Shown piece by piece: positions 1 through 64,000 of a DNA stretch of 64,000 bases. The translations under genes and the position numbers were made by a program. Positions within the stretch are counted from its first letter, which is position 1. The number at the start of each line of letters is the position of its first letter. A model generated the notes under the pieces. It was given only the letters and a program-made list of their open reading frames with translations, was not told where the DNA came from and searched no databases. Source of the stretch: Candidatus Rokuibacteriota bacterium (GTDB taxonomy: Bacteria; Methylomirabilota; Methylomirabilia; Rokubacteriales; CSP1-6); the NCBI GenBank assembly GCA_016184125.1, contig JACPDG010000043.1, positions 15,882 to 79,881 of the forward strand. The letters run 5' to 3'.

Positions 1-506
1 AGCGACTTCGTGAGCTGCACCAGGCCGCCCTTGGAGGCGCCGTACGGGGCGGCGAACGACGCACCGAAGATGGACATCATCGAGCCGACATTGATGATCT
101 TGCCGCCGCCGGCGATCTTCATCGGCTCGTACGCGGCACGCGAGCACAGGAACGCGCTCGTCAGGTTCGTGTCGAGGACCCGATGCCACTCCTCGGCCGC
201 GTACGTCTGCGGCGGCTTCCGGATGTTGGTCCCGGCATTGTTGACCAGGATGTCGAGGCGCCCACACCGCGCGACGGTCTCGCGGGCGAGCGACTGCACC
301 GACTGCTCGTCCGCGACGTCGACCGCGATGACCACCGGCTCGCTGCCGTACCGGGCCAGCTCCTCGGCCGCCGCGCGACTCTTCTCGGCGTTGCGCGCCG
401 CCACCACGACCCGTGCCCCTGCGGACGCGAGTCCGCGAGCCATGCCCAGCCCGATCCCGCCATTCCCACCCGTCACGAGCGCGACCTTGCCCTTCAGATC
501 GAACAC
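1..506 (-). CDS. short-chain dehydrogenase/reductase (SDR), partial; runs off the window edge
   Basis: My minus-strand translation gives VFDLKGKVALVTGGNGGIGLGMARGLASAGARVVVAARN...NAG...YGASKGG (Rossmann TGxxxGxG, NNAG, YxxxK motifs). GTG start at 504-506 with an AAGGGGG Shine-Dalgarno upstream. Not in the ORF track because it is open at the edge. Confidence 0.8.
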   Translation of the reverse strand, partial: MFDLKGKVALVTGGNGGIGLGMARGLASAGARVVVAARNAEKSRAAAEELARYGSEPVVIAVDVADEQSVQSLARETVARCGRLDILVNNAGTNIRKPPQTYAAEEWHRVLDTNLTSAFLCSRAAYEPMKIAGGGKIINVGSMMSIFGASFAAPYGASKGGLVQLTKS

Positions 507-653
507 CGTGGCCCCCTTTCGTTGTGAGAGTTACATCCGGGGTCCGAATTGAACCGCTTACAATCGCCGGCTCCTCCGTAACCTAGCGTCCTTACGGACT
601 TCGGGCAATGGCGATCCCTTGGCACATCCATCGCACGTCGAGACATCGCGACG

Positions 654-1571
654 ATGAACAACCAGATCGCGGTGCAGCTTCCGCCCGCAGGCCGACGAGG
701 CGAGACCCGAACCGCCTCCCTCCGGTACCTCTGGGGGATCGTCGTCCGGGGCGCCGGCGAAGAGGCACGACGTCACTATAGCTCGACCGTGCCGCGCGGC
801 CGCGAGGGGCGCCGCTCGCGCTCCGCCGTTCGTTTTCGCCGCACGCTCGACCGGGTCGGGCGGCTGATTCCTCCCGAGCGCCTGCTCGCCGTGCTCGTTC
901 GCGACGAGACGGCCCTGTTCACGGAGGATCTCCGCATCGTCGGCGCGCAGCGCGTCGTTCAGCCGGCGTGGCGCGGCAGCGCCGCGGAGCTGTTCCTCGC
1001 CACGCTGACGATCGCCCGTGAAGAACCCCACGCGACCGTCGCCCTGCTCCCGTCGGAGCACCTCACGGGGCACGAGGGCACCTTCATGGACTACGTCCGT
1101 CGGGCCGCGAGGGCCGTGGAGATCCGTCCTGACCTCGCCGTCGTGATCGGGGCACCCGCGTGCCGCGGCGGGCGCCCCCCCGCGTGGATCGAGCCCGGTG
1201 CCGCCGTCGAGGGCCTGGAGGGCTCCGCGATCCGATCGGTCGCGCGCTTCGTTCGCGACCCGTCACGCGCGGAGGTGTCGAGGCTGCTCGATGCGGGTGC
1301 GCTGGTCGCGACGCGGGTGATCGTGTCGAAGGTGTCGACGCTGCTGGCGCTCGGGCGCGCGCGCCTGCCGGACGTGCTCGAGACCCTCGAGCCGCTCCAG
1401 GATGCGGGGTCCGGCGCCGAGGAGGACCTCCTGCGCGAGGCCGTCTACGAGTGCATGCCGCGGGCGGACATCACGAGCGCGATTCCGCCGCGCGGTGACG
1501 GCTTCGCGGTCCTGCCGTTCCCGGAATTCCTCGAGCTCGAGGACGGCTCGCGCCTGCCGCTGGCGTCTTAA
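654..1571 (+). CDS. sugar-phosphate nucleotidyltransferase-like protein (degenerate ManC-like paralog)
   Basis: The central and C-terminal parts align with the intact mannose-1-phosphate guanylyltransferase-like gene at 26487-27431 (LLPSEHL...VVIG...WIEPG). The N-terminal G-x-G-x-R nucleotide-binding motif is degraded and low-complexity. Confidence 0.5.
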   Translation: MNNQIAVQLPPAGRRGETRTASLRYLWGIVVRGAGEEARRHYSSTVPRGREGRRSRSAVRFRRTLDRVGRLIPPERLLAVLVRDETALFTEDLRIVGAQRVVQPAWRGSAAELFLATLTIAREEPHATVALLPSEHLTGHEGTFMDYVRRAARAVEIRPDLAVVIGAPACRGGRPPAWIEPGAAVEGLEGSAIRSVARFVRDPSRAEVSRLLDAGALVATRVIVSKVSTLLALGRARLPDVLETLEPLQDAGSGAEEDLLREAVYECMPRADITSAIPPRGDGFAVLPFPEFLELEDGSRLPLAS

Positions 1572-1650
1572 TCAGAATGGGGGCCCCGAAATGGCCCCCA
1601 TACCCCCCGACGCTCGGACACGCCCCGGGAAACCCGGGGCGCGCCTCGAT
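1571..1650 (+). repeat. family A GC-rich dispersed repeat, copy A1
   Basis: ATGGGGGCCCCGAAATGGCCCCCATACCCCCC...CGCTCGG...CCCCGGGAAACCCGGGG...CTCGA; G-run/C-run hairpin plus CCCGGG-GAAA-CCCGGG hairpin. Sits immediately after the stop of the 654-1571 gene. Confidence 0.8.
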
Positions 1651-1681
1651 CCCGGTCGGCGCGAGCCCCGACATGGCGTTT

Positions 1682-2326
1682 CTACTCGGCGGCGGGAATC
1701 AGGAGCGTCGCCTGGGCGCCGGCGCCGGGTGCCGTGAACCGCAGCCGGCCGCCGTGTAACCTCGCGATCCGTTCGGCCGTCACGAGCCCCACGCCCTGAT
1801 GGCCCGGCCGCGCCGAGGGCCGCAGGCGGACGAGCACCTTCGGGTTGGTGCTGCGAAAGCCGGCGCCGTGGTCCCTGACGACGAGGGCGGCCATGCCATC
1901 CGGCTCGCGCTGCGCGCTGACCTCCGGCGGCGGCGTCCCCTGGCCCGCCGCCTGCGTGGCGTCGATGGCGTTCCGGAGCAGCTCGGCGGTGGCGCGCGTG
2001 AGCAGCGTCGGGTCCCCCACGACGTCGGGCCACTCGTCGCGTGCAGCAAGCACGACGTCCGTGAGCCGCGCGTCGGCGACGGCCCGCTCGACCACCGCGC
2101 GCAGGCTCACCCGCAGGCTCTCGCGGCGCTCGATCGCCACGACGTGCATCGCGGCGGCGAGCATCTCCGCCAGCCGCTCGATTTCCTGCTGGATCATGCG
2201 GACGCTCTCGGCCTCGGCAGGCTCACGGACCGCGCGCTTGAGCACCTCGGCGTGCATCGCCAGCGCGTTCAGCGGGCCCCGCAAGTCGTGGAGGATCCGG
2301 TCGAGGTCCTCCGGCAGGCGGGACAT
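1682..2326 (-). CDS. sensor histidine kinase (HisKA plus HATPase only, no sensor or transmembrane domain)
   Basis: MSRLPEDLDRILHDLRGPLNAL (H-box) ...GAGF...GxGLGL-type ATPase motifs; 214 aa. Start ATG overlaps the upstream response-regulator stop (ATGA). Confidence 0.8.
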   Translation of the reverse strand: MSRLPEDLDRILHDLRGPLNALAMHAEVLKRAVREPAEAESVRMIQQEIERLAEMLAAAMHVVAIERRESLRVSLRAVVERAVADARLTDVVLAARDEWPDVVGDPTLLTRATAELLRNAIDATQAAGQGTPPPEVSAQREPDGMAALVVRDHGAGFRSTNPKVLVRLRPSARPGHQGVGLVTAERIARLHGGRLRFTAPGAGAQATLLIPAAE

Positions 2327-3726
2327 CACATGATCCGGGCCGACTTGACCGCCTGGATGCCGTACTTCGCGAGCTTGTTGTAGAGCGTCTTCAGGCTGAT
2401 GCCGAGCAGCTGGGCCGCGCGGCGCTTGTCCTGGTTCGTCTCCTCGAGGGCGCGCAGGATCGCTTCGCGCTCCATCTCGCGGATCGGCACGACGCTGGAG
2501 CGCTGCGGCGCCGGAGCCGGAGTCGCCGCATGCAGCATGGTCTCCGGCAGGTGCTCGGTGTCGATGAGTCCGGAGCCGGACAGCACCACGGCGCGCTGGA
2601 TCACGTTCCGCAGCTCGCGGACGTTGCCGGGCCAGTGGTAGCGCTCGAGCTCGCGCTCGGCCTCCGGCGTGAGGCCCCGCACCTGGCGGTTGTCCTGCCG
2701 GTTGAACTCGTCGATGAAGCTCCGCACCAGCAACGGGATGTCGTCCTTCCGTTCCCGGAGCCCCGGCAGGCGGATCGAGAACACGTTCAGCCGGTAGAAG
2801 AGGTCCTCGCGCAGCTGTCCCGCCGCGATCGCCTCGGTCGGGACGCGATTGGTCGCCGCGACGACCCGAACGTCCACCTGGATCTCGGCCTTGCCGCCGA
2901 CCCGCCGGAACGTCCCCTCCTGGAGCACGCGCAGGAGCTTGGCCTGCGTGTTGGAGTCCATCTCCGCGATCTCGTCGAGGAACAGCGTGCCGCCGTCGGC
3001 GAGCTCGAAGCAGCCGAGCCGGCGCTCCGTCGCGCCGGTGAAGGCGCCACGCTCGTGCCCGAAGAGCTCGCTCTCGATCAGGGTCTCCGGGATCGCGGCG
3101 CAGTTGATCGCCACGAACGGCTTCGCGCGGCGGTTGGACAGCTCGTGGATCGTCCGCGCGACGAGCTCCTTGCCCGTGCCGCTGTCCCCGAAGACCAGGA
3201 CGGGGGCCGTGCTCGTGGCCGCGAGCTCGATCCAGCGGTAGACCTCCTGCATGGTCTTCGACTGGCCGACGAGCTGCCCGAACGTCCCCTTCTGTCGCAG
3301 CTGGTGGCGCAGGAAGCTCACCTCGCGGGACAGCGACTCCTGCTCGATCGACTTCTCGAGCAGCACCTGGAGCCGGGTCGCGTCGACCGGCTTCGTGAGG
3401 TAATCGAACGCGCCGTGACGCATGGCCTCGACGGCCGTCTCCACGGTCGCGTGCCCGGTCACGAGCAGGACGACCGGCGGACGCCCCGTCTCGCGGAGCT
3501 TCTGAAGGAGGGTGAGTCCGTCCATCTCCGGCAGGACGAGGTCGGTCACGACGACGGCAGGATGCTGCGACTCCACGAGGGAGAGCGCTTCCTCGCCGGA
3601 GGACGCCGTTTCGACCTCGTAGCCCCACTGGCCAACCATGCGCGCGAGACCTTCGCGCTCGGCGGGCTCGTCATCGACGACGAGGACCTTGCCACTCTTC
3701 ATCTGGTCGCGTCGTGCCGGACTCAC
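2326..3726 (-). CDS. sigma-54-dependent response regulator (NtrC family: REC, AAA+ and HTH domains)
   Basis: VLVVDDEP receiver, GDSGTGKELVARTIH Walker A, GAFTGA sigma-54 contact motif, C-terminal Fis-type HTH. GTG start in the track; an alternative ATG (MKSGKV) lies 27 nt downstream. Confidence 0.9.
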   Translation of the reverse strand: MSPARRDQMKSGKVLVVDDEPAEREGLARMVGQWGYEVETASSGEEALSLVESQHPAVVVTDLVLPEMDGLTLLQKLRETGRPPVVLLVTGHATVETAVEAMRHGAFDYLTKPVDATRLQVLLEKSIEQESLSREVSFLRHQLRQKGTFGQLVGQSKTMQEVYRWIELAATSTAPVLVFGDSGTGKELVARTIHELSNRRAKPFVAINCAAIPETLIESELFGHERGAFTGATERRLGCFELADGGTLFLDEIAEMDSNTQAKLLRVLQEGTFRRVGGKAEIQVDVRVVAATNRVPTEAIAAGQLREDLFYRLNVFSIRLPGLRERKDDIPLLVRSFIDEFNRQDNRQVRGLTPEAERELERYHWPGNVRELRNVIQRAVVLSGSGLIDTEHLPETMLHAATPAPAPQRSSVVPIREMEREAILRALEETNQDKRRAAQLLGISLKTLYNKLAKYGIQAVKSARIM

Positions 3727-3889
3727 TCGTGTACGCCCCGGTCTGTCAGAGGGTCTGACGTCAGTCGGATTGTCTCACGTCAGATCGCCCGACGATTGTT
3801 GTGCGAGACGTTTGCCGTCTCGGCGTTGTCTGTCGGAAGCGCGCGGGTAGAACCGGCGGTTGCGCCGATCCTCGCCCCGCGAGTCGCCG

Positions 3890-4201
3890 CTACCGCGTCC
3901 GAACCTGCAAGTTGTTGACGACGCTCTTGACGCCGTTGGCCTGCCACGCGAGCTGCTCGGCGCGGGCCTTCTGCTCGGTCGACTCGACCGAGCCGTTAAG
4001 GTAAACAGTGCCGCGATTCGTGTCAACGTCGACCCGTATCAGGTTGGCCGCCTTGTCCGCGACCAGCTTCGACTTCACGGCCGCGGTGATGGTCGCGTCG
4101 TCGATATTCTCGCCAGCGGTCTTGCCCGTCAGGGTCCGGCATCCCGCCGTGACCGGCAGGATCATCAGGAGCACCACGAACAGCTTGAATCCCCGGGCCA
4201 T
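3890..4201 (-). CDS. BON-domain (OsmY-like) lipoprotein
   Basis: MARGFKLFVVLLMILPVTAGC lipobox, then a BON domain (DDATITAAVKSKLVAD...VDVDTNRGTVYLNGSVES). Confidence 0.75.
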   Translation of the reverse strand: MARGFKLFVVLLMILPVTAGCRTLTGKTAGENIDDATITAAVKSKLVADKAANLIRVDVDTNRGTVYLNGSVESTEQKARAEQLAWQANGVKSVVNNLQVRTR

Positions 4202-4525
4202 ATCCGTCTCCTCGTCGTTCCGCCCGCCATGGGGCTCGCGCCCAGTCAAACGGTCAACCCTCGACCACGCAGCCTACGTGCCAACGAGGTGACGTCGAAA
4301 CTTTCCACGACGGATTCCCGCCATTTCCTGCGGCGTTCGGCCGCGTCGGCGGCGCAGCACGGAGGGAGACATTGCAACTTCTACACCCCAAATCGTGGAG
4401 AAGTTTTCAATGGGCTGGTCGGCGCCGAGGCACACGAGCGTGCAACCACGCGGACCTGCGGCACGTCGATCCGCTGGCACATCCACTGCACACTCGTGAC
4501 ACAATTCGGTCGACCTGGAGGGACC

Positions 4526-4684
4526 ATGCCGAACATCAAGCCGCCCGATCCGAGCGAGCTTCGGGACAAGCTGTTCAAGGAAGACCGACCACGCCCGATC
4601 GACCGCTACATCGATTTCTTCGGAACCGGCGACGGGGACCGCGATCGCGGGACGCACCCGTTCGAGGACCGGCGGGAGCGATGA
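4526..4684 (+). CDS. small hypothetical protein (52 aa), translationally coupled to the M48 peptidase
   Basis: GGAGGG ribosome-binding site 5 nt upstream of the ATG; stop overlaps the peptidase start (ATGA); charged, Asp/Arg-rich. Confidence 0.4.
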   Translation: MPNIKPPDPSELRDKLFKEDRPRPIDRYIDFFGTGDGDRDRGTHPFEDRRER

Positions 4685-5358
4685 TCCGGCCCGCCGCGGC
4701 CCTGCTCGTCCTGGCCTCGCTCGCGACTGCGTGCGCGGCGCCCACGAGCGCGCCGCGGCAGCCCCAGGCGGAGACGCGTCGCGCGCCCTCGGCCGCGCGC
4801 CCCGTCGATCCGAAGCAGGCCGAGCGCCTGCAGCGCGTGATGGTCCCCCTGATCCGGGCGGCCAGCAACCCGCGTCCGCTGAGCCAGGTCCGCGTGGGGA
4901 TCGTCGATGACGCTCACATCAACGCGGCAAGCGGCGGCAACGGCGAGTTCTACGTCACGCGCGGGTTGCTGGAGAAGGCGAACGACGAGCAACTGGCGGG
5001 CGTGCTGGCGCACGAGATCGCGCACGACGACCTGAATCACGTCGCCAAGGCGCAGGCGCTCGGCGCTGGACTGAACATCGGCATGATCATCCTCGACCAG
5101 CTGTTTCCGGGGAGCGGCGCCATCACGCCGATCGCCGGGCAGCTGATCGCCCGCAAGTACAGCCGGGACGAGGAGTACGCCGCGGACCGTCACGGCGCCG
5201 AGATCCTGCGTCGCGCCGGTCTGCCACCCGACATCATGCTCCGCACGCTGACGTGGCTGATGAACACGTCGGGCGCCGGTGGCAGGAGCGGGTTCTTCTC
5301 GACGCACCCGGCCACGACCGACCGGATCGACGCGCTCCGACGCCTGACGCAGCGCTGA
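4681..5358 (+). CDS. M48-family zinc metallopeptidase, lipoprotein
   Basis: MIRPAAALLVLASLATAC lipobox; HEIAHDDLNH (HExxH) motif. Confidence 0.85.
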   Translation: MIRPAAALLVLASLATACAAPTSAPRQPQAETRRAPSAARPVDPKQAERLQRVMVPLIRAASNPRPLSQVRVGIVDDAHINAASGGNGEFYVTRGLLEKANDEQLAGVLAHEIAHDDLNHVAKAQALGAGLNIGMIILDQLFPGSGAITPIAGQLIARKYSRDEEYAADRHGAEILRRAGLPPDIMLRTLTWLMNTSGAGGRSGFFSTHPATTDRIDALRRLTQR

Positions 5359-5412
5359 GAAACTCGGGGGCTTCGCCCGGGGTGTGGGGGCCGTTTCGGG
5401 GCCCCCACGTCC

Positions 5413-5718
5413 CTAGCCCCGCGTCGCGACCTTGCCGGCGAGGTATCCGAGCCCGATCGCGATCGCGACCGCCGCGAGCGGGTGCTGGCGCACCGCGGCA
5501 CGCGCGTCCGCGGCCCACGACTCGATCGGACGCCCGGTGAGCTCCGCCACGCGGGCGTTCGCCCTCTGGGCCATGTCCTGAGCCCGCTCCGAGACACCCG
5601 ACATGCGGGCCTGGATGTACGCCCCCGCGCGCTCGGCCACGTCCTGCGTGGAATCCACAACGCGACGCGTCGTCTCGGTCGAGGCCTCCCGCACGCGGTC
5701 CGCCGGTCGATCGTCCAT
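5413..5718 (-). CDS. DUF883 / ElaB-YqjD family membrane-anchored stress protein
   Basis: Coiled-coil N-terminus and C-terminal LAAVAIAIGLGYLAGKV anchor, typical of ElaB/YqjD. Confidence 0.7.
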   Translation of the reverse strand: MDDRPADRVREASTETTRRVVDSTQDVAERAGAYIQARMSGVSERAQDMAQRANARVAELTGRPIESWAADARAAVRQHPLAAVAIAIGLGYLAGKVATRG

Positions 5719-5787
5719 GACTCGTTCCTCCTTGTGCTCGATGTGACGTGCAGCCGTGCGACGCGCGTGCCAGAGGCGGCGCGCGCG

Positions 5788-6720
5788 TCACGCGCCCGAA
5801 CGGGCGCGCCGGACGCGACCGCTCTCGAGGAGCAGCGTGAGCGTCTGGCGCTCCCGGAAGAACGTGCGGAAGGGGTCGCCCTTCTGCGCCAGCCGCTCGC
5901 GGATGTTGCCGACGTGGAAGTCCTCGGGGTAGGTCGCGCGCTCGAGCTCGGGCCACTCGAGCGGCGCGGACACCGTGGGGGTGTGCTCGCGCACCGAGTA
6001 CGGGCTGATCATCGTCGCGCTGCGCCGGTTTCGGTGCACGTCGATGAGGATCTTGCCGCGCCGCCGCGCGCGCCGCATGTCCAGCGTGAACAGCGACGGC
6101 TCCCGCGTGCGCGCCATGCGGGTGATGGTCTCCGCGGCGAGCAGCACCTGGTCGTAGGTGTGGATCGGCTCGAGCGGCACCATGACGTGCATGCCGCTGC
6201 CCCCCGACGTCTTCACCCAGCTGCGGATCTTGAACTGCGCGAGCAGGTCGCGCACGAGCATCGCGGCGTTCCGCACCTCGCGGAACGCGATCTCGGTCGG
6301 ATCGAGGTCGAAGAGCAGCATGTCCGGCTTCTCGACGGAGTCGACCGTGCAGTTCCACGGATGGTGCGACACGCAGCCGAGGTTCACCAGATACACGAGC
6401 GCGGCGCGGTCGCTGCCGATGACGTACTCGGCGTACCCGAGCGCCGCGTGGTCCGTGCGGATACGCCGCGTGGGAATCCACGGCGGGAGGCCGGGCGGCG
6501 CCGTCTTCTGATACAGCCAGTCGGTCGCCGATGCCGCCTCGGCGCTCCTGAGCAGGCTCAGCGGCCGGTTCACCAGGAAGGGCATGAGATGGCCGTCCGC
6601 CACGTCGAGGTAGTACTCCATGAGGTCGCCCTTCGTGAATCGCGCCTCGGGCCACAACGCCTTGTCGAGGTCGGACAGGATCAGACGGCGACCATCGATC
6701 TCGCTCAGTCGGGTCGACAT
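5788..6720 (-). CDS. stand-alone LigD polymerase/primase domain (NHEJ PolDom)
   Basis: LLFDLDP...KTSGGSGMHVMVPL motifs characteristic of the archaeo-eukaryotic-primase-like LigD polymerase domain. No ligase or phosphoesterase domain is attached. Confidence 0.8.
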   Translation of the reverse strand: MSTRLSEIDGRRLILSDLDKALWPEARFTKGDLMEYYLDVADGHLMPFLVNRPLSLLRSAEAASATDWLYQKTAPPGLPPWIPTRRIRTDHAALGYAEYVIGSDRAALVYLVNLGCVSHHPWNCTVDSVEKPDMLLFDLDPTEIAFREVRNAAMLVRDLLAQFKIRSWVKTSGGSGMHVMVPLEPIHTYDQVLLAAETITRMARTREPSLFTLDMRRARRRGKILIDVHRNRRSATMISPYSVREHTPTVSAPLEWPELERATYPEDFHVGNIRERLAQKGDPFRTFFRERQTLTLLLESGRVRRARSGA

Positions 6721-6780
6721 CGCCCGCCCGTCAGCGCGCCGCAGACCGCAACACGCTGCGCATGCTCTGCGCCATGCACG

Positions 6781-7080
6781 TCACGCCGCGCGGCGCCGGT
6801 CCGTGGCCGGCCGGTCGTGACGCGCGGCCGCGAAACGGTCCATCGCGGCGAACGCGCCGGCCAAGGCGAGCCCCGTCTGCACGGTCCGCGCGGCGGTGCT
6901 GATGAGCGTGAGCATCGGCACGCGCGAGAGCGCGAGGCCGACGGCGAAGCCGACGGCGATGGTGGCGTACGGGATCCACCAGCGATCGGGCAGGCGGCGC
7001 CCGAGAGCATCGAGCTCGCGCTCGATGAGCTGTCGCGTCAGCGCAATGTCAGCCTGGATCTCGTCTGTCCTGCGAGCCAT
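6781..7080 (-). CDS. DUF3618-like small membrane protein
   Basis: MARRTDEIQADIALTRQLIERELDALGRRL...single TM. The upstream R-rich extension of the track ORF is discarded. Confidence 0.55.
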   Translation of the reverse strand: MARRTDEIQADIALTRQLIERELDALGRRLPDRWWIPYATIAVGFAVGLALSRVPMLTLISTAARTVQTGLALAGAFAAMDRFAAARHDRPATDRRRAA

Positions 7081-7442
7081 CGCCAGGTCTCCCTGAGTGA
7101 AGCGAGCGTTTCGCGCGGCCACTCGAGGTGCGTGAGCCGGTAGGCGCTCCACGCGAGCACCGCGAGGGCGAGGAGCACGACGCCGCCGCCGGCGATGACG
7201 AGCGGCTCCCCGGGGGCATCGAACAGGGGCGCGATCGCGCCGGCGATCAGCACCACGAGCGCTGCGACGAGCGCTGCGGCCGCGACGAGGGCGATCGCGC
7301 CGGCGATCAGCGCGGCGACGGCGACCTCGCGCGTCTCCGCGAGCCCGAGCTCGAGCTCGAGCTTCGCAAGACGGCCGAGACGATCGATGACGCCCGAGGA
7401 ATCGGCGTCGCGCGGCACGTCGAGACGTCGCACGCTGGCCAT
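7038..7442 (-). CDS. phage holin family (holin-X/DUF1469-like) membrane protein
   Basis: MASVRRLDVP...GRLAKLELELGLAETREVAVAALIAGAIALVAAA...two TM helices; commonly co-located with DUF883 and DUF3618. Confidence 0.6.
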   Translation of the reverse strand: MASVRRLDVPRDADSSGVIDRLGRLAKLELELGLAETREVAVAALIAGAIALVAAAALVAALVVLIAGAIAPLFDAPGEPLVIAGGGVVLLALAVLAWSAYRLTHLEWPRETLASLRETWRWLAGQTRSRLTLR

Positions 7443-7525
7443 TGGACGACAGCCAAGCAATTCCGCTGCCGCCGATCGCCGTACGCCGGTGCGGGCGGCC
7501 GCGGCGCGCGCCGCGCATGCGGACG

Positions 7526-10500
7526 TCATCCGAAGTCGTGCGAGCGGACGGCCGGGGCGTTCACGCGGAGCGCGCGGACGCCGTCCGCGCGGATTGAAAT
7601 GACTCCATCCTGCGTTTGTAAGATCCCCTCGACCCAGAGGAACGGCGCGGCCACGAGCGTCAGGCGCTCGCGCGCGAACAGCGGCGGCTGGACGATCACG
7701 TTCGCGAGCCCCGTCTCGTCCTCGAGCGTCAGGAACACGAATCCCTTCGCGGTCCCCGGCCGCTGCCGCACGATGACGCCGCCCGCGATCGCGACGCGAG
7801 CGCCGTCGGCGAGACGGCGGAGATCGATCGCGCGGACCGCGCCGCGGCGGTCGAGCGCGTCCCGCAGCAGCGCGAGCGGGTGACGGCCGAGCGTCACGCC
7901 GGTGCCCGCGTAGTCGGCGGCGAGACGGTCGCGCGCCGCCATCTCCCGGAGCGGATGCGCGCGGGCCTCGCCGGCATCGGCGGGGTCGCGACCGTTCCCG
8001 CGCGCGCTCGCGGCGGTCCCGAACAGCGCGCCGGGCGACGGCACGGCCGCCTCCCACAGCATCGCGCGTCGCGTTCCGCCGAGCGAGGCGAGCGCGCCGA
8101 TCGCCGCGAGCTGCGTGAGCTCGTCGCGGTCGAGCCCGGTCCGGTGTGCGAGATCGTGCACGGAGGTGAACGGCCGCACGCGCCGCGCCGCGACGAGCGC
8201 CTGGCCCGCGCGCTCGCGCAGGCCCTTCACGTAGCGAAGCCCGAGCCGGACGGCGAAGCCGCCGCCGGACGCTTCGAGGGTGCAGCGCCAGTCCGATCGC
8301 GCGACGTCGACGGGCAGGATGCGCTGGCCGTGGCGCTGCGCGTCCTTCACGATCGTCGCCGGGTGGTAGAAGCCCATCGGCTGGTTGTTGAGCAGCGCCG
8401 CGTAGAACGCCGCGGGATGGCGCACCTTGAGGTAGGCGCTGGCGTACGCGAGCAGCGCGAAGCTCGACGCGTGCGCCTCGGGGAACCCGTAGAGCGCGAA
8501 CGACGTGATCGCGTGCACGATCTCGTCGGCGGCCGCGCCCTCGATCCCCTGGCGCGTGAGCCCGGCCCGCAGCTTCGTCTCGATCTCGACCATCCGCCGC
8601 TCGCTGCGCTTGAATCCGAACGCGCGCCGGAGCTCCTCCGCCTCGCTCGCGGTGAACCCGGCCGCGACCATCGCCATGCGGATGAGCTGTTCCTGGAAGA
8701 GCGGCACGCCGAGCGTGCGTTCGAGGATGGGCTGGAGCGAGGGGTGCGCGTACGTGACCGGCTCGCGGCCGCGCCGCCGCCGGATGTAGGGATGCACCAT
8801 GTTGCCGACGATCGGCCCGGGCCGGATGATCGCGACCTGCACGACGAGGTCGTAGAAGCGCTCGGGGTGCACGCGCGGGAGCGTCGCCATCTGCGCGCGG
8901 CTCTCGACCTGGAACACGCCGACCGTGTCCGCGGCCTGGAGACTGCGGTACACCTCCGGGTCGTCGGGCGGCAGGCGCGCCAGATCCACCTCCGCGCCCG
9001 TCTCGCGCACGAGCGCGAGCGCGTCCTGCAGCACGGACATCATGCCGAGCCCGAGCAGGTCGACCTTCACGATGCCGAGCGCGGCGCAGTCGTCCTTGTC
9101 CCACTGGATGACGACGCGGCCCGGCATGGTCGCGGGCTCGAGCGGCACCACGTCGTCGAGCCGCCCCGCGGCGATCACCATCCCGCCGGAGTGCTGGCCG
9201 AGATGACGCGGGAGATCCTGCACGGCGACCCAGAGGGCCGCGAACTTCCGGATGCGCGGATGGCGCGGATCGCAGCCCGCGTCGGCGAGGCGGTGGACGA
9301 GCGATGCACTCGGATCCTGGTAGCCCCAGGTGTCGACGAGCTTCGCGAGCCGGTCCTGGAGCTCCCCGGGGAGCCCGAGCGCCTTGCCGACCTCGCGCGC
9401 GGCGCTCCGACCGCGATACGTGATGACGTTCGCCGTCATGCCGGCGCCGAGACGCCCGTAGCGTCGGTAGACGTACTGGATCACGGCCTCTCGCCGCTCG
9501 CCGCTCGGCAGGTCGAGATCGATGTCCGGCCACTCGCCGCGCGCCTCGGACAGGAACCGCTCGAAGAGGAGATCCATGCCGACGGGATCGACGGCCGTGA
9601 TGCCGAGCGCGTAGCAGACGGCACTGTTGGCCGCCGATCCCCGCCCCTGCACGAGGATGTCGTTCGCGCGGCAGAAGTCGACGACGTCCCGCACGATGAG
9701 GAAGTACCCGGCGAGGTCGAGCCGGCCGATGATCGCGAGCTCGTGCTCGACCTGCCGGCGCGCGCGCGCCGCCAGCGGCCCGTGGCCGTACCGCTCGCGG
9801 ACGCCGCGCTCGACGAGCTCGGAGAGGTGTGCGAGCGGTGTCGAGCCCGGCGGCAGCGGGTAGTCCGGGAAGCGAGAGCCGAGGTCCTTGAGCGTGAACC
9901 CGAGCCGCATCGCGAGCTCCCCGGTCGCGTGGACGGCGTCCGGGAGGTCGGCGAAGATGCGGGTCATGTCCTCGCCGTTCCGCAGCCCGCGCTCCTCGTT
10001 CGCGAGGAGCGCGCGTCCTGCGTGGTCGAGGTCCGTCTTCTCGCGGATGCACGTGAACACGTCGGTCACCGCGCGCCCGGCCGGCCGCGCGTAGAGCGGC
10101 TGGTTGGCGGCGACGAGGCCGACGCCGGCGTCGCGCGCGAGCGTGACGAGGCGCTCGAGGCGCTTCTCCTGCTCGCGGTCGAACTGTCGCTGGACCTCGA
10201 CGAAGCACGAGGAGCGCCCGAAGATGCCGACGAGACGATCGAGCGTGGCGCGCGCGGCGGCGCGGTCGCCGGCCGCGACGGCGCGCGCGAGCGGTCCGTG
10301 CGCGCCGCCGGTGAGACAGACGAGTCCCGACGCGTACGCCTCGACGTCGTCCAGCGTGACGGCCGCCTGCCCCTTCGGCGCGGCGAGCTTGGCGCGCGTC
10401 AGGAGCCGGCACAGGTTCCGGTAGCCCTCCCGGTCCTCGACGAGCAGCGGCAGGCGCGAGCCGTCCGCGAGCGTCACCTCGCTGCCGACGAGCGCCTTGA

Positions 10501-10672
10501 GCCCCGCGTTCGCGGCGGCGCGATAGAACCGCGGCGCGCCGTACACGCCATCACGGTCGACGAGCGCGATCGCCGGCATCTCGAGACGCGCGGCCTCGGC
10601 GACGAGCGTCTCGGGCAGGTCGGCGGCCGCGAGAAACGAGAACGCGGACTGCGCGTGCAGCTCGATGAACAT
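7526..10672 (-). CDS. dnaE2: error-prone DNA polymerase DnaE2 (ImuC)
   Basis: MFIELHAQSAFSFL start, PHP domain and pol III alpha catalytic core; 1048 aa. Confidence 0.95.
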   Translation of the reverse strand: MFIELHAQSAFSFLAAADLPETLVAEAARLEMPAIALVDRDGVYGAPRFYRAAANAGLKALVGSEVTLADGSRLPLLVEDREGYRNLCRLLTRAKLAAPKGQAAVTLDDVEAYASGLVCLTGGAHGPLARAVAAGDRAAARATLDRLVGIFGRSSCFVEVQRQFDREQEKRLERLVTLARDAGVGLVAANQPLYARPAGRAVTDVFTCIREKTDLDHAGRALLANEERGLRNGEDMTRIFADLPDAVHATGELAMRLGFTLKDLGSRFPDYPLPPGSTPLAHLSELVERGVRERYGHGPLAARARRQVEHELAIIGRLDLAGYFLIVRDVVDFCRANDILVQGRGSAANSAVCYALGITAVDPVGMDLLFERFLSEARGEWPDIDLDLPSGERREAVIQYVYRRYGRLGAGMTANVITYRGRSAAREVGKALGLPGELQDRLAKLVDTWGYQDPSASLVHRLADAGCDPRHPRIRKFAALWVAVQDLPRHLGQHSGGMVIAAGRLDDVVPLEPATMPGRVVIQWDKDDCAALGIVKVDLLGLGMMSVLQDALALVRETGAEVDLARLPPDDPEVYRSLQAADTVGVFQVESRAQMATLPRVHPERFYDLVVQVAIIRPGPIVGNMVHPYIRRRRGREPVTYAHPSLQPILERTLGVPLFQEQLIRMAMVAAGFTASEAEELRRAFGFKRSERRMVEIETKLRAGLTRQGIEGAAADEIVHAITSFALYGFPEAHASSFALLAYASAYLKVRHPAAFYAALLNNQPMGFYHPATIVKDAQRHGQRILPVDVARSDWRCTLEASGGGFAVRLGLRYVKGLRERAGQALVAARRVRPFTSVHDLAHRTGLDRDELTQLAAIGALASLGGTRRAMLWEAAVPSPGALFGTAASARGNGRDPADAGEARAHPLREMAARDRLAADYAGTGVTLGRHPLALLRDALDRRGAVRAIDLRRLADGARVAIAGGVIVRQRPGTAKGFVFLTLEDETGLANVIVQPPLFARERLTLVAAPFLWVEGILQTQDGVISIRADGVRALRVNAPAVRSHDFG

Positions 10673-10674
10673 CT

Positions 10675-10752
10675 GATCATGGGGGGACTACCGAAGCCCC
10701 CCATACCCCCCGGCGCTCGGAGCGCCCCGGCCCAGCCGTGGCGCTCCTCGAC
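10675..10752 (+). repeat. family A repeat, copy A2, in the 100-bp gap between imuB and dnaE2
   Basis: TCATGGGGGGACTACCGAAGCCCCCCATACCCCCC...CGCTCGG...CTCCTCGA. Confidence 0.8.
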
Positions 10753-10774
10753 GACACGCTTCGTTCACGGGCCC

Positions 10775-12565
10775 TCAGTCGTACGCTCCGTCGAGATACC
10801 ACTCGCCGGTCATCCGGTCGCGCGCGAGACGGCACAGCATGCCGTCCGCGAGCGCGACGTCCCACTCCTCGCGCGCCCACCCGTTCGTCGTCCACCACTC
10901 GCCCGACGTGCGCCACGGCCCTGCGCTCGCGACGATCGCTTGCGGGCGTGACACACCACCGAGCGCGTCGTGGAACGCCACCTGCACCGGCGCGTCATCC
11001 ACGAGCGTGACGTCGACCCGGCGCGGCGGCCGAACACGCCGGAACGCGAGCGGCATGGTCGGCAGCGACCGCGGCGCGCCCGCATCAGCGTCCGCCCCGG
11101 ACGTCGATGGCACCGTGGCGTCACCGTCGCCGTCCCACACCGGCACCTCGCCGTCGTCGCCGTCCCGCCACGCGTCGTCGTCCGAGAGTTCGAGCAACAA
11201 TCGACCGCCGGGCGGTCGATTGTTGGCTCGAACTGAGTCGGCGACGCGCGGCGGCGCGAACGGCACGAGCGTCACCGGATCGGCGCGATGCGAGTCGAGG
11301 ATCACCGGCGAGCCGACGTTGTCGCGGCCGACGAGCGTCGCGAGCCGGACCAGCGTCTCGGTCAGGTCGCGCAGCGCGGGACCGGGACGTTCGCCGAGCC
11401 TCGCCTGCGCCGCCTCCGCGCGGACGGCGCGCGCGCTCACCGCGACGCGGGTGACCGGCGCCGAGGGTGGACGCGCCTCGAGCTCGAGCGCGACGAGGAC
11501 CAGCATCGGCCGTGGATCGCACGACGGCGACGCGAGCGCCACCGTGCGCACATCGTGGGCGCCGCTCGCGAGCGCGAGCTCGAGCCGCAGCGTGTCGGCC
11601 GACACGTGCCCGGCGGCAAGACGCGCCGTGAGCCGCTCGAGCAGCTGCCGGAGCATCGGCTCGAGCCCGCTCCACGTGTCGACCTCCCAGTCGAGCCCCT
11701 GCGCTTCCTGCCAGAACGGCGGCGGCGACCACGGCCGGAACGCTGTCCGGTCGTGGCCGAGCGCCTCGTCCTGCGCGTCGAGCCCTGCCCGGCCGAGCCG
11801 CGTTCCGAGGCCGTCACGAGGCAGCGCCGCGAGCTCGCCGAGCGTCACGACGCCCCAGCGCGCGAACGTCTCGGCGAGCGGCGGCGCCAGATCGAGGACG
11901 GCGAGCGGCACCGCGCCGAGCGCGTCGCGCTCACATCCAGGCGGGACGACGTGGCAGCGGGACGCGATGGACGTCTCCGCAGGCTCAGGGCCCGTGAACG
12001 CATCCGCGGATCGAGCCGCACGCAAACCCGAGGAGCGCCGCGGGTCCCCCGCGGCGCTTCCGAGCGCGGGGGGTTTGGGGGGCTTCGTTAGTCCCCCCAT
12101 GATGGAGAGTCCGGCGATGCGCGCGGCCGTCCGGGTCCCCGCCACGCCGACGGTCGCGTCGAGCCCGACGCCGCGCGCGGCGCGCACGAGCCGCTCCGCG
12201 ATGCGCCCGTCGTCTCCGAGCAATCGCGCGAGCCCGGCGAGGTCGACGGAGACGATCCCTGGCCCGCCGTCTTCCACGCGTGGCGACACCCCGAGCGCGG
12301 CTTCGAGCAGCGCGTGCTGCGCGAGCGTGGCGCGCTCGTCGGACACGGCGCGGACCGCGAGCGCGACGCAGCGGGCGCGTGCTTCGGTCTCCGTCATCCC
12401 CGGCACGACACCCGCGGCGCGAGCAGCATCGCTCGCCTCGACGATGCGCCGCGCGGGCGGCGTCCCCGTCACCACCGCCAGGGGTCGATCCCGCAGGTCC
12501 GGCTCGCACCGCGCGTGCGCGGCCGCGGCGAAGTGGTCGACGAGCAGGCAGCCGAAGCGGTTCAT
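10775..12565 (-). CDS. imuB: ImuB (Y-family polymerase-like mutasome subunit), carrying two in-frame repeat-derived insertions
   Basis: MNRFGCLLVDHFAAAA...UmuC-like N-terminal domain. ATGA overlap with the imuA stop. The ORF remains open through a family A copy (12039-12103) and a family B palindrome (11186-11236). Confidence 0.8.
   Translation of the reverse strand: MNRFGCLLVDHFAAAAHARCEPDLRDRPLAVVTGTPPARRIVEASDAARAAGVVPGMTETEARARCVALAVRAVSDERATLAQHALLEAALGVSPRVEDGGPGIVSVDLAGLARLLGDDGRIAERLVRAARGVGLDATVGVAGTRTAARIAGLSIMGGLTKPPKPPALGSAAGDPRRSSGLRAARSADAFTGPEPAETSIASRCHVVPPGCERDALGAVPLAVLDLAPPLAETFARWGVVTLGELAALPRDGLGTRLGRAGLDAQDEALGHDRTAFRPWSPPPFWQEAQGLDWEVDTWSGLEPMLRQLLERLTARLAAGHVSADTLRLELALASGAHDVRTVALASPSCDPRPMLVLVALELEARPPSAPVTRVAVSARAVRAEAAQARLGERPGPALRDLTETLVRLATLVGRDNVGSPVILDSHRADPVTLVPFAPPRVADSVRANNRPPGGRLLLELSDDDAWRDGDDGEVPVWDGDGDATVPSTSGADADAGAPRSLPTMPLAFRRVRPPRRVDVTLVDDAPVQVAFHDALGGVSRPQAIVASAGPWRTSGEWWTTNGWAREEWDVALADGMLCRLARDRMTGEWYLDGAYD
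11186..11236. repeat. family B 50-bp palindrome, copy B1, inside imuB
   Basis: GAGTTCGAGCAACAATCGACCGCC-GG-GCGGTCGATTGTTGGCTCGAACT; encodes ...ANNRPPGGRLLLE... in frame. Confidence 0.8.
12039..12103 (-). repeat. family A repeat, copy A3 (reverse orientation), inside imuB
   Basis: Reverse complement reads CCATCATGGGGGGACTAACGAAGCCCCCCAAACCCCCCGCGCTCGGAAGCGCC; encodes ...SIMGGLTKPPKPPALGSAAG... in frame. Confidence 0.75.
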
Positions 12566-13146
12566 GCGCTGAACCGCGCGGCTCCGGGCCACGCGCGGGC
12601 ACGCGGATGGCGTGCCGCGTGCGGCCGCAGGAGGTGCAGCCGCGTGCGCATGGCGGCGAGTCGCGTCGCTCGCGTCCCCGGCCCGGTCCACTCGAGCGCG
12701 TCCTGCACGGTCTCGATCACGAGCGCGGCGCCGGAGCCGGCGACATGACGGCGGCCGAGCAGGACCAGGGCTGCGCGCGTGCGTCGCACCGCGAGCTTGA
12801 GCCGGAACGCGGTCTCGAGCGAGAGCCGCGGCGGCACGTCTCCCGTGTCGAGCGCGACGAGCGCGAACCCGGGGCGACGGACGAGCACGTCGGTCGCGCG
12901 CAGCGCGACCGACCGGCGTCCGGCGCACCGCACCCACAGCAGGCGCCGGAGGTCGACGCCCGCACGCGCGGCCGCGGCGGGATCGAACGCCTCGTCGGTG
13001 TCGACGAGCCCCGCCACGCCGCCGTTCGCGGTGGCGCGCGCAAGCCACGCGAACAGGAGACTCGTGCGGCCGGAGGAGAGCCGGCCGACGATCTCGGTGA
13101 TCTCCGAGAGAGGCGGAAACTCGGGATACATCGCATTTACCTGCAC
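12562..13146 (-). CDS. imuA: ImuA (RecA-fold SOS mutasome component)
   Basis: GRLSSGRTSLLFAWLARATANGGVAGLVDTDEAFDP is a RecA/SulA-like P-loop-degenerate core. Sits upstream of imuB-dnaE2. Confidence 0.8.
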   Translation of the reverse strand: MQVNAMYPEFPPLSEITEIVGRLSSGRTSLLFAWLARATANGGVAGLVDTDEAFDPAAAARAGVDLRRLLWVRCAGRRSVALRATDVLVRRPGFALVALDTGDVPPRLSLETAFRLKLAVRRTRAALVLLGRRHVAGSGAALVIETVQDALEWTGPGTRATRLAAMRTRLHLLRPHAARHPRARAWPGAARFSA

Positions 13147-13183
13147 GCAGCGCGCGGCGCAGCCACATAGCGTCGTGCATGCC

Positions 13184-13203
13184 CGTGATCTATCCTTATC
13201 ACG
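13184..13203. promoter_or_regulatory. palindrome CGTGAT-N8-ATCACG, 38 bp upstream of imuA; candidate SOS (LexA-type) operator
   Basis: Perfect 6-bp inverted arms in the divergent imuA/oxidoreductase promoter region. It does not match any LexA consensus I can name, so this is inference only. Confidence 0.3.
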
Positions 13204-13384
13204 TGTTGAGTGTTGCGCAAGACCGCAGATATCGGGGCGTGGTTCCGGCGTGCCGCTACATCCTGTGTTCCTGGCGCATCGGGTGATCTCGGCCCCGGGG
13301 TAGCGTCACCGTGCGCTGTCGCACGACCACTGGCCTTCGCCTTGCAGTCCTGATGAAAAAAACACGTTCGTGGGAAGCAAGGAG

Positions 13385-14467
13385 ATGCCGAAGCAGCTTG
13401 GGTATGCCGTGGTCGGCCTCGGCGATATCGCCCTCCGGGCGGTGCTGCCTGCGTTCGCAGGTGCCGCCGAGAACTCGAAGCTCGTGGCCGTCGTGTCCGG
13501 AGATCGCGCCAAGGCGCAGGCGCTCGCCCAGGAGTTCCGCGCGACGCCCTACCACTACGACGAGTTCCGCCAGTGCATCACGCGCGACGACGTCAACGCG
13601 GTCTACATCGCGCTCCCGAACTCGATGCACTGCGACTACACCGTCGAGGCGGCGCGCGCCGGCGTCCACGTGCTCTGCGAGAAGCCGATGGCGGTCACCG
13701 CCGACGAGTGCCGCCGCATGCTCCGGACCTGCCAGACGAACCGCGCCAAGTTGATGATCGCCTACCGGCTGCACTTCCAGCCGGCGAACCTCCGCGCCAT
13801 CGAGCTCGTGCGCACCGGGCAGATCGGCCTGCCGAAGACCTTCAGCTCGGACTTCAGCATCAAGGTGGACGACCCGGACGACATCCGCCTGCAGCGCCGG
13901 CTCGGCGGCGGCACGGTGTACGACCTCGGCGTCTCCTGCATCAACACCGCGCGGAACCTCTTTGCCGCCGAGCCGGCGCAGGTGATGGCCATGACCGGGC
14001 GCACGACGCGCCGCTACGGCGGCGACGTCGACGAGGGCACGGTGGCGCTCATCCGGTTCCCCGACGAGCGGCTCGCGCATTTCCACACGAGCTTCGGTGA
14101 GGAGAAGAAGTCCGAGTTCACCATCTTCGGCGAGGACGGGTTCATCCGGCTCCTCGACGCGTACCCTCCCCACGCGCCGATGACGCTCGAGCTCGTGCGG
14201 GGCGGGCACGTCGAGACGATGCACTTCGAGGCCACGGACCAGTTCGCGGCGGAGATCAGTTATTTCTCCGATTGCATCCAGAAGGATCGCCAACCCGAAC
14301 CCTCGGGGGTCGAGGGACTCCAGGACGTCCGCCTCGTCGAGGCGATCTATCGGTCGGCGCGCGATGGCCGGCCGGTGACCCTGCCGCGACTCCAGCGCGT
14401 CGACGCGGCCCCCACGCCGGATCAGGAGATCCGCAAGCGGGCGGTCGAGCGACGCCACGCGAGCTGA
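13385..14467 (+). CDS. Gfo/Idh/MocA family NAD(P)-dependent oxidoreductase
   Basis: LGYAVVGLGDIA Rossmann N-terminus...EKPMA motif; AAGGAG ribosome-binding site before the ATG at 13385. Confidence 0.9.
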   Translation: MPKQLGYAVVGLGDIALRAVLPAFAGAAENSKLVAVVSGDRAKAQALAQEFRATPYHYDEFRQCITRDDVNAVYIALPNSMHCDYTVEAARAGVHVLCEKPMAVTADECRRMLRTCQTNRAKLMIAYRLHFQPANLRAIELVRTGQIGLPKTFSSDFSIKVDDPDDIRLQRRLGGGTVYDLGVSCINTARNLFAAEPAQVMAMTGRTTRRYGGDVDEGTVALIRFPDERLAHFHTSFGEEKKSEFTIFGEDGFIRLLDAYPPHAPMTLELVRGGHVETMHFEATDQFAAEISYFSDCIQKDRQPEPSGVEGLQDVRLVEAIYRSARDGRPVTLPRLQRVDAAPTPDQEIRKRAVERRHAS

Positions 14468-14553
14468 CGCGGCGAGCGGCGCGCGCGCCGGGGGCCGGAC
14501 GGGCGCGCGCGTCGCAAGCAGTCACGTTACCGGCCAAGGGAGGAACCAGACCC

Positions 14554-15102
14554 ATGGAGTCATGGAAGCGCATCACCACCCTCACCGTGGCGGTCCTGCT
14601 CGTCGCAGGGCCGGCGTGGGCGCAGGGCACGAGCACCTCGGGCGAGAAGGCGAAGCCCGGTACGTCCGCCTCCGGGCCCGCTGCGTCGGGCACGACGGAC
14701 AAGGCCGACAAGGGCGGCACCGCGGGAACGATGGACAAGGCCGAGAAGCGCGGCGAGATGGCCAAGGGCGACCGCGACGGCAAGGGTGGCACCGCCAGGG
14801 GAGGCCAGAACCAGGAGCAGATCAAGGCCGTTCAGGAGGCGCTCAAGGACAAGGGCCACGATCCCGGCGAGATCGACGGGCTGATGGGCCCCAAGACGAA
14901 GGCCGCCCTGCGTGACTTCCAGCAGAAGGAAGGCCTGAAGGAGTCCGGGCGGCTCGACAAGGAGACGATGGCGAAGCTCGGTGTCGAGATGAAGGCCGGT
15001 GCCGCGGACACGTCGAGCCCCGCGGCCTCGCCGGGGACCGGTGACAAGTCCGGCGCGGCCCCAGGAAGCGCGCCGAGCACGGGCGGCGCGCAGAAGAAGT
15101 AG
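14554..15102 (+). CDS. secreted peptidoglycan-binding (PG_binding_1) domain protein
   Basis: Signal peptide MESWKRITTLTVAVLLVAGPAWA; low-complexity Gly/Lys region; C-terminal QEALKDKGHDPGEIDGLMGPKTKAALRDFQ PG-binding motif. AAGGGAGG ribosome-binding site. Confidence 0.7.
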   Translation: MESWKRITTLTVAVLLVAGPAWAQGTSTSGEKAKPGTSASGPAASGTTDKADKGGTAGTMDKAEKRGEMAKGDRDGKGGTARGGQNQEQIKAVQEALKDKGHDPGEIDGLMGPKTKAALRDFQQKEGLKESGRLDKETMAKLGVEMKAGAADTSSPAASPGTGDKSGAAPGSAPSTGGAQKK

Positions 15103-15224
15103 CGCGCCGGGCGCTGCCAGCACGGAGGCCGGGAGGATGCCTTCCGGCCTCCGTCACGTCCCGGGACGGCGCCTGATCGCACCGCCGACGTCCGCGATCC
15201 GCGGCCCGAACCAGAAGGAGACGC

Positions 15225-16478
15225 ATGCCGAGGTCCCGCTGTCCCGTCGTGGTGCTCACCGCGCTGCTGCTGGCGGTGACGGGCTGCGCGCGCGTCCATC
15301 CCCATCTCGCGCTGCCCGCGATGGCCCTCGGCGAACCATCGTTCTTCCCGACGATCGAGGCGTACACCGCGGCGCCGATCGTCGGCGGCAACACCGTCGA
15401 GGTGCTCCTGAACGGCGAGGAGATCTTCCCGGCGGTCATCGACGCGGTGCGCGCCGCCCGGCGCACGATCACGTACGCGCAGTACTACTGGGAGGACGGC
15501 CCGGTGGCGGGCGAGCTCGCCGAGGCGATCGCCGAGCGCTGCCGCGCCGGTGTCGGCGGCAACATCCTGCTCGACTCGTTCGGGACCCTCGCAATGCCCA
15601 CGGAGCACGTCGACCTGATGAAGCGCGCCGGCTGTCACGTCGCGTTCTTCCGGCCGCTGACCCGCACGATCTTCGGCCGAGCGAACAACCGCAATCACCG
15701 GCGCGTCCTCGTCGTCGACGGGCGGGTCGGGTTCATCGGCGGCTCGGGCGTGAGCCGCAAGTGGATGGGCAATGGCCGCATCGCCGACCACTGGCGCGAC
15801 ACCGACGTGCGCCTGGAGGGGCCGGTCGTCGAGTACCTGCAGGGCGCCTTCGCCGAGAACTGGCTCGAGGCCACCGGCGTGGTGCTTGGCGGTGAGGCAT
15901 ACTTCCCCCGCCCGCTCGCCCCGCGCGGATCCGTCTACGCGCAGATCGTGCGCAGCTCGCCCGCCGGCGGCAGCTTCGCGATGTACACGACGTTCCTGCT
16001 CGCCATGGCGTCGGCGCGGCGCTCGGTCTACATCACGAACCCGTACTTCGTGCTCGACGAGGCGATGGCGAACGCGCTGCTGAGCGCCGTGCGCCGTGGC
16101 GCGCGCGTCGTGGTCCTCGTGCCCGGCGCGATCGACCACAACATCGTCCGGCAGGCCAGCCGCGGGCAGTTCGGGCGGATGTTGCGAGGCGGCGTCGAGA
16201 TCTACGAGTATCGGGCGGGGCTGCTGCACGCCAAGACCATGGTGATCGACGGCGTCTGGTCGACGGTGGGCAGCACCAACCTCGACAACCGGTCGTTCGC
16301 CCTGAACGAGGAGCTGAACGTCGTGATCTACAGCGCCACGGTGGCGCGGCGATTCGAGGCGATCTTCCTGGACGACCTCGCCCACTCGGGGAAGGTCGAG
16401 TACCGGGACTGGCGCAAGCGCGGACTCGGGGACCGCGTGCTGGAGCTCCTGTCGTGGCCCATCCGCGACTGGCTCTGA
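15225..16478 (+). CDS. cardiolipin synthase / phospholipase D family lipoprotein
   Basis: Two HKD motifs (HRRVLVVDG..., LHAKTMVIDG...); lipobox LLLAVTGC. Confidence 0.9.
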   Translation: MPRSRCPVVVLTALLLAVTGCARVHPHLALPAMALGEPSFFPTIEAYTAAPIVGGNTVEVLLNGEEIFPAVIDAVRAARRTITYAQYYWEDGPVAGELAEAIAERCRAGVGGNILLDSFGTLAMPTEHVDLMKRAGCHVAFFRPLTRTIFGRANNRNHRRVLVVDGRVGFIGGSGVSRKWMGNGRIADHWRDTDVRLEGPVVEYLQGAFAENWLEATGVVLGGEAYFPRPLAPRGSVYAQIVRSSPAGGSFAMYTTFLLAMASARRSVYITNPYFVLDEAMANALLSAVRRGARVVVLVPGAIDHNIVRQASRGQFGRMLRGGVEIYEYRAGLLHAKTMVIDGVWSTVGSTNLDNRSFALNEELNVVIYSATVARRFEAIFLDDLAHSGKVEYRDWRKRGLGDRVLELLSWPIRDWL

Positions 16479-16535
16479 GAACACGGCGAGGGGGACGGCG
16501 CCCGGGATGGCCCCCCGCCGCCCGACCGTTCGCCG

Positions 16536-16793
16536 TTACACGCGATAGCGTCCCGGCGCCACGAGGCGGTAGAGCGCGAGGATGACGATCGCGCCCACCA
16601 CCGCCATCAGAAAGCCTGCCGCCTCGCCTTCCCGGTAGAACCCGAGCACCCGGCCCAGCCAGCCCCCGAGCATCGCGCCGACGATCCCGAGGATGATGGT
16701 CAGGATGATCCCGCCCGGATCGCGGCCCGGCATGATGAACTTCGCCACGATCCCGACGACGAGTCCGAACACGATCCACAACAGGATGTCCAT
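16536..16793 (-). CDS. GlsB/YeaQ/YmgE family (transglycosylase-associated) membrane protein
   Basis: MDILLWIVFGLVVGIVAKFIMPGRDPGGIILTIILGIVGAMLGGWLG; ~85 aa. Confidence 0.7.
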   Translation of the reverse strand: MDILLWIVFGLVVGIVAKFIMPGRDPGGIILTIILGIVGAMLGGWLGRVLGFYREGEAAGFLMAVVGAIVILALYRLVAPGRYRV

Positions 16794-16896
16794 CCCCTGC
16801 CACTCCTTTCGCCGGAAGGCCTCTCCGGCTCGCTGGGATGGACGAGGTTGCACACCGGGTGCCAGCGGCGAGCGACGGGTAAGCCTACGGTAAGCC

Positions 16897-17085
16897 TTAC
16901 TTGTCGCGGTCGGTGAACGTGCCGACCACGCGGCTGGCGCCGAGCGCGGTCAGCCCGATCAGCGGCACGCTGAGAACAGCGGGAAGCAGGGCATCCTCGA
17001 ACGGCAAGGTCATCGCGGCCTTGAAGACTTCGACGCCCACGATGTTACAGAACAGGAAAAATACGACCCAGGACCACCGACGCAT
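16897..17085 (-). CDS. small hypothetical membrane protein (62 aa)
   Basis: MRRWSWVVFFLFCNIVGVEVF...two hydrophobic segments; no homology recognised. Confidence 0.3.
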   Translation of the reverse strand: MRRWSWVVFFLFCNIVGVEVFKAAMTLPFEDALLPAVLSVPLIGLTALGASRVVGTFTDRDK

Positions 17086-17197
17086 CGGACCTCCCCGCGA
17101 CCCGAAACTGCGCGAACCCTTCGGACTGTACGCGAAGATGCGAAGCGGGCCAAGCACCCCGCGAGGCCTGGCACGTGGTTCGCACCCTGCGAGAGGC

Positions 17198-17398
17198 ATG
17201 AGCCTGTGCGCATCGTGTGGACTCCAGCTCTCCGGTGATGCCGCGCTGTGCCCCCATCATCATTGCGTGTACGGCGATGACTGGGCCGTGGCGAACCGTA
17301 TCATGTGCGACTTCTTCCACCGGAAGAAGGTTCCGCCACGGCTCGCGAAGTCCGAGCGCGACGATGAGTTCTGGGCGCACACCGGGGAAGCCGCCTGA
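17198..17398 (+). CDS. small Cys-rich hypothetical protein (66 aa), possible zinc ribbon
   Basis: CASCG...CPHHHC motif; ends at the start of family A copy A4. Confidence 0.3.
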   Translation: MSLCASCGLQLSGDAALCPHHHCVYGDDWAVANRIMCDFFHRKKVPPRLAKSERDDEFWAHTGEAA

Positions 17399-17407
17399 GC
17401 GTCCATA

Positions 17408-17487
17408 GAAGTGGGGGGCCCCGAAATGGCCCCCCACACCCCCCCGCGCTCGGAAGCGGCCCGGGAAACCCGGGCCGCTCCTCGACG
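17408..17487 (+). repeat. family A repeat, copy A4
   Basis: GTGGGGGGCCCCGAAATGGCCCCCCACACCCCCCCGCGCTCGGAAGCGGCCCGGGAAACCCGGGCCGCTCCTCGAC. Confidence 0.85.
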
Positions 17488-17489
17488 TC

Positions 17490-17570
17490 CCGCTCGGCTC
17501 GGGTGCCGACATCCCCCGCGCGGAAGCGGCCCGGGCACGGCTCGGGTGCCGACATCCCCCGCGCGGGCGT
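17490..17570 (+). repeat. tandem direct repeat (2 x ~44 bp) GCTCGGGTGCCGACATCCCCCGCGCGG
   Basis: Two near-identical units at 17496-17522 and 17540-17566, immediately following A4. Confidence 0.7.
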
Positions 17571-17587
17571 CGGCGGAGCTCCGGGAA

Positions 17588-17605
17588 GGAAGCGAAGCCG
17601 CTTCC
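17588..17605 (-). terminator. hairpin GGAAGCG-aagc-CGCTTCC just 3' of the radical SAM gene; candidate intrinsic terminator
   Basis: 7-bp perfect stem 8 nt downstream of the TAG stop at 17613-17615; no clear U-tract. Confidence 0.3.
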
Positions 17606-17612
17606 GGGGCGG

Positions 17613-19205
17613 CTAGACTGCCGCCGCCGTTTCGGCAGTCGGTGTCACGGGTGAGTAGAAGGAAGACTCACCCCCACCTCTGAGGCAGTCCCGGGTGAAC
17701 TCGATCAGATGGTGGCTGACGACCGCCACGTGGATGAGCGGCTCGATGTCACCGCGCTTGAGCGCGGGCCACGCGAGCCGCCAGAACGTGCGCCGGTAGT
17801 CGCCGACGACGCCGATCCGCCAGAGCACCCGCCCGAGGATCGCCAGGCCCATCCGCACGTTCGACCAGGACGCGCGCCGCGGATTGGACGGGTACGCCTT
17901 CCGGCGACGGAACGTGTGCCCGACCTGCCAGGCGAACCGCTCGTAGAGGGCCTCCGGCTCGTACGCGGCGGTGATGCACCGCCGCCACATCGCCATGACG
18001 GTCTCGTACGGGATCCGGAAGGCCACGTTCGATTCCCGGTCACCGTCGGGCAGGAGCCGACCCTCGCTCTCGAGCCGCCGCCACAGCGGCGTCTTGGGCA
18101 GCGCGTACAGGATGTTGATCGTGAGGAGCGGGATGCGCGACGCCCGGATGAACGCGATGATGCGCTCCGTGGTCTCCGGGGTGTCGGTGTCCAGGCCCAG
18201 GATCATGCCGGACACGACCTCCATCCCGTAGCTGTTGATCCGCTCCACCGCCTCCAGCAGCGGCATGCGGAGGTTCTGGTCCTTCGACATCGAGTGGAGG
18301 GCGTGCGGCTCGGGTGTCTCGATACCGCAGAACACGGTGACGAACCCCGCCTCGCGCATGAGCGCGAGCACGCGCTCGTTCTTCGCGATGTTGAGCGTCG
18401 CCTCGCACGCGAAGCGCAGGGGGTAGCGATGCTCCTCCTGCCAGGCGACCAGCCGTGGCAGCAGATCGAGCGCCGCCTTCTGGTTGCCGATGAAGTTGTC
18501 GTCGACGAAGTACACGCTCGTCGCTCCGGCCGCCGCGATGCGATCGAGCTCGGCCAGCACCTGCTCCGGCGACTTCAGCCGCGGGTTGCGCCCGTAGAGT
18601 GCCGGAATGTCGCAGAACTCGCACGAGTACGGGCAGCCGCTCGAGTACTGGACGTTCGCGATGAAGTATTGACGGAGCGGGATCAGGTCGTAGGCCGGGA
18701 TCGGGAAGTCGGCCAGGGACAGCCGGTCGCGTGTCTCGAAGCGGAGCTGCGCGGGCGGGCGGGCGGCGGCGCCGTCGATCCACTCGATGAGGCGGTCGGT
18801 CGCGTCCCCGAGCTCGCCGATGTGAAGCACGTCGGCGTCGACGTAGTACTCGGGACACGCCGAGACGGACGGGCCGCCGACGACCACGGGCCGGTCGAGC
18901 AAGTGCGCACGCCGCGTGATCTCGTGGATCTGCGCCCGCTGGATGTGCATGCCGGACGTGAGCACGACGTCCGCCCACCGGAGGTCGGCATCCGTCGCGG
19001 CGCCCGCGTTCTCGTCGATGAAGCGCACCTCCCACGACCCGGGGAGGTAGCTCGCCACGACGAGCAGGCCCTGCGGCGGCATGAACGCGCGCACCCGCTT
19101 GCCGAAGAGCGGGTAGGCGTGCTGGAACGTTCCGAAGCTCTTGGCGTAGCGAGGGAAGACGCAGAGGACTCGCCGGCGTGAGCTGGGATGGTAGGGCGTC
19201 CGCAT
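17613..19205 (-). CDS. B12-binding radical SAM protein with C-terminal DUF4070 domain (class B radical SAM methyltransferase-like, HpnJ/HpnR-like)
   Basis: N-terminal cobalamin-binding fold; CPYSCEFC radical SAM cluster motif; DUF4070-like C-terminus (GDYRRTFWRLAW...). Confidence 0.9.
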   Translation of the reverse strand: MRTPYHPSSRRRVLCVFPRYAKSFGTFQHAYPLFGKRVRAFMPPQGLLVVASYLPGSWEVRFIDENAGAATDADLRWADVVLTSGMHIQRAQIHEITRRAHLLDRPVVVGGPSVSACPEYYVDADVLHIGELGDATDRLIEWIDGAAARPPAQLRFETRDRLSLADFPIPAYDLIPLRQYFIANVQYSSGCPYSCEFCDIPALYGRNPRLKSPEQVLAELDRIAAAGATSVYFVDDNFIGNQKAALDLLPRLVAWQEEHRYPLRFACEATLNIAKNERVLALMREAGFVTVFCGIETPEPHALHSMSKDQNLRMPLLEAVERINSYGMEVVSGMILGLDTDTPETTERIIAFIRASRIPLLTINILYALPKTPLWRRLESEGRLLPDGDRESNVAFRIPYETVMAMWRRCITAAYEPEALYERFAWQVGHTFRRRKAYPSNPRRASWSNVRMGLAILGRVLWRIGVVGDYRRTFWRLAWPALKRGDIEPLIHVAVVSHHLIEFTRDCLRGGGESSFYSPVTPTAETAAAV

Positions 19206-19418
19206 GGCCGGTGGTTGAGAGGATACCCGTCGCTCGCCGCCTTCGCGAGCCCACGCGAATGGGGAAAATGTTTTCCTCCTGCCGTGGGCTACAATCGCCG
19301 CTCGAGGTCGTGGTTGCGGCGCCGCGGAGAACCGAGGAGCGGCCCCGGGTTTCGCGGGTGCGTCCGCGCACCACGGGTGCGTCCGCGCACCCCCCCCGGG
19401 CCGCTTCCGAGCCGATCA

Positions 19419-19433
19419 CATGACGGCGTCATG
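19419..19433. promoter_or_regulatory. perfect 15-bp palindrome CATGACG-G-CGTCATG in the divergent promoter region
   Basis: Seen directly in the sequence; candidate operator. Confidence 0.3.
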
Positions 19434-19446
19434 AGGCTGCCGTCCA

Positions 19447-19473
19447 GAAACTGGTCACAGAATGACCAGTTTC
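19447..19473. promoter_or_regulatory. perfect palindrome GAAACTGGTCA-cagaa-TGACCAGTTTC (11-bp arms); candidate repressor operator upstream of the SDR gene
   Basis: Lies in a locally AT-richer stretch ~70 bp upstream of the ATG at 19541, between divergent genes. Confidence 0.4.
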
Positions 19474-19483
19474 CTAGGAGCGT

Positions 19484-19533
19484 TGGGGGGCTGGGGGGCA
19501 TCGATAGGCATCGATCGTCCCCCCGGGAAAGGA
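19484..19533 (-). repeat. family A repeat, partial copy A5 (reverse)
   Basis: TTGGGGGGCTGGGGGGCATCGATAGGCATCGATCGTCCCCCCGGG. Confidence 0.6.
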
Positions 19534-19540
19534 GGTACTG

Positions 19541-20308
19541 ATGGAGCTCGCATCGGTCAAGGCCGTGATCACGGGCGGCGCGTCGGGACTCGGGCGCGCG
19601 ACGGCGGAGCTCGTGGCGGCCGCAGGTGGGCGGGTGGCGTTACTGGATCGTCCGGCATCGGCGGGCGCCGACGTCGCGAAGGCCATCGGCGCCGCCGCGC
19701 GGTTCATGCCGGCGGACGTCACCAGCGAGGACGAGGTGGCGGCAGCGCTCGAGGCCGCCAATGCGCATCTCGGCGGGATCAACGTGCTCGTGAACTGCGC
19801 GGGCATCGGGACCGCGATGAAGACGCTCGGCCGCTCCGGCCCGGCGAAGCTCGCCGACTTCACGCGGGTCATCCAGGTGAACCTGATCGGCACGTTCAAC
19901 GGCATCCGGCTCACGGCGCCCTACATGGCGAAGAACGCCCCGACGGCGGACGGCGAGCGCGGTGTCATCGTCAACACGGCATCGGTGGCGGCGTTCGACG
20001 GTCAGATCGGACAGGCGGCCTACTCGGCGTCGAAGGGGGGGATCGTCGGCATGACGCTCCCGATCGCGCGCGACCTCGCCGAGCACGGCATCCGTGTCGT
20101 CACGATCGCGCCGGGGATCTTCGACACGCCGCTGCTGGGAACGCTGTCGGAGCCGGTGCGCGCCTCGCTCGCGAAGCAGGTGCCGTTCCCGCAGCGGCTC
20201 GGCCAGCCGTACGAGTACGCGGCGCTCGTGAGCCACATCGTGACCAACGGCATGCTGAACGGCGAGACGATCCGGCTCGACGGCGCGATCCGGATGCAGC
20301 CGCGCTGA
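19541..20308 (+). CDS. SDR-family 3-hydroxyacyl-CoA dehydrogenase type-2-like oxidoreductase
   Basis: [16 protein letters not shown]...NCAG...YSASKGG; ~255 aa; AGGAGG ribosome-binding site. Confidence 0.9.
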
Positions 20309-20370
20309 CTTCCCCGGAGGGGGCTGCGCCCCCCGTCCGGAACTCAGAGAGTCAGTGAACGAATCCGGTC

Positions 20371-20467
20371 TCGAGCCGCGCCCCGGGTCCACGGGTGCGT
20401 CCGCGCACCCCCCCGGGGCGCGCGCGAGCGCGGGGGGCTTGGGGGGCATCGATAGTCCCCCCATGAA
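20371..20467 (-). repeat. family A repeat, copy A6 (reverse), with an extra palindromic insert GGGTGCGTCCGCGCACCC
   Basis: Reverse complement reads GTTCATGGGGGGGACTATCGATGCCCCCCAAGCCCCCCGCGCTCG...CCCGGG. The same GGGTGCGTCCGCGCACC module recurs at 19357-19400 and 42580-42605. Confidence 0.75.
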
Positions 20468-21164
20468 CTCGGTGAAGCGCACGCGCACGGTGTTCGAGAC
20501 GCGCTCGGAGGTGTCGGGGCGGATCCGCGTGCTCGACGACGGGCGGCTGCGGCGCCTCATCGTCGCCGGGGACACGCTATCGACCTATCCGCTCGACGGG
20601 GACTGGTCGAGGCTCGCGCGCGAATACTGGTGGAAGGCCGTCGAGGGCGTCCACGTGCCGCCGCGTCCGACGGTGCTGATGGTCGGACTCGGCGGCGGCA
20701 CGCAGATCCACCTGGTGCGCCGCATCGCACGGCCGCGCCGGATCACCGTGATCGAGCGCGATCCGGTGATCGTCGACGTGGCGCGCGTGTGGTTCGGCCT
20801 CGATGCCATGCCGGGGCTCGAGGTGTGCTGCGGGGACGCGGCGGACATCCTTCCGGGCCTGGCGCGGCTCGGACGCCACTTCGACTTCATCATGGAGGAC
20901 GCCGCCTACGGTCTCGAGGTCGAGGGCGCGATCGATCTCGCTCGCGCGCTCGCGGGCCTCGTGAGCCCGCGAGGCACGCTCGTGCTCAACCGGCACTGGC
21001 GGCGGGACGCGACGCAGGTGCGCGACACGCTCGTGCCGTTCTTCCGCAAGGTGTGGATGCGCCGGGTCAAGCGCGAGGGCGAGAACGTGCTGATCTTCTG
21101 CGCCCGCCCCCGCGGCGGGGCATCGAGGAGCGCCCCGGGTCCCCCGGGGCGCTTCCGAGCGTAG
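20463..21164 (+). CDS. spermidine-synthase-like class I methyltransferase-fold protein
   Basis: VLMVGLGGGT...ITVIERDP...D(A)AD motifs of the spermine/spermidine synthase fold. The C-terminal ~15 aa are encoded by family A copy A7. Confidence 0.7.
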   Translation: MNSVKRTRTVFETRSEVSGRIRVLDDGRLRRLIVAGDTLSTYPLDGDWSRLAREYWWKAVEGVHVPPRPTVLMVGLGGGTQIHLVRRIARPRRITVIERDPVIVDVARVWFGLDAMPGLEVCCGDAADILPGLARLGRHFDFIMEDAAYGLEVEGAIDLARALAGLVSPRGTLVLNRHWRRDATQVRDTLVPFFRKVWMRRVKREGENVLIFCARPRGGASRSAPGPPGRFRA

Positions 21165-21196
21165 GGGGTTTGGGGGCCATGTCGGGGCCCCCATGA
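21121..21196 (-). repeat. family A repeat, copy A7 (reverse), wedged between convergent genes
   Basis: Reverse complement reads GATTTCATGGGGGCCCCGACATGGCCCCCAAACCCCCTACGCTCGGAAGCGCCCCGGGGGACCCGGGGCGCTCCTCGATG. Abuts the ettA stop codon. Confidence 0.85.
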
Positions 21197-21198
21197 AA

Positions 21199-22872
21199 TC
21201 AACCCAAGCGTTTGTAGCGCAGGCGGTGCGGCCGGTCCGCCTCGGCACCGAGGCGGCGCCGCCGATCGGCCTCGTAGTCCTGGTAGTTGCCCTCGAACCA
21301 GACGGTCCGGCCCTCGTCCTCGAGCGCCAGCATGTGCGTCGCGATGCGGTCGAGGAACCACCGGTCGTGGCTGATCACGACGACGCAGCCCGCGAAGTCG
21401 AGCAGCGCGTCCTCGAGCGCGCGCAGGGTGTCGACGTCGAGATCGTTCGTCGGCTCGTCGAGCAGGAGGAGATTCGCGCCGCTCCTGAGCGTCTTCGCGA
21501 GGTTGAGCCGGTTGCGCTCGCCGCCGGAGAGCTCGCCCACGCGCTTCTGCTGGTCGGTGCCGCGGAATCCGAACGAGGCGACGTACGCGCGCGACTGCAT
21601 GCTCCGGCCACCGACGGTGAACGTGTCGTGCCCGCCCGAGGTCTCCTCCCACACCGTGCGCGCCGCGTCCAGCGACTCACGCGTCTGGTCGACGTACCCG
21701 ATCTTCACGGAGGCGCCCACGCGCAGCGCGCCGCCGTCCGGCGGTTCCTGGCCCACGATCATCCGGAACAGGGTCGTCTTGCCGGCGCCGTTCGGACCGA
21801 TGACGCCGACGATGCCGCCGCGCGGGAGCTTGAACGTGAGGTCGTCGATGAGCACGCGGTCGCCATAGCCCTTCACGAGGTGATCAGCCTCGACGACGAC
21901 GTCGCCGAGCCGCGGCCCGGGCGGGATGGAGATCTCGAGTCCCGTCTCGCGCTTCTCGGTCCCCTCGGACAGGAGCGTGTCGTAGGCCTGCAGCCGCGCC
22001 TTCGACTTGGCCTGCCGGGCGCGCGGCGCCATGCGCACCCACTCGAGCTCGCGCTCGAGCGTGCGCCGGCGCGCGAGGTCGGCCTTTTCCTCCCGCGCGA
22101 GCCTCTGGCGCTTCTGGTCGAGCCAGGACGAGTAATTCCCCTCCCACGGGATGCCGTACCCGCGGTCGAGCTCCAGGATCCAGCCGGCGACGTTGTCGAG
22201 GAAGTAGCGGTCGTGGGTCACCGCGACGACGGTGCCCGGATACTCCTTGAGGAACCGCTCGAGCCAGGCCACGCTCTCCGCATCGAGGTGGTTCGTCGGC
22301 TCGTCGAGCAGCAGCATGTCCGGGCGCGAGAGCAGCAGCCGGCACAGTGCGACGCGCCGCCGCTCGCCGCCCGAGATCGTCGCGACCTCGGCGTCACCGG
22401 GCGGCACGCGCAGCGCGTCCATGGCGAGCTCGACGGTGCGATCCACCTCCCAGCCGTTCACCGCCTCGATCCGGTCCTGCAGTCGCGCCTGCTCCTCGAG
22501 CAGCTTGTCCATGTCCGTATCGGACATCTCCTCGGCGAAGCGCGCGCTGACGTCTTCGAAGCGCTGGAGCAGCGCCCGCGTCTCGGCGACGCCTTCCTCG
22601 ATGTTGCCGCGCACGTCCTTCGCGGGATCGAGCGCCGGTTCCTGGGGCAGGAAGCCGACCCGCAGGCCCTTCGCCGGAAACGCCTCGCCGAGGAAGTCCC
22701 GGTCGGCACCGGCCATGATCCGCAGCAGCGACGACTTCCCCGCCCCGTTCGCGCCGAGCACGCCGATCTTGGCGCCGTGGAAGAACGACAGGTAGATGCC
22801 GCGCAGGATCTCGCGCTTCGGCGGGACGACCTTGCGAAGGTCCTTCATGACGAACGCGTACTCGCCGGCCAT
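21199..22872 (-). CDS. ettA: energy-dependent translational throttle protein EttA (ABC-F ATPase)
   Basis: [23 protein letters not shown]...two ABC cassettes (GANGAGKS / [13 protein letters not shown] signatures) with the arm insertion; 557 aa. Confidence 0.95.
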
Positions 22873-23017
22873 CGGCTCAGGCTCCCATTGCGTCCCATGT
22901 ACCAGCGTACAGGTGCTCATCGGCTGACTCACCGAAGCCCCAGTAGCTGTTGGCCTTGAAGCGGAGCTTCAGCGCCTCAGACGATAGCGGTTGGCGGTGT
23001 GCCGGCACGAGATCGCT

Positions 23018-23218
23018 TCAGAGCGCGACTTCAAGCGGCCGGTCGCGAAGTGCGCTGACCCTCATGACGGAAAACCCGAGCAGATTTCCGTCCGCGTCGA
23101 CCTTCTCCATCACGTGGTCGCTTGGCGTTTCCCGGAAATACCCGGGTCGTGTGTCGAAGACGACCTCCAGGAAGTCCCCTTCGGCGTCGTACCAGATCTT
23201 TACGCGCTTTGCGGCCAT
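23018..23218 (-). CDS. DUF2283-domain protein (putative antitoxin partner)
   Basis: IWYDAEGDFLEVVF...KVDADGNLLGFSV matches the DUF2283 signature; 66 aa. Confidence 0.6.
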   Translation of the reverse strand: MAAKRVKIWYDAEGDFLEVVFDTRPGYFRETPSDHVMEKVDADGNLLGFSVMRVSALRDRPLEVAL

Positions 23219-23514
23219 ATCGTGTCTCCCCGCTTGACCTTGTCCGTGAGATACGCCGTCAGCAGAAACGTGTCAGCTACACGATCCTTCACCACGACAC
23301 AGAGGTACTTGTCGCCGACAGGTGTCTCACGCAGGAGCCGATAGTAGAGCCTTGCTTCGGGATCCGCGAGCGATTGCACGACCCGCTCTGGACGGACGAG
23401 CGTCGCCTCCATTTCCTGTTCGAGACCGACCATCTCTGGATGCTCCAGGATGTGCGCCAGTCGTTCATCGGTGATTCGAACCGCAACTTCACGGTAGTCG
23501 CGGACGATCTTCAT
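23200..23514 (-). CDS. DUF4258-domain protein (putative toxin partner)
   Basis: MKIVRDYREVAVRITDERLAHILEHPEM...VVVKDRVADTFLLTAYLTDK; overlaps the downstream DUF2283 gene by 19 nt. Confidence 0.6.
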   Translation of the reverse strand: MKIVRDYREVAVRITDERLAHILEHPEMVGLEQEMEATLVRPERVVQSLADPEARLYYRLLRETPVGDKYLCVVVKDRVADTFLLTAYLTDKVKRGDTIWPQSA

Positions 23515-23526
23515 CGAGTCGCGAGC

Positions 23527-23979
23527 TCAGGCTCCGATCAGACGGCGGTGGTCGGGCATCATGCAGCGGTCCTGCACGACCCGGATGCCCGCGCGCGCGA
23601 GCGGCTCGGCGGCCGCATCGTTCCTGATCCCGAGCTGGAACCAGACGACCTGCGGCCGCCACGGCAGCGCGAGAATCTCGCGCGCGTGCCCGGGCAGGTA
23701 CTCCGGACGCCGGAACACGTCGATGACGTCCACGGGCCCGGGCAGCTCCGAGAGTGTGCCCACAATGGTCGCGCCGAACAGCTCTTGCCCCGCGAAGGTG
23801 GGATTCACCGGCAAGATCCGGTAGCCGCGGCCGTCGAGATAGGCGGGGACGTAGTACGCGGGCGCCGCGCGATCGATCTTCGCGCCGAGCACCGCCACGG
23901 TGCGGTTCTCGCGGAAGATCCGCCTGAGACCGTCCTCATCGTCGATCAGGTTCGCTCGCCAGTCGATCATGGACCCCAT
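23527..23979 (-). CDS. CoA-binding domain protein (YccU-like)
   Basis: RTVAVLGAKIDRAAPAYYVPAYL...ILPVNP...VDVIDVFRRPEY...VWFQLG. Confidence 0.75.
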   Translation of the reverse strand: MGSMIDWRANLIDDEDGLRRIFRENRTVAVLGAKIDRAAPAYYVPAYLDGRGYRILPVNPTFAGQELFGATIVGTLSELPGPVDVIDVFRRPEYLPGHAREILALPWRPQVVWFQLGIRNDAAAEPLARAGIRVVQDRCMMPDHRRLIGA

Positions 23980-23992
23980 GGTACCGCCTGGA

Positions 23993-24068
23993 GTGGGGGG
24001 CCCCGACATGGCCCCCCACACCCCCCAGCGCTCGGCAGCGCCCCGGGAAACCCGGGGCGCTCCTCGAC
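23993..24068 (+). repeat. family A repeat, copy A8
   Basis: GTGGGGGGCCCCGACATGGCCCCCCACACCCCCCAGCGCTCGGCAGCGCCCCGGGAAACCCGGGGCGCTCCTCGAC. Confidence 0.85.
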
Positions 24069-24078
24069 TTCCGTCTAG

Positions 24079-25185
24079 CTAACCGCCGCGCGAAGGGCTG
24101 TGCGCGCTCTCGAGCACGGCGAGGAGCTCGTGACCGAACGTCTCCACGCGCCAGCGCCTGAGCCCCTCCACGCCCTCGAGCGCGGCTCGCGTGCGAGGCG
24201 CCGTCTCCGCGAGCTGCGCGATGAGCCGGTTGGGCAGCAGGGCGCCGGGATCGAGGTCGTAGCGCTCCGCCGCTTGCGTGCGCCAGCGCTTGAGCAGCTC
24301 GCTCCGCCGGGCCAACGCCGCCGACCCCGCAGGACGGCGCGGACGGTCGCGGACCGGCAGGCTGGATTCGGGCAGCGCACGCCCGCGCGCGATGGCGTCG
24401 AGCAGCGCCCCACCCCACCGTCCCACGACGCGCGGCGTGCAGCCCGGGACGCCGCCGAGCTGCTCGAGGTCCCCGGGCATGGTCAGCGCGATGCGGAGGA
24501 GCGCCTCGTCTCCCAGCACCTTGAACGGCGGGCGGTCGGCCGCGCGCGCCAGTCGCTCCCGGGTCTCGTGGAGCTCGCGCAGGATGGCGAGGATGCGCGG
24601 CGGCAGGTCGCGGGCGCCCTTCACGCGGAGGAAGGCGTTCGGGTCCGGCGACCGGTCGGGCGGCGGCTGCGCCGCCAGCGCCGCGCACTCCTCTTCGACC
24701 CACGCGAGCCGTCCCCGGCCCACGAGCTCCTCCGTGAGCCGTGCCCTGAGCGCGAACAGATGTTGGACGTCGGCGGCGGCGTACGTCTCCTGCTCGGGCG
24801 AGAGCGGGCGCGCCGACCAGTCGTCCTTCTGCCGCGATGGCGGCAGAAGGACGCCGAGCCACGACGTCAGCAGGGCGTCGAGCCCGAGCGTGCGCACGCC
24901 GAGGAACCTTGCCGCGATCGCGGTGTCGAACACCGACGCGAAGGTGAATCCGTAGCGGGCCTTGAACTCCGCGAGGTCGTTGTCGCCGGCGTGGAGCACG
25001 AGCACGACGCCGGGGTCGGCGAAGACGCGCCCGAGCGGCGCCAGGTCGACGGCGAGCGGATCGACGAGGGTGACCTCGCCGCTCGGCTCGGCGACCTGCA
25101 CGAGCGCGAGCCGTGCCGGATAGTGATGCAGGCTGTCGCCCTCGGTATCGACCGCGATCTCGGGCGCGACCGCGAGGCGGCGCAC
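24079..25185 (-). CDS. rnd: ribonuclease D (DEDDy 3'-5' exonuclease plus HRDC domain)
   Basis: IAVDTEGDSLHHYPARLALVQVA...YAAADVQHL...HRDC-like C-terminus. The true start may lie slightly upstream of 25185. Confidence 0.85.
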   Translation of the reverse strand: MRRLAVAPEIAVDTEGDSLHHYPARLALVQVAEPSGEVTLVDPLAVDLAPLGRVFADPGVVLVLHAGDNDLAEFKARYGFTFASVFDTAIAARFLGVRTLGLDALLTSWLGVLLPPSRQKDDWSARPLSPEQETYAAADVQHLFALRARLTEELVGRGRLAWVEEECAALAAQPPPDRSPDPNAFLRVKGARDLPPRILAILRELHETRERLARAADRPPFKVLGDEALLRIALTMPGDLEQLGGVPGCTPRVVGRWGGALLDAIARGRALPESSLPVRDRPRRPAGSAALARRSELLKRWRTQAAERYDLDPGALLPNRLIAQLAETAPRTRAALEGVEGLRRWRVETFGHELLAVLESAHSPSRGG

Positions 25186-25242
25186 GAGCGCCTCGAGGGC
25201 GGCCTCCGTGGTGACCCGGCGGATCGACGTCGTCGGACCCGG

Positions 25243-26064
25243 CTAGGAGCGGGCGTCGGACACGGCGCGCTCGAGGCGCTCGAACCGCCGGCGCAGGGGC
25301 TCGAGACCTTCCTCGTGCGTGATCACGTAGAGACGGTTCGCGCGGATCGCCGCGAGCACCATGCCGGCGACCGCGTCGGGTACCAGCGTCCGGCCGATCA
25401 GCTGCACCGGTTCGCTGACCGGCTCGCGATCGTTCTTCAGGTGCTCGGGTCGGTTCCGCGCGGACTGCCGGATCCGCGTCGCCACCCCCATCGGGCACAG
25501 GACCGTCACGCCGATGTTGTACGGCCGCAGATCCTTCGCGAGCGTTTCGGACAGGCCGACCACCGCGTACTTCGACGTGTTGTAGACGCCGAGCCCCTGC
25601 GTCGCGATCAGCCCCGCCATCGAGGCGGTGTTGACGATGTGTCCGGGCTCGCGGCCGGCGATCATGCGCGGCAGGAACGCCTCGAGCCCGTGGATGACGC
25701 CCCAGAGATTGACGCCGAGCACCCACTGCCAGTCGCGGTGGGTCATGGCTTCGAGCCCGCCCCAGACGGAGACGCCGGCGTTGTTGCAGAGCACGTGGAC
25801 CGCGCCGAACGCCGCGTAGGCCCGCTCGGCGAGCGCCTCCACCTGCTTGAGGTCGCTCACGTCGGTGGCCACGCCGACCGCGCGGCCACCACCGGCCGTC
25901 ACACCGGCCGCAACCTCGTTCGCGGCGCGCTCGTCGATGTCCGCCACGACGACCTTCGCGCCCTGCCGAGCCATGGCCTCGACCAGCGCCCTCCCGATAC
26001 CGCTGCCGCCTCCGGTGACGACGGCCACACGTCCATCGAACGAGTCCACGTCCCCTCCCGGCAC
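25243..26064 (-). CDS. SDR-family oxidoreductase
   Basis: VAVVTGGGSGIGRA...NNAG...YNTSKYA. Confidence 0.85.
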   Translation of the reverse strand: MPGGDVDSFDGRVAVVTGGGSGIGRALVEAMARQGAKVVVADIDERAANEVAAGVTAGGGRAVGVATDVSDLKQVEALAERAYAAFGAVHVLCNNAGVSVWGGLEAMTHRDWQWVLGVNLWGVIHGLEAFLPRMIAGREPGHIVNTASMAGLIATQGLGVYNTSKYAVVGLSETLAKDLRPYNIGVTVLCPMGVATRIRQSARNRPEHLKNDREPVSEPVQLIGRTLVPDAVAGMVLAAIRANRLYVITHEEGLEPLRRRFERLERAVSDARS

Positions 26065-26077
26065 GCCGCCGGCCCGG

Positions 26078-26482
26078 TCACGCTCCGCTCTCGGTCTCGA
26101 GAAGCGGACGCAGGACCGCTTCCAGCCGGTCCATGTCTGCGGGCTTGCGGAGGAAGGCTGCGAAGCCAGCCGCCTCGGCCCTCAACAAGGTATCCGGGCT
26201 CAGGTCCCCGGTCAACGCGACGATCGCGCAGCTGGTGACCCCGGCACGCCGCAGCCGCTCGGCGAACTCGAACCCGCCGATGCCGCCCAGCCGGATGTCG
26301 AGGAGGACCACCGTCGGGCTCGTGCGCAGCGCCAGTTCCAGTCCGGCCTCGCCGGACTCGCTCACGAGGACGCGGGCATGCGGGAAGGCCGTGGCCACGT
26401 ACTCGCCGAGCGCGAGCCTCGTGTCCCTGTCGTCCTCGACGACGAGCACGATGCGCGTGTCCGGCGGCTTCACGGCCGCCAT
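26078..26482 (-). CDS. single-domain response regulator (REC only, CheY-like)
   Basis: RIVLVVEDDRDTR...VLLDIRL...ALTGD; no output domain. Confidence 0.8.
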   Translation of the reverse strand: MAAVKPPDTRIVLVVEDDRDTRLALGEYVATAFPHARVLVSESGEAGLELALRTSPTVVLLDIRLGGIGGFEFAERLRRAGVTSCAIVALTGDLSPDTLLRAEAAGFAAFLRKPADMDRLEAVLRPLLETESGA

Positions 26483-26486
26483 CACA

Positions 26487-27431
26487 CTACGCGATGGACG
26501 CAAGCTCCACGCGACGGAGCCACGCGGGCTCGCGTCCCGTCCGCTTCAGCGAGGCGAGCACCCGCGCCGGATGCCCCCAGTCGCTCCACTCGACGCTCTT
26601 GACCCGCACCGTCGCGAGGCGCTCGACCCCCCGGGCGAGAACACAGTCCGAGAAGGACAGCGTGGGAAGGCCGGCGTAGAGCGCCTCGATCGCGTGCCGC
26701 TCGCCCGGCGACCCGAGCGCTGCGCGCACGGATGCGAAGGCCGTGTAGAGATCGGGCGCGGTCACGCGGACGAGATCCAGGAAGGCGGTCACCCGACCGA
26801 CCATCACGAAGCTGTTCCAGAGGCAGCCTCGCCGCCACAGGTGCTGGGCGAGTCGCGGCGACGGCTTCTCCCAGAAGCGCCTGATGGGGAACGCCGGTTC
26901 GCCGTCCACCGGAAGCGGGGCCTCGGCGGGACCGATCCAGCCGTACTCGGTCTCCGGGCGGTCAGCCTGCACGCCGAGGAGGATCACGAGGTCCGGCCGA
27001 TGCGCGACGACGTCGCCGGCCGCGACGACGTAGCTCACGAACGCGGGCTCGTCCCCGACGTAGTGATCGGACGGGAAGACGGCCACGGTCGGATCGCCCG
27101 CGAGCTCGCGGATGCGCAGCATCGGGTAGAGGATTCCCGGCGCCGTTCCCCGGTTGTGCGGCTGCACGACGAGGCGGCCTGGCGCGAGATCCGCGGCGAG
27201 GCCACGATAGTATGGCTCGTGCGGGCGGCTGACCACGACGACGTTCCGGTCGAAGCGGGCCACGAGATCGGCGCGACGGCGCGTCCGGTCGAGCAGTGTC
27301 TCGCCATCGAGGAGCGCACAGAACTGCTTCGGCCGCGCATCGCCGGCGATCTGCGTCGTCAGCGGCCGGAGGCGAACACCGTCACCTCCGGCGAGGATGA
27401 GCGCCCACGTCGAGCTCGAACCGGTCGCCAT
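26487..27431 (-). CDS. mannose-1-phosphate guanylyltransferase-like sugar nucleotidyltransferase
   Basis: ALILAGGDGVRLRPLT nucleotide-binding motif...ETEYGWI; 314 aa. Confidence 0.8.
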   Translation of the reverse strand: MATGSSSTWALILAGGDGVRLRPLTTQIAGDARPKQFCALLDGETLLDRTRRRADLVARFDRNVVVVSRPHEPYYRGLAADLAPGRLVVQPHNRGTAPGILYPMLRIRELAGDPTVAVFPSDHYVGDEPAFVSYVVAAGDVVAHRPDLVILLGVQADRPETEYGWIGPAEAPLPVDGEPAFPIRRFWEKPSPRLAQHLWRRGCLWNSFVMVGRVTAFLDLVRVTAPDLYTAFASVRAALGSPGERHAIEALYAGLPTLSFSDCVLARGVERLATVRVKSVEWSDWGHPARVLASLKRTGREPAWLRRVELASIA

Positions 27432-27618
27432 CGTTCCCTCCCACCATCCCTTCGTCGCTGCGCGTCAACAAGCTCCGTTACGTGAAGCGACCGGAGGGCA
27501 CAGCAACAACGATGCCCGCGCACCTCGGTTCGTGCGCCGCGGCGCGCGTCGCGTTTTGAACGACGGGGATGACGCGGGGGGAAGATTGTTCCCCAAGCTG
27601 GAGAGAAAACGCGTTGTC

Positions 27619-29292
27619 TCACTCCTCCACCGGCATCGTGACAGGTTCCCCGGCCCCGTAGAAGTAAGCGCCGCGTCCCGCCGCACCGCCGACGACGGCG
27701 AGCTGGAAGCACCCGGGGTCCTCGACGACCGGGATCGGGACGTCGGGATGGTCGCGCAGCCAGCCGAGCTCGGGATGCGCCGCAGCCATCGCCTTCGGCT
27801 CCTTGTTGAGCGCCAGCGTGCGGAACGGCACGCGGGCCGCCCGGTACATCGCCTGCTGGATCTCGGCCCGGCCCCAGCCTGCGCGCGCGAAGATCTGCGC
27901 GTGCTCGGGGCAGACGAAGAGCGTGTTCTGTTCCTTCTCCTCCGTCCTGGAGCGCGGATCCGCGCGTCGGCCGATGAGCCAGAGCCCCGTGCCGACCTGC
28001 GCCACGTTCGTCGCCGCCGTCGCGTAGACCTGGACCAGGTCCTCGGGCGCGGTCGAGCGGAAGTCGTAGAGCTCGCACATCCCGTAGGCGAAGTGCACCG
28101 TCACCGTGCTCGCGTCCCGTGCGAAGCCCCGCGTGACGTGGTATGGCTCCCACGGGCTCCCGGCCTCGTTCTCGGCGCAGCAGAGGCTGTACTTGAGCGG
28201 CGAGCCGATCGTGTCCATGTCGGACACGCCGACGTACGTGTGTCCGACGTTCATCATCGTGAGCCGCACGGCGCGCCCGAGCACCGTGTTCGACGCCGAG
28301 GGCGCGCCGGGACCGAGCGCGCACAGGCCCGCATTGAGACGGGCGGCGCGGGCACGCGGGCCGTTGGCGAGCACGAGCGGCGCGTGCGGGCCGGTCGACA
28401 TCGCCTTGTTCCTGAGATACATCTTCGGCTCGGCGAGGCAGCGGACCGCGGCGATGAGCAGCGGCAGGTGCTCCGGACCGCAGCCGGCCATGACCGCGCT
28501 GATCGCGAGCTTCTCGACGGTCGCGACACCGAAACCCGGCTCGAGCACGGCGATGGTCTCGCCGGGCGCCCGCTTCGTCCCGGCGAGCATCGCATCCACG
28601 GCACGGCGCGTCGGCGGCACGATGGGAAAGCCGTCCGACCAGCCGCGCGCCAGGAGCTCGCGCTGCATGCGGTCCAGAGCCTCCAGGACATCGTCTCCCT
28701 CGAACGAGAGCACGTCGGGCAGCACCGGGCACACGGGCTCCGAGCGCTCGACCTCGACCGGTCGCGTCAACCCGGCGACGACCTGCTCGACGGCGCCGTC
28801 GACCATCCGGTGAACGTCTTCGGGACGCTGGTTCGTGAACGGCAGCGGGACGACCGCGAGCGGCAGCCCCGGGAGTCCGAAGCTCGCCGCGCTGCGCTCG
28901 GCGTCGTGGACGAACGTCGCGGACGTGAACAGCACGGTCGGGCGGCCGCGCCGCTCGAGCTCGACCATGTCGTGGGCACCCCACGACGTGCACGAGCCTC
29001 AGTCGGCTGTCGTCCCGACGACCGCGTCGACCTCGGCGGCGATCCGGTCGGCGTCTTCCGGCGTGGCGTGCCGCATGATGAATCCGACCGACCCGGTGTA
29101 CCGGCGGAACGTCGTGTCCGGGAACCGCTCGCGCAGGAGCGCTTCGGTGCGGTCGAGCGCCGCGTCGCCGCCGCCCTTCATGTTCCAGTAGAGCCCGACC
29201 GTGAGGCCACGGAGGTCTCGCGGGCGCGGCGCGGGCTTCACCGAGCGCTCGACGGTCGTGGCCACGGGATTCAGGATCTCGACGCGTGCCAT
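27619..29292 (-). CDS. UGSC-family selenoprotein fused in-frame to a ~450-aa C-terminal domain; in-frame TGA (Sec) at 28999-29001
   Basis: Track ORFs 28999-29331 and 27619-28968 share one frame and are separated only by a TGA. Minus-strand read: ...VVGTTAD-TGA-GGC-TCG-TGC = U-G-S-C. AGGAGG ribosome-binding site before the ATG at 29292. SECIS-like hairpin downstream. Confidence 0.7.
28969..28987 (-). promoter_or_regulatory. bacterial SECIS-like hairpin GUCGUGGG-GUG-CCCACGAC, 11 nt downstream of the UGA
   Basis: 8-bp perfect stem, G/U-containing apical loop, spacing typical of bSECIS. Confidence 0.5.
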
Positions 29293-29302
29293 GCGGACCT
29301 CC

Positions 29303-29378
29303 TTCATGGGGGGACTATCGAAGCCCCCCAATCCCCCCGCGCTCGGAGCCCCCCGGCAAAGCCGTGGCGCTCCTCGAC
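29303..29378 (+). repeat. family A repeat, copy A9
   Basis: TTCATGGGGGGACTATCGAAGCCCCCCAATCCCCCCGCGCTCGGAGCCCCCCGGCAAAGCCGTGGCGCTCCTCGACC. Confidence 0.85.
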
Positions 29379-29408
29379 CACCGCCTTCGGTTCACGGGCT
29401 CTCACCCC

Positions 29409-29484
29409 CTTCATGGGGGGACTATCGAAGCCCCCCAATCCCCCCGCGCTCGCACACGCCCCGGGGAACCCGGGGCGTGGCTCG
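29409..29484 (+). repeat. family A repeat, copy A10 (tandem with A9)
   Basis: TTCATGGGGGGACTATCGAAGCCCCCCAATCCCCCCGCGCTCGCACACGCCCCGGGGAACCCGGGGCGTGGCTCGA. Confidence 0.85.
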
Positions 29485-29485
29485 A

Positions 29486-30685
29486 TTACACCACAGCCTT
29501 CTTCGCCCGGAGCGAAGCGATGTCGGCGTCCGAGTAGCCGAGCTCCGCGAGGACCTCGTCGGTGTGCTCGCCGCGCATCGGCGCGTGCCGGCGGATGTCC
29601 GGGTCGATCTCCGAGAACGACACGGGGAATCCGACGACCGGGATGTCGCCGAGCTTGGGGTGCGCCATCCGGCGGATGACGGCGCGGCCCTGCGTCTGCG
29701 GATCCGACAGCGCCTGGCCGACGCTGTTGACCGGCGTGGCGGGCACGCCCGCATCGTCGAGGAGCTTGATGAGCGCGTCGCGGTCGTACCCCGCGATCGC
29801 GTCGCCGACGAGCTGCTCCAGCTCCGTGCGGTGCTTCACGCGCTCGATGTTGACCGCGAAGCGCGGGTCGTCGGCCATCCACTCGAGCCCGAGCGCCGTG
29901 GCGAGGCGCCGCCACAACCGGTCGTTCGCGCCCGCGATGAAGACCCACTGGCCGTCGGCGCAGCGGAAGTTGCGGTACGGAGACAGGGCCGGGTGCGCGG
30001 AGCCGAGCGCCTGGGGGACTTTTCCGACCAGCAGGTAGCCTTCGGCCTGGAAGTTCATGAGCCCGACGGCGGTCTCGAGCAGCGAGCCGTCCACGCGCTG
30101 GCCGCGGCCCGTCTGCGCGCGGTGGTGCAGCGCGGACACGACGCCGAGCGCGCACAGGATCCCGGTCGTGAGGTCCAGGAACGACACGCCGCACCGCACC
30201 GGTGGACCGCCCGGCTCACCGGTGATCGACATGATCCCGCTGAACGCCTGCATGAGCGCCTCGTACCCGGCACCCGCGGCGCGGGGCCCGGTGCGCCCGA
30301 AGGCCGAGACCGAGCAGTAGATCAACCGCGGGTTCATCGCCGAGAGCGCGTCGTACCCGAGACCGAACTCCTCCATGGTCCCCGTGCGGAAGTTCTCGAT
30401 CAGCACGTCGGCGTCCCGGGCGAGCTTCCGGACGATCTCGACGCCTTCCGGCGTCTTCAGGTCGACCGAGATGCCGCGCTTGTTGCGATTGTTCACGAGG
30501 TACCCCGCCGCCTCGCCGTCCTTGTGGGGCGGCCAGGTGCGGGACTCGTCGCCGACCGTGGGGTCCTCGATCTTGATGACGTCGGCGCCGAGATCGCCGA
30601 GGAGCGCGCCGCAGAACGGGCCGGCGAGGACGCGGGAGCAGTCGATGACGCGGAGACCGGCGAGAGGCGGGCGGTTCGTGGCCAT
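29486..30685 (-). CDS. family III CoA-transferase (CaiB/BaiF/Frc-like)
   Basis: MATNRPPLAGLRVIDCSRVLAGPFCGALLGDLGADVIKIE...; 399 aa. Confidence 0.9.
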   Translation of the reverse strand: MATNRPPLAGLRVIDCSRVLAGPFCGALLGDLGADVIKIEDPTVGDESRTWPPHKDGEAAGYLVNNRNKRGISVDLKTPEGVEIVRKLARDADVLIENFRTGTMEEFGLGYDALSAMNPRLIYCSVSAFGRTGPRAAGAGYEALMQAFSGIMSITGEPGGPPVRCGVSFLDLTTGILCALGVVSALHHRAQTGRGQRVDGSLLETAVGLMNFQAEGYLLVGKVPQALGSAHPALSPYRNFRCADGQWVFIAGANDRLWRRLATALGLEWMADDPRFAVNIERVKHRTELEQLVGDAIAGYDRDALIKLLDDAGVPATPVNSVGQALSDPQTQGRAVIRRMAHPKLGDIPVVGFPVSFSEIDPDIRRHAPMRGEHTDEVLAELGYSDADIASLRAKKAVV

Positions 30686-30721
30686 GGGCGCTACTATAGC
30701 GTTTCCGGTTACTATGAGCAC

Positions 30722-34137
<3,416 letters not shown>

Positions 34138-34138
<1 letters not shown>

Positions 34139-36174
34139 TGCTGACGGGACGCGGCGCCACGCGGCGCGGCAGCTTCCTGATCGCCGTCGGCGTGTGCGCC
34201 CTGATGGGCACGGTGTGGTTCCTCGCGCCGGCGATGCTCACGCAGGCCGACTTCGCGCTGTACGACCAGCATTTCCGCTGGCGCGGCGCCCGGCCGGGTC
34301 ACCCGCAGGTCGCGATCGTCGCCATCGACGAGCCGAGCCTGCGCGCCATCGGGCGATGGCCCTGGCCGCGCACGGTGCTCGCCGAGCTCATCCGGCGCCT
34401 CGACGAGGCGGGCGCGGCGGCGATCGGCGTCGACGTGATCCTGAACGAGCCGGAGCGGAGCGGCGAGCTCGAGGCGGCGACGCGGCTGCGCGAGCGCCTG
34501 CGGGCGGTGGGCGCGCCGGCCGCCGTGCTGCGCGAGGTCGACGCGACGATCCAGGCCGCTGATCACGACCGGATGCTGGCCGACGCGATCGCCGCGAGCG
34601 GCCGCGTCGTCCTTCCGAGCCTGTTCAACGTCAGTATTGAGCCGCCCAAGCAGGCGCCGGAACGCGTTGGCCAGCCGTTCAAGTCCGCGCTCGTGCGGTT
34701 CAAGCAGTACGACGACCGCGGCCTGTTCCCACCGGTCAACGCGGACAGCGTCGGCCTGCCGATCCCACCGCTGCTGGCTGCGGCCCAGGGAGTCGGCCAC
34801 GTCTACATGCTCGCCGACTCGGACGGCACGACGCGGTGGGAGGCGCTCGCCATCGAGTACCGCGGGCACTACTATCCCAGCCTTGCGGTGGAGACGGTGC
34901 GCGTCGCCGCCGGGCTCGAGCCCACCGCCCTGACGCTCGACTTCGGCACCGCGCTCGTGCTCGGCGATCTCGAGATCCCCATCGACGCGCGGGCACGAGT
35001 GCTCATCGGATACGCCGGCCCCGTGCACTCCTTCCCGCACCATTCCGCCGCGGATGTCCTGGCCGGCCGCGTCCCGCCCGAGCGCCTCCGCGATCGCATC
35101 GTGTTCGTCGGCGCGACGGCGGAAGGCACGTACGACCTGCGAGTCACGCCGTTCTCGCCCGTCCTCCCCGGCGTCGAGAAGCACGCGAACGTCGCGGCCA
35201 ACATCCTCGACGGGCGCTTCCTCGTGCGGCCGCCGCTGGTCGAGCTCTTCGAGGTGCTGGCCGCCGTGGCGCTGCCGTTCCTGCTCGCCTGGCTGCTCCC
35301 GCGCCTGCGTCCGATCCCGAGCGTCGGGGTGACGCTCGTCCTCGGCGCCGCGGTCCTCGGCGGGGCGCACCTGGCCTTCCGGCAGGGCCTCTGGCTGCCC
35401 GCGGTCTACCCGGCGGTCGCGATCGCCGTCACGTTCGTCGGCGTGACCGTCTTTCGGTTCTTCACCGAGGAGCGCCAGCGGCTCTGGACGAAGCGCGCGT
35501 TCCAGCAGTACGTCAGCCCCGAGGTCGTCGACCGGATCGTCGAGGATCCCGCCGCGCTCCAGTTCGGGGGCGAGGTGCGGAACCTGACCGTCCTCTTCGT
35601 CGACATCCGCGACTTCACGGGCTTCACCGAGCGGCACGATCCCCACGAGGTCGTGGCGATGCTGCGCGAGCACTTCACGCGCCTCACGAACCGCGTCCTC
35701 GAGGAGGGCGGCACGCTCGACAAGTACATCGGGGACGCGATCATGGCGATCTTCGGTGCGCCGGTCCCGGCCGCGGACCACGCGGAGCGGGCGTGCCGCG
35801 CCGCGTGGAGAATGGTCGAGGAGGCGGAACGCCTGCGAGACAAGTGGCAGGGCGAGGGGCGCGAGCCGTTCCGGATCGGTGTCGGGATCAACACGGGCGA
35901 CATGGTCGTCGGCAACCTCGGCTCCGAGCAGCTCTTCACGTACACCGTCGTCGGCGACGAGGTGAACCTCGGCGCACGGATCGAGACGCTCAACAAGGAG
36001 CACGCGACGACGCGCCCGATCATCATCAGCGAGTCGACGTACGAGGCCGCGCGTAACGCGATCGAGGCGCGGGTGCTCGGGGAGGTCAAGGTGCGCGGCA
36101 AGACGCGGCCCGTCGTGATCTACGAGCTCACCGGTCTTCGGTCGCCGACGCCCGAGCCGCAGGTCCCCGCGTAA
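34138..36174 (+). CDS. CHASE2 sensor domain plus class III adenylate/guanylate cyclase
   Basis: N-terminal CHASE2 (periplasmic) with TM helices, then a cyclase homology domain (VLFVDIRDFTGFTE...GDAIMAIFG...GINTGDMVVGNLGS). ATG overlaps the metH TGA (ATGA). Confidence 0.9.
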
Positions 36175-36180
36175 CGCGCG

Positions 36181-36313
36181 GGGGCGGGGGACGGGGCGGG
36201 GGCCCCTCGGAAATCCGCGCGCGGACCACGGCCGGCGTCCCACAACAGCCGGACTTCGAGGTCGACCTTAGCCCAACGGATTTCCGAGGGGCCCCCGCCC
36301 CGTCCCCCGCCCG
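36181..36313. repeat. TIR-bearing MITE-like element E1 (37-bp terminal inverted repeats GGGGCGGGGGACGGGGCGGGGGCCCCTCGGAAATCCG)
   Basis: Perfect inverted termini flank a ~60-bp core; starts 7 nt after the cyclase stop. Confidence 0.7.
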
Positions 36314-36422
36314 GGCGCTTCCCGCGCACCCGCCGTCATCCGCCCGCCGCGCTGAGTCCGTCCACTCACCGACCGCGACCGGCCGTGTGACGCGCTGGCT
36401 TCGGCAACCCGCGTACTTCCCC

Positions 36423-36576
36423 ACGCGGTTCAGCAACCGCGCTCGGTGGCGTCCACCTCGGTGCTTCGGATTCTTTTTCTCGAAAAGGTCCCCCGCCCCC
36501 GCGGGCGGTTCAGCGGCTCGGCGACGTCAATTCCGCTTCGGATTCGTGATTCTCGAAAGGCCCCCCGGCCCCACGC
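36423..36576 (+). repeat. tandem direct repeat (2 x ~75 bp), units ending CTTCGGATTC...TTCTCGAAA(A)GG(T)CCCCCG(C)CCCC
   Basis: Units at 36423-36503 and 36505-36576 share CGGTTCAGC...GCTTCGGATTC-N-TTCTCGAAAGG-CCCCC blocks. Confidence 0.6.
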
Positions 36577-36692
36577 TCCCGCCGTCAGAAGACCGCCGTG
36601 CGACAAGGTCGCTCCGAATCGGCCAGAACCGACACAGTGGTGCGGTTCGATGTTCGAACTCGACGCTGCGCGCCGCCACGCGTGTTGAGATT

Positions 36693-36820
36693 GGCGGGCG
36701 GCGGGAGGGGACTCCCTCAGAAATCCGTTGGCCTAAGGTTGACCTCGGAGTGCGCGCGTTGTGCGACTCCCGGCGTGGTACGGGCGCGGATTTCTGAGGG
36801 AGTCCCCTCCCGCCGCCCGC
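36693..36820. repeat. TIR-bearing MITE-like element E2 (35-bp TIRs GGCGGGCGGCGGGAGGGGACTCCCTCAGAAATCCG); diverged copy of E1 in opposite orientation
   Basis: Core is ~75% reverse-complementary to the E1 core (shared ACCACGCCGG...CACAAC...GAGGTCAACCTTAGGCCAA); ends 12 nt before the cytochrome c stop. Confidence 0.7.
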
Positions 36821-36831
36821 CGGCCTCGCGC

Positions 36832-37797
36832 TCAGTGGTGGCAGGCGACGCAGTCGAGCGGAGCGTTGCGGTCAGGCTTCGTGTTCTCGCGCCGGTGGCA
36901 GTCCAGGCACCAGCCCATCGTCAAGGGGCGCGGATCCGGTCGCAGACCGACGAGATGGAGAATGTCGCTGGCCAGCTGCGGGCCGACGTCGGCGCCCACG
37001 ACCCGCATCCGCTCGATCGGGCCGTGACACGTCTGGCACTCGACACGCGCCCGCACGTGGGCCTTGTGGGGGAAGTACGTGAACTCCGGCATCTTGAAGA
37101 TCCGGATCCACGGGATCGGCTCCTGCCGCGCCCAGTAGTCGTGGACCTTGCGGATCTCGGGGTTGTCCGTCGCCCCGATGATCTTGTGGCAGCCCATGCA
37201 CCGCTCGACCGACGGCAGCCCCGCGTACTCGGAGCGTCGCGCCTCCGTGTGGCAGTACTGGCAGGCGATGTGGAACGAGCCGGCGTGCACGACGTGACTG
37301 AAGAAGATGGGCTGTCGCGGCGCGTTCGGCGGCGTGACGATCGGCTTGGCCGCGGCCGCCACGAACGGCGGGTCGGCGAGCGTCCGGATGTACCGGATCA
37401 CGCGGCGCACCTGGCCGTCTCCGAGGTACGCGGCGAACGCCGGCATCGTCGGTGCGAGCCCCTCGGCGGTGCCGCCGTTCAGGATCACGTTCGCCAGGAA
37501 CTCGTCCGGCAGCGGATTCATGATGCGGCCGTCGGTCAGATCCGCGGGCTTCGTGGCCAGAGCACCGGCCGAAGGCCCATCGCCGCGACCGCCTTCACCG
37601 TGGCAGGGGAGGCAATACTGCGCGTAGATCGCGCGGTCGGCCGGATCCCGAGCGGCCGGAGGCGCGGCGCTCACGCGCGCGCCGAGCAGACCACCGGCAA
37701 GAACCCCCAGCGCCAGCAGCCCGAGCGCCCACGCGCGTCGGGACGCGACGAACGCGCTACTGCTTGATGAGGTTCCGCCGGCGTTCGAGGTACGCAT
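36832..37797 (-). CDS. multiheme c-type cytochrome (6 CxxCH motifs; monoheme module plus pentaheme NrfB/ActA-like module)
   Basis: CLPCH, CQYCH, CMGCH, CQTCH, CLDCH and CVACH; signal peptide. Confidence 0.85.
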   Translation of the reverse strand: MRTSNAGGTSSSSSAFVASRRAWALGLLALGVLAGGLLGARVSAAPPAARDPADRAIYAQYCLPCHGEGGRGDGPSAGALATKPADLTDGRIMNPLPDEFLANVILNGGTAEGLAPTMPAFAAYLGDGQVRRVIRYIRTLADPPFVAAAAKPIVTPPNAPRQPIFFSHVVHAGSFHIACQYCHTEARRSEYAGLPSVERCMGCHKIIGATDNPEIRKVHDYWARQEPIPWIRIFKMPEFTYFPHKAHVRARVECQTCHGPIERMRVVGADVGPQLASDILHLVGLRPDPRPLTMGWCLDCHRRENTKPDRNAPLDCVACHH

Positions 37798-38866
37798 GGC
37801 GGACAGCGCTGTACATGTCGATCACCGTTTCCTCGAAGCCCTGGAAGAGCTCGAGGTTCAGCGACCGCTCGTTGACAGTGTCCGTCACCTTGACCGCGAT
37901 GCGCTCGATGATTCCGATCGGGACGAACCACCCGAGCGGATCGAACAGCGAGTCGACGCCCCGGCCGATGCCGTCCCGCACCGTCATCGGCTCCATCAGC
38001 GGCAGCACGAGATAGGGCCCGGGCCGCGCTCCGTACACACCGAGGGTCTGACCGAAGTCCTCGCGGCTCTTCTCGATCTCGGCGCTCCTGCCGACGTCGA
38101 ACAGGCCGCCGATACCGACGGTCGAGTTCAGCACGAACCGGCCCAGTTCACGCCCCGCGCCGTCCCACTTCGCCTGGAGCAGGCTGTTCACCATGCGCTT
38201 GATCGCGCCGAGGTTGTCGAACGCGTTGCCGATCATTCGCTGGATCTCGTCGTGCACGACCCGGTCGTACGCCTTCGCCACCGGCTTCAGGACGTACCGG
38301 TCGAGCTTGCGGTTGAACTCGAACATCCTCTCGTTGAACGGCTCCCACGGATCGTACACCTCGACGTCGTACTCGTCGTCCTCGGCACTCCGCCTGGACT
38401 GCGCGACGATCATGGGAGCCGCGCCGGCGGCAGCCGGTGCGGTCAGCGCGGATGCGGCACTTTCGTCTGCGGGTCCCGGCCCGCCCTCCGCGACCGCGGA
38501 CGGAGCGTCGACCGCCGCGGGCGCAGCCTCGGCGACGAGCGCAGCGTCGACCGGAGGCTCACCGTCGCCCGTGGGGGGTGCGACGACCCGCGGCGCCTCG
38601 TCCACCGCGCCCGTCGCGCTCACCGCCGGCGCCGACTCGTCGCCGCTCAGGCGTGTGAGAACGTCAACGGATCCCGTCGACCGTGTCGTCTCGAGCCGTG
38701 GGCGTACCTCGGTGCGCGCGACGGCGGCGGGCGCCGCCGCGGGCACCGACATCGACCACGGCCCGTCAGCGCGGGCGACCGATGTCGCACGAAGTCCGTT
38801 ACCGACGGTGCCACATCCGGTGAGGGCAGCGAGCGTGAGGAGGACGACGACGAGAACCGGCAGCAT
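37757..38866 (-). CDS. MlaA/VacJ-family outer-membrane lipoprotein (phospholipid transport)
   Basis: MLPVLVVVLLTLAALTGC lipobox; long Ala/Pro-rich linker; C-terminal VacJ domain (DPWEPFNERMFEFNRKLDRYVLKPVAKAY...). Confidence 0.85.
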   Translation of the reverse strand: MLPVLVVVLLTLAALTGCGTVGNGLRATSVARADGPWSMSVPAAAPAAVARTEVRPRLETTRSTGSVDVLTRLSGDESAPAVSATGAVDEAPRVVAPPTGDGEPPVDAALVAEAAPAAVDAPSAVAEGGPGPADESAASALTAPAAAGAAPMIVAQSRRSAEDDEYDVEVYDPWEPFNERMFEFNRKLDRYVLKPVAKAYDRVVHDEIQRMIGNAFDNLGAIKRMVNSLLQAKWDGAGRELGRFVLNSTVGIGGLFDVGRSAEIEKSREDFGQTLGVYGARPGPYLVLPLMEPMTVRDGIGRGVDSLFDPLGWFVPIGIIERIAVKVTDTVNERSLNLELFQGFEETVIDMYSAVRHAYLERRRNLIKQ

Positions 38867-39084
38867 CGAGCCGCGACGCGAATCAGTCGACGAGCGCACC
38901 TGGCCCTCCGTGGGTAACGTCCCTGAGAAGTTCAGGGCACATGAGGTCGAGGGCTCACTATATCTGAATCGATCGCCGTTGTCTCGGCCGGTCCGACGGC
39001 GTATGGTAAGAGATGTGCATGGGCCGGGTGCTGCGCCGTCCGGTCACGAAGGTTAACGCTTTGGCGCAACACGAAGGAGAACGG

Positions 39085-39321
39085 ATGGCTCGGAGTCGTT
39101 GGCGTGAGTACTGGTGCGACGTGGTGTCGGAGGGTGTCGAGATCCGGCTCCGCCGTCCCGGGGGTTTCGGGCAGCCGCGCGGATACTTCGTGCAGTGCAA
39201 CCAGAGCGAGTGTCAGTACGTCGAGGACAACAAGCCGCCATGCCCGCTGCACATCGGGATGTTCAGCGATGAGATCCGCGCGCTCGAGGAGACTCGCTCG
39301 CAGCGCGTCAGCGGCGACTGA
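39085..39321 (+). CDS. small hypothetical Cys-containing protein (78 aa)
   Basis: AAGGAG ribosome-binding site; YWCD...CNQSECQY...CPLH pattern; no family recognised. Confidence 0.4.
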   Translation: MARSRWREYWCDVVSEGVEIRLRRPGGFGQPRGYFVQCNQSECQYVEDNKPPCPLHIGMFSDEIRALEETRSQRVSGD

Positions 39322-39323
39322 GA

Positions 39324-39410
39324 ACATCGGGGGGCCGCGACGGCCCCCCGAACTCCCCCCACGCTCGCACACGGCCCGGCGGAGCCGGGCCGCGGCTCGG
39401 GAACCGGATT
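39324..39410 (+). repeat. family A repeat, copy A11 (diverged)
   Basis: CATCGGGGGGCCGCGACGGCCCCCCGAACTCCCCCCACGCTCGCACACGGCCCGGCGGAGCCGGGCCGCGGCTCGGGAA. Confidence 0.7.
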
Positions 39411-39427
39411 GCTTCACGGGCTCTGAG

Positions 39428-39495
39428 ATCATGGGGGGCCCGAGATGCCCCCCCAACGCTCGCCGGGTCCGGGGTGAACCCGGGCCCGCCTCGAT
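39428..39495 (+). repeat. family A repeat, copy A12
   Basis: ATCATGGGGGGCCCGAGATGCCCCCCCAACGCTCGCCGGGTCCGGGGTGAACCCGGGCCCGCCTCGA; abuts the stop of the downstream minus-strand gene. Confidence 0.75.
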
Positions 39496-39710
39496 CACCG
39501 CTTCTTCGTCGCGTCGTAGATCGTACCAGCCGCCGCACCAACGCCCGTACCGATGAGCGCCCCCTTGCCGGCGCCCGCGCCTGTCCCGGCCCCGATCGCC
39601 GCACCCGCGCCGGCACCGACGGCCGCGCCCGTGAGCGTGCCGCAGGCGGCCGTGACGAGCGCGAGCAGCGTGACGCCGACGATCGGTGCGAGGATTCGCT
39701 TCGTGGCCAT
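39495..39710 (-). CDS. glycine-zipper small lipoprotein
   Basis: LLALVTAAC lipobox followed by GAAVGAGAGAAIGAGTGAGAG glycine-zipper TM-like repeats. Confidence 0.55.
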   Translation of the reverse strand: MATKRILAPIVGVTLLALVTAACGTLTGAAVGAGAGAAIGAGTGAGAGKGALIGTGVGAAAGTIYDATKKR

Positions 39711-39786
39711 CTGAGACCTCCTGTCGCAGGGTTCTGGGAGTCAGACGGCCCGCGACCAGACGCTATTCGGCACCGCGCGCCGCGGC

Positions 39787-41121
39787 TCAGCGCCGGGGCG
39801 GTCGCAGGACCAGCGTCGTCGGCCGCACGAGGTAGCGCTGCGCGACGCGCTGCACGTCAGCGGCGGTGACGTTCTCGACGGCCCGCCGATAGCGTTCGGG
39901 GAAGTCCGCGCCGGCGCCCGCCAGCGCGTAGTACGCGAGGTACCACGCCTGGCGCTCGTTCGTGCGGCGGTCCATCGCGTACCGGCCGAGCAGGTAGCCC
40001 TTCGCGCGCGCGAGCTCGTCGCCGACGCGCTCGGCGGTGATGCGCGCGATCTCGGCGGCCAGCGCCTGCTCCGCCCGCGCGGCGTTCTGCGGCGCGGTCC
40101 CGAGGTAGAGGATCAGCGCGCCCGGCTCGCGCATCGGGTCGTAGTACGCGCTGGCGGTGTACGCGAGACCGCGCTTGTCGCGGAGCTCGACGAAGAGCCG
40201 CCCCGCCATGCCACCGCCGAGGATCGTCGCGAGGACCTTGACGGGTGCGTGGTCGGCGTGATCCATCGCCGGAGCGATCGCTCCGACGAGGATCTGTGTC
40301 TGCTGGGCGGGTTGCTCGACCTCGACCCGGCGCCCGGACGCCGCAGGCGCGGGAATCGCGGGCTCCGTCATCGCCGCGTGCCGGGGCATCCCACCGAAGA
40401 GACGCCGCGCCTCGCTGAGGACCTCCGGCGCCGACACCTGGCCGCTGACCGCGAGCACCATCCGGTCCGGCCGGTAGAAGGCACGGTAGTGCGCGACCAC
40501 GGCGGCATGATCGAATCGCCGCAGCGACTCCGGGGTGCCGAGCGTCGGCAGGGCGTAGGGATGCGCACCGTAGAGCGCGGCGTACAGCTCGTCGAACGCC
40601 CGGGACGCGGCGTTGTCGCGGCGCCGCTGCACGCGACTCAGGATGAACCGCCGCTCGTCCTCCACGTCGTCCGGCGCGAGTTTCGGCTCGAGCGCCAGCT
40701 CGGCCGTCAGCCCGAGCAGGTCGCGCCAGAACCGCGCGAGCGCGGTGCCGCGGATCTCGGAGTAGTCGGTGTCGCCCGACGCCGACATCTTGCCGCCGAG
40801 GGCCGCGATCGTCTCCGCGATGGCGGCGCCGCTGCGCTTCCTCGTGCCCTTGACCATCACCGCGTGCACGAAGTTCGAGAGGCCCGCGGTCTCCGGACGC
40901 TCCCAGCGGGTCCCCATCGCGACGAGGAGCGAGACCGCGACCACGGGCGCGAGCGGATTCTCGCGCACGATGACCCTGAAGCCGTTCGGCAGGCGCTCGC
41001 GCTCCACGCGGCCGGCCTCGCGCGCATCGGCGCCACCTGCTGCGAGCGCGGCGACGATCAGCACCGCGACCAGCAGCATCGCGACCGCCGGCCTCGCGCG
41101 CGTGCCGCGGTGACGGATCAC
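39787..41121 (-). CDS. M16-family peptidase, non-catalytic subunit
   Basis: M16 fold (LSNFVHAVMVKGT) lacking the HxxEH zinc motif; signal peptide. ATGA overlap with the upstream active subunit. Confidence 0.8.
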   Translation of the reverse strand: MIRHRGTRARPAVAMLLVAVLIVAALAAGGADAREAGRVERERLPNGFRVIVRENPLAPVVAVSLLVAMGTRWERPETAGLSNFVHAVMVKGTRKRSGAAIAETIAALGGKMSASGDTDYSEIRGTALARFWRDLLGLTAELALEPKLAPDDVEDERRFILSRVQRRRDNAASRAFDELYAALYGAHPYALPTLGTPESLRRFDHAAVVAHYRAFYRPDRMVLAVSGQVSAPEVLSEARRLFGGMPRHAAMTEPAIPAPAASGRRVEVEQPAQQTQILVGAIAPAMDHADHAPVKVLATILGGGMAGRLFVELRDKRGLAYTASAYYDPMREPGALILYLGTAPQNAARAEQALAAEIARITAERVGDELARAKGYLLGRYAMDRRTNERQAWYLAYYALAGAGADFPERYRRAVENVTAADVQRVAQRYLVRPTTLVLRPPRR

Positions 41122-42485
41122 CGCGGACGCTCCGGCACGAACCGCACGCGCGCGTAACTGTCGTCGCCGAAGTACTTCCGCGCGGCGGCCTGGATCTCGC
41201 TCGCGGTCACCTCACGCAGCCTCGCGAGATACGCGAGCTCCTTCTCGAGCGACCACGCCGTCTCCGCCTGACCGTAGGACCTGGCGAGGCCTTCGGCCGT
41301 CTCGATGTCGAATGCGTAGCTCGACTCCGCCGTGACGATTGCACGCTGGCGCTCGGCCTCGGTCACGCCCTCGGCCGTCACGCGGCGGATCACGTCGAGG
41401 ATCGAGCGCTCCGCGGCCTCGATGTTCTTCGGCTCGAGCCGCGCCGTGACGGTCACGAGCCCGCCCTTCTCCCACGCGCCATAGCCGGACTCGATCGTGT
41501 ACACGAGCCGGTCACGCTCTCGCACCGCCTGGTTCAGGCGCGAGCTCGGAGAGTCGCCGAGGATGTACGTCAGCAGATCGACGGCGAAGAGGTCGTCGCC
41601 TCCGATCGGCGCGGCCTTCCAGCCGAGGCCGAGATACGCCTGCTGCTCGGGGCGGCGCACCTCCGCGCGCGGCGGCGTGGAGAATGGCGCGGCCACTGAC
41701 ACGGGCGGACGCGCGGCGCCGGCGCGAGGCAACCGGCCGAACGTCGCGTCCACCACGGGGCGCACGCGGTCCGGCGCGACGGCGCCGACGATCACCAGCG
41801 TCATGTGCGGCGGAACGTAGTGCTTCCTGTAGTAGCGAGCGAGCGCGGCGCGCGTGAGGGCCTGGATCCTGTCGCGGGTCCCCAGGATCGGCCGGCCGTA
41901 CGGGTGATCGGCGTAGGCCACCTCGTACAGCCGGCGGACGAGGAACTTCTCCGGATCGTCCTGGAGCAGGCGCATCTCCTCGAAGACGACCTGGCGCTCA
42001 CCGTCGATCTCCTCCTGGGGGAAGCTCGCGTTCACGCCGATGTCCGCGAGGAGCTCGACGCCCTCGCGCAGTCGCTCCGCGGGCAGGACGAGGTCGTAGT
42101 GCGTGTAGTCGTACGAGGTGAACGCGTTCGACGTGCCGCCGAAGCCTTCGATCATCCGGTCGATCGAGCCCGGCGGCCGCGTCGCCGTGCCCTTGAAGAG
42201 CATGTGCTCGAGGTAGTGCGAGAGCCCGAGCTCCTCGGGGGCTTCGTCACGCCCTCCGGCGCGGAGCCAGAGCTGGAGCGCGACGACGTCACTGGCCCGA
42301 TGCTCCTGCACGATGAGCACGACGCCGTTCGGGAGCACGTCGCGGCTGGGCGTCGGCACGACGGCCGTCGCACGACCGCCACCCGTCGCACACGCGCCGA
42401 GCGCGACCAGCGCCACGGCGAGCGTGACGATGCGCGACGCACGCAGCCAGGTGGGACGTGGGCGCACGGCGGGCTGGGCCGGCAT
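41118..42485 (-). CDS. M16-family zinc peptidase, catalytic subunit
   Basis: HYLEHMLFKGT (HxxEH) motif; signal peptide MPAQPAVRP...LAVALVALGACA. Confidence 0.85.
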   Translation of the reverse strand: MPAQPAVRPRPTWLRASRIVTLAVALVALGACATGGGRATAVVPTPSRDVLPNGVVLIVQEHRASDVVALQLWLRAGGRDEAPEELGLSHYLEHMLFKGTATRPPGSIDRMIEGFGGTSNAFTSYDYTHYDLVLPAERLREGVELLADIGVNASFPQEEIDGERQVVFEEMRLLQDDPEKFLVRRLYEVAYADHPYGRPILGTRDRIQALTRAALARYYRKHYVPPHMTLVIVGAVAPDRVRPVVDATFGRLPRAGAARPPVSVAAPFSTPPRAEVRRPEQQAYLGLGWKAAPIGGDDLFAVDLLTYILGDSPSSRLNQAVRERDRLVYTIESGYGAWEKGGLVTVTARLEPKNIEAAERSILDVIRRVTAEGVTEAERQRAIVTAESSYAFDIETAEGLARSYGQAETAWSLEKELAYLARLREVTASEIQAAARKYFGDDSYARVRFVPERPR

Positions 42486-42537
42486 GCGCCGTGAGCCTAG
42501 CAGATCTCGCGGCGACACGGAAGCCGTGCAGCTCAGC

Positions 42538-43383
42538 TCAGCGCCCCTGAACGAATCGCGCCCTCGAGGGCCGTCCCGGGTTCCGCGGGTGCGTCCGCGC
42601 ACCCCCCGGGACGGCTCCGAGCGCTGGGGGCCGGGGGAGTCCGAGGGGGGCGTCAGCCCCCTTCGTGCGATGGTCGGGGGCCATGTCGGGGCCCCCCATG
42701 ATCTCAGTTCGAGCGACAATCGACCGCCGCGGCGGTCGATTGTCGCTCGAACTCTCAGACGTCACCCCGGCCCGCGTCCCACGACGGCGCACGCGGAACG
42801 CGCGCACCGCGCCGGCCAGGCGCACGCCGAGCAGCACGGCGAGGATGGCCGCGTACACGTACGGCTCGATGCGCCCGACCTTGGCGAGCCACATGAAGTG
42901 CAGCACGCCCAGCACGGCCGCGACGTACACGATGCGGTGGAGCCGGCGCCATGCCCGCGCGCCGAGACGCTTCACCATCCCGGACGTCGACGTCGCGGCG
43001 AGGAGGACGAGCAGCGCGAGCGCCGAGACGCCGACCGTGATGTACGGCCGCTTCACGATGTCCGCGCCCATCTGCGCCCACGCGAAGAAGTGGTCGAGCA
43101 CGACCCAGACGAGGAAGTGCAGCGACACGTAGAAGAACGCGAACAGCCCGAGGAGGCGGCGGAGGATCAGCGGCCAGCCGATGCCGAGCACGAGACGCAG
43201 CGGTGTGAGGGCGAGGCTCGCGAGCAGCATCCGCATGCCCCAGCGACCCAGCGTGTCGGTGACGAAGTCGATGGGGTTCGCGGTCAGGTCGCCCGTCCAC
43301 GCGCGCCAGGCCAGCAGCGCGAGCGGTACCAGGCAAGCGCCCCAGACCAGGGTCTTCAGCAGGATTCGCCCGCGTCGCGTCAC
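42538..43383 (-). CDS. msrQ: MsrQ (heme-binding membrane subunit of the MsrPQ methionine sulfoxide reductase), with ~70-aa repeat-encoded C-terminal extension
   Basis: Six-TM ferric-reductase-like core (FFYVSLHFLVWVVLD...HRIVYVAAVLGVLHFMWL). The ORF stays open through B2 and A13 to a stop at 42538. Confidence 0.75.
   Translation of the reverse strand: MTRRGRILLKTLVWGACLVPLALLAWRAWTGDLTANPIDFVTDTLGRWGMRMLLASLALTPLRLVLGIGWPLILRRLLGLFAFFYVSLHFLVWVVLDHFFAWAQMGADIVKRPYITVGVSALALLVLLAATSTSGMVKRLGARAWRRLHRIVYVAAVLGVLHFMWLAKVGRIEPYVYAAILAVLLGVRLAGAVRAFRVRRRGTRAGVTSESSSDNRPPRRSIVARTEIMGGPDMAPDHRTKGADAPLGLPRPPALGAVPGGARTHPRNPGRPSRARFVQGR
42560..42702 (-). repeat. family A repeat-derived block A13 (two partial reverse copies including the GGGTGCGTCCGCGCACC module)
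   Basis: CCCGGGTTCCGCGGGTGCGTCCGCGCACCCCCCGGG...GGGGGCCATGTCGGGGCCCCCCATGATCTC. Confidence 0.65.
42707..42754. repeat. family B palindrome, copy B2
   Basis: AGTTCGAGCGACAATCGACCGCC-GC-GGCGGTCGATTGTCGCTCGAACT; carries a compensatory C-G change relative to B1 and B4. Confidence 0.8.
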
Positions 43384-43404
43384 GGCTCAGAGCCCGTAAA
43401 GCAA

Positions 43405-44379
43405 TCAGTAGTTCTTCTTGAGATCCATGCCTGCATAGAGCGAGGCCACCTGGTCCGCGTACCCGTTGAACATCAGCGTCTGCCGGCGGCGAAACTCGCC
43501 GATCCGCCGCTCCGTTGCCTGGCTCCACCGGGGGTGGTCCACCGACGGGTGCACGTTCGAGTAGAAGCCGTACTCCCGGGGTTGCGCCTTCGCCCACGCC
43601 GTCTGCGGCTGCTCGCTCACGAGCCGAATCCTGACGATCGACTTCGCGCTCTTGAAGCCGTACTTCCACGGCACCACGACGCGCACGGGCGCGCCGTTCT
43701 GATTCGGCAACACCTTGCCGTACATGCCGACGGTGAGCAGCGCCAGCGGGTGCATCGCCTCGTCGAGCCGGAGCCCCTCGACGTACGGCCAGTCGAGGCC
43801 CGACATGCTGAAGCCGAAGACCCCCTTCTTCTGCGCCGGGAACTGTTCCGGGTCGAGGAGCGTCTGGAACTCCACGAACTTCGCCTGGCCGGTCGGCGCC
43901 ACGCGCTTCAGGAGAGCGGACAGCGGGTAGCCGATCCACGGGATCACCATCGACCAGGCCTCGACGCAGCGGAGCGCGTACACGCGCTCCTCGAGCGGCG
44001 CCAGCCGGAGCAGCTCCTCGATGTCGAACGTCCCGGGCTTCGCGACGTGTCCCTCGACCACGACCTGCCAGGGCCGCGGCTTCAGCGTGCCGGCGAGCCG
44101 CGCGGGATCTTCCTTTTCGACGCCGAACTCGTAGAAGTTGTTGTACGTCGTCGCGGACTCGATCTTCGTCGGCGAATCGGCATGCCGGTACCTCGGGTTC
44201 GGCGCGGCCGGGAGGGCCGCGAGCTGCGACACGGGCGGCGGCGGACCGGCCTCCGCGCGCCCGGGGAACAGCGCGAGCGCGGCGGCGCCGGCGATCAGCT
44301 CGCGCCGGTTGAGATAGAGCCTCTCGTCCGTGACCTCCGACCATCGGAAGCGCGGCGCCTGGCGAATCAGCATCGACAA
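43405..44379 (-). CDS. msrP: MsrP (molybdopterin-dependent protein-methionine sulfoxide reductase catalytic subunit, YedY-like)
   Basis: Tat-type leader ([14 protein letters not shown]); sulfite-oxidase-fold Mo-binding core (YNNFYEFG...[14 protein letters not shown]). Confidence 0.9.
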
Positions 44380-44402
44380 CCTCCTGCTCTCGTCAGCTTC
44401 TC

Positions 44403-44450
44403 AGTTCGAGCAACCATCGACCGCCGCGGCGGTCGATGGTTGCTCGAGTT
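44403..44450. repeat. family B palindrome, copy B3
   Basis: TTCGAGCAACCATCGACCGCC-GCG-GCGGTCGATGGTTGCTCGAG, with a compensatory CC-GG pair. Lies between the response-regulator stop and the msrP start. Confidence 0.75.
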
Positions 44451-44451
44451 C

Positions 44452-45129
44452 TCACACGGCGAAACGGTAGCCCTGCGCGTGGACCGTCTGGATCCACACG
44501 GGATGATCGGGATCGGTCTCGAGCTTCTTCCGGAGCCTGAGCACGTGCGTGTCGACCGTCCGGGTCGTCGGGAACCGCTCGTACCCCCACACCTCGTCGA
44601 GCAGGCGCTCGCGCGTCAGCACGTCGCCACGGTGCTCGACGAGGTGGACGAGGAGATCGAATTCCTTGCGCGTCATCGCGAGCTCGCGTCCCGCCTTGAA
44701 CACGCGGCGAGCGCGCCGGTGGATCCGCACGTCGCCGAACTCCAGGTCCTGCGACTTCTCGCGCGGACCCGGCCGGCGCAGGACGGCGCGCACCCGCGCC
44801 AGCAGCTCCCGCAGGGAGAACGGCTTCGTGACGTAGTCATCGGCGCCGAGCTCGAGGCCCAGCACCCGGTCCATCTCCTCGCCGCGCGCCGAGAGCATGA
44901 TGACGGGCACCTCGATGCCCTTCTTCCTGAGCTCCCGGCACACGTCCCAGCCGCTCATGACGGGCATCATGATGTCGAGGACGACGAGATCCGGCGCCGC
45001 GCTCGCCGCGAGCGCCAGGGCGTCGGCGCCGTTCGTCGCGGTCAGTGTCTCGTATCCCTCGAAGCGCAGATTGTCCTCGAGGCCCCGCACGATCTCCGGC
45101 TCGTCGTCGACGATGAGGATGCGTGGCAT
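44452..45129 (-). CDS. OmpR-family response regulator
   Basis: MPRILIVDDEPEIV...winged-helix C-terminus (YRFAV). Confidence 0.9.
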   Translation of the reverse strand: MPRILIVDDEPEIVRGLEDNLRFEGYETLTATNGADALALAASAAPDLVVLDIMMPVMSGWDVCRELRKKGIEVPVIMLSARGEEMDRVLGLELGADDYVTKPFSLRELLARVRAVLRRPGPREKSQDLEFGDVRIHRRARRVFKAGRELAMTRKEFDLLVHLVEHRGDVLTRERLLDEVWGYERFPTTRTVDTHVLRLRKKLETDPDHPVWIQTVHAQGYRFAV

Positions 45130-45133
45130 CCGG

Positions 45134-46696
45134 CTACCCGTCGGGCTCGGTGTCATCGGAGGCCGGCACGACCGGCGTCGCGGGGAGCCAGAGCGTGAAG
45201 CGGCTGCCGCGTCCCGGCTCGCTCTTCACGGTCACGCGCCCGCCGTGCGCCTCCGCGACGTGGCGGACCAGCGCCAGGCCGACGCCGCTGCCGCGCCGGC
45301 CCTGCGTGTCGCTGCGTCCCACGCGATAGAACTTCTCGAAGATCCGGGACTGCTCCGCCGGCGCGACGCCGATGCCCTCATCCTCCACGCCGATCGCGAG
45401 ATGGTCGCCGACGATCGCGGCCTCGACGTGCAGCACGCGCCGGTCGGCCGAGTACTTGATCGCGTTGTCCACGAGGTTCGCGAGCGCCTGGCGGACGGCG
45501 TCGGCGTCCATCGTCACCTCGCCGAGCTCGGCCGCGACGCGCACGTCGACCTTGAAGCCGCCCTGCGCCAGCGGGTACGCGAACGCCTCGACGGTCTCCC
45601 GGACGAGCGGCTCCACGACCGTGGGCGCCATGTCGTAGCGCCGCCGCCCGCCCTCGATGCGCGAGAAATCGAGCACGTTGTCGATCAGGCGGGACAGGCG
45701 CTCCGTCTCGCGCGTGATCACGCGATAGTACTCCTGGCGCTGGGTCTCGCTGGTGAGCCGGCCCATCTCGAGCGTCTCGCCGAACATGCGGATCACGGAC
45801 AGCGGCGTCTTGAGGTCGTGCGACACGTTCGCGACGAAGTCGGCCTTGAGGCGGGCCATCTCGGTCTCGCGCCGCATGAGCCGCCACGTCGCCGCGATGC
45901 CCGCGACGAGGATCGCCACGAGCACGCCGAACGCGGCCGTGAAGATCGTGACCTGCCGGCGGATCGCGTCGCGCGGCGACCGCCCGGGCTCGGCGTACAT
46001 CGCGACCCGCCAGCGCGGCAGCTCGTCGCCGAACGCGACCGTGGCCACGGGCTCGGCGCCGGTCACCGCCGTGCGCGCGTACACGGTGCGATCCCGGTGG
46101 TCGAGCACGGCGGCGATCGTCGGCGCTTCCAGCCCGCCGAGCGTCTTCGCGAGGACCTCGCGCCGGAGCGCCTCGACGTTGCGGAAAAGCCCCGCGAGCA
46201 CGGGTGCGCCGTCGCGGAGCCGGAGGACCGCGGCCACGAGCACCCGGTCCCCGACGATGATCTGGCGCCGGCCCCCGCGCTCCCACAGCGCGCTCGGCAC
46301 CTCGGCTCGCAGCGTGCCGAACACGCGGGCGTCGTCGTCCCGCCACGCCCCCGGGTAGAGCAGCGCGCCGCCACGGTCGCACACGTAGAGACGGTCGACG
46401 AGCGGCGAGCCGGCGACCAGCGCGTCGAGCGCGGCCGGGTCGCCGGCCGCGGCCCCCACATGCTGCGCGAGCTGCTGGAACAGGTCGTCCTCGGCGTGCC
46501 GCAGCATCATGACGACCTTCTCGGCCGCCATCGACGCCATGTCGCGCGCCTGCTCGCGAAAGAGCAGCTCCGCGGAGCGCTCCCACTGGCGGAGCGACAC
46601 GTACCCGAGCACCGCCACGATCGCGGCCGGGACGGCGATCGCGAGCAGCGCGAACGTCGAGAATCGCCCGAGCGACGCCGCCATGCGCAGGGTCAT
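45134..46696 (-). CDS. sensor histidine kinase with a periplasmic sensor domain
   Basis: Two TM helices flank a ~270-aa extracytoplasmic region; HisKA (ANVSHDLKTPL) plus HATPase_c. ATGA overlap with the upstream redoxin gene. Confidence 0.85.
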   Translation of the reverse strand: MTLRMAASLGRFSTFALLAIAVPAAIVAVLGYVSLRQWERSAELLFREQARDMASMAAEKVVMMLRHAEDDLFQQLAQHVGAAAGDPAALDALVAGSPLVDRLYVCDRGGALLYPGAWRDDDARVFGTLRAEVPSALWERGGRRQIIVGDRVLVAAVLRLRDGAPVLAGLFRNVEALRREVLAKTLGGLEAPTIAAVLDHRDRTVYARTAVTGAEPVATVAFGDELPRWRVAMYAEPGRSPRDAIRRQVTIFTAAFGVLVAILVAGIAATWRLMRRETEMARLKADFVANVSHDLKTPLSVIRMFGETLEMGRLTSETQRQEYYRVITRETERLSRLIDNVLDFSRIEGGRRRYDMAPTVVEPLVRETVEAFAYPLAQGGFKVDVRVAAELGEVTMDADAVRQALANLVDNAIKYSADRRVLHVEAAIVGDHLAIGVEDEGIGVAPAEQSRIFEKFYRVGRSDTQGRRGSGVGLALVRHVAEAHGGRVTVKSEPGRGSRFTLWLPATPVVPASDDTEPDG

Positions 46697-47217
46697 CCGG
46701 ACTCCGCGAGCAGCGTCGTGATCATCGCTTCGGTGTCGGCGTACGCGCCCTCGCCGACGTGCCGATACCGCACCACGCCCCGCTTGTCGACGAGGACGAG
46801 CGTCGGCCACGCCCAGACGCCGTAGCGCTTCCACACGGTGTGGTCGTTGTCCTGCAGCACCGGGTACGGGATCCCGAGCCGCTGGCGCGCGTCGGCGACC
46901 TTGTCCGCCGGCTTCTCCCAGAAGAACTCCGGCGTGTGCACCCCGATGATCGTCAGGCCTCGGCTCGTGTACCGCTCGTGCCAGCCCCGCAACTGCGGGA
47001 TCACGTTTCGACAGTTGATTCACCCGTATGTCCAGAACTCGAGCAGCACCACGCGCCCGCGCATCGCGGCGAGCGTCATGGGCGGCCCCCCGATCCATGG
47101 CCCGGCGGTCAGCTCGGGCGCGACGGCGCCCGGTCGAATCGTCTCTCCGCCGACCACGCCGGGACCGCTCGCGACCCACACGAGCCCGGCGACGGCGGCC
47201 ATCACGATCAGGCGCAT
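46693..47217 (-). CDS. secreted thioredoxin-fold redoxin (TlpA/AhpC-TSA-like) selenoprotein candidate; in-frame TGA at 47020-47022 gives a U-x-x-C redox motif
   Basis: Track ORFs 47020-47217 and 46693-47004 share one frame. Minus-strand read: ...RVVLLEFWTYG-TGA-INCRNVIPQLRGWHERYTSRGLTIIGVHTPEF... Signal peptide at the N-terminus. Confidence 0.7.
46986..46999 (-). promoter_or_regulatory. SECIS-like hairpin CCCGC-AGUU-GCGGG, 20 nt downstream of the UGA (possibly part of a larger CGUG...CACG structure)
   Basis: Short stem with G/U in the loop; weaker than the other two. Confidence 0.35.
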
Positions 47218-47366
47218 GGCCCCGCGCTCCGCTCACGCATCGTGTCGCTCCTGCCCCTCCGTGCGCCGAGTCGCCGCTGGTCGCGCCCGGCCAAGACGGC
47301 GCCTGCGCGAGCCGCGCATCAGGTCACGGTCGAGCAGCCGACGTCGCGCGATCGTCATTCGCCGGG

Positions 47367-48035
47367 TCATCCCGCCACGCCGCTCGTCGTCATCGCGCGC
47401 AGGTGTTCGACGAGCATGCGCAACCGATCCGGCGCGGTGCGCCGCAGCGCCTCGACCCGTGACGCGAGCGCGTCGGTCGTCCGAGCGAGATTCCTCGCCA
47501 CCGACTCCGGTGTGCCGAACGTCGCTCCGAGCGATCCCGGATCGACCCGGCTCGTGTAGGCGATGAGCGCGCCGTCGCCAAGCGGCGTGACTCGGAGCGC
47601 GCCCTCCAGCCGCCGCGCGTATCGAGCGGTCAGCAGCGCCCACCGCGCCACCCAGCCGCCGCTCTCGCGCGTAACCGTCAGGGTCACCGTGTAGCGCTCG
47701 TTCGGCCCGGCGATCTCGTACTCGTAGAAGACCCGGAACACGTCGGGCGCCTCGCGTCGGAGCACGCGGCTGACCACCAGGTCAGGAACCCACTCCCGCT
47801 GGCGGGCGACGTCGGCGTAGAGCGCCATGACCTCCGCCGGCGTCGCCGCCGTGCGCCGGTACGCGATGATCTCCGGCCATGGGAAGCCGGGCACCGCCCG
47901 GCGCTCGATCACCGTCTCGCCTCGTTCGACCCGGTGCCGGACGTCGGCGTCGAGCATCGCGTCGGTGTCGGCGCTCGACGCGCCCGCACCCGTCGCCATG
48001 ACGGCGACGAGCGCGAGCGCAGCGAGCGCGTGGTG
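47367..48035 (-). CDS. SRPBCC-superfamily (polyketide cyclase/START-like) protein
   Basis: ...FPWPEIIAYRRTAATPAEVMALYADVARQREWVPDLVVSRVL...YEYEIAGPNERYTVTLTV... Start uncertain (TTG at 48033 or an internal ATG). Confidence 0.55.
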   Translation of the reverse strand, partial: HHALAALALVAVMATGAGASSADTDAMLDADVRHRVERGETVIERRAVPGFPWPEIIAYRRTAATPAEVMALYADVARQREWVPDLVVSRVLRREAPDVFRVFYEYEIAGPNERYTVTLTVTRESGGWVARWALLTARYARRLEGALRVTPLGDGALIAYTSRVDPGSLGATFGTPESVARNLARTTDALASRVEALRRTAPDRLRMLVEHLRAMTTSGVAG

Positions 48036-48048
48036 GAGCAAGACGGCC

Positions 48049-48579
48049 TCAGCTCGCGAATCCCTGCGGGGCGAGCTGGAACGCCTTCGCGAACTTGCTC
48101 GCGAAGGTCTGGTACCCCACGATGAACGTGAGCTCGAGGATCTCCGCCTCCGAGAAGTGCTCGCGGACCCTCGCGTAGCACGCGTCCGACACGTCGCGGT
48201 CGTCCCGCACGATCTCGGTCGCGAACGACAGGGCCGCCCGCTCGCGCTCGGCGAACGCCTCGCTCGTCTCGAACGCGTCGAGCGCGGCGAGCTTCTCGAC
48301 CGGGACACCGGCCTTCACGCCGACGGCGTGACGGATGTCCATTCAGTACGCGGCCCGGTAGAGGCTCGCGACGTGCAGCTGGAGCATCGCGCGGAGCTCG
48401 CGGTCGATCCTGCCGAACCACTCGATCGAGCCCCAGAGCCCGCCGATGCCGAGCATCAGCGGCACGCGGTGGGCCATGATCTTCTCGGGTGTCGGCACGG
48501 CGCCGAAGAGCCGCTCGCCCACCCTGTAGAACGCCCTCACGGCCAGGCCCGGTCGGTCGATCTCGGAGATGCGCTGCAT
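48049..48579 (-). CDS. AhpD-like / carboxymuconolactone decarboxylase (CMD) family selenoprotein candidate; in-frame TGA at 48343-48345
   Basis: Track ORFs 48343-48579 and 48049-48342 are contiguous in one frame. Read: ...LHVASLYRAAY-TGA-MDIRHAVG... aligns with the CMD redox motif (second Cys of CxxC replaced by U, His four residues downstream). C-terminal FSEAEILELTFIVGYQTF is typical of the CMD family. Confidence 0.7.
48316..48330 (-). promoter_or_regulatory. SECIS-like hairpin CACGCC-GUC-GGCGUG, 12 nt downstream of the UGA
   Basis: Perfect 6-bp stem, GUC loop. Confidence 0.45.
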
Positions 48580-48589
48580 GCTGGACCTC

Positions 48590-48805
48590 CTATTTCTTGT
48601 CCATGCCGCCCTTGTCCATCATCGCCTTGTCCTTCTCCATCGTGGTCTTGTCGCCCGGCATCATCCCCTTCTCGCCCTTCATGGTCCCCGCGTCGGACTT
48701 CATCTCCTTCTGCATCATGGCCTCGCCAGACATCGTGCCAGCACATCCGCCGACCGCAACCGCCAGCGCGACACCCGCCACCGCTGCCGTCCATCGCTTC
48801 GTCAT
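48590..48805 (-). CDS. small Met/Lys-rich lipoprotein (71 aa)
   Basis: MTKRWTAAVAGVALAVAVGGC lipobox, then M-x-K/G-rich repeats (EAMMQKEMKSDAGTMKGEKGMMPGDKTTMEKDKAMMDKGGMDKK). Confidence 0.45.
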   Translation of the reverse strand: MTKRWTAAVAGVALAVAVGGCAGTMSGEAMMQKEMKSDAGTMKGEKGMMPGDKTTMEKDKAMMDKGGMDKK

Positions 48806-48968
48806 CGCGTGTCCCTCCGGTTCGTTCGTTTGGACGCCACGGGCGGGTCCGAAGATCCGCCGGCATCGCAGACGAGTGTGCCGGCGCACGCGAGCGGTCG
48901 TGTCACGGCCGTGTGAACTGTTTGTGACGGTTGCTGGAAGTGACGGGGAAGAGGGATCCGGCGTGCGG

Positions 48969-49667
48969 CTACAGCACGACCTCGTCCTGGCGCGAGAGCG
49001 TCTCGCCGAAGCGGGACAGCGCCGGCGGCGGCAGCTCCTGGTAGACCTCCACGAGCCGGCGATTCACCTCGCGGTTCGCGAGCGCGAAGAGGCTCCGTCC
49101 CTCGCGGTCTCCCTCGACCAGGAACGGCCCGATGCGGTCGACCTCGAGCACCCAGAGCGCCTGGGCGATGCCGAGCTCCCTGAGCCAGTGGACCTCGAGG
49201 ACCCGGCTGATCGACCGGCCATACGTCGCACCAAGCCCGTAGCCGACGGTGGTGAGGTAGACCGCGCCGTGCGGCACGAACCACTCGCGGTACGCGGTCT
49301 CCGTGAGGCCGGCCTTGCCGACGATCACGCGCGCACCGGAGCGCTCGAACCACCGGCTCATGGACTTGCCGAAGCGGAAGCTCGCCGTGGCAGTCACCGC
49401 CTCCACGGCGTAGCTGCCGTCGGGCTTCACGGTCGCCGCCGGCGAGCAGTGGAAGTTCACGTTGGTGAGCTGCGCCACGGTCCCGGGCAGACCGCGTCCC
49501 TCGCCGACGACTTTGCGATACACGCCTTCACGCGCCGTGTAGAGCACGCCGCTCACGTACACGACGTCGCCGAGCTTCAGCCGCGCGATGTCCTCATCGG
49601 ACACAGGCGTCGTGAGATGCACCTCGTCCATCGTCACGTCGTCGAGCCGCTCGACCGCCGCGGTCAT
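48969..49667 (-). CDS. class I fumarate hydratase / tartrate dehydratase beta subunit (Fe-S hydro-lyase C-terminal domain)
   Basis: ...GDVVYVSGVLYTAREGVYRKVV...VIVGKAGL; split alpha/beta arrangement. Confidence 0.85.
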   Translation of the reverse strand: MTAAVERLDDVTMDEVHLTTPVSDEDIARLKLGDVVYVSGVLYTAREGVYRKVVGEGRGLPGTVAQLTNVNFHCSPAATVKPDGSYAVEAVTATASFRFGKSMSRWFERSGARVIVGKAGLTETAYREWFVPHGAVYLTTVGYGLGATYGRSISRVLEVHWLRELGIAQALWVLEVDRIGPFLVEGDREGRSLFALANREVNRRLVEVYQELPPPALSRFGETLSRQDEVVL

Positions 49668-49704
49668 GCGAGCCGCCGCTCGGTCCCGTCAGCCGGCACG
49701 CGCG

Positions 49705-50643
49705 TCACTCCACACCCTCGCGCCGGTAATAGTCCGTGAACCACTCGGGATCCGTCCGGAACTCGACACGCCCGTCCGGGTGGATGCGCGCGGTCGCCCG
49801 GCGCGACGACAGGCAGAACTGGTGGATGCCGACGGGCATCCCGCCCGTGTGCGTGAACGCCACCTCGACGTGCGTCGCGACCACCATCGACGTGCCGGCG
49901 AACCCCATCGCGCCGAGCCCGATGTAGTTGCCGAGAGCCGTGAGCTCGTCCTCCAGCCGCGCGATCTCCGGATCGGGGTTCCGGCTGCCGACGACGCGCA
50001 GGCAGGCCGCCTCCTTGCCGAGCCTGACGCAGGTGTCCTTCGCGCCCCCGATGCCCAGGCCGACGATCGCGGGCTGGCACGCGAGGCCCCGCTTGCCGAA
50101 CTGCACGAGCGCGTCGACGAAGAACCGCCTGATCCCCGGAATCCCGTCGGACGGGAAGAGCATCCGGTAGTCGCTGCCGAAGAGCCCACCCTTGTGGACC
50201 GTCGTCACGTCGAGGAAGTCCCGGCCGGGCTCGAACGCGTACGTGATCTCCGGCGCGTGGATGCCCACGTTGTTGTTGCGGTCCACGCGGGAGAGCGGGT
50301 GGACGCGGTTCGGCCGCAGCGGGACCGAGGCGGTCGCGTCGGCCGTCGCCTTGCGCAGCGCGCGCTCGAGCGCCACGAATCCGCCCTCGATCACCGCCTC
50401 GTTGCCGGCCCGCACGTAGTACCGCGGCAGCCCGGTGTCCGCGCACATCGGCCGGCGCTCGCCGGTCGCGATCTCCCAGTTGCGCAGCATCTCGTCGAGG
50501 ACGAAACGAGGGAGGCGGCTGCGCTCGCGGTCCCGCGCGCCCTCGACGCCGCGCCGGAAGTCGGGCGGGATGTCGATGGCGGCGCGCGCCGTGAGCTCGC
50601 GCGCGGTGTCCTCGATCAGCTTCGCCGAGATCGCCCGCGCCAT
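49705..50643 (-). CDS. class I fumarate hydratase / tartrate dehydratase alpha subunit (Fe-S hydro-lyase)
   Basis: MARAISAKLIEDTARELTARAAIDIPPDF...CADTGLP...; 313 aa. Confidence 0.85.
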   Translation of the reverse strand: MARAISAKLIEDTARELTARAAIDIPPDFRRGVEGARDRERSRLPRFVLDEMLRNWEIATGERRPMCADTGLPRYYVRAGNEAVIEGGFVALERALRKATADATASVPLRPNRVHPLSRVDRNNNVGIHAPEITYAFEPGRDFLDVTTVHKGGLFGSDYRMLFPSDGIPGIRRFFVDALVQFGKRGLACQPAIVGLGIGGAKDTCVRLGKEAACLRVVGSRNPDPEIARLEDELTALGNYIGLGAMGFAGTSMVVATHVEVAFTHTGGMPVGIHQFCLSSRRATARIHPDGRVEFRTDPEWFTDYYRREGVE

Positions 50644-51145
50644 CGCACCGCCACGGTAGCCAGCAAACGGGGGGCGGTCAAGCGCCGGCCAGCGGCGGCC
50701 GGCAATGCGCCCACGGCCGCGCCGCCTCGAGCTGCGCGGCCAGCCGCAAGAGCGTCGCCTCGTCACCGAACCGCGCCATGAACTGGACGCCGATCGGCAC
50801 ACCGTCGGTGTTCCGGGAGAGCGGCACGGACATCGCAGGCTGGCCCGTCACGTTGGCGAACGCACGACCAGCTCGCTGTGCTCACTCGGCACGAAGTCCG
50901 CGAGGAAGTCGCTCGCCTCCGTGAGCGGAACCCCGGCGTACTCGGCGAGGAGGTCCTTCAGCAGGAACGGTACGCCGGCGAACGGCGCGTCCACGACCGG
51001 CCCCGCCGCCGCCCGGCGCGCGAGGTCGTACATCGGCGTGACGACGGCGTTGAGCGAGGGGTTCACCCGCTCGATCCGGGCGATCGTCGCCTCGAGCAGC
51101 TCGATCGCGCGGATCTCCTTCCGGCGGACTCATCGAGTCCCGGTC

Positions 51146-52378
51146 TCATCGCGCGGCGACGACGCGAGCCGGCCGATCGCTCGGCAACGTCCACGCGCAC
51201 GCCGTCGCGGCCGCGCCGCCCAGCCCGAGCGTCATGAACGCCCAGCCCCACAGGGTCCTCACGCCGCCGGGGTTGGTGAGGTCGAGCACCGCGCCGAACA
51301 CGAGCGGAGCGACGGCGCCCGCGCCGAACCCGAGCAGCGACCGGAGCGCGAGGCCGGACCCGAGATACGCGGGAGTCACCACCTCCGTGAAGGCCGTCGA
51401 CAGCACCGGCGAGTCGCCGAGGGCGGCAAAGCCGTACACGGCGCCGACGGCGAAGATCACGGCTGCAGGCGCGCCGATGAGCCAGCCGAACGTGAACGAG
51501 CAGACGGTGGCGATCGCCGCGAGGCCGAGCAGCACCGCTCGCCGTCCGAGCCGATCCGAGAGCGCGCCCATCGACGACGACGCGATCAGGCCCATCAGGT
51601 GGAACGTCGCGCTCAGGTACGAGCCGAGCTCGACGGCGCGTCCCGAGCCGTGGCCGCCGACGGCGAGCGACGCGGCGACGAACGTCGGCGTCCAGGCCCA
51701 CATCCCGAGCAGCTCCCACGAATGGAACGTGTACCCGCCCATGAGCCGCCTCGCCTGCGGGTTGCCGAGCACCGCCGACCCGAAGTGGAGCCCCGTGCCG
51801 CGCCGATGCACGACCGTGGGCGTGTCGCGAAGGGCGAACCAGGACAGGCCGAGCGCGATCACGGGGCCGGCGCTCGTGGCCGCGAACGCGAGCGGATACC
51901 CGCCGAGTCGGAGGGCGACGCCGGACAGCAGGAGCGACAGCGCATAGCCGAGGGACGAGGCGGCGATGAGCCACCCCACGGCGGTGCCCCGGCGCGCCGG
52001 AGGATACCGGTCCGCGAAGAGCATGATCGCGGTGGTGTAGGTGCCGCCCTGCGACACCGCCACGAACGTGTAGAGCACGAGGCCCGTCAGGTACGAGCGC
52101 GCGAACGCCGCGAACGCGACAGCTGCGAGGGCGCTGAGCACCGCGGACCACATGAACACCCGCCGCGCACCGAGGCGGTCGGCGAGCCACGAGAAGACCA
52201 TGAGCGAGACGGCGTACCCGGCCTGGAACGCCGTGGAGATCGAGCCGGCCGCCGTGCCGGTGAGGTGCCACGCGTCGAGCAGGACCGGCAGCGCCGCGGC
52301 GTACGTCATGAAGACGGACGTCCCGAACGTGCGGGACGCGCAGATCGACACGAGCCAGCGATCGCGCGTCGCGATCAC
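51146..52378 (-). CDS. MFS transporter
   Basis: 12 predicted TM segments with MFS signatures (SWLADRLGARRV, SDRLGRRAV). GTG start with GTGA overlap onto the upstream gene. Confidence 0.8.
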   Translation of the reverse strand: MIATRDRWLVSICASRTFGTSVFMTYAAALPVLLDAWHLTGTAAGSISTAFQAGYAVSLMVFSWLADRLGARRVFMWSAVLSALAAVAFAAFARSYLTGLVLYTFVAVSQGGTYTTAIMLFADRYPPARRGTAVGWLIAASSLGYALSLLLSGVALRLGGYPLAFAATSAGPVIALGLSWFALRDTPTVVHRRGTGLHFGSAVLGNPQARRLMGGYTFHSWELLGMWAWTPTFVAASLAVGGHGSGRAVELGSYLSATFHLMGLIASSSMGALSDRLGRRAVLLGLAAIATVCSFTFGWLIGAPAAVIFAVGAVYGFAALGDSPVLSTAFTEVVTPAYLGSGLALRSLLGFGAGAVAPLVFGAVLDLTNPGGVRTLWGWAFMTLGLGGAAATACAWTLPSDRPARVVAAR

Positions 52379-52659
52379 GGTCGCCGGAACGCACGCGCGG
52401 CGTACTCCATGAACCGGTCCTCGAGCTCGCTCGCGACCGCGTCCGCCACCTCCGCGGCCGGCCCGGGACGCTCCGCCGGCGTCGTGCGGCCCCACGCCGC
52501 CAGGTACTCCTCGGAATCCGCGAGCCCGAGCTGCATCGCGACGGAGTCGATCAACGCCTGCCACCGCTCCGAGAGCGGCCGGGTGCTCGTCTCGTGGTCG
52601 TCGCGCGCCTCGACGACGGCGGGGATCTCACGCCAGGTGATGATCTCGTAGGTCGCCAT
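52375..52659 (-). CDS. hypothetical protein (94 aa)
   Basis: MATYEIITWREIPAVVEARDD...; no family recognised; coupled to the MFS gene. Confidence 0.45.
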   Translation of the reverse strand: MATYEIITWREIPAVVEARDDHETSTRPLSERWQALIDSVAMQLGLADSEEYLAAWGRTTPAERPGPAAEVADAVASELEDRFMEYAARAFRRP

Positions 52660-52664
52660 CTCAA

Positions 52665-52741
52665 ATCATGGGGGGACTATCGAGGCCCCCCAAGCCCCCC
52701 ACGCTCGGCGGCGGCCCGGGGAACCCGGGCCGCCCCTCGGG
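52665..52741 (+). repeat. family A repeat, copy A14
   Basis: ATCATGGGGGGACTATCGAGGCCCCCCAAGCCCCCCACGCTCGGCGGCGGCCCGGGGAACCCGGGCCGCCCCTCGGGAA. Confidence 0.85.
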
Positions 52742-52767
52742 AATCCGATGCGCTCACAGGCTCTCCG

Positions 52768-52792
52768 ATCATGGGGGGACCATCGTTCACGG
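52768..52792 (+). repeat. family A repeat, truncated copy A15 (head only)
   Basis: ATCATGGGGGGACCATCGTTCACGG. Confidence 0.5.
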
Positions 52793-52798
52793 CTCTCA

Positions 52799-54469
52799 TC
52801 AAAAGAGGCCCACGATCTTGCCGCCGGCGTCGATGTCGATGCCCTCCGCCGCCGGCGCCTTCGGGAGGCCGGGCAACGTCAGGATGTCGCCGGCGTACGC
52901 GACGACGAAGCCGGCGCCGGCCGCAAGCTTGGCGTCGCGGACGATCACGCGGAACCCCCGGGGCCGTCCAAGCTTCTTGGGATCGTCCGACAGCGAGTGC
53001 TGCGTCTTCGCCATGCAGACCGGCAGCCGCCCGAAGCCGGCGGCCTCGTACTGCTGGAACCGGGCCGCAGCCGCCGGCAGCACCTCGATCCCGTCGGCGC
53101 CGTAGAGCGTCCGCGCGATCGTCTCGGCCTTCTCTCGGAGCGTCAGCTCGTCGGGGTAGAGGTGACGGAACTTGCCGTTGCCGCCGAGCGCGTCGAGGAC
53201 CGCGCGGGCGACGTCGACGCCGCCGTCGCCGCCTCGTTCCCACACTCGCGAGACCCGCGCGTCGGCGCCGAGGTCCGCGCACGCACCGAGGACCGCCTCG
53301 ACCTCGGGCGCGGTATCACCGGTGAACTCGTTGAGGGCGACCACCGCCGGCACGCCGAAGCTGCGGACGTTGTCGACGTGCGCCTCGAGGTTCGCGAGCC
53401 CGCGCCGTACGGCCGCGACGTCCGGCGTGCCGAGCCGCTCGCGCGGCACCCCGCCGTGCATCTTCAGCGCGCGCACCGTCGCCACGATGACGGCGGCCGA
53501 CGGGACGAGCCCGCCCGCGCGGCACTTGATGTCGAAGAACTTCTCGGCCCCGAGGTCGCTGCCGAAGCCGGCCTCGGTCACCGCGACCTCGCCCAGCTTG
53601 AGCGCCAGGCGCGTGGCGACCAGGCTCGAGCAGCCGTGCGCGATGTTGCCGAACGGACCGCCGTGGACGAACGCCGGCGTCCCCTCGAGCGTCTGGACGA
53701 GGTTCGGCTTCACCGCATCCTTGAGCAACACCGCGAGCGCGCCGGCGGCGCGCAGCTCGCCGGCGGTGACGAACGCGCCGGCCGGTGTCTCGCCGACCAC
53801 GACGCGTGCCAGCCGTGCCTTGAGATCCTCGAGGTCGCACGCGAGACAGAGGATCGCCATGACCTCGGACGCGGCGGTGATCTCGAACCCCCCCTCGCGC
53901 GGCACGCCGTGCCCCGGGCCGCCGAGGCCCAGCACCACGTGCCGGAGCGCCCGGTCGTTCATGTCGAGCACGCGCTGCCACGCGATCCGACGTGCGTCGA
54001 GTCCGAGCCGGTTGCCGTGGAACAGGTGGTTGTCGACCAGCGCCGCGAGCAGGTTGTGCGCCGCGGTGACGGCGTGCAGGTCGCCGGTGAAGTGGAGGTT
54101 GATGTCCTCCATCGGCACGACTTGCGCGTAGCCGCCTCCGGCGGCGCCGCCCTTCACGCCGAAGCACGGCCCCAGCGACGGCTCGCGCAGCGCCACCACC
54201 GCGCGCTTGCCGAGGCGGCGGAACGCGTCGCCCAGCCCGACCGTCGTCGTCGACTTGCCCTCGCCGGCCGGCGTCGGCGTCATCGCGGTCACGAGCACGA
54301 GCGTGCCATCGGGGCGGTCGGCCACCCGATCGAGGACGTCGAGCGGCACCTTCGCCTTGGACCGTCCGTACGGCTCGATGTCGTCGGCCGCGAGGCCGAG
54401 CCGACCGGCGATCGCCGCGATCGGCTCCAGGCGCGCGTCACGCGCGATGTCGAGGTCGGTCCTGCCCAT
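52799..54469 (-). CDS. fhs: formate--tetrahydrofolate ligase
   Basis: ...TPAGEGKSTTTVGL P-loop...; 556 aa, full-length match to the FTHFS architecture. Confidence 0.95.
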   Translation of the reverse strand: MGRTDLDIARDARLEPIAAIAGRLGLAADDIEPYGRSKAKVPLDVLDRVADRPDGTLVLVTAMTPTPAGEGKSTTTVGLGDAFRRLGKRAVVALREPSLGPCFGVKGGAAGGGYAQVVPMEDINLHFTGDLHAVTAAHNLLAALVDNHLFHGNRLGLDARRIAWQRVLDMNDRALRHVVLGLGGPGHGVPREGGFEITAASEVMAILCLACDLEDLKARLARVVVGETPAGAFVTAGELRAAGALAVLLKDAVKPNLVQTLEGTPAFVHGGPFGNIAHGCSSLVATRLALKLGEVAVTEAGFGSDLGAEKFFDIKCRAGGLVPSAAVIVATVRALKMHGGVPRERLGTPDVAAVRRGLANLEAHVDNVRSFGVPAVVALNEFTGDTAPEVEAVLGACADLGADARVSRVWERGGDGGVDVARAVLDALGGNGKFRHLYPDELTLREKAETIARTLYGADGIEVLPAAAARFQQYEAAGFGRLPVCMAKTQHSLSDDPKKLGRPRGFRVIVRDAKLAAGAGFVVAYAGDILTLPGLPKAPAAEGIDIDAGGKIVGLF

Positions 54470-54505
54470 GGCGGTGCGCGGCCGTTCGCCCCGCGCCGGG
54501 CGGCG

Positions 54506-54820
54506 TCAACCGCCCATGTACTGCGCGAGCAGCGTGATGCGGTCGCCGGACGCGAGCGGCGAGTCGAGGTCGTGCGCGATGCCGAGCACCGCGTCGTTCA
54601 CCAGCACCTCGATGTTCTCGCCGAGCTCGGGCCCGTGCCAGAGCGCGCGGTGAAGCTCGGGGAACCGCGACGACAGCCGCGTGAGCACGGACCGTACGGT
54701 GTCGCCCGGCTCGAGCGGCTCGTCGATGACGCGCCGCCCCGAGCCGTCACCACCGACGAACCTGGTCACCCACGAGGCGACCTCCACGGGGACGGTTGCG
54801 GTCACGGCGCCCCGTGTCAC
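54506..54820 (-). CDS. MoaD/ThiS-family ubiquitin-like sulfur-carrier protein
   Basis: Beta-grasp-sized protein ending ...LLAQYMGG (C-terminal Gly-Gly). Confidence 0.6.
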   Translation of the reverse strand: MTRGAVTATVPVEVASWVTRFVGGDGSGRRVIDEPLEPGDTVRSVLTRLSSRFPELHRALWHGPELGENIEVLVNDAVLGIAHDLDSPLASGDRITLLAQYMGG

Positions 54821-54857
54821 TTACCCTTCCTTGTCCTCGTAAGCACGCGGGCGGCAG

Positions 54858-55499
54858 TCACTTGGACGTGCGGCGCGGCCGGACGGCCTCCGCGCCGAGG
54901 CGTTCCCCGCGCTTGTCCTTGAGCCGGCGGACGAGCTCCTGGTACGAGGACGTGCGGATGATCTGGTCGAACTGCGCGCGGTAGTTCCCGACCAGGCTGA
55001 TGTTCTCGAGCAGCACGTCGTACATGAGCCAGCGGTCGCCCCGCTGGTGCATGCGCGCCTCGACCGGAACCTCGGTGCCCTGCTTCGTCACGACCTTCGC
55101 GCGGACGATCGCCCTGTCACCCTCGAGCGACTCGCTGACGTACTTCAGCCGCTCGCCGCCGTAGAAGTCGATCTTCGACAGGTACGTGCGCTCGAGCAGG
55201 TCGGCGAAGAGATCGACGAACTCACGGCGCTCGTCCGGCGTCCGGCCCTGCCAGTGCCGCCCGAGCGCGCGCCGCGCCGTCTCTTCCACGTCGAAGACCT
55301 GGATGGCGACCTTGCGCACGGCCGCGCGCCGCTCGTCCCGCTTGTCCTCGCCCCGCATCGCGGGGTCCTCGAGGATCTTGAGGACCTGGTCGCTGTACTG
55401 CTTCAGATGGTCGGTCGGCGGCCCGGCAAGCGCCATCCCGTGGGACAGGACGAGCCCGCCGAAGGCGAGGACCATGACGAGGCGCACGGTGACCGTCAT
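54858..55499 (-). CDS. MlaC/Ttg2D-family periplasmic phospholipid-binding protein
   Basis: Signal peptide MTVTVRLVMVLAFGGLVLSHGMALA; toluene-tolerance Ttg2D-like core (...FDVEETARRALGRHW...YLSKIDFYGGERL...). Confidence 0.75.
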   Translation of the reverse strand: MTVTVRLVMVLAFGGLVLSHGMALAGPPTDHLKQYSDQVLKILEDPAMRGEDKRDERRAAVRKVAIQVFDVEETARRALGRHWQGRTPDERREFVDLFADLLERTYLSKIDFYGGERLKYVSESLEGDRAIVRAKVVTKQGTEVPVEARMHQRGDRWLMYDVLLENISLVGNYRAQFDQIIRTSSYQELVRRLKDKRGERLGAEAVRPRRTSK

Positions 55500-55609
55500 G
55501 CGTGAGGCTCCTTGCTCGCGGCCGCGGCTCGGCCGCGTTCCCACACCTTACACCCGGCGGAACGCCCCGTTCACGGCCCCGGCCCCCTCGGCCCCGGCCT
55601 GCCGCGACG

Positions 55610-56440
55610 TCAGGCGGCGGCCGGCGCCGGGACCTTCGGGACGCCCGCCGTGTACGCGGCCCCGGTTCGGAGGCCCGAACGCCGGCCCGCGGACCCGCGG
55701 GCGAGCTGCGCGAGCGCGAGCGCGTTCCGGATCGCGAATGCGCGCCAGTCGTTGTTGAAATACACGTACACGTCGAGGCCCTGCGCGCGCCACCGCCGGA
55801 TGGCGGCGGCATCGCGCTCCAGCGCGCGGCGGGTGTACGAGCCGCGCCGCCCGTACCCGTGACGGCGAACGTACACGAAGTCCGCGGTGATCGGCCCGGT
55901 CACGGGCTGCGCCTTCGAGTCGTGGATGCAGAGCGCCACGCCCGCGCGTTCGAGCCGCTCGAGGATCGACGGCTCGAGCCACGACGGGTGCCGCACCTCC
56001 AGGACCGCACGCAGGTTCGCGACGCGCCGCTGCCGATCGAGCACGCGAAGGAAGTCGTCGAGGCGCCCGGCATTCGCGTGGAACTGGCGCGGCAGCTGGA
56101 ACAGGACCGGACCGAGCGTGGGCCCGAGGTGTCGCGCGCGAGCGAGGAACACGTCGAGCGGGCCGCGCGCGTCCTTGAGGCGCTTGAGGTGCGTGAGGAA
56201 GCGGCTGGCCTTGACGGCGAACACGTAGTCGGCGTCCACCGCCTTGCGCCACGCTCGGAACATCGCGGCGCTCGGCAGCCGGTAGAACGAGTTGTTCAGC
56301 TCGACGGTCGGAAACCGCGCCGCGTAGAACGAAAGCCACTGCCGGGCGGGCAGAGCCTGCGGGTAGAAGCGGCCGCGCCAGTCTCCGTAGACGTAACCGC
56401 TGGTGCCGATGAGGACGCGCCCGCGCTGGCCTCGCGCCAT
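55610..56440 (-). CDS. DUF72 (UPF0759) family protein
   Basis: LIGTSGYVYGDWRGRFYP...FPTVELNNSFYRLP...ALCIHDS. Confidence 0.8.
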   Translation of the reverse strand: MARGQRGRVLIGTSGYVYGDWRGRFYPQALPARQWLSFYAARFPTVELNNSFYRLPSAAMFRAWRKAVDADYVFAVKASRFLTHLKRLKDARGPLDVFLARARHLGPTLGPVLFQLPRQFHANAGRLDDFLRVLDRQRRVANLRAVLEVRHPSWLEPSILERLERAGVALCIHDSKAQPVTGPITADFVYVRRHGYGRRGSYTRRALERDAAAIRRWRAQGLDVYVYFNNDWRAFAIRNALALAQLARGSAGRRSGLRTGAAYTAGVPKVPAPAAA

Positions 56441-56467
56441 CCCGGTGACCTCCCCACCCGAGGCGCG

Positions 56468-57568
56468 TTACGAGGTCGAGCGCGACGGCAGCCGCACGCG
56501 AGCCTCGCCCACCGCGATCGTCTCGCCGCGCTGGTTCACGCCGGACACGGCGACCGTGACGACGCCGTGGCCGTCGACGACACGCGCCTCCGTGACCGAG
56601 CCGCTGCACCAGGTCGTGTCGCCGATGAGGTTGTGCCGGCGGACCTCGACGCGGAGCCGCTCGAGAAGCGCGCCCGGGCCCATCCAGTTCGTGACGAGGT
56701 GACCGAGCCACGCGACGCGCTCGGGGCCGTAGTCGTATGCGGCGGGCACGCCGACGGCGCGGGCGAACCCGTCGTCCCAGTGCACCCGCTCCGGGGGCTC
56801 CGGAACGCCGAAGGCGTTCGGGATGCCGAGCGCGGGATGGCGATCCACCATGTCGAACGCCAGGCCGTGGGCTCGCACGTAGAGGCTGCCCCAGCCCTGG
56901 ACGAACGCGATGATCGAGGTCACCGTGAGCGGGCCCTTCACGACCGGAGGCAGCCGATCGCCCACGGTGACGTCCTCGAAGGAGCGCGTCTCGGTCGTCA
57001 CCACCTCGTCGCGGTACGCCTGCCGGATGCGCGCGATCTCGTCCCGCGTGTAGCGGTGCGGCTCGATCCGTCCGTACGTCGCGCGCTCACGCGCCGTGTC
57101 GCGTTCCGTCCGGAAGCACCAGGAGTCGGCGACGCAGACAACGACGCCGTCGTCCGCGGTGAAGGTCGTGCGATACGTCTGCTGGACGGCGCGGCGGGCG
57201 AAGCGCGACGGCTTCTCGACGAGGTCGAGCAGCACGCTGTCACCGACGATGCGCGCGCCTTCACGCACGGGCCGTCGCCACCGGAAATCGGTCCCCGCGT
57301 ACATCGCGTGGATGCCCGGCAGTCCACCGACGTACCCGGAGACGATCCGGTCCATCGCGAAGAGGATCGTCGGCGGTGCGAGCCGCTCGCGCTCCCAGCG
57401 GCGGTTGCGGTCGCCGATTCCGTGCGCCCAGTGGCGGATCGCGTCGCGTGTCGCGACTTCGATGTACGGCTCGGGCCGCGGAACGGGCTGGCCGATCCGC
57501 GCGCGCAGCGACGCGAGCGCCTCGTCGGTGATCGTGGGGAAGCGTCGGGTGTCTTCGAGCGAGCTCAT
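56468..57568 (-). CDS. MaoC-like (double hot-dog) dehydratase
   Basis: Two hot-dog-fold halves; MaoC dehydratase motifs in the C-terminal half. Confidence 0.8.
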   Translation of the reverse strand: MSSLEDTRRFPTITDEALASLRARIGQPVPRPEPYIEVATRDAIRHWAHGIGDRNRRWERERLAPPTILFAMDRIVSGYVGGLPGIHAMYAGTDFRWRRPVREGARIVGDSVLLDLVEKPSRFARRAVQQTYRTTFTADDGVVVCVADSWCFRTERDTARERATYGRIEPHRYTRDEIARIRQAYRDEVVTTETRSFEDVTVGDRLPPVVKGPLTVTSIIAFVQGWGSLYVRAHGLAFDMVDRHPALGIPNAFGVPEPPERVHWDDGFARAVGVPAAYDYGPERVAWLGHLVTNWMGPGALLERLRVEVRRHNLIGDTTWCSGSVTEARVVDGHGVVTVAVSGVNQRGETIAVGEARVRLPSRSTS

Positions 57569-57696
57569 CGCCTCTCTCGTCGATCGTGCTGGGGTCAGGC
57601 CAATGGTACCGCGGAGAGCTTCGTGCTGGTTCCGGACGGATCGCCCGGGTCCGGCGCCCGCGGCGTCCGCGCGGCGCCGGTCCCGGCGGACGGAGT

Positions 57697-58032
57697 TTAC
57701 TTCGCGGCCGGCTTCTCGGTCTTGGCCTTTGCCTTCGCCGGTGCTTTCGTGCTCGGCGCTCCCTTCGCGCTCGACGCTCCCTTCGCGCTCGACGCTCCCT
57801 TCGCGCCGCCCTTCGCGCGACGGCGCGCCGCCCAGTAGGCTTTCATGCGCTGGCTGACCGCACGCCGCGCGGCCGCGCTCATGCGGGGCCTGCGGCGCGC
57901 GGGCCCGCGGCCGCCGTCCGACACGCCGCCCAGCGCGGTGCGGATCGCCGTGATCTGGCGGTCGATGCGCTGGCGCTCCACCTCCAGCCGCGAGAGCGCA
58001 GCGCGAAGGGTACTCGTGATCTCATCGGGCAT
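57697..58032 (-). CDS. histone H1-like basic protein with KGASSAKGA repeats
   Basis: Coiled-coil N-terminus; Lys/Ala-rich C-terminus (AKGGAKGASSAKGASSAKGAPSTKAPAKAKAKTEKPAAK). GAGGAGG ribosome-binding site. The upstream region 58033-58350 is locally AT-richer. Confidence 0.5.
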   Translation of the reverse strand: MPDEITSTLRAALSRLEVERQRIDRQITAIRTALGGVSDGGRGPARRRPRMSAAARRAVSQRMKAYWAARRRAKGGAKGASSAKGASSAKGAPSTKAPAKAKAKTEKPAAK

Positions 58033-58657
58033 GATGTCCTCCTCAGGGATGCGTCAAGGGATACGGCGGTTAGAGCGTACGCGAACCAATGTCACGGTAG
58101 CAATAATCCGTCCTTACGCCAAGACTATTTCGCCGCTCCTCCATCTCTTAGACCCGGCGGAAGGCGCCGGCTGGCGCGCGGGATCCTCGTTGCTACTTCA
58201 CCGGCTTACGGGGTCGTAGTCGTGATCCTACGCAGCTGTGTAACGACGATAAGAAGCCTGAACCTTTGCGTGTCTGTTTTACGTACTCGCTCACAGGACT
58301 CGTCAGTGTTCGCACGTGACGCATCACTCGCTCCTCGGCAAAAGCCCTCAACGTGTGAGTGACCATGACATCGGTGGCAGACCGCGCTTCTCTCGCCCAC
58401 GACGAGCGCCGCGGATTCTTCGAGCGATCCGCGCGTCGCACGCGGGAGAACCTCTCGCACCTCGCTCGCCCTGACACCGTGCAGCCGATGTCACACGCGG
58501 CAGCGGATCACAAGGAGGGCGCGGCAATGGCGAGCTGCGACGCGTGGCGGTCCATGGAAGCGGTCGGGTTGATGGTTGCGGCGGATCGGAAGGCGATCTC
58601 TTCTCACACGGCCGGGCGCGCGGCGTCAGCCTCGTCCGACGCCGCGCGCCGGCGACG

Positions 58658-60031
58658 CTACCGGGTGACCGGGTACCCGGCCTTGACCCAGGCCGCCATG
58701 CCGCCGGTCACGTTGTGACACGCGCCGATGCCGAGCCGCTCGAGCGCGCTGATCACCGTGCTCGACCTGAGCCCCCCGGCACAGACGAGGGCCTTCGGGC
58801 GCTCGGCCGGCACGTCGGCGGCACGAGCCACCGCCTCCATCATCGGCAGGTGCAGCGCCCCGTCGATGTGTCCGTCGAGCCACTCGAACGGCTCGCGCAC
58901 GTCGATGACGACGAGCTCCGGCCGCTCGCTCATCCACGCGGCGAGGTCGTGCACGGTGATCTGCGGCACGCTCGCGGCGGGCAGCCCCTGGCTCTTCCAG
59001 TCGATCATGCCCCACTGCAGGTAGCCGGCGATCTCGTCGACGCCGACGCGCGCGAGCGCCTGCACCCCGCGTTCGAGATCGGACGGGCTCGGCGTCACGA
59101 GGATCAGCGGCGCGCCGGCCGGCACGAACCAGCCCACGCGGTCGGCGAACTGCGGGCTCTCGATCCAGACGTTGATCGCGCCCGGCACGTGCGCCTCGCC
59201 ATACGTCGCCGGATCCCGCATGTCGACGACGCACGCGCCCTCGCGCACGGCGTCCCAGGCCTCGCGCGCGGCGTACGGCCGGGGCTTCGCGGCGTCGATC
59301 GGGATGAGCCCACGGTTCTTCCCCACGATCTTCTCGAACGACGGCGGCTTCGGCGGGATCCCCTGCATGAGCAGGTCGACGAACTCCTGCCGGCTCCTGG
59401 CGCGGAGCAGCGGGTTGAACCGCCGCTCGAAACCGACCGTCGACCCGGATTTCGCGGACATCGCGCGCCCGCAGAGCGAGCCCGAGCCGTGCGCCGGGTA
59501 CACCTCGACGCTGTCGTCGAGGGGGAGCAGCACGCGTGTGAGGCTGTCCCACAGCTGCTCGGCGGCCTGATCGCCTCCGAAGTCGGGACGACCGACCGAG
59601 CCGATGAAGAGCGTGTCGCCGGTGAGGACGAACCACGGCTCGTCGCCCCGCGAGCGGTCCGTCACGAGCAGGCAGATGCTGTCAGGCGTGTGGCCGGGCG
59701 TGTGGAGCACCTTCAGATGGACGGTGCCGACGGTGATGTCGTCGCCGTCGGCGAGACCGACGTGGTCGAACGCCGCGCCCGCCGCGCGGTGGACCATGAT
59801 GCGCGCGTCGCGCGCGGCGGCCGCGAGGTCCCGGTTGCCGGAGATGTGGTCCGCGTGGGTGTGCGTCTCCACGATGCCGGTGATCCGGAGGCCCTTCTTT
59901 CGCGCGAGCCGAACGTACTCGGCGACGCGATCGCGGCCAGGATCGACGACGACCGCCTCGCCCGCTTGCCCGCAGCCGATCAGGTACGACAGGCAGCCGG
60001 ACTCCTCGTTGAGGAGCTGCTGGAAGATCAT
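58658..60031 (-). CDS. persulfide dioxygenase (MBL fold, ETHE1-like) fused to two rhodanese domains
   Basis: HTHADH metallo-beta-lactamase motif; two C-terminal rhodanese modules (CAGGLRS active-site loop in the second). Confidence 0.9.
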   Translation of the reverse strand: MIFQQLLNEESGCLSYLIGCGQAGEAVVVDPGRDRVAEYVRLARKKGLRITGIVETHTHADHISGNRDLAAAARDARIMVHRAAGAAFDHVGLADGDDITVGTVHLKVLHTPGHTPDSICLLVTDRSRGDEPWFVLTGDTLFIGSVGRPDFGGDQAAEQLWDSLTRVLLPLDDSVEVYPAHGSGSLCGRAMSAKSGSTVGFERRFNPLLRARSRQEFVDLLMQGIPPKPPSFEKIVGKNRGLIPIDAAKPRPYAAREAWDAVREGACVVDMRDPATYGEAHVPGAINVWIESPQFADRVGWFVPAGAPLILVTPSPSDLERGVQALARVGVDEIAGYLQWGMIDWKSQGLPAASVPQITVHDLAAWMSERPELVVIDVREPFEWLDGHIDGALHLPMMEAVARAADVPAERPKALVCAGGLRSSTVISALERLGIGACHNVTGGMAAWVKAGYPVTR

Positions 60032-60053
60032 GGGCGGACCTCCCGTGTGACGG

Positions 60054-61604
60054 ATGCCCTACAATCTTAGCTCAATGGATCTGATCGCGCTTCATGCCGA
60101 GCGACAACCGGAACGTCCGGCCATCGTCGAGGGCGACCGTGTGGTCACGTGGCGTCAGTTCGTGGAGCTGAGGAACCGTCTGGCTCACGGGCTCCTGCAC
60201 CTCGGACTGCGTCAGGGCGAGCACGCGGTCGTCTACGGGCACAACTCCACCGAGGTCCTGCTCGCCGGCGCCGCGATCCGCGCCGTGGGCGCGATCGCCG
60301 TGCCGATGAACCACCGGCTCGTTCCCGACGAGGTCGCGTACATCCTCGACGACTCCGAGGCGGTCCTCGCCGTCGTCGGCGAGGAGTTCGCCGGCACCGC
60401 GGAGGCCGTCCGGGCGCGCGCGCGGACGGTGCGCCGGTGGGTCCTTGCCGGTGTGGAACGCCGGCCGTGGGCCGAGCCGCTCGCCGACCTCATCGCGTCC
60501 GGTCAGGCGGATCCAGTCGGCATCGACGTCGGCACGAACACGGGCGGATCCGTGATCTATACCGCGGGCACGTCCGGACGCCCGAAGGGCGCGCGGCGCC
60601 GAGCGGTCGACCCGAAGAGCATCATCCCGCGCCTCGAGCCGTTCGGTCTGATGGACCCGTCGCACGTGCACCTGGCCGCGGGGCCGCTGTATCACTCCGC
60701 ACCGGGCGCCTTCGCGCTCTACACGCACGTCTTCGGCGGCACCGTCGTGGTTCTGCCGCGGTTCGACGCCGAGGCGGCGCTCGCGGCCATCGCGCGGCAT
60801 CGATGCACGACGACGTTCATGGCGCCGGCGCTGCTCAAGCGGCTCGCGGACCTGCCCGCCGGCGTCCGGGCGCGCTACGACGTCTCGTCGATGCGCGTGA
60901 TCATCGTCGCGGCGGCGCCGTGTCCGATGGCCGTGAAAGAGGCGATCGTCTCGTGGTTCGGTCCGGTGCTGTGGGAGTTCTACGGCTCCACCGAGCTCGG
61001 CATCAACACCATCCTGCGGCCCGAGGACGTGCTGCGGAAGCCGGGCTCGTGCGGGCGTGCCGCGCCCGGCATCGAGCTGGCCGTCCACGACGACGCCGGC
61101 CGGCCGGTTCCGCCGGGCACGCCCGGGGAGCTCGCCGTCCGCCGCTACGACGGCGTGTTCGACGAGTACTGGAAGAACCCGGAGGCGACCCGCGAGACGA
61201 TGCGCGGGGAGTGGCTCTCCGTGGGCGACGTCGCGTGGATCGACGGCGAGGGCTTCGTCTACATCTGCGACCGCAAGCGCGACATGATCATCTCCGGTGG
61301 CGTGAACATCTACCCCGCGGAGGTCGAGGACGTGCTGCACCGCCACCCGGCCGTCGCCGACGTGGCGGTGTTCGGCGTGCCGGACGACGAGTGGGGCGAG
61401 CGCGTCCACGCGGCCGTGCAGCGCCGGCCCGGCGCCACCGCCGAGGCCGAGGAGCTGTGCGCCTTCGCGCGCGCGCAGCTCGCCGGCTTCAAGGTCCCGC
61501 GCAGCGTGTCGTTCCACGACGACTTCCCGCGGGACGCCGCCGGCAAGCTCCTCAAGCGTGTGCTGCGCGAGCCGTACTGGGCGGGCCGCGCCACGCGCGT
61601 GTAG
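60054..61604 (+). CDS. acyl-CoA synthetase (AMP-binding enzyme family)
   Basis: YTAGTSGRPKGA AMP-binding motif...GEL...YGSTE...; 516 aa. Confidence 0.9.
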   Translation: MPYNLSSMDLIALHAERQPERPAIVEGDRVVTWRQFVELRNRLAHGLLHLGLRQGEHAVVYGHNSTEVLLAGAAIRAVGAIAVPMNHRLVPDEVAYILDDSEAVLAVVGEEFAGTAEAVRARARTVRRWVLAGVERRPWAEPLADLIASGQADPVGIDVGTNTGGSVIYTAGTSGRPKGARRRAVDPKSIIPRLEPFGLMDPSHVHLAAGPLYHSAPGAFALYTHVFGGTVVVLPRFDAEAALAAIARHRCTTTFMAPALLKRLADLPAGVRARYDVSSMRVIIVAAAPCPMAVKEAIVSWFGPVLWEFYGSTELGINTILRPEDVLRKPGSCGRAAPGIELAVHDDAGRPVPPGTPGELAVRRYDGVFDEYWKNPEATRETMRGEWLSVGDVAWIDGEGFVYICDRKRDMIISGGVNIYPAEVEDVLHRHPAVADVAVFGVPDDEWGERVHAAVQRRPGATAEAEELCAFARAQLAGFKVPRSVSFHDDFPRDAAGKLLKRVLREPYWAGRATRV

Positions 61605-61620
61605 CGAGGCGTCCCTCCCA

Positions 61621-62244
61621 CTACGGGGCCTTCCACAGCATCCGTCCATCCCGGCCGGTGAGCGCGAACAGCGGCAGCCCGAACGCACGCACGGCCATGG
61701 TCGCCCGGGCGCGGCCGTCGGCGTCCATGAGCCCGAACGCCGCGAAGTCCGAGGCGTCGATGCCCAGCGTGCCTCGCACCTTCTCGTTCTTGTCGTAGAC
61801 GGCGACGGCGGGCGAGCCGTCCGCGGCGAGCTCGAGCCGCACGCGGGCCTTCCCCGCGCGGTCCGCGAGCTCGAGGCGCGGCACACCGCCGGCGTCCAGC
61901 GCGAGGTGCGCACGCACCGTCTCGTCGCGGTCGTAGAGCTTGAGGTCCGGCGCGCCCTCCGCGCTGAGCGCCAGCCACGCACGGATCTTCCCTCGCGTGT
62001 CGGCGAGCGCGAGCCCCGGCCGGTCGTCACTCCCGAGGGAGAGCGCGGCGCGCGCGCGTCCCGCACCGTCGCGCACGATGAAGGTCTCGGCCTCGACCGT
62101 GCGGGGCGGCGGCGCGGCTTGCCCGAGCACGCCGAGCGCCGCGACGAGGGTCCCCGCGGCGAGCGTCCAGACCTTCCACCGGCGGTGCGCGCGCTCGAGC
62201 CGCTCGAGCCGTTCGCTCAGCGCTTCCGTTGCTGAATCGGCCAT
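61621..62244 (-). CDS. hypothetical membrane-anchored protein with internal degenerate repeats
   Basis: MADSATEALSERLERLERAHRRWKVWTLAAGTLVAALGVL TM, then ~4 repeats of the (A/L)xLxLxDxxGKxRxxL type. Confidence 0.45.
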   Translation of the reverse strand: MADSATEALSERLERLERAHRRWKVWTLAAGTLVAALGVLGQAAPPPRTVEAETFIVRDGAGRARAALSLGSDDRPGLALADTRGKIRAWLALSAEGAPDLKLYDRDETVRAHLALDAGGVPRLELADRAGKARVRLELAADGSPAVAVYDKNEKVRGTLGIDASDFAAFGLMDADGRARATMAVRAFGLPLFALTGRDGRMLWKAP

Positions 62245-62302
62245 GCCGCCCTCCCAGTCGATGCGACTCGCGCCCACCATACACGAGGCGCGACCGACCG
62301 AT

Positions 62303-62380
62303 ATCATGGGGGGCCCCGAGATGGCCCCCCATACCCCCCACCGCTCGGAACGGCCCCGGCGCAGCCGCGGCCGTCCTCGG
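62303..62380 (+). repeat. family A repeat, copy A16
   Basis: ATCATGGGGGGCCCCGAGATGGCCCCCCATACCCCCCACCGCTCGGAACGGCCCCGGCGCAGCCGCGGCCGTCCTCGGGAA. Confidence 0.85.
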
Positions 62381-62395
62381 GAACGCGCTGCGTGC

Positions 62396-62468
62396 TCGGA
62401 GCCCCGACATGGCCCCCCATACCCCCCACCGCTCGCCGGGCCCGGGGTCAACCCGGGCCCGCCTCGAC
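62396..62468 (+). repeat. family A repeat, copy A17 (tandem with A16; lacks the CATGGGGGG head)
   Basis: GGAGCCCCGACATGGCCCCCCATACCCCCCACCGCTCGCCGGGCCCGGGGTCAACCCGGGCCCGCCTCGAC. Confidence 0.8.
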
Positions 62469-62581
62469 ACGCCGAGTCGTTCACGGGGGATCAGCCACGA
62501 CGGGGTCGCGAGCCGTTCTTCTCTCGAGCAGCTTGGAGACGCCTTCGACGACGCGCTCGAACAGCTTCCGGAGGCCGCCTC

Positions 62582-62629
62582 AGTTCGAGCCAACAATCGA
62601 CCGCCCGGCGGTCGATTGTTGCTCGAACT
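62582..62629. repeat. family B palindrome, copy B4
   Basis: AGTTCGAGCCAACAATCGACCGCC-CG-GCGGTCGATTGTTGCTCGAACT; ends 2 nt before the stop of the minus-strand lipoprotein gene. Confidence 0.8.
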
Positions 62630-62630
62630 C

Positions 62631-62927
62631 TCAGCGGCGCGCTTCCAGGCAGTCCCGGTAGATGAAGTTCCGGATGTCCCGCTCGATCTGCGCCTTGCTC
62701 GATGCCGTGGCGACCGTCCACTCCCGTGCGTCGGTCCACGGCGTCCCCGACCACGGGGCCGACGCGGTCGTTTCCTCTGGGCTCGTCGCCCGCCGAGCCG
62801 CACGGTCGCACTCGGCCGAACGATCCCCGGCCGCGAACGCCGACACGTCGGAGGTCCGATCACGCTCGATCACGGCGCACGCGCTCACGGACGCGACCAG
62901 CACGATCAGGCCGACGATTCGCTTCAT
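62631..62927 (-). CDS. small hypothetical lipoprotein
   Basis: MKRIVGLIVLVASVSAC lipobox; ~98 aa. Confidence 0.4.
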   Translation of the reverse strand: MKRIVGLIVLVASVSACAVIERDRTSDVSAFAAGDRSAECDRAARRATSPEETTASAPWSGTPWTDAREWTVATASSKAQIERDIRNFIYRDCLEARR

Positions 62928-63135
62928 GGGCGTGCCTCCTCCTCCTTGTTCGCTCGGGCCTCGACCGACAGCGCTATCGTGCGGCGCTGGCTGCAACGGC
63001 GGTGCCGCCGAGATGTCGCAATGGGCGTGCCCCCGAGAGGCGCGAACCGCCGCACCCGAGGGGTGCGAGGCTCCCGCACGAGGGACGGGGGACGGCCCGC
63101 GAGGGCTGGGCAACCGCCTCGATATAATCACGTCG

Positions 63136-64000
63136 ATGCGCGCGCAGTACCGCGAGGAGCCCTGCCGGACGGCGCTCAACCGGGTCAACGGGATGCCGTT
63201 CAACTGGTCGCTCAACCCGTACATGGGCTGCGTCCACCGGTGCACGTTCTGCTACGTCCGCGCCTTCGAGCAACGCGCGGATCGACCGTCCGACCGCCGG
63301 TACGGCACGTCGATCCGGGTGAAGGTGAACGTCGCCGAGGTCCTTCGCCGCGAGCTCGCCCGGCCGTCGTGGAAGCGCGAGACGGTCGCGCTCGGCGCCG
63401 CCACGGACCCGTACCAGCCGGCCGAGGGTCACTACCGCCTGACGCGCGCCTGCATCCAGGCGCTCGCGGGAGCGAGGACGCCGTTCGGCATCGTGACGCG
63501 GAGCCCGCTCATCGTGCGAGACGTCGACGTGCTCGCGGCCGCGTCACGCCGCGCCGAGGTCGACGTGAGCTTCTCGATCCCGACGCTGGACGCGGACGTG
63601 TGGCGGCGGACCGAGCCTGGCACCGCGCCACCACGCCAGCGACTCCGCGCGCTCCGCACGCTCGTCGACGCCGGCATCCGCGCGGGCGTCGGCATGGCGC
63701 CCATCCTGCCGGGCCTCTCGGACCGTCCCGAGCAGCTCGCCGAGGTCCTGCGCGCGGCCCGGGATGCCGGCGCGACGCACCTGTGGTGCAACGTCGTGCA
63801 CCTGCGACCGGGAACGCGCGAGTACTTCTTCGAGCACCTCGCGCGGGACTGGCCGGAGCAGCTCGCGCGCTACGAGGCGCTGTTCGCGCGCAACGCGTAC
63901 CTCGACCGCCGCGTGGCAGAACCGATTCGCGCGCGTGTCGCCGAGCTGCGTGCGCAGGTCGGCATCGCGGACCGCCGTCGCATCAAGCTCGAGCCACCGC
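63136..64000 (+). CDS. radical SAM protein, SplB-like (DNA repair photolyase family), partial at the window edge
   Basis: CRTALNRV...MPFNWSLNPYMGCVHRCTFCY matches the SplB-family CxxxCxxC context; open at the 3' edge. Confidence 0.85.
   Translation, partial: MRAQYREEPCRTALNRVNGMPFNWSLNPYMGCVHRCTFCYVRAFEQRADRPSDRRYGTSIRVKVNVAEVLRRELARPSWKRETVALGAATDPYQPAEGHYRLTRACIQALAGARTPFGIVTRSPLIVRDVDVLAAASRRAEVDVSFSIPTLDADVWRRTEPGTAPPRQRLRALRTLVDAGIRAGVGMAPILPGLSDRPEQLAEVLRAARDAGATHLWCNVVHLRPGTREYFFEHLARDWPEQLARYEALFARNAYLDRRVAEPIRARVAELRAQVGIADRRRIKLEPP

What the first reader, a model, noticed from the sequence alone, without database searches (positions are those of the whole stretch)
36181..36820. 650-bp convergent intergenic block built from two inverted TIR elements and tandem direct repeats
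Between the cyclase stop (36174) and the cytochrome c stop (36832) there is no credible ORF. Instead there are three repeat components. Element E1 (36181-36313) has perfect 37-bp terminal inverted repeats, GGGGCGGGGGACGGGGCGGGGGCCCCTCGGAAATCCG. Element E2 (36693-36820) has 35-bp TIRs, GGCGGGCGGCGGGAGGGGACTCCCTCAGAAATCCG, and its core is a diverged reverse-complement of the E1 core. Between them a ~75-bp unit is directly repeated twice (36423-36503 and 36505-36576), each copy ending ...GCTTCGGATTC..TTCTCGAAAGG.CCCCCG.CCCC. Each TIR element would fold into a ~35-bp-stem hairpin. E1 and E2 look like two old, diverged insertions of the same MITE-like element in opposite orientation. The whole block could act as a bidirectional terminator or insulator, or could encode a structured small RNA.
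Basis: seen in the sequence. Interest (0 to 1): 0.6.

Follow-up and report, generated by a model that had tools for sequence, protein, structure and literature searches.

The report
Mirrored giant hairpins between convergent genes
Two very long, perfectly paired hairpins sit one behind each of two convergent genes in an uncultured soil bacterium (Rokubacteria); relatives carry related hairpins at the same junction, so they look like conserved gene-end structures rather than jumping DNA, and they are a modest curiosity, not a new mechanism.

Summary
E1 (36182-36312) and E2 (36693-36821) are perfect 36- and 35-bp GC-rich stems around 59-nt loops. The E2 loop is the reverse complement of the E1 loop (48/60). 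All 8 arm differences are compensated. Between them lie 380 nt of non-coding, unstructured DNA with one diverged tandem duplication.

The organism is a Candidatus Rokubacteria (Methylomirabilota) member. Related hairpins occupy the same cytochrome c / CHASE2-cyclase junction in two other genomes: one in L006 and three in MAG GCA_016179175.1, which has a 768-nt spacer. They share an inner stem C.GGAAWTC.G and polar loop ends (CG... / ...CCAA). In five members, 15 of 20 inner-stem pairs covary.

The MITE reading is not supported. There are no target-site duplications and no clean presence/absence boundaries. No other copy turned up in the window, in 886 kb of related DNA, or in three public-collection pattern scans. 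The window encodes no transposase. Hairpin number still turns over fast between relatives.

Most likely these are REP/BIME-like 3'-end RNA structures, one per convergent mRNA, acting as exonuclease blocks and read-through barriers. Their stems would be kept perfect by selection plus arm-to-arm template switching. They lack U-tracts, so they are not canonical terminators. Function is inferred, not shown. Interest is moderate to low.

The parts
34138..36174 (+). CHASE2 adenylate/guanylate cyclase gene; stop codon ends at 36174, 7 nt before the E1 stem
   Evidence: Translation. Homologs carry PF05226 + PF00211. Synteny with L006, L097 and the P0001 contig.
36182..36217 (+). E1 5' arm, G-rich (56% G), contains a canonical G-quadruplex motif
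   Evidence: Perfect 36-bp complementarity to 36277-36312.
36218..36276 (+). E1 loop, 59 nt. Starts CGCGCG and ends GCCCAA. Read on the + strand, which is the sense of the cyclase mRNA.
   Evidence: The loop alone is not structured beyond chance (z 0.16).
36277..36312 (+). E1 3' arm, C-rich
36313..36692 (.). 380-nt middle segment: non-coding, no excess RNA structure on either strand, no relatives anywhere in the DNA examined
   Evidence: GC3 flat. Fold z 0.16 and 1.1. BLAST finds nothing.
36423..36503 (+). Tandem unit A. Its last 16 nt (36488-36503) are perfectly complementary to 36177-36192, at the outer edge of the E1 5' arm.
   Evidence: (I4).
36505..36576 (+). Tandem unit B, a diverged and gapped copy of unit A
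   Evidence: z 17, 0 of 500 shuffles.
36693..36727 (-). E2 arm. On the - strand (sense of the cytochrome c mRNA) this is the C-rich 3' arm.
   Evidence: Perfect 35-bp complementarity.
36728..36786 (-). E2 loop, 59 nt. On the - strand it reads CGCCCG...GGCCAA, the same polarity as E1 has on the + strand.
36787..36821 (-). E2 arm. On the - strand this is the G-rich 5' arm and begins 10 nt after the cytochrome c stop.
36832..37797 (-). c-type cytochrome gene (monohaem domain plus multihaem c3/c7-like domain); stop codon at 36832-36834
   Evidence: Translation. Pfam hits on record. 1567 homologs, the named ones from Rokubacteria/Methylomirabilota.

Best explanation
E1 and E2 are two mirror-oriented copies of a hairpin element that belongs to this particular convergent junction (cytochrome c -> <- CHASE2 cyclase) in a subclade of Candidatus Rokubacteria.

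Each copy lies 7-10 nt behind the stop codon of one gene. Each is oriented so that that gene's transcript reads, in order: G-rich arm, loop (CG...CCAA), C-rich arm.

Proposed mechanism (inferred, not shown): each convergent mRNA folds its own 35-36-bp GC-rich hairpin (about -110 to -128 kcal/mol) at its 3' end. The hairpin blocks 3'->5' exonucleases and so defines and stabilises the mRNA end. It also hinders polymerases from running into the opposing gene. In short, it works like REP/BIME elements, which act as 3'-UTR stabiliser and attenuator. It does not work like a U-tract intrinsic terminator.

The 380-nt middle is filler that keeps the two ends apart and carries a local tandem duplication.

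The stems stay perfect through selection for pairing. This is probably helped by intra-palindrome template switching, in which a change in one arm is copied into the other.

In the window's lineage the two hairpins were homogenised or one was re-copied from the other, because E1 and E2 resemble each other more than either resembles its positional counterpart in relatives.
For: Shown:
1. Position and polarity. The E1 stem starts 7 nt after the cyclase stop and the E2 stem 10 nt after the cytochrome c stop, each in the same polarity relative to its gene.
2. Related hairpins at the same junction. L006 has one hairpin in a 218-nt spacer. MAG GCA_016179175.1, rebuilt from L088 + L097 through an exact 112-nt overlap, has a 768-nt spacer with HC, HB and HA. 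HA (cytochrome side) and HB (cyclase side) show the same head-to-head polarity as E2 and E1.
3. Sequence-family evidence. Covariance model R2 scores the five junction members at 97-106 bits in sense and 35-43 in antisense. They share the inner stem C.GGAAWTC.G and the loop ends CG.. / ..CCAA.
4. The stem is maintained. 26 of 42 pairs show compensatory change in four sequences. 15 of 20 inner pairs change on both sides, no shuffle out of 500 reaches this, and slid controls collapse. E1 against E2 shows 8 of 8 arm differences compensated.
5. HB and its L006 ortholog are 82% identical (arms 85-90%, loop 76%), against 87% for the adjacent coding DNA. The arms therefore evolve about as slowly as genes.
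6. Confined to this junction. No other hit with E < 0.1 in 503 kb and nothing by BLAST in 886 kb.

From the literature:
- REPs act as partial terminators and mRNA stabilisers, and REPs between convergent genes go with raised expression of both genes (bioRxiv 10.64898/2026.03.23.713779).
- Hairpins without U-tracts in GC-rich bacteria may define 3' ends by blocking exonucleases after factor-dependent termination (PMC3993855).
- Template switching makes quasipalindromes perfect (PMC7202029).
Against: - There are no expression data, so termination and stabilisation are pure inference.
- No U-tract follows any member and the consensus scan finds no terminator.
- Stems of 35-51 bp and loops of 59-76 nt are far larger than a 3'-end hairpin needs. 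dsRNA that long would be an RNase III substrate, which could destabilise the mRNA rather than protect it.
- The conserved inner stem and polar loop ends are not explained by a plain 'stable hairpin' function.
- In the MAG, HA and HB lie 160 and 252 nt from their stop codons, and other hairpins sit closer. Immediate adjacency to the stop is therefore not conserved.
- Close relatives do without the hairpins. The spacer is about 119 nt in the 91%-identical relative, about 20-38 nt in L024 and L089, and absent in L096, which lacks the cytochrome gene.
- The polarity argument rests on only 3-5 semi-independent observations (p roughly 1/8 to 1/32).
- A probable relative (L097 6488-6584; 36.5 bits over 6510-6562) lies in a divergent promoter gap, not at a 3' end.
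Confidence: 0.45

Rival explanations
1. Selfish, non-autonomous mobile DNA (MITE- or REPIN-like). The hairpins are copied around the genome by a transposase encoded elsewhere (for example a RAYT/IS200-type enzyme, which leaves no target duplication). Their presence at this junction reflects tolerance of insertions between convergent genes, not a function.
For: - Hairpin number at the junction changes fast. The MAG and L006 are 87% identical in coding DNA, yet carry three hairpins against one. The spacer is 657 nt here and about 119 nt in a 91%-identical relative.
- E1 and E2 are inverted copies of each other, which implies a copying event.
- REPINs also form hairpins with compensatory changes, occur in clusters, and leave no target duplications (PMC3116915).
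- A probable relative lies 5.5 kb away in the MAG (L097 6488-6584, 36.5 bits).
- Hairpins of the same architecture occur at other junctions (L096 1639-1770, L012 3162-3310).
Against: - No target-site duplication at any of nine hairpins.
- Indels between the L006 and MAG spacers do not coincide with hairpin borders.
- No second locus in 64 kb of the same genome.
- Three collection scans with the conserved motifs found no relative.
- Copies within one genome are 55-78% identical, not the near-identical swarm of an active family.
- The conserved part is the inner stem and loop junction, not the element ends.
- Left out of training, the L096 hairpin scores only 18 bits, no better than the unrelated L012 hairpin.
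- No transposase or RAYT domain in the window.
Confidence: 0.2
2. Neutral by-product. Long palindromes arise and grow in dispensable convergent spacers through replication template switching or snap-back synthesis. The same process keeps them perfect. They persist because nothing selects against them.
For: - 71 of 71 perfect Watson-Crick pairs in E1 and E2, with no G-T intermediates, fits arm-to-arm copying better than stepwise compensatory mutation.
- Template switching is known to perfect quasipalindromes (PMC7202029).
- The spacer is highly variable and dispensable in relatives.
- A second, unrelated palindrome family in the window also shows compensated differences.
- The middle segment contains a plain tandem duplication.
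Against: - Recognisable sequence conservation of the inner stem and polar loop ends across genomes about 77% identical in coding DNA.
- HB arms are conserved at the coding rate.
- Identical 59-nt loop length in E1 and E2, and 75-76 nt in HA, HB and L006.
- Head-to-head polarity is kept in two genomes even though E1 and E2 were re-copied.
- Long palindromes are normally unstable and deleted unless something favours them (general knowledge).
Confidence: 0.15
3. DNA-level protein-binding sites. The conserved inner stem is a (quasi)palindromic 10-mer: CGGAATTCCG in HA and CGGAAATCCG / CGGATTTCCG in E1. It occurs twice per element, 69-86 bp apart, and could bind a dimeric regulator or nucleoid protein, possibly on a cruciform.
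For: - The inner 10 bp is the best-conserved part of the arms.
- In HA it is an exact palindrome.
- The probable relative L097 6488-6584, which shares this inner stem, lies in a divergent promoter gap.
Against: - A symmetric DNA site does not explain the conserved loop polarity or the 25-40 further base pairs of variable stem.
- No candidate binding protein is linked to the locus.
- The motif is not enriched elsewhere in the window (7 matches with up to 2 mismatches against 3.3 expected, 4 of them the elements themselves).
Confidence: 0.08
4. A free-standing structured small RNA gene or genes in the spacer.
For: Very stable, covarying stem. Polar, partly conserved loop.
Against: - No promoter-like site.
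- No Rfam family at gathering score; the weak hits are plant/animal miRNA precursors, meaning generic long hairpins.
- Loops and middle segment are no more structured than shuffles.
- No conserved loop substructure.
- The element is absent from close relatives.
Confidence: 0.05

Closest known systems
REP / BIME elements of Enterobacteria and Pseudomonas (repetitive extragenic palindromes and their clusters)
   Same: GC-rich extragenic palindromes at gene 3' ends, often between convergent genes and often in clusters with alternating orientation. They fold into RNA hairpins reported to stabilise upstream mRNA and attenuate read-through (bioRxiv 10.64898/2026.03.23.713779). Their locations vary between strains.
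   Different: REPs are 20-40 nt, with short loops, hundreds of copies per genome and a conserved GTAG/CGTC tag (PMC3733652 abstract). Here the stems are 35-51 bp around 59-76-nt loops. Copies are known only at one junction, plus one probable relative. There is no tag, and copies within a genome are only 55-78% identical.
REPINs (REP doublets forming hairpins, mobilised by RAYT transposases)
   Same: Two inverted arms separated by a spacer, about 70-110+ nt in all. They are predicted to form one long hairpin in ssDNA or RNA, show compensatory changes along the stem, make no target duplications, and can form clusters (PMC3116915).
   Different: In REPINs the invariant 16-mers are at the two ends, the family is abundant and nearly identical within a genome, and a RAYT gene is linked. 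Here the conserved part is the inner stem and loop junction while the outer arms vary. Abundance was not demonstrated. No RAYT was seen in 64 kb.
MITEs (for example Correia/NEMIS, or Tn3-derived TIMEs)
   Same: Small size (about 130 nt), long terminal inverted repeats, intergenic location, potential to fold as a hairpin in transcripts.
   Different: No target-site duplication, no demonstrated multi-copy family, and no matching IS terminal repeats. The arms differ between copies but are perfect within each copy.
Bidirectional intrinsic terminators at convergent genes
   Same: A symmetric hairpin shared by, or placed behind, two convergent genes. The single L006 hairpin sits 25 and 40 nt from the two stop codons.
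   Different: Canonical terminators have 5-20-bp stems, 3-8-nt loops and flanking A/U tracts. None of these features is present. Mycobacterial RNAP did not terminate at hairpins lacking U-tracts in vitro (PMC3993855).

Membership tests
MITE | Terminal inverted repeats | tested here: met
   Perfect 36- and 35-nt inverted arms.
MITE | Target-site duplication flanking the element | tested here: not met
   Systematic scan of nine hairpins, allowing boundary shifts of +/-4. Only inconsistent 3-5-nt GC-rich matches appeared.
MITE | Many dispersed, similar copies in the genome | tested here: inconclusive
   None elsewhere in the 64-kb window or in 886 kb of related DNA. Pattern scans of GTDB genomes, JGI metagenomes and IMG/VR found no relative. 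The rest of the source genome could not be searched.
MITE | Terminal repeats match those of an autonomous IS / transposase present | tested here: not met
   No transposase domain in the window's ORFs. No similarity in plasmid or phage collections, all E >= 2. A recalled resemblance to Tn21-type repeats is at chance level, sits internally rather than terminally, and has the wrong length.
REP / REPIN | Extragenic inverted doublet folding into one hairpin, with compensatory changes | tested here: met
REP / REPIN | Highly conserved, over-represented terminal 16-mers; GTAG or CGTC tag | tested here: not met
   Outer arms differ between all copies. The conserved part is the inner stem and loop junction. 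No tag at the ends.
REP / REPIN | High copy number within a genome | tested here: inconclusive
   Two copies in 64 kb, both at one junction. The whole genome was not available.
REP / REPIN | Linked RAYT (Y1 transposase) gene | tested here: inconclusive
   None in the window. A RAYT is usually single-copy, so 64 kb cannot exclude one.
Canonical intrinsic terminator | GC-rich hairpin shortly after the stop codon | tested here: met
   7 and 10 nt after the stop codons.
Canonical intrinsic terminator | Short loop (3-8 nt), stem up to about 20 bp, followed by a U-tract | tested here: not met
   Loops of 59 nt, stems of 35-36 bp, 0-5 T in the 15 nt downstream and no T run.
Any Rfam family | Score at or above the family's gathering threshold | tested here: not met
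   No hits in the whole window. Sub-threshold hits only to miRNA-precursor models, 31-44 bits against thresholds of 68-168.
Protein-coding gene in the spacer | Codon-position GC bias as in neighbouring genes; homologs | tested here: not met
   GC3 flat at 0.64-0.71. Peptides from the open antisense frames have no homolog among 5.8 billion proteins.
Rokubacteria junction-hairpin family (defined here) | Stem of at least 35 bp; inner stem C.GGAAWTC.G; loop of 59-76 nt starting CG/CA and ending CCAA/CCTA; located in the cytochrome c / cyclase spacer | tested here: met
   E1 and E2 score 97-99 bits with model R2. They were in the training set, so this is descriptive. The truncated HB copy on L088, which was not in the training set, scores 52 bits.

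The most novel reading that the evidence does not exclude
The hairpins are a previously undescribed class of polar, transcription-oriented palindromic elements with their own copying mechanism. That mechanism could be an unknown hairpin-recognising (HUH/RAYT-like) enzyme acting at the conserved CCG|CG...CCAA|CGG stem-loop junction, or hairpin-templated copying. Rokubacteria would have recruited them as paired insulators for convergent genes. The perfect arms would then reflect an active arm-copying step rather than selection alone.
Probability: 0.12. Interest if true: 0.6.

Novelty: new variant of a known kind. Interest (0 to 1): 0.35.

Why it matters
If the reading is right, an uncultured and abundant soil phylum marks the ends of convergent genes with unusually large hairpins. 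These have 35-51-bp stems, 60-75-nt loops and polar loop ends, which differs from the REP, REPIN, MITE and intrinsic-terminator types known from model bacteria.

That would help annotate 3' ends and operon boundaries in very GC-rich genomes, where U-tract terminators are rare.

It would also give a clean natural case for asking how long palindromes stay perfect, whether through selection on RNA pairing or through arm-to-arm template switching.

There is a practical point too. Perfect arms longer than the assembler's k-mer break short-read assemblies exactly here. Four Logan contigs and both contigs of an NCBI MAG end inside these hairpins. Such elements are therefore systematically under-represented in metagenome assemblies.

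Tried and rejected
- Rfam, gathering and permissive thresholds: nothing real.
- Collection scans. Inner-stem pattern in IMG/VR: 0 hits. In GTDB genomes: one unrelated low-GC Alistipes hairpin. Core pattern in JGI metagenomes: 0 hits. These patterns were built from E1 and E2 alone and would miss variants such as HA and HB, so the negatives exclude only close copies.
- blastn of the block against plasmids and phages: only chance hits, E >= 2.
- Tn3/Tn21-type terminal-repeat resemblance (GGGGGC.CCTC.GAAA..., ...CTAAG). This was recalled from memory. By my own estimate, about one such match is expected by chance over the families I could recall. It is also internal rather than terminal and 7 nt too short, with no 5-bp duplication. 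Rejected.
- Tandem units as decayed half-elements of E1/E2: not significant. The only exception is a 16-nt perfect complement between the unit A tail and the outer E1 arm, in a low-complexity G/C run.
- By-eye homology of the E1 arm with the L096 hairpin arm: marginal against dinucleotide shuffles (38 of 1000). It failed leave-one-out (18.1 bits sense against 16.5 antisense, the same as the L012 hairpin). The 'dispersed family' claim was therefore withdrawn.
- Spurious-ORF trick (peptides from the two open antisense frames searched against 5.8 billion proteins): no hits, uninformative.
- Closest relative (91% aa, P0001/P0122 contig): no DNA retrievable. The same applies to P0002 and P0004.
- L008's 1.1-kb spacer holds an extra gene and is not comparable.
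- Promoter inside the loops: none found by consensus scan.
- Assembly artefact: rejected.
Full report
**1. What is there**

The 657 nt between the stop of a CHASE2 adenylate cyclase gene (+, ends 36174) and the stop of a c-type cytochrome gene (-, 36832-36834) contain two extreme hairpins.
- E1: perfect 36-bp stem 36182-36217 / 36277-36312, loop 59 nt.
- E2: perfect 35-bp stem 36693-36727 / 36787-36821, loop 59 nt.

The E2 loop equals the reverse complement of the E1 loop at 48 of 60 aligned positions. The direct orientation gives only noise. The arms differ at 8 aligned positions, all mirrored on the partner arm. Across 71 pairs there is no mismatch and no G-T.

As RNA the elements fold at -108 to -128 kcal/mol, z -9 to -13. 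The loops on their own (z 0.2 and -1.0) and the 380-nt middle segment on either strand (z 0.2 and 1.1) are no more structured than shuffles.

The middle segment holds one diverged, gapped tandem duplication, 36423-36503 / 36505-36576 (z 17). Nothing in the spacer looks coding: GC3 is 0.64-0.71, against 0.88-0.94 in the neighbouring genes.

**2. Not an artefact, and whose genome**

Identical cytochrome genes occur on four Logan contigs from soil runs SRR121134xx. All four match the window exactly. Three stop inside the perfect right arm of E2, as a k=31 assembler must, and the fourth covers the loop and right arm.

Homologs of both flanking proteins that carry names are from Candidatus Rokubacteria / Methylomirabilota. 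Window GC is about 72%.

**3. Search for further copies**

None was found:
- in the window by pattern, covariance model or BLAST;
- in plasmid or phage collections;
- with the E1/E2 inner-stem or core patterns in IMG/VR, GTDB species genomes or JGI metagenomes.

The single GTDB hit is an unrelated low-GC Alistipes hairpin. Rfam has no matching family.

**4. Comparative genomics of the junction**

The neighbourhood is syntenic in relatives: M16 peptidases, two small genes, MlaA, cytochrome c -> <- cyclase, MetH. The convergent spacer varies enormously:

| Relative | Spacer |
|---|---|
| 91%-identical relative (gene coordinates only, no DNA) | about 119 nt |
| L024 and L089 | about 20-38 nt |
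| L096 (cytochrome gene absent; cyclase overlaps MlaA) | none |
| L006 | 218 nt, one long hairpin (39-nt arms, 75-nt loop) |
| NCBI MAG GCA_016179175.1 | 768 nt |

I rebuilt the MAG junction from two contigs that both end inside hairpins and overlap exactly by 112 nt. Its layout is:
- cyclase stop, then 24 nt
- HC (34-nt arms, 26-nt loop), then 134 nt
- HB (39-nt arms, 75-nt loop), then 26 nt
- HA (51-nt arms, 76-nt loop), then about 130 nt
- a small hairpin, then the cytochrome stop

HB is the ortholog of the L006 hairpin. They are 82% identical overall (arms 85-90%, loop 76%), against 87% for adjacent coding DNA.

**5. A sequence family tied to this junction**

Aligned in one polarity, E1, rc-E2, HA, HB and rc-L006 share three features:
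- the inner stem C.GGAAWTC.G;
- a loop beginning CG/CA (..CACG);
- a loop ending ..GTCGA..CCAA (CCTA in L006) directly before the 3' arm.

A covariance model of the five scores them at 97-106 bits in that polarity and 35-43 bits in the opposite one. It also finds the truncated second copy of HB at 52 bits.

The stem covaries. In four sequences, 26 of 42 pairs show compensatory change. For the inner 20 bp, 15 of 20 pairs change on both sides, no shuffle out of 500 reaches this, and slid controls fall to 2-5 pairs.

Polarity is consistent. E1 and HB read 'sense' for the cyclase side, and E2 and HA for the cytochrome side, so the CCAA ends face each other in both genomes. Yet E1 and E2 are 76% identical to each other and only 51-60% identical to HA or HB. 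In the window's lineage, then, one hairpin was re-copied from the other or the two were homogenised, and the mirrored polarity was kept.

**6. Is it mobile?**

Evidence against:
- no target-site duplication at any of nine hairpins;
- the large indels that separate the L006 and MAG spacers do not follow hairpin borders;
- no other locus in the same 64 kb;
- copies within a genome are far from identical;
- no transposase or RAYT domain in the window's ORFs, including those in the gaps of my gene map.

Evidence that keeps the idea alive:
- the fast gain and loss of whole hairpins;
- the E1/E2 copying event;
- one probable relative 5.5 kb away in the MAG (L097 6488-6584, 42-nt arms, 13-nt loop, inner stem CGGAAACCCG). 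It scores 36.5 bits in both models without ever being in the training set, and it lies in a divergent promoter gap.

Two further hairpins of the same architecture exist: L096 1639-1770 (perfect 36-nt arms, 60-nt loop, 15 nt after an RNase D-like gene) and L012 3162-3310. I first took the L096 hairpin for a family member because its loop ends GGCCAA|CGG. Tested properly, its arm similarity is marginal (38 of 1000 shuffles). Left out of training, it scores 18.1 bits sense and 16.5 antisense, no better than L012 at 22.4 and 19.9. I therefore do not count it. What can be said is that long GC-rich hairpins with large loops recur in intergenic DNA of this clade, while the demonstrable sequence family sits at one junction.

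**7. Mechanism**

Shown:
- position directly behind both stop codons;
- mirrored polarity;
- maintained pairing;
- conservation at one junction.

Inferred: each convergent mRNA ends in its own hairpin, which blocks 3' exonucleases and hinders read-through into the opposing gene. This is the dual role reported for E. coli REP elements, including raised expression of both genes when a REP lies between convergent genes (bioRxiv 10.64898/2026.03.23.713779).

They are not canonical intrinsic terminators. No U-tract follows any member and the consensus scan finds no terminator. Mycobacterial RNA polymerase did not terminate at hairpins without U-tracts, and the authors of that study suggest such 3'-UTR structures define ends by stopping exonucleases after factor-dependent termination (PMC3993855).

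The complete absence of mismatches and wobble pairs in E1 and E2, despite 8 paired substitutions, fits arm-to-arm template switching, which is known to make quasipalindromes perfect (PMC7202029). Selection on pairing is not excluded.

Left unexplained by this model:
- why the stems are so long;
- why the loops keep their length and polar ends;
- why a probable relative sits in a promoter gap.

**8. Comparison and verdict**

The closest known things are REP/BIME clusters and REPINs (PMC3116915). The elements resemble them in place, hairpin form, compensatory change and lack of duplications. They differ in size, in which part is conserved, in demonstrated copy number, and in the absence of a tag or a linked RAYT. 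They fail the defining tests for MITEs (target duplication) and for intrinsic terminators (U-tract, short loop).

I file them as a new variant of the 'extragenic palindrome at gene ends' kind. They are specific to a Rokubacteria subclade, and the function is inferred. Interest is moderate to low. The finding is real and tidy, the family appears undescribed, and no new principle has been demonstrated.

Noticed in passing
window 42706-42753 and 44406-44447: A second, unrelated palindrome family. It has 48- and 42-nt perfect palindromes (TCGAGC.AC.ATCGACCGCCGCGGCGGTCGAT.GT.GCTCGA) 1.7 kb apart. Each fills a short co-directional gap right after a stop codon on the - strand (MsrQ-like / M16 peptidase junction and response-regulator / MsrP-like junction). 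Differences between the two copies (GACAA/TTGTC against AACCA/TGGTT) are again compensated. Could be REP-like, an intercistronic processing hairpin, or an operator.
   Followed up: partly
L097 12059-12152 (HC) and L088 8662-8690: In MAG GCA_016179175.1 each convergent gene has its own additional proximal hairpin. HC (34-nt arms, 26-nt loop) lies 24 nt after the cyclase stop. An approximately 10-bp GC hairpin lies 2 nt after the cytochrome c stop. A 31-codon ORF (L088 8718-8813), with no obvious ribosome-binding site, lies between the small hairpin and HA.
   Followed up: no
L097 6488-6584: 42-nt-arm hairpin (40 pairs, 13-nt loop) in the 160-nt divergent gap between the CoA-transferase and MetH genes. 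Its inner stem CGGAAACCCG resembles that of E1/E2, and positions 6510-6562 score 36.5 bits with both covariance models. It sits in a promoter region, not at a 3' end.
   Followed up: partly
L096 1639-1770; L012 3162-3310: Two more long hairpins of the same architecture at other junctions: perfect 36-nt arms with a 60-nt loop (L096), and 38-nt arms with a 73-nt loop (L012). They are not demonstrably homologous to E1/E2. Long GC-rich hairpins with big loops may be a general feature of intergenic DNA in this clade.
   Followed up: partly
L001-L004 ends; L088 and L097 contig ends: Short-read assemblies break exactly inside the perfect arms. This affects the Logan contigs (k=31) and both contigs of an NCBI MAG, which overlap by 112 nt and could be joined. 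Such hairpins are therefore a systematic cause of contig ends and are under-represented in assemblies.
   Followed up: yes
L096 12051-12064: In a relative with 80% cyclase identity the cytochrome c gene is missing altogether, and the cyclase and MlaA genes converge with a 14-nt overlap. The cytochrome gene and its hairpin block behave as a variable insert in an otherwise syntenic region.
   Followed up: no
window 36180-36202: The G-rich arm of E1 (GGGGGCGGGGGACGGGGCGGGGG) is a canonical four-tract G-quadruplex motif, and so is the arm of the L096 hairpin. The other members lack one, so it is probably incidental to G richness.
   Followed up: partly
window 5788-13189: A LigD-like polymerase-domain gene, a DnaE2-type error-prone polymerase (7526-10687, -) and an ImuB-like Y-family gene (within 10775-13189, -). 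Together they look like a damage-inducible mutagenesis cassette. DnaE2 and LigD were identified by reading the translations; ImuB has Pfam hits (IMS; translations).
   Followed up: no
L043 about 10507-10730: An array of roughly 50-nt tandem repeats (..GACGAGCGGACGGAGCCGGACGTGCCTGTGACTCGCCACCC..) directly downstream of the cytochrome c homolog in a more distant relative.
   Followed up: no
L035 1180-1301: A 22-nt-arm hairpin with a 78-nt loop made of repeated CCCTCTCCCC / GGGGAGAGGG motifs downstream of a distant cytochrome homolog. It is unrelated in sequence to E1/E2.
   Followed up: no

What the first reader, a model, noticed from the sequence alone, without database searches (positions are those of the whole stretch)
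46693..47217. Secreted thioredoxin-fold redoxin with an in-frame TGA giving a U-x-x-C active site, leading a redoxin/HK/RR operon
Track ORFs 47020-47217 (65 aa) and 46693-47004 (103 aa) are in one frame with a TGA at 47020-47022. The minus-strand read is ...GRVVLLEFWTYG-TGA-ATC-AAC-TGT-CGA-AAC = ...EFWTYG-U-INC-RN... This is the classic TlpA/redoxin WxxCxxC context with the first Cys replaced by the stop, which is the usual position of Sec in thioredoxin-fold selenoproteins. The downstream sequence (GLTIIGVHTPEF, WPTLVLVD) continues the redoxin fold, and there is an N-terminal signal peptide. A small stem-loop, CCCGC-AGUU-GCGGG, lies 20 nt after the UGA. The gene's stop overlaps (ATGA) the start of a periplasmic-sensor histidine kinase (45134-46696), which is followed by an OmpR-type regulator (44452-45129). 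That arrangement suggests a redox-linked envelope signalling operon headed by a selenoprotein.
Basis: partly seen in the sequence, partly recalled or inferred. Interest (0 to 1): 0.8.

Follow-up and report, generated by a model that had tools for sequence, protein, structure and literature searches.

The report
Selenocysteine redoxin in methionine-repair operon
The in-frame TGA is a genuine selenocysteine codon in a secreted thioredoxin-fold redoxin of a Rokubacteria genome; this is a known kind of selenoprotein, and here it sits with a sensor kinase, its regulator and the periplasmic methionine-sulfoxide reductase MsrPQ.

Summary
ORFs 47217..47020 and 47004..46693 (minus strand) form one 174-codon gene interrupted by TGA at 47022..47020.

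- **Cys position:** the joined protein is an AhpC-TSA/Redoxin-family thioredoxin fold. Its best solved relative is the M. tuberculosis DipZ C-terminal domain (E 4e-36), and the TGA aligns with the first Cys of CxxC.
- **Not an error:** the same TGA is present in three independent read assemblies and in 75 of 80 species-representative genomes. Most are Rokubacteria/Methylomirabilota. The other five have TGC.
- **SECIS:** the hairpin CCCGC-AGUU-GCGGG (46999..46986) meets the published bacterial SECIS consensus. Its four codons show no synonymous variation in 75 Sec sequences, whereas neighbouring codons vary freely. Four of the five Cys forms have drifted synonymously and break it.
- **Other selenoprotein genes:** the window holds two more, a YciW/CMD-like gene (TGA 48345..48343) and a UGSC-family gene (TGA 29001..28999).
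- **Operon:** It runs redoxin, kinase, regulator, MsrP, MsrQ, with a Met-rich lipoprotein upstream. This resembles known hypochlorite-defence modules, none of which is reported with a redoxin.

The selenoprotein is a new member of a known kind. Its conserved link to MsrPQ gives it a testable functional context.

The parts
46693..47217 (-). Selenoprotein gene: secreted DipZ-C/TlpA-type thioredoxin-fold redoxin, 174 codons, active site U-I-N-C
   Evidence: Searches give the sequence. Pfam AhpC-TSA scores 67.3 bits and Redoxin 48.9 bits, both above cutoff. PDB 2hyx DipZ matches at E 3.8e-36 over residues 33-172, spanning the TGA.
47020..47022 (-). In-frame UGA read as selenocysteine (first position of UxxC)
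   Evidence: It aligns to the first Cys of FWAYSCINC in DipZ and of FWTYGC[IVA]NC in Cys homologues. TGA is present in L001-L004 and in 75 of 80 species loci.
46986..46999 (-). Bacterial SECIS hairpin: CCCGC / AGUU / GCGGG, apical loop 25 nt after the UGA
   Evidence: Codons CCG-CAG-TTG-CGG are invariant at synonymous sites in 75 Sec sequences. They are broken by synonymous changes in 4 of 5 Cys forms. The hairpin alone folds at -9.9 kcal/mol. The consensus criteria come from PMC13188914.
47146..47217 (-). N-terminal export signal (MRLIVMAAVAGLVWVASGPGVVGG)
   Evidence: Inspection only. Homologues show a basic N-region, a 12-20 residue hydrophobic core and AxA-Q-type sites. No dedicated predictor was available.
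45134..46696 (-). Sensor histidine kinase, two TM segments flanking a ~200-aa periplasmic domain; start overlaps the redoxin stop (ATGA)
   Evidence: HisKA and HATPase_c domains. It lies downstream of the redoxin in 62 of 80 loci. Conservation is shown.
44452..45129 (-). OmpR/PhoB-family response regulator
   Evidence: NCBIfam PhoB/YycF-type hits at about 240 bits, below the equivalog cutoffs.
43405..44379 (-). MsrP, molybdopterin periplasmic methionine-sulfoxide reductase (likely start ATG 44373 after GGAGG)
   Evidence: NCBIfam NF003767 scores 468.8 bits against a cutoff of 207. Sequence.
42538..43386 (-). MsrQ, haem-binding membrane subunit (only the first ~200 residues of the ORF match)
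   Evidence: NCBIfam NF003831 scores 162.9 bits against a cutoff of 130.
48590..48805 (-). Met-rich lipoprotein-like peptide (11 Met in 51 mature residues), MrpX-like
   Evidence: Similar peptides lie upstream of the redoxin in about 10 other species.
48049..48579 (-). Second selenoprotein gene: CMD/YciW-related, TGA at 48345..48343, hairpin CACGCC-GUC-GGCGUG at 48330..48316
   Evidence: NCBIfam 'YciW-related (seleno)protein' scores 106 bits, below its cutoff. Pfam CMD match.

Best explanation
The gene 47217..46693 encodes one 174-residue exported thioredoxin-fold thiol/selenol-disulfide oxidoreductase. It belongs to the DipZ-C-terminal/TlpA class, and its nucleophilic active-site residue is selenocysteine (FWTYG-U-INC). 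Shown or strongly supported: UGA 47022..47020 is recoded with the help of a bacterial SECIS hairpin 20 nt downstream, which lies inside the codons for Pro-Gln-Leu-Arg. By analogy with all bacterial SECIS elements, this hairpin would recruit SelB carrying Sec-tRNA(Sec). Shown: the gene is translationally coupled to a periplasmic-sensing histidine kinase. An OmpR-type regulator, msrP and msrQ follow it, and a Met-rich lipoprotein and a second selenoprotein (CMD/YciW-like) lie upstream. Inferred: the block is an envelope oxidant-defence and repair unit, most likely against hypochlorite-type oxidants. It would resemble HprSR-MsrPQ, SigF/NrsF-YedYZ-MrpX and UPEC C3564/5-C3566-68. In this reading the kinase and regulator switch the genes on, the Met-rich peptide and MsrPQ handle methionine oxidation, and the Sec-redoxin handles the thiol/selenol side. 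That could mean reducing oxidised periplasmic cysteines or reactive oxidants directly. It would need electrons from a membrane CcdA/DsbD-type reductase encoded elsewhere.
For: - **Sec codon:** a continuous Pfam and PDB alignment runs across the TGA, which sits at the first Cys of CxxC.
- **Truncated relatives:** the closest database relatives (70-82% identity) are all truncated ORFs that begin just after the TGA. Full-length Cys forms are more distant, at 56-70%.
- **Recurrence:** TGA is present in three independent SRA assemblies (L001-L003), in L004 and in 75 of 80 species genomes.
- **Coding on both sides:** codons on both sides of the TGA keep their amino acids while varying synonymously.
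- **SECIS:** the hairpin has a 4-nt loop with G at the second position, a 5-bp stem, 25 nt between UGA and loop, and folds at -9.9 kcal/mol. All four values fit the consensus quoted in PMC13188914.
- **Nucleotide-level selection:** CCG-CAG-TTG-CGG has zero synonymous entropy in 75 Sec sequences. Nearby Pro, Leu, Arg, Gly and Val codons show 1.1-1.7 bits. TTG is a minority Leu codon at the other Leu positions examined (4 of 75 at codon -14).
- **Natural control:** four of five Cys forms changed these codons synonymously.
- **TGA is a normal stop here:** most window ORFs end in TGA.
- **More selenoprotein genes:** two further TGA-containing genes of named '(seleno)protein' families lie in the window, each followed by a hairpin with G first in its apical loop.
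- **Lineage:** a Methylomirabilota MAG is reported to carry 63 predicted selenoprotein genes (PMC13188914).
- **Operon:** MsrP and MsrQ score above the NCBIfam cutoffs. Among 80 loci there are 28 redoxin-HK-RR-MsrPQ, 16 redoxin-MsrPQ and 3-4 MsrPQ-redoxin-HK-RR arrangements.
- **Met-rich peptides:** found in the window and in about 10 other loci.
- **Known analogues:** PMC10151825, PMC4436054 and PMC8550376.
Against: - No selA, selB, selD or tRNA-Sec gene lies in the 64-kb window or in the 60 loci scanned for tRNA genes. The machinery in this genome is therefore assumed, not shown.
- The hairpin is no more stable than shuffled sequence (z = -0.55). It shows invariance rather than compensatory covariation.
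- No Rfam family matched.
- The functional role is inference from neighbourhood only. MsrP takes its electrons from MsrQ and needs no thioredoxin.
- No CcdA/DsbD-type electron donor is conserved nearby.
- 24 of 80 loci have redoxin-HK-RR with no msrPQ within 4.5 kb or more.
- Met-rich peptides are present in only a minority of loci.
Confidence: 0.85

Rival explanations
1. The TGA is a sequencing or assembly error, or a recent nonsense mutation, and the gene is a broken Cys-redoxin pseudogene.
For: Public annotation treats the locus as a truncated 103-aa 'redoxin domain-containing protein' (P0015). TGA differs from TGC or TGT by one base.
Against: An identical TGA appears in three independent read assemblies and in 75 of 80 species. 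Amino-acid conservation with synonymous variation is seen on both sides. A dedicated invariant hairpin is present.
Confidence: 0.01
2. The UGA terminates translation. Two products are made: a 65-residue exported peptide, and a C-terminal fragment made by re-initiation.
For: Gene callers find start codons shortly after the TGA. These are GTG or ATG at the next codon in some relatives, and GTG five codons later in the window.
Against: The codon after TGA is ATC in 55 and TAC in 14 of 75 sequences, and neither is a start codon. One thioredoxin fold spans the junction, and the C-terminal piece would lack strand beta-1 and the nucleophile. The fragment would also lack the export signal.
Confidence: 0.02
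3. The UGA is read through, but by something other than Sec. Examples are Cys charged on tRNA-Sec, or near-cognate Trp or Cys insertion.
For: The selenium machinery was not seen in the window. The sequence alone cannot tell which residue is inserted.
Against: The hairpin matches the SelB-type SECIS consensus. Cys is what replaces the position when the TGA is lost. The phylum is reported to be selenoprotein-rich. Three such genes lie in one window.
Confidence: 0.04
4. The selenoprotein is real, but its job is the classical TlpA/ResA/CcmG one: reducing apocytochrome c or copper-site cysteines during respiratory-complex assembly. On this view its position next to msrPQ and the kinase is incidental.
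For: The best NCBIfam hits are ResA, DsbE, StoA and TlpA models. A multihaem cytochrome c gene lies in the window at 36832..37821.
Against: All those models score far below their equivalog cutoffs, for example ResA at 55.7 against 170. No ccm, res or sco genes are adjacent. Adjacency to msrPQ and/or the kinase holds in 78 of the 80 species loci, in several gene orders.
Confidence: 0.12
5. The Sec-redoxin is the primary oxidant sensor. It would pass its oxidation state to the translationally coupled kinase, as in a peroxidase-relay system.
For: The ATGA/GTGA overlap with the kinase start recurs in many loci. Selenols react very fast with oxidants (general chemistry).
Against: The kinase's periplasmic domain has no conserved Cys: 13 of 45 have none, and the window's Cys position is variable. 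16 species keep redoxin-msrPQ with no kinase at all.
Confidence: 0.1

Closest known systems
[quoted passage not shown] Source: table in PMC13188914, citing Zhang & Gladyshev 2005-2008 and Peng et al. 2016.
   Same: Thioredoxin fold, Sec at the first position of UxxC, the same Pfam families, a SECIS hairpin just downstream, and Cys-containing homologues. Operonic pairing of Prx-like with AhpD-like selenoproteins has also been reported, as seen here with the CMD/YciW-like neighbour.
   Different: I could not retrieve the catalogue's representative sequences, so identity with one of these families is likely but not shown. The catalogue describes their functions as largely uncharacterised. It mentions no link to MsrPQ, a two-component system or Met-rich peptides.
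C-terminal thioredoxin-like domain of Mycobacterium tuberculosis DipZ (PDB 2hyx, 5cyy). The plant SOQ1 and human NHLRC2 Trx-like domains follow next.
   Same: Best sequence match (E 3.8e-36 over 140 residues). It shares the FW-x-Y-x-C-I-N-C motif, GVHTPEF, the WP cis-Pro loop and an extracytoplasmic location.
   Different: DipZ has Cys rather than Sec. It is fused to a CcdA-like membrane electron transporter and a further C-terminal domain. The protein here stands alone with its own signal peptide.
Regulator-controlled MsrPQ oxidant-defence modules: E. coli HprSR-MsrPQ, Azospira SigF/NrsF-YedY1Z1-MrpX, Brucella BcrS/AbcS-BcrXQP, UPEC C3564/C3565-C3566-C3568.
   Same: A dedicated envelope-stress regulator next to msrP-msrQ, and in a subset a secreted Met-rich sacrificial peptide.
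   Different: The texts of PMC4436054 and PMC8550376 contain no mention of 'thioredoxin', and I know of no report of a redoxin or selenoprotein in the E. coli HprSR or Brucella BcrXQP modules. The regulator here is not an HprR orthologue (151.8 bits against a cutoff of 353). The kinase has a larger periplasmic domain that matches no known family.
Extracytoplasmic thioredoxin-like partners of MsrA/B: the N-terminal domain of Neisseria PilB (PDB 2h30, 2fy6) and, from my own knowledge, the pneumococcal Etrx lipoproteins with CcdA and MsrAB2.
   Same: A secreted or anchored TlpA-like redoxin genetically tied to extracytoplasmic methionine-sulfoxide repair. These chains appear among the PDB hits.
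   Different: In those systems the redoxin is the obligatory electron donor of thiol-based MsrA/B. MsrP is a molybdoenzyme fed by MsrQ, so the same donor role is not expected here. Those proteins also use Cys, not Sec.

Membership tests
Bacterial selenoprotein gene (SelB/SECIS-dependent UGA recoding) | In-frame UGA at a position occupied by a catalytic Cys in homologues | tested here: met
   It aligns to the first Cys of CxxC in DipZ and in full-length Cys homologues. Five of 80 species have TGC at this codon.
Bacterial selenoprotein gene (SelB/SECIS-dependent UGA recoding) | Protein-coding conservation continues in the same frame on both sides of the UGA | tested here: met
   Low amino-acid entropy with high synonymous entropy at codons -14..-1 and +14..+31 in 75 sequences.
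Bacterial selenoprotein gene (SelB/SECIS-dependent UGA recoding) | bSECIS consensus: 3-9 nt apical loop, 4-16 bp upper stem, G in the first two loop positions, 16-37 nt from UGA to loop, MFE <= -7.5 kcal/mol (PMC13188914) | tested here: met
   Loop AGUU, 5-bp G+C stem, 25 nt spacing, hairpin at -9.9 kcal/mol. The nucleotides are invariant in Sec forms only.
Bacterial selenoprotein gene (SelB/SECIS-dependent UGA recoding) | selA, selB, selC (tRNA-Sec) and selD present in the same genome | not testable with these tools
   None lies in the window, and no tRNA gene was found in the 60 loci scanned (L005-L064). The rest of the genome is not available. Literature reports Sec use in the phylum.
Bacterial selenoprotein gene (SelB/SECIS-dependent UGA recoding) | Selenium demonstrated in the protein | not testable with these tools
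   Needs mass spectrometry or 75Se labelling.
TlpA/ResA/DipZ-C-type thioredoxin-fold thiol-disulfide oxidoreductase (Pfam AhpC-TSA/Redoxin/Thioredoxin_8) | Domain match above the curated cutoff | tested here: met
   AhpC-TSA 67.3 against 26, Redoxin 48.9 against 26.6, Thioredoxin_8 44.4 against 27.
TlpA/ResA/DipZ-C-type thioredoxin-fold thiol-disulfide oxidoreductase (Pfam AhpC-TSA/Redoxin/Thioredoxin_8) | C/U-x-x-C motif and conserved cis-Pro loop | tested here: met
   U66-I-N-C69. W137-P138 is invariant and T139 nearly invariant in 43 homologues.
TlpA/ResA/DipZ-C-type thioredoxin-fold thiol-disulfide oxidoreductase (Pfam AhpC-TSA/Redoxin/Thioredoxin_8) | Extracytoplasmic location (signal peptide or N-terminal anchor) | tested here: inconclusive
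   Signal-peptide-like N-termini with AxA-Q sites are seen across homologues by eye. No predictor was run.
ResA / DsbE(CcmG) / TlpA / StoA equivalogs (NCBIfam) | Score at or above the equivalog cutoff | tested here: not met
   ResA 55.7 against 170, DsbE 39.3 against 123, TlpA 32.3 against 230, StoA 36.9 against 210, WAxxUGC_long 44.4 against 300.
Peroxiredoxin proper (AhpC/TSA) | PxxxTxxC/U peroxidatic motif | tested here: not met
   The sequence is L-E-F-W-T-Y-G-U, with Leu rather than Pro at -7. The second Cys at +3 is the thioredoxin-type arrangement.
Regulator-controlled MsrPQ envelope oxidant-defence module | Adjacent msrP and msrQ | tested here: met
   MsrP 468.8 against 207, MsrQ 162.9 against 130.
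Regulator-controlled MsrPQ envelope oxidant-defence module | Dedicated envelope-sensing regulator in the same block | tested here: met
   A kinase with a periplasmic domain plus an OmpR-type regulator lies between the redoxin and msrP. The regulator is not an HprR orthologue (151.8 against 353).
Regulator-controlled MsrPQ envelope oxidant-defence module | Secreted Met-rich sacrificial peptide (MrpX-like) | tested here: met
   Window 48590..48805 has 11 Met in 51 mature residues and a lipobox. About 10 other loci have one. MrpX is about 20% Met.
Regulator-controlled MsrPQ envelope oxidant-defence module | Induction by hypochlorite or peroxide, and protection from it | not testable with these tools
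   Needs expression and phenotype data.

The most novel reading that the evidence does not exclude
The Sec-redoxin is an integral working part of a Methylomirabilota version of the MsrPQ reactive-chlorine/oxidant defence. It would be a periplasmic selenol enzyme that detoxifies hypochlorite, chloramines or sulfenic acids catalytically, or recycles the Met-rich peptide or MsrP substrates. This would add a selenium-based arm to a system so far known only with molybdenum and haem. It would also give the first physiological role to one of the many uncharacterised thioredoxin-fold bacterial selenoproteins.
Probability: 0.35. Interest if true: 0.6.

Novelty: new member of a known kind. Interest (0 to 1): 0.4.

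Why it matters
Public annotation splits or truncates this gene. P0015, for example, is recorded as a 103-aa 'redoxin domain-containing protein', so the active-site half of the enzyme is lost in dozens of genomes. Recognising the Sec codon restores a complete secreted redoxin.

More usefully, the recent review of prokaryotic selenoproteomes says the functions of thioredoxin-fold bacterial selenoproteins 'remain largely uncharacterized'. This family has a strongly conserved genomic partner set: MsrPQ, a two-component system and sometimes a Met-rich sacrificial peptide. That partner set points to periplasmic oxidant defence and can be tested directly.

The contrast between Sec and Cys forms is also a clean natural experiment. 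It shows an RNA signal embedded in coding sequence that decays once the UGA is lost.

Tried and rejected
- **Rfam and tRNA scans:** the Rfam scan of the window found nothing. ARAGORN found no tRNA or tRNA-Sec in the window or in 60 loci.
- **Selenium machinery:** Pfam scans of 47 proteins (window ORFs plus the joined CMD protein) found no SelA, SelB or SelD.
- **Hairpin stability:** it is not significant against shuffles (z = -0.55). I therefore rest the SECIS case on synonymous-site invariance and the Sec/Cys contrast.
- **Promoters and terminators:** the scan of 42300-48800 found nothing usable.
- **Palindrome as operator:** I considered the 42-nt perfect palindrome between the regulator and msrP as an operator or terminator. 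I rejected this because related copies occur at three other intergenic sites in the window, so it is a REP-like repeat.
- **Cys/Sec relay to the kinase:** I considered a relay from the redoxin to a periplasmic Cys of the kinase and rejected it, because that Cys is not conserved.
- **Conserved electron donor:** I looked for a conserved CcdA/DsbD gene by clustering all flank ORFs and found none.
- **Other in-frame stop junctions:** those at 50848 (amidase remnant followed by fumarase), 54506 (ThiS-like followed by FTHFS), 5788, 24079 and 56468 are simply adjacent genes or use non-TGA stops.
- **Unavailable papers:** Haft & Tolstoy 2025 on selenoprotein neighbourhoods was not held. Deng et al. 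2026 on groundwater MAG selenoproteomes did not turn up in the library search.
Full report
**1. The observation**

Read on the minus strand, an ORF starts at ATG 47217 and runs to TGA 46695..46693. It has a single in-frame TGA at 47022..47020...GRVVLLEFWTYG-TGA-ATC-AAC-TGT-CGA-AAC.... The two mechanically listed ORFs, 47020-47217 (65 aa) and 46693-47004 (103 aa), are the two halves of this frame. The stem-loop CCCGC-AGUU-GCGGG lies at 46999..46986 and starts 20 nt after the UGA. The stop of the gene overlaps the ATG of the next ORF (GGATGA).

The only slip is the name of the motif, which is W-x3-U-x2-C.

**2. One protein, with the TGA at the catalytic Cys**

With Cys written in place of the stop, the 174-residue product matches three Pfam families across residues 30-158, which spans the junction:
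- AhpC-TSA, 67.3 bits
- Redoxin, 48.9 bits
- Thioredoxin_8, 44.4 bits

The 65-residue piece alone matches nothing.

Against solved structures, the best hit is the C-terminal thioredoxin-like domain of M. tuberculosis DipZ (2hyx, E 3.8e-36, residues 33-172). There FWAYSCINC aligns with FWTYG[U]INC, so the TGA is the N-terminal, nucleophilic Cys of CxxC. Next come the Trx-like domains of SOQ1 and NHLRC2, followed by TlpA/ResA/DsbE-type proteins.

The NCBIfam equivalogs for ResA, DsbE, TlpA and StoA are all far below cutoff. The protein therefore belongs to the class but to none of those named orthologous groups. It is not a peroxiredoxin in the strict sense, because position -7 is Leu and not the Pro of PxxxTxxC.

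**3. Not an error: comparative evidence**

A search of 5.8 billion proteins identified the source as a Candidatus Rokubacteria MAG. P0015 is 99% identical and is annotated as a 103-aa 'redoxin domain-containing protein'. The closest relatives (70-82% identity) are all 103-112-residue ORFs that begin at V/M-N-C or V/M-I-P-Q, immediately after the TGA position. Full-length FWTYGC[IVA]NC proteins are more distant, at 56-70%.

The exact window sequence, TGA included, occurs in three independent Logan assemblies of different sequencing runs (L001-L003). A JGI relative with 80% identity has TGA at the same codon (L004).

A scan of one genome per GTDB species returned 80 loci. Most are Rokubacteria/Methylomirabilota. 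A few are labelled Binatia, Deltaproteobacteria, Limnocylindria, Deferrimicrobiaceae or Acidobacteriota. Seventy-five have TGA and five have TGC (L016, L029, L035, L042, L049).

In 75 distinct Sec sequences, the codons on both sides keep their amino acids while varying synonymously. Examples are Val -10, Thr -3, Gly +21, Val +27 and Pro +30, each with amino-acid entropy 0 and synonymous entropy 1.1-1.6 bits. Both halves are therefore translated in this frame under purifying selection.

TGA is also the ordinary stop of most genes in the window, so there is no global reassignment.

**4. The SECIS element**

The review PMC13188914 gives the bacterial consensus:
- apical loop of 3-9 nt
- upper stem of 4-16 bp
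- a G in the first two loop positions, usually followed by G or U
- 16-37 nt between the UGA and the loop
- MFE <= -7.5 kcal/mol

The hairpin here has loop A-G-U-U, a 5-bp G+C stem, 25 nt of spacing and folds at -9.9 kcal/mol on its own. It meets every criterion.

Its stability is not unusual for 71% G+C sequence (z = -0.55 against shuffles), so stability is not the argument. The argument is selection at the RNA level. The four codons that form it are CCG (75/75), CAG (74/75), TTG (73/75) and CGG (75/75). They have zero synonymous entropy. Other Pro, Leu and Arg codons a few positions away are mixed: Pro +30 is CCG 50, CCC 22, CCT 3; Leu -14 is CTG 42, CTC 19, TTG 4; Arg -11 is CGC 37, CGG 32. 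TTG is a minority Leu codon at those other positions. The only three departures fall in the loop (CAG to CGG in L015, TTG to GTG in L020 and L084) and leave the stem intact.

The Cys forms are the natural control. They keep the amino acids Pro-Gln-Leu-Arg, but four of the five have changed the codons:
- L029: CCC CAG CTG CGC
- L035 and L049: CCT CAG CTG CGC
- L042: CTG

L016 still has the hairpin and may be a recent conversion. There is no compensatory covariation, because the stem never varies.

**5. Two more selenoprotein genes in the window**

*CMD/YciW-like gene.* ORFs 48579..48343 (78 aa) and 48342..48049 (97 aa) are one frame joined by TGA 48345..48343...LHVASLYRAAY-U-MDIRHAVGV....
- The joined protein matches Pfam CMD. 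It also matches the NCBIfam model 'YciW-related (seleno)protein' at 106 bits, below its equivalog cutoff.
- The TGA and a hairpin CACGCC-GUN-GGCGUG 12 nt downstream are conserved in five other species. Only the third loop base varies.

*UGSC-family gene.* A further TGA at 29001..28999 gives ...TTAD-U-GSC....
- The product matches 'UGSC family (seleno)protein' at 101.9 bits and Pfam UGSC.
- A strong hairpin with a GUG loop follows the TGA.

Three such genes in 64 kb fit the report that a Methylomirabilota MAG carries 63 predicted selenoprotein genes (PMC13188914). The Sec machinery itself (selA, selB, selD, tRNA-Sec) is not in the window and could not be sought elsewhere in the genome.

**6. 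The operon**

Downstream of the redoxin lie four genes:
- a histidine kinase (46696..45134; HisKA and HATPase_c; two transmembrane segments around a ~200-residue periplasmic domain with no Pfam match)
- an OmpR/PhoB-type regulator (45129..44452)
- MsrP (44379..43405; 468.8 bits against a cutoff of 207)
- MsrQ (43386..; 162.9 bits against a cutoff of 130)

Upstream lie three more:
- an SRPBCC protein (48041..47367), found in few relatives
- the CMD/YciW-like selenoprotein
- a 71-residue lipoprotein-like peptide (48805..48590) whose mature part is 22% methionine

The 80 species loci fall into these arrangements:

| Arrangement | Loci |
|---|---|
| redoxin-HK-RR-MsrP-MsrQ | 28 |
| redoxin-MsrP-MsrQ, no kinase | 16 |
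| MsrP-MsrQ-redoxin-HK-RR | 3-4 |
| redoxin-HK-RR, no msrPQ within 4.5 kb or more | 24 |
| cut by a contig end, or other | remainder |

All but one of the Cys forms fall in the class without nearby msrPQ. Met-rich secreted peptides sit just upstream of the redoxin in about ten species. No CcdA/DsbD-type gene is conserved nearby.

**7. How it most likely works**

*Shown or strongly supported.* UGA 47022..47020 is decoded as Sec with the help of the downstream hairpin. The product is an exported UxxC thioredoxin-fold oxidoreductase. Its gene is translationally coupled to a sensor kinase and belongs to a block with MsrPQ.

*Inferred from established systems.* Three known systems pair an envelope-stress regulator with MsrPQ, two of them with a sacrificial Met-rich peptide, to cope with hypochlorite or peroxide:
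- E. coli HprSR induces msrPQ in response to HOCl (PMC10151825).
- Azospira SigF/NrsF controls yedY1Z1-mrpX, where the Met-rich MrpX scavenges hypochlorite and is recycled by the MsrP homologue (PMC4436054).
- UPEC C3564/C3565 controls an MsrQ/MsrP/Met-rich-peptide operon (PMC8550376).

The block here has the same parts plus a Sec-redoxin. I therefore read it as an envelope oxidant-defence and repair unit in which the redoxin covers the thiol/selenol chemistry. That could be reduction of oxidised periplasmic cysteines or of the oxidant itself, with electrons from a membrane reductase encoded elsewhere. This last step is inference only.

MsrP does not need a thioredoxin. A simple Sec-to-Cys relay to the kinase is unlikely, because the kinase's periplasmic Cys is not conserved. 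Its most conserved periplasmic feature is a juxtamembrane helix carrying Met residues. That is reminiscent of Met-based sensing in HprS but is untested.

**8. Comparison with what is known, and novelty**

UxxC thioredoxin-fold selenoproteins are the commonest class of bacterial selenoprotein. Families named 'Redoxin family protein', 'Thiol-disulfide isomerase-like protein' and 'Prx-like thiol:disulfide oxidoreductase' are already catalogued. So is operonic pairing of Prx-like with AhpD-like selenoproteins. This gene is therefore a new, or possibly already listed, member of a known kind.

Full-text searches for selenocysteine with MsrP or MsrPQ returned only general reviews. The MrpX paper and the UPEC paper do not mention a thioredoxin. 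The conserved association of a Sec-redoxin with MsrPQ, a two-component system and Met-rich peptides therefore appears undescribed in the literature I could search. It offers a testable role for one of these otherwise uncharacterised selenoproteins.

**9. Verdict**

The finding is real and correctly interpreted. It is a mis-annotated selenoprotein gene with a well-supported SECIS element, in a selenoprotein-rich lineage. For a specialist the selenoprotein itself is expected. The operon context is the modestly new and useful part. Interest is 0.4. Confidence is about 0.85 overall: the Sec reading alone is higher, and the proposed physiological role is considerably lower.

Noticed in passing
window 48049..48579 (-), TGA at 48345..48343: A second split gene. 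ORFs of 78 and 97 aa are one CMD/YciW-related protein with an in-frame TGA (...SLYRAAY-U-MDIRH...) and a hairpin CACGCC-GUC-GGCGUG at 48330..48316. The TGA and hairpin are conserved in L017, L024, L044, L048 and L071.
   Followed up: yes
window 27619..29307 (-), TGA at 29001..28999: A third candidate selenoprotein. The motif D-U-G-S-C matches NCBIfam 'UGSC family (seleno)protein' (101.9 bits, cutoff 125) and Pfam UGSC. A strong hairpin with a GUG apical loop follows the TGA. The frame continues for about 400 residues beyond the UGSC domain, into a region with no family match.
   Followed up: partly
window 48590..48805 (-): A 71-residue lipoprotein-like peptide (lipobox AVGG-C) with 11 Met in 51 mature residues. 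It resembles the hypochlorite-scavenging MrpX/BcrX peptides. Comparable Met/Lys/Asp-rich secreted peptides lie just upstream of the redoxin in L007, L020, L021, L051, L058, L059, L060, L078 and L083, and upstream of the CMD gene in L017 and L024.
   Followed up: partly
window 44406..44447; also 11195..11225, 42714..42745, 62591..62621: A perfect 42-nt palindrome (TCGAGCAACCATCGACCGC-CGCG-GCGGTCGATGGTTGCTCGA) lies between the regulator's stop and the msrP start. Related palindromes occur at three other sites (9 half-site matches against 1.2 expected). It looks like a REP-like dispersed intergenic repeat rather than a specific operator.
   Followed up: partly
window 50848..51129 (-): A 94-residue N-terminal remnant of an amidase sits directly before the fumarate hydratase alpha gene. 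The syntenic contig of a relative has a 360-residue amidase there. This is probably a deletion or pseudogene.
   Followed up: no
window 42538..43386 (-): The MsrQ ORF is 282 codons, but only the first ~200 match MsrQ (relatives are about 216 aa). The tail reads through one of the REP-like palindromes and overlaps the start of the M16 peptidase ORF. The true 3' end may be mis-set, or the stop may have been lost.
   Followed up: no
window 45134..46696 (-), residues ~35-240: The kinase's periplasmic domain matches no Pfam family and has no conserved Cys. Its best-conserved stretch is a juxtamembrane helix SLRQW..SAELLFREQARDMA.MAAEKV.M with conserved Met residues.
   Followed up: partly
L032 4012..4995 (-) and five other redoxin-HK-RR loci without msrPQ: A secreted DsbA-like protein (FQCPFC motif) is encoded divergently about 1 kb upstream of the redoxin in six species of the sub-clade that lacks adjacent msrPQ.
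   Followed up: no
window 29192..34138 (+): The MetH (B12-dependent methionine synthase) reading frame is open for 1648 codons, but the domains begin only at residue ~529. The upstream part overlaps the UGSC gene on the opposite strand and is probably not coding.
   Followed up: no

What the first reader, a model, noticed from the sequence alone, without database searches (positions are those of the whole stretch)
48049..48579. AhpD-like / carboxymuconolactone-decarboxylase-family selenoprotein candidate with a SECIS-like hairpin
Track ORFs 48343-48579 (78 aa) and 48049-48342 (97 aa) are exactly contiguous in the same frame, with a TGA at 48343-48345 followed immediately by ATG. The read is ...LHVASLYRAAY-TGA-MDIRHAVGVKAGVP... 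This aligns with the CMD/AhpD catalytic signature (...N-G-C-x-Y-C-x-x-x-H...), with the second, resolving/catalytic Cys position occupied by the TGA and the conserved His just downstream. The C-terminal FSEAEILELTFIVGYQTF is typical of the CMD family. A perfect hairpin, CACGCC-GUC-GGCGUG (48316-48330), starts 12 nt after the UGA. AhpD-like is a known bacterial selenoprotein family. The gene is followed 13 nt later by an SRPBCC-fold gene on the same strand.
Basis: partly seen in the sequence, partly recalled or inferred. Interest (0 to 1): 0.8.

Follow-up and report, generated by a model that had tools for sequence, protein, structure and literature searches.

The report
Selenocysteine AhpD-like redox protein gene
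The two adjacent small ORFs are one gene for an AhpD-like redox protein whose active-site cysteine is replaced by UGA-encoded selenocysteine. This kind of selenoprotein is already known; public annotation truncates this one to its second half.

Summary
On the minus strand a 78-codon ORF, a TGA (48345..48343) and a 97-codon ORF lie in one frame, and a perfect 6-bp hairpin starts 12 nt after the TGA.

Evidence that the TGA encodes selenocysteine:
- The same in-frame TGA is present in 44 of 44 orthologues, mostly Methylomirabilota/Rokubacteria MAGs, at 53-96% protein identity. Both halves are under coding constraint.
- Full-length homologues (23-40% identity) carry the second Cys of a CxxC motif exactly at the TGA position.
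- The joined protein matches Pfam CMD only when joined. A close orthologue (TGA read as Trp) models as a single AhpD-like domain (pLDDT 95, TM 0.87 to solved AhpD-like structures).
- Synonymous sites are frozen only in the hairpin stem codons, and one stem pair covaries (A-U, G-U, G-C) through amino-acid changes. This fits a bacterial SECIS.

Two more in-frame-TGA genes of known selenoprotein families lie in the window: a redoxin (UxxC) and a UGSC-family gene.

The Sec machinery could not be checked.

Verdict: a genuine but unsurprising new member of the AhpD-like selenoproteins, set in an MsrPQ/redoxin/two-component cluster.

The parts
48049..48579 (-). Complete AhpD-like/CMD selenoprotein gene: 175 sense codons plus one Sec codon; terminal stop TGA 48051..48049
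   Evidence: Orthologues are conserved on both sides of the TGA. A close orthologue gives a single-domain AlphaFold model with pLDDT 95 and TM 0.85-0.87 to AhpD-like PDB structures over about 175 columns.
48343..48345 (-). In-frame UGA read as selenocysteine (residue 79)
   Evidence: TGA in 44 of 44 orthologues. It aligns with the second Cys of CxxC, which is at least 90% conserved in 33 full-length homologues, and with the second Cys of C-A-Y-C in PA0269.
48316..48330 (-). SECIS-like hairpin: 6-bp stem CACGCC/GGCGUG with loop GUC, 12 nt after the UGA. An optional seventh U-A pair sits at 48331/48315.
   Evidence: Five stem pairs are invariant. Pair 17-29 is AU in 34, GC in 6, GU in 3 and unpaired in 1. 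Third-base entropy is 0.16, 0 and 0 bits at stem codons Ala+6, Gly+8 and Val+9, against 0.9-1.9 bits at the other conserved four-fold codons; the loop codon has 1.52 bits.
48586..48590 (-). Shine-Dalgarno GGAGG, 6 nt upstream of the ATG at 48579. No comparable motif precedes the internal ATG at 48342.
   Evidence: Read directly from the sequence.
48178..48180 (-). Cys134 (motif VSDxC), a family-specific Cys and candidate resolving residue
   Evidence: Cys in 38 of 44 orthologues. Absent from the Cys-type homologues. Its proximity to Sec was not measured.
48590..48805 (-). Met/Lys-rich small lipoprotein gene immediately upstream (lipobox AVGGC)
   Evidence: Translation. Similar Met-rich small proteins lie upstream of orthologues in L004, L011, L045, L052 and L054. 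No Pfam or NCBIfam hit.
47367..48041 (-). SRPBCC (Polyketide_cyc2) gene with a signal-peptide-like N-terminus
   Evidence: Present downstream in L005, L006, L009 and L037.
46693..47217 (-). Second selenoprotein gene: exported AhpC/TSA-redoxin (ResA/TlpA-like) with FWTYG-U-INC. UGA at 47022..47020; hairpin CCCGC-AGUU-GCGGG at 46999..46986.
   Evidence: The TGA and hairpin are conserved in L003, L009, L019, L041 and L043; the TGA is also present in L052 and L054.
44452..46684 (-). Histidine kinase (46684..45134) and OmpR-type response regulator (45156..44452)
   Evidence: Syntenic with the redoxin-Sec gene in L003, L009, L019, L041, L043, L045, L052 and L054.
42538..44379 (-). MsrP (44379..43405) and MsrQ (43383..42538), the periplasmic methionine sulfoxide reductase
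   Evidence: tblastn gives 73% and 62% identity to the L054 genes. Those genes pass the NCBIfam equivalog cut-offs for MsrP (475 bits against 207) and MsrQ (167 against 130).

Best explanation
Window 48579..48049 (minus strand) is one gene for a 176-residue cytoplasmic protein with an AhpD-like (carboxymuconolactone-decarboxylase, COG2128/YciW-related) fold. Residue 79 is selenocysteine.

Decoding (inferred from the E. coli fdhF paradigm). Translation starts at the ATG behind a GGAGG. At UGA 48345..48343, SelB carrying Sec-tRNA(Sec) is recruited by the 15-nt hairpin 12 nt downstream (loop GUN), and Sec is inserted instead of termination.

Chemistry (inferred). Sec sits at the N-terminus of a helix, at the position of the second Cys of the family's CxxC motif. 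From my memory of M. tuberculosis AhpD, this is the nucleophilic Cys133. The protein is therefore most likely a selenol-based oxidoreductase that reduces an oxidised substrate (peroxide, sulfenic acid or disulfide) and forms a selenenic acid or selenenylsulfide. Because the first Cys of the motif is missing, recycling must use another thiol: the family-specific Cys134, a partner protein, or a small thiol.

Physiology (inferred). The gene's recurrent neighbours are a Met-rich lipoprotein, MsrPQ, a Sec-containing periplasmic redoxin and a two-component system. This suggests a role in an oxidative-stress and methionine-oxidation defence cluster.

What is shown: the gene is one unit, the UGA and hairpin are under selection, Cys homologues exist, the fold is AhpD-like, and the neighbourhood recurs. 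What is inferred: SelB-dependent decoding, the chemistry, the partners and the physiological role.
For: - One frame with an in-frame TGA.
- Pfam CMD (23.9 bits, residues 51-122) and NCBIfam NF053654 'YciW-related (seleno)protein' (E = 1.8e-30) match only the joined protein.
- Of 1040 database relatives, the listed top hits are almost all 97-110 aa fragments starting at MDIRHAVG. The two 'full-length' JGI calls carry W where the DNA has TGA.
- TGA is present in 44 of 44 orthologues. Identity to the window protein is similar in the N-half (64%) and C-half (69%), and nucleotide divergence is highest at the third codon position in both halves.
- Cys is at least 90% conserved at the aligned position in 33 full-length homologues and present in PA0269 and Bmp8.
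- Stem-specific freezing of synonymous sites and A-U/G-U/G-C covariation.
- TGA is also the true terminator of this gene in the window and in 25 of 43 orthologues, so TGA is not a general sense codon.
- AlphaFold model with pLDDT 95 and Sec at a helix N-terminus; TM 0.85-0.87 to AhpD-like structures.
- Two further in-frame-TGA genes of known selenoprotein families in the same window.
- Methylomirabilota are reported as selenoprotein-rich (PMC13188914; PMC13582414).
- Neighbourhood.
Against: - No selA, selB, selD or tRNA-Sec lies in the 64-kb window or the fetched flanks, and the rest of the genome is not available.
- In the single sequence the hairpin is not more stable than shuffles, and about 5% of TGAs have such a hairpin by chance.
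- Covariation rests on one pair and probably few independent events.
- The Pfam score barely passes its cut-off, and the NCBIfam selenoprotein model is far below its cut-off (106 against 310).
- The first Cys of the described CxxU motif and the canonical AhpD His are absent, so AhpD-type chemistry is not assured.
- The candidate resolving Cys134 is missing in 6 of 44 orthologues.
- The genomic context is not conserved across the whole family (for example L053). The protein has no signal peptide while MsrP and the redoxin are periplasmic, so a direct partnership is doubtful.
Confidence: 0.9

Rival explanations
1. Two separate small genes. Translation terminates at the UGA and re-initiates at the adjacent AUG (UGA-AUG coupling), and the two polypeptides assemble into a split CMD domain without the active-site residue.
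For: The codon after the TGA is ATG in 41 of 44 orthologues and GTG in 2. Gene callers and NCBI annotate the 97-aa half as a protein.
Against: - One orthologue (L034) has ATC after the TGA.
- There is no Shine-Dalgarno before the internal ATG, whereas GGAGG precedes the first ATG.
- Cys-type homologues have a hydrophobic residue, including Met, at that position as part of a continuous helix.
- The split would delete exactly the conserved redox Cys.
- The stem-specific synonymous constraint 12 nt downstream fits a SECIS, not re-initiation.
Confidence: 0.04
2. The UGA is read through or recoded as a standard amino acid (Trp, Cys or Gly), by near-cognate decoding or an alternative genetic code, as the JGI gene calls with W imply.
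For: JGI products P0001 and P0002 contain W at this site. The Sec machinery was not seen in the window.
Against: - TGA is used as the real terminator of this very gene, in the window and in 25 of 43 orthologues, so the code is standard.
- The aligned residue in homologues is a redox Cys, the classic Sec/Cys pair.
- A conserved hairpin lies at SECIS distance.
- The phylum is documented to use Sec.
Confidence: 0.04
3. A pseudogene or an assembly/sequencing error created a premature stop.
For: A single in-frame stop in one MAG contig could be an error.
Against: The same TGA occurs in 44 independent assemblies spanning 53-96% protein identity, with purifying selection on both halves.
Confidence: 0.01

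Closest known systems
AhpD-like selenoproteins (COG2128 'AhpD-like 1'; also 'AhpD-like 2'/CMD-domain, PF02627) from the Sargasso Sea and GOS selenoproteomes
   Same: Same fold family. JGI names the fragments 'alkylhydroperoxidase family enzyme'. Sec occupies the second position of the CxxC-derived motif. A neighbouring Prx-like selenoprotein gene was also reported for AhpD-like 2 (PMC2398784; PMC1088965).
   Different: All described families have CxxU. Here the first position is S, V, A, M or T and never Cys, so the Sec stands alone. The family is essentially confined to Methylomirabilota/Rokubacteria, from soil and groundwater rather than marine samples.
NCBIfam NF053654 GroundWater_YciW, 'YciW-related (seleno)protein'
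   Same: Best NCBIfam match, aligned end to end (residues 14-172 to profile positions 16-174 of 179), E = 1.8e-30. It is also the best match of the Cys-type homologues.
   Different: The score is 106 bits against a cut-off of 310, so this is not a member of that equivalog. NCBI's pipeline would not name it, and the public record carries only the 97-aa fragment.
Mycobacterium tuberculosis AhpD (CxxCxxxH; 1lw1) and Pseudomonas aeruginosa PA0269/AhpD (2ijc, 2o4d, 7xw1)
   Same: All-helical AhpD fold. Sec aligns with the second Cys of C-A-Y-C in PA0269. TM to target is 0.91-0.94 for PA0269.
   Different: The first Cys is absent. The canonical His (Cys+4) is Arg in this family. Identity is 16-23%. 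M. tuberculosis AhpD itself is only a weak fold match (rank 50).
Bmp8 tetrabromopyrrole debrominase (6ohi, 6ohj)
   Same: Joint-best sequence and fold match among solved structures over the full length (E about 3e-9; TMq 0.87). It is a CMD-family thiol enzyme with a CxxC motif.
   Different: 18% identity. There are no halogenation or bmp genes nearby. Any dehalogenase activity here is pure speculation.
Escherichia coli fdhF-type bacterial SECIS
   Same: A short apical hairpin about 11-12 nt after the UGA, with G (and U) at the start of the loop. [quoted passage not shown] The fdhF details are from my own knowledge.
   Different: Only 6 bp with a 3-nt loop. No conserved bulged U, and no well-supported lower stem (67% of cells paired). 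SelB binding is untested.

Membership tests
Bacterial selenoprotein gene (Sec-UGA) | In-frame UGA conserved among orthologues, with coding conservation on both sides | tested here: met
   44 of 44 orthologues have TGA. N-half and C-half identity to the window protein are 64% and 69%, and nucleotide divergence is highest at the third codon position in both halves.
Bacterial selenoprotein gene (Sec-UGA) | Homologues with Cys at the position aligned to the UGA | tested here: met
   The second Cys of CxxC is at least 90% conserved in 33 full-length homologues. PA0269 and Bmp8 also have Cys there.
Bacterial selenoprotein gene (Sec-UGA) | SECIS stem-loop shortly downstream of the UGA, with G in the apical loop, under selection | tested here: met
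   Hairpin 12 nt after the UGA with loop GUN. Stem-only synonymous freezing and one covarying pair. On the single sequence alone this would be inconclusive.
Bacterial selenoprotein gene (Sec-UGA) | selA, selB, selC (tRNA-Sec) and selD in the same genome | not testable with these tools
   None found in the 64-kb window or fetched flanks. Indirect support: two more Sec-type genes in the window, and Sec use is reported for the phylum.
Bacterial selenoprotein gene (Sec-UGA) | Selenium demonstrated in the protein | not testable with these tools
   Needs 75Se labelling or mass spectrometry.
Pfam CMD / AhpD-like fold (PF02627) | Significant match to the family model and the AhpD-like all-helical fold | tested here: met
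   23.9 bits against the gathering score of 23, spanning the stop. Model pLDDT 95. TM 0.85-0.87 to 2pfx, 6ohj, 3c1l and 6k40.
Canonical AhpD (M. tuberculosis type) | CxxCxxxH active-site signature | tested here: not met
   The first Cys is replaced by S, V, A, M or T. The position aligned to the canonical His is Arg. The nearby His is at +5 and is Arg in 9 of 44 orthologues.
Described AhpD-like / CMD selenoprotein families | CxxU redox motif | tested here: not met
   U is at the expected second position, but U-3 is never Cys in 44 sequences. The motif is given as CxxU in PMC1088965, PMC2398784 and PMC13188914.
NCBIfam NF053654 GroundWater_YciW (seleno)protein | Score at or above the curated equivalog cut-off (310 bits) | tested here: not met
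   106 bits.

The most novel reading that the evidence does not exclude
The gene belongs to a previously undescribed selenium-dependent envelope oxidative-stress module of Methylomirabilota. The module would comprise a Met-rich decoy lipoprotein, a lone-Sec AhpD-like protein, a Sec-containing TlpA/ResA-like redoxin and MsrPQ, all under a dedicated two-component system. In it, a one-selenol AhpD-like enzyme without a resolving Cys or the catalytic His would work by a mechanism distinct from CxxC/CxxU AhpD proteins. For example, it might act as a peroxide or methionine-sulfoxide-linked reductase recycled by an external thiol. Less likely, it could be a Bmp8/deiodinase-like reductive dehalogenase.
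Probability: 0.15. Interest if true: 0.55.

Novelty: new member of a known kind. Interest (0 to 1): 0.35.

Why it matters
- Annotation. It corrects a systematic error. Of 1040 database relatives, the listed top hits are almost all truncated about 97-aa entries of this family (including the NCBI record for this very gene), or mistranslated with Trp, because the Sec codon is not recognised and no curated model reaches its cut-off.
- Catalogue. It adds a well-supported clade, with comparative SECIS evidence, to the selenoproteome of a phylum recently reported to hold the largest bacterial selenoproteomes.
- Biochemistry. The lone-Sec active site and the recurring linkage to MsrPQ, a Sec-redoxin and a Met-rich lipoprotein give a testable hypothesis about selenium use in envelope oxidative-stress defence.
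- Limits. It does not change what is known about how Sec is decoded or about the AhpD-like family in general.

Tried and rejected
- Rfam and ARAGORN on the whole window found nothing. There is no tRNA-Sec here, and no RNA-family match of any kind.
- Single-sequence folding was not significant.
- An extended lower SECIS stem (alignment columns 6-14 with 36-43) is only 67% paired with no useful covariation, so I rejected it as part of the element.
- The 'full-length' database homologues P0001 and P0002 looked like possible Trp or Cys orthologues. Their DNA has TGA.
- The distant half-length hits P0212 and P0219 looked like a possible second Sec clade. They are truncated gene calls with TGC.
- tblastn with E. 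coli SelA, SelB and SelD against the window and all loci found nothing.
- ORF clustering to find neighbours conserved across the family was too noisy in this GC-rich DNA. Apart from out-of-frame ORFs overlapping the gene, it recovered only clade-restricted neighbours.
- The response regulator is a generic OmpR/PhoB-family protein (HprR is only one of many sub-cut-off matches) and HprS is not among the kinase's listed matches, so I make no claim of HprSR orthology.
- A literature search for Bmp8 found nothing in the held library.
- The distance between Sec and Cys134 in the model could not be measured, because coordinates are not returned.

Full report
**Observation**

On the minus strand, ORF 48579..48346 (78 aa) and ORF 48342..48052 (97 aa) are in one frame, separated only by TGA 48345..48343. 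The read is ...LHVASLYRAAY-TGA-MDIRHAVGVKAGVP.... A perfect hairpin CACGCC-GTC-GGCGTG lies at 48330..48316, 12 nt after the TGA. A GGAGG sits 6 nt upstream of the first ATG (48579). Nothing comparable precedes the internal ATG.

In this one sequence the hairpin is weak evidence. The local fold has z = -0.61 against shuffles. About 5% of all TGA trinucleotides in this GC-rich window are followed by a perfect 6-bp hairpin at a similar distance.

**One gene, not two**

- Only the joined protein (U replaced by C) matches Pfam CMD, at 23.9 bits against a gathering score of 23, over residues 51-122 and across the stop. Each half alone matches nothing relevant.
- The joined protein also matches NCBIfam NF053654 'YciW-related (seleno)protein' end to end (E = 1.8e-30), though at 106 bits against a cut-off of 310.
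- A close orthologue, modelled with a 45-sequence alignment, folds as one compact all-helical domain (pLDDT 95, pTM 0.89). The UGA-encoded residue lies at the N-terminus of helix 77-89.
- That model superposes over about 175 columns on solved AhpD-like proteins 2pfx, Bmp8 6ohi/6ohj, 3c1l and 6k40 (TMq 0.85-0.87), and on PA0269 (TM to target 0.91).

**Conservation of the UGA**

- A protein search returned 1040 relatives. The listed top hits are almost all 97-110 aa fragments starting at MDIRHAVG. They include a 100% identical NCBI entry from a Candidatus Rokubacteria MAG, annotated as a 97-aa 'carboxymuconolactone decarboxylase family protein'.
- The two apparently full-length JGI proteins have W at the site, but their DNA has TGA.
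- A scan of GTDB species representatives gave 45 loci, nearly all Methylomirabilota/Rokubacteria. In all 42 loci where the site is present, plus the two JGI contigs, the codon is TGA and the upstream 72-78 residues are conserved in frame.
- Pairwise protein identity in the family is 53-96%. Identity to the window protein is 64% in the N-half and 69% in the C-half. Nucleotide divergence is highest at the third codon position in both halves.
- TGA is also the true terminator of this gene in the window and in 25 of 43 orthologues, so TGA is not a general sense codon here.

**Sec/Cys pair**

- Exhaustive HMMER against 1.8 billion cluster representatives found full-length homologues of 180-200 aa only at 40% identity or below.
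- In an alignment of 33 of them, the motif is G-C-x-(F/W/Y)-C-x-D. Its second Cys is at least 90% conserved and falls exactly on the UGA.
- PA0269 (C-A-Y-C) and Bmp8 align in the same way.
- In the Sec family the first Cys position is S (20), V (17), A (5), M (1) or T (1), and never Cys.
- The position aligned to the canonical AhpD His is Arg.
- A family-specific Cys (VSDxC, residue 134) is present in 38 of 44 orthologues and absent from the Cys-type homologues. Those homologues instead carry an extra C-terminal GF..C..P Cys.

**SECIS evidence**

In the 44-sequence alignment of the 63 nt from the UGA, five of the six stem pairs are invariant. The sixth is A-U in 34, G-C in 6, G-U in 3 and unpaired in 1. 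Its changes are non-synonymous on both sides (His to Arg, Val to Ala), so pairing is kept at the cost of amino-acid changes.

The stronger test is at synonymous sites:

| Codon class | Third-base entropy (bits) |
|---|---|
| About 50 conserved four-fold codons across the gene | 0.9-1.9 |
| Ala+6 (GCC in 43 of 44), stem | 0.16 |
| Gly+8 (GGC in 44 of 44), stem | 0 |
| Val+9 (GTG in 37 of 37), stem | 0 |
| Val+7, loop | 1.52 |
| Arg+4, just 5' of the stem | 1.66 |

The stem-forming third base of codon +5 is also invariant: CAC in all 35 sequences with His and CGC in all 9 with Arg.

A longer lower stem is not supported (67% paired). The position (12 nt after the UGA) and the loop (G, then U in 43 of 44) fit what I know of the minimal E. 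coli fdhF SECIS. They also fit the conserved apical-loop G highlighted in published bacterial SECIS predictions.

**Support for Sec decoding in this genome**

- No tRNA, Rfam family, or SelA, SelB or SelD homologue is in the window or the fetched flanks. The rest of the genome cannot be reached, so the machinery is untested.
- Indirect support is good. A second gene 1 kb downstream (47217..46693) reads FWTYG-TGA-INC and is an exported AhpC/TSA-redoxin (ResA/TlpA-like). Its TGA and a CCCGC-AGUU-GCGGG hairpin 20 nt downstream are conserved in five syntenic loci; two further loci (L052, L054) also carry the TGA.
- A third gene (about 29292..27619) reads ...TTAD-TGA-GSCTSW and matches NCBIfam 'UGSC family (seleno)protein' (E = 3e-29).
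- A 2026 review cites a Methylomirabilota MAG predicted to hold 63 selenoprotein genes (PMC13188914). Sec-type [NiFeSe] hydrogenases are also reported from the phylum (PMC13582414).

**Context and likely role**

The window's minus strand carries, in order:
1. fumarate hydratase alpha and beta subunits
2. a Met/Lys-rich lipoprotein
3. the AhpD-like Sec gene
4. a secreted SRPBCC protein
5. the Sec-redoxin
6. a histidine kinase
7. an OmpR-type response regulator
8. MsrP and MsrQ

In L052, L054 and L045 the order is Met-rich small protein, AhpD-like Sec gene, MsrP, MsrQ, Sec-redoxin, then kinase and regulator (regulator beyond the fetched flank in L045). A Cys-type homologue (L048) is followed 3 nt later by a DsbE-like redoxin. 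The context is not universal: L053 differs, and many other loci lack these genes within 3 kb.

The protein has no signal peptide, while the redoxin, MsrP and the lipoprotein are extracytoplasmic. The link is therefore probably at the level of a stress regulon rather than direct contact. My best mechanistic reading is a selenol-based AhpD-like reductase or peroxidase whose selenenic acid or selenenylsulfide is resolved by Cys134 or by an external thiol. This is inference.

**Comparison with what is known, and verdict**

AhpD-like (COG2128) and CMD-domain selenoproteins have been known since 2005. All are described with a CxxU motif, and an AhpD-like gene next to a Prx-like selenoprotein gene has been noted.

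This clade meets the criteria for a selenoprotein gene and for the AhpD-like fold. It fails the CxxU and CxxCxxxH signatures and the cut-off of the nearest curated model. It is therefore a distinct lone-Sec subfamily rather than a member of a named family.

I could not check whether recent catalogues (BSepDB, Deng et al. 2026) already list it. I rate it a new member of a known kind: real, well supported, useful for annotation, and only moderately interesting.

Noticed in passing
window 46693-47217 (minus); TGA 47020-47022; hairpin 46986-46999: A second selenoprotein gene: an exported AhpC/TSA-redoxin (ResA/TlpA-like) reading FWTYG-U-INC. The TGA and a CCCGC-AGUU-GCGGG hairpin 20 nt downstream are conserved in L003, L009, L019, L041 and L043; L052 and L054 also carry the TGA. 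Gene callers split it into pieces of about 65 aa and about 103 aa.
   Followed up: partly
window about 27619-29292 (minus); TGA 28999-29001: A third in-frame-TGA gene: ...AVVGTTAD-U-GSCTSW... It matches NCBIfam NF041046 'UGSC family (seleno)protein' (E = 3e-29; 102 bits against a cut-off of 125). The frame continues for about 380 more residues with no family hit, which may be an unusual fusion. SECIS and orthologues were not examined.
   Followed up: partly
window 48590-48805 (minus); L054:4560-4745; L052:3693-3971: A small Met/Lys-rich lipoprotein or secreted protein (13-20% Met, repeats such as KEMMK and GMMP) lies directly upstream of the AhpD-like Sec gene in several genomes. It has no Pfam or NCBIfam hit. 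Its position beside MsrPQ suggests a sacrificial methionine-rich target or a metal binder.
   Followed up: partly
window 42538-44379 (minus): MsrP and MsrQ (periplasmic methionine sulfoxide reductase) lie directly downstream of the response regulator. In L045, L052 and L054 they sit instead between the AhpD-like Sec gene and the Sec-redoxin. The same gene set is therefore shuffled within one cluster.
   Followed up: partly
L052:4186-4713: Another in-frame TGA in a signal-peptide-bearing peroxiredoxin-like gene (…HFYLGDFLRA-TGA-EADL…, at the position of the peroxidatic Cys), just upstream of the AhpD-like Sec gene. That locus therefore carries three Sec-type genes within 4 kb.
   Followed up: no
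L045:4990-5340: The redoxin copy in this locus lacks the active-site segment (…VEFW|NVIPQLRAW…, with TYG-U-INC deleted). It may be a decaying or repurposed copy.
   Followed up: no
L001:529-1095, L002:655-1185 (proteins P0001, P0002): JGI gene calls translate the Sec-TGA as Trp, as if under genetic code 4, on short contigs. This produces 'full-length' proteins with a false W in public protein sets.
   Followed up: yes
L007, L011, L013, L030, L032, L046: Orthologues sit in MAGs labelled Deltaproteobacteria, Planctomycetales, Actinobacteria, Acidobacteriota, Verrucomicrobiia and Gemmatimonadales. L013 ('Actinobacteria') appears identical to L012 (Rokubacteria) in the compared stretches around the TGA. 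This points to mis-binning, or possibly horizontal transfer.
   Followed up: no
L048:11-1047: A Cys-type homologue (RFCVDIN…) is followed 3 nt later by a membrane-anchored DsbE/CcmG-like redoxin (WCGPC). The pairing of this CMD clade with periplasmic thioredoxin-fold proteins therefore also occurs outside the Sec family.
   Followed up: no
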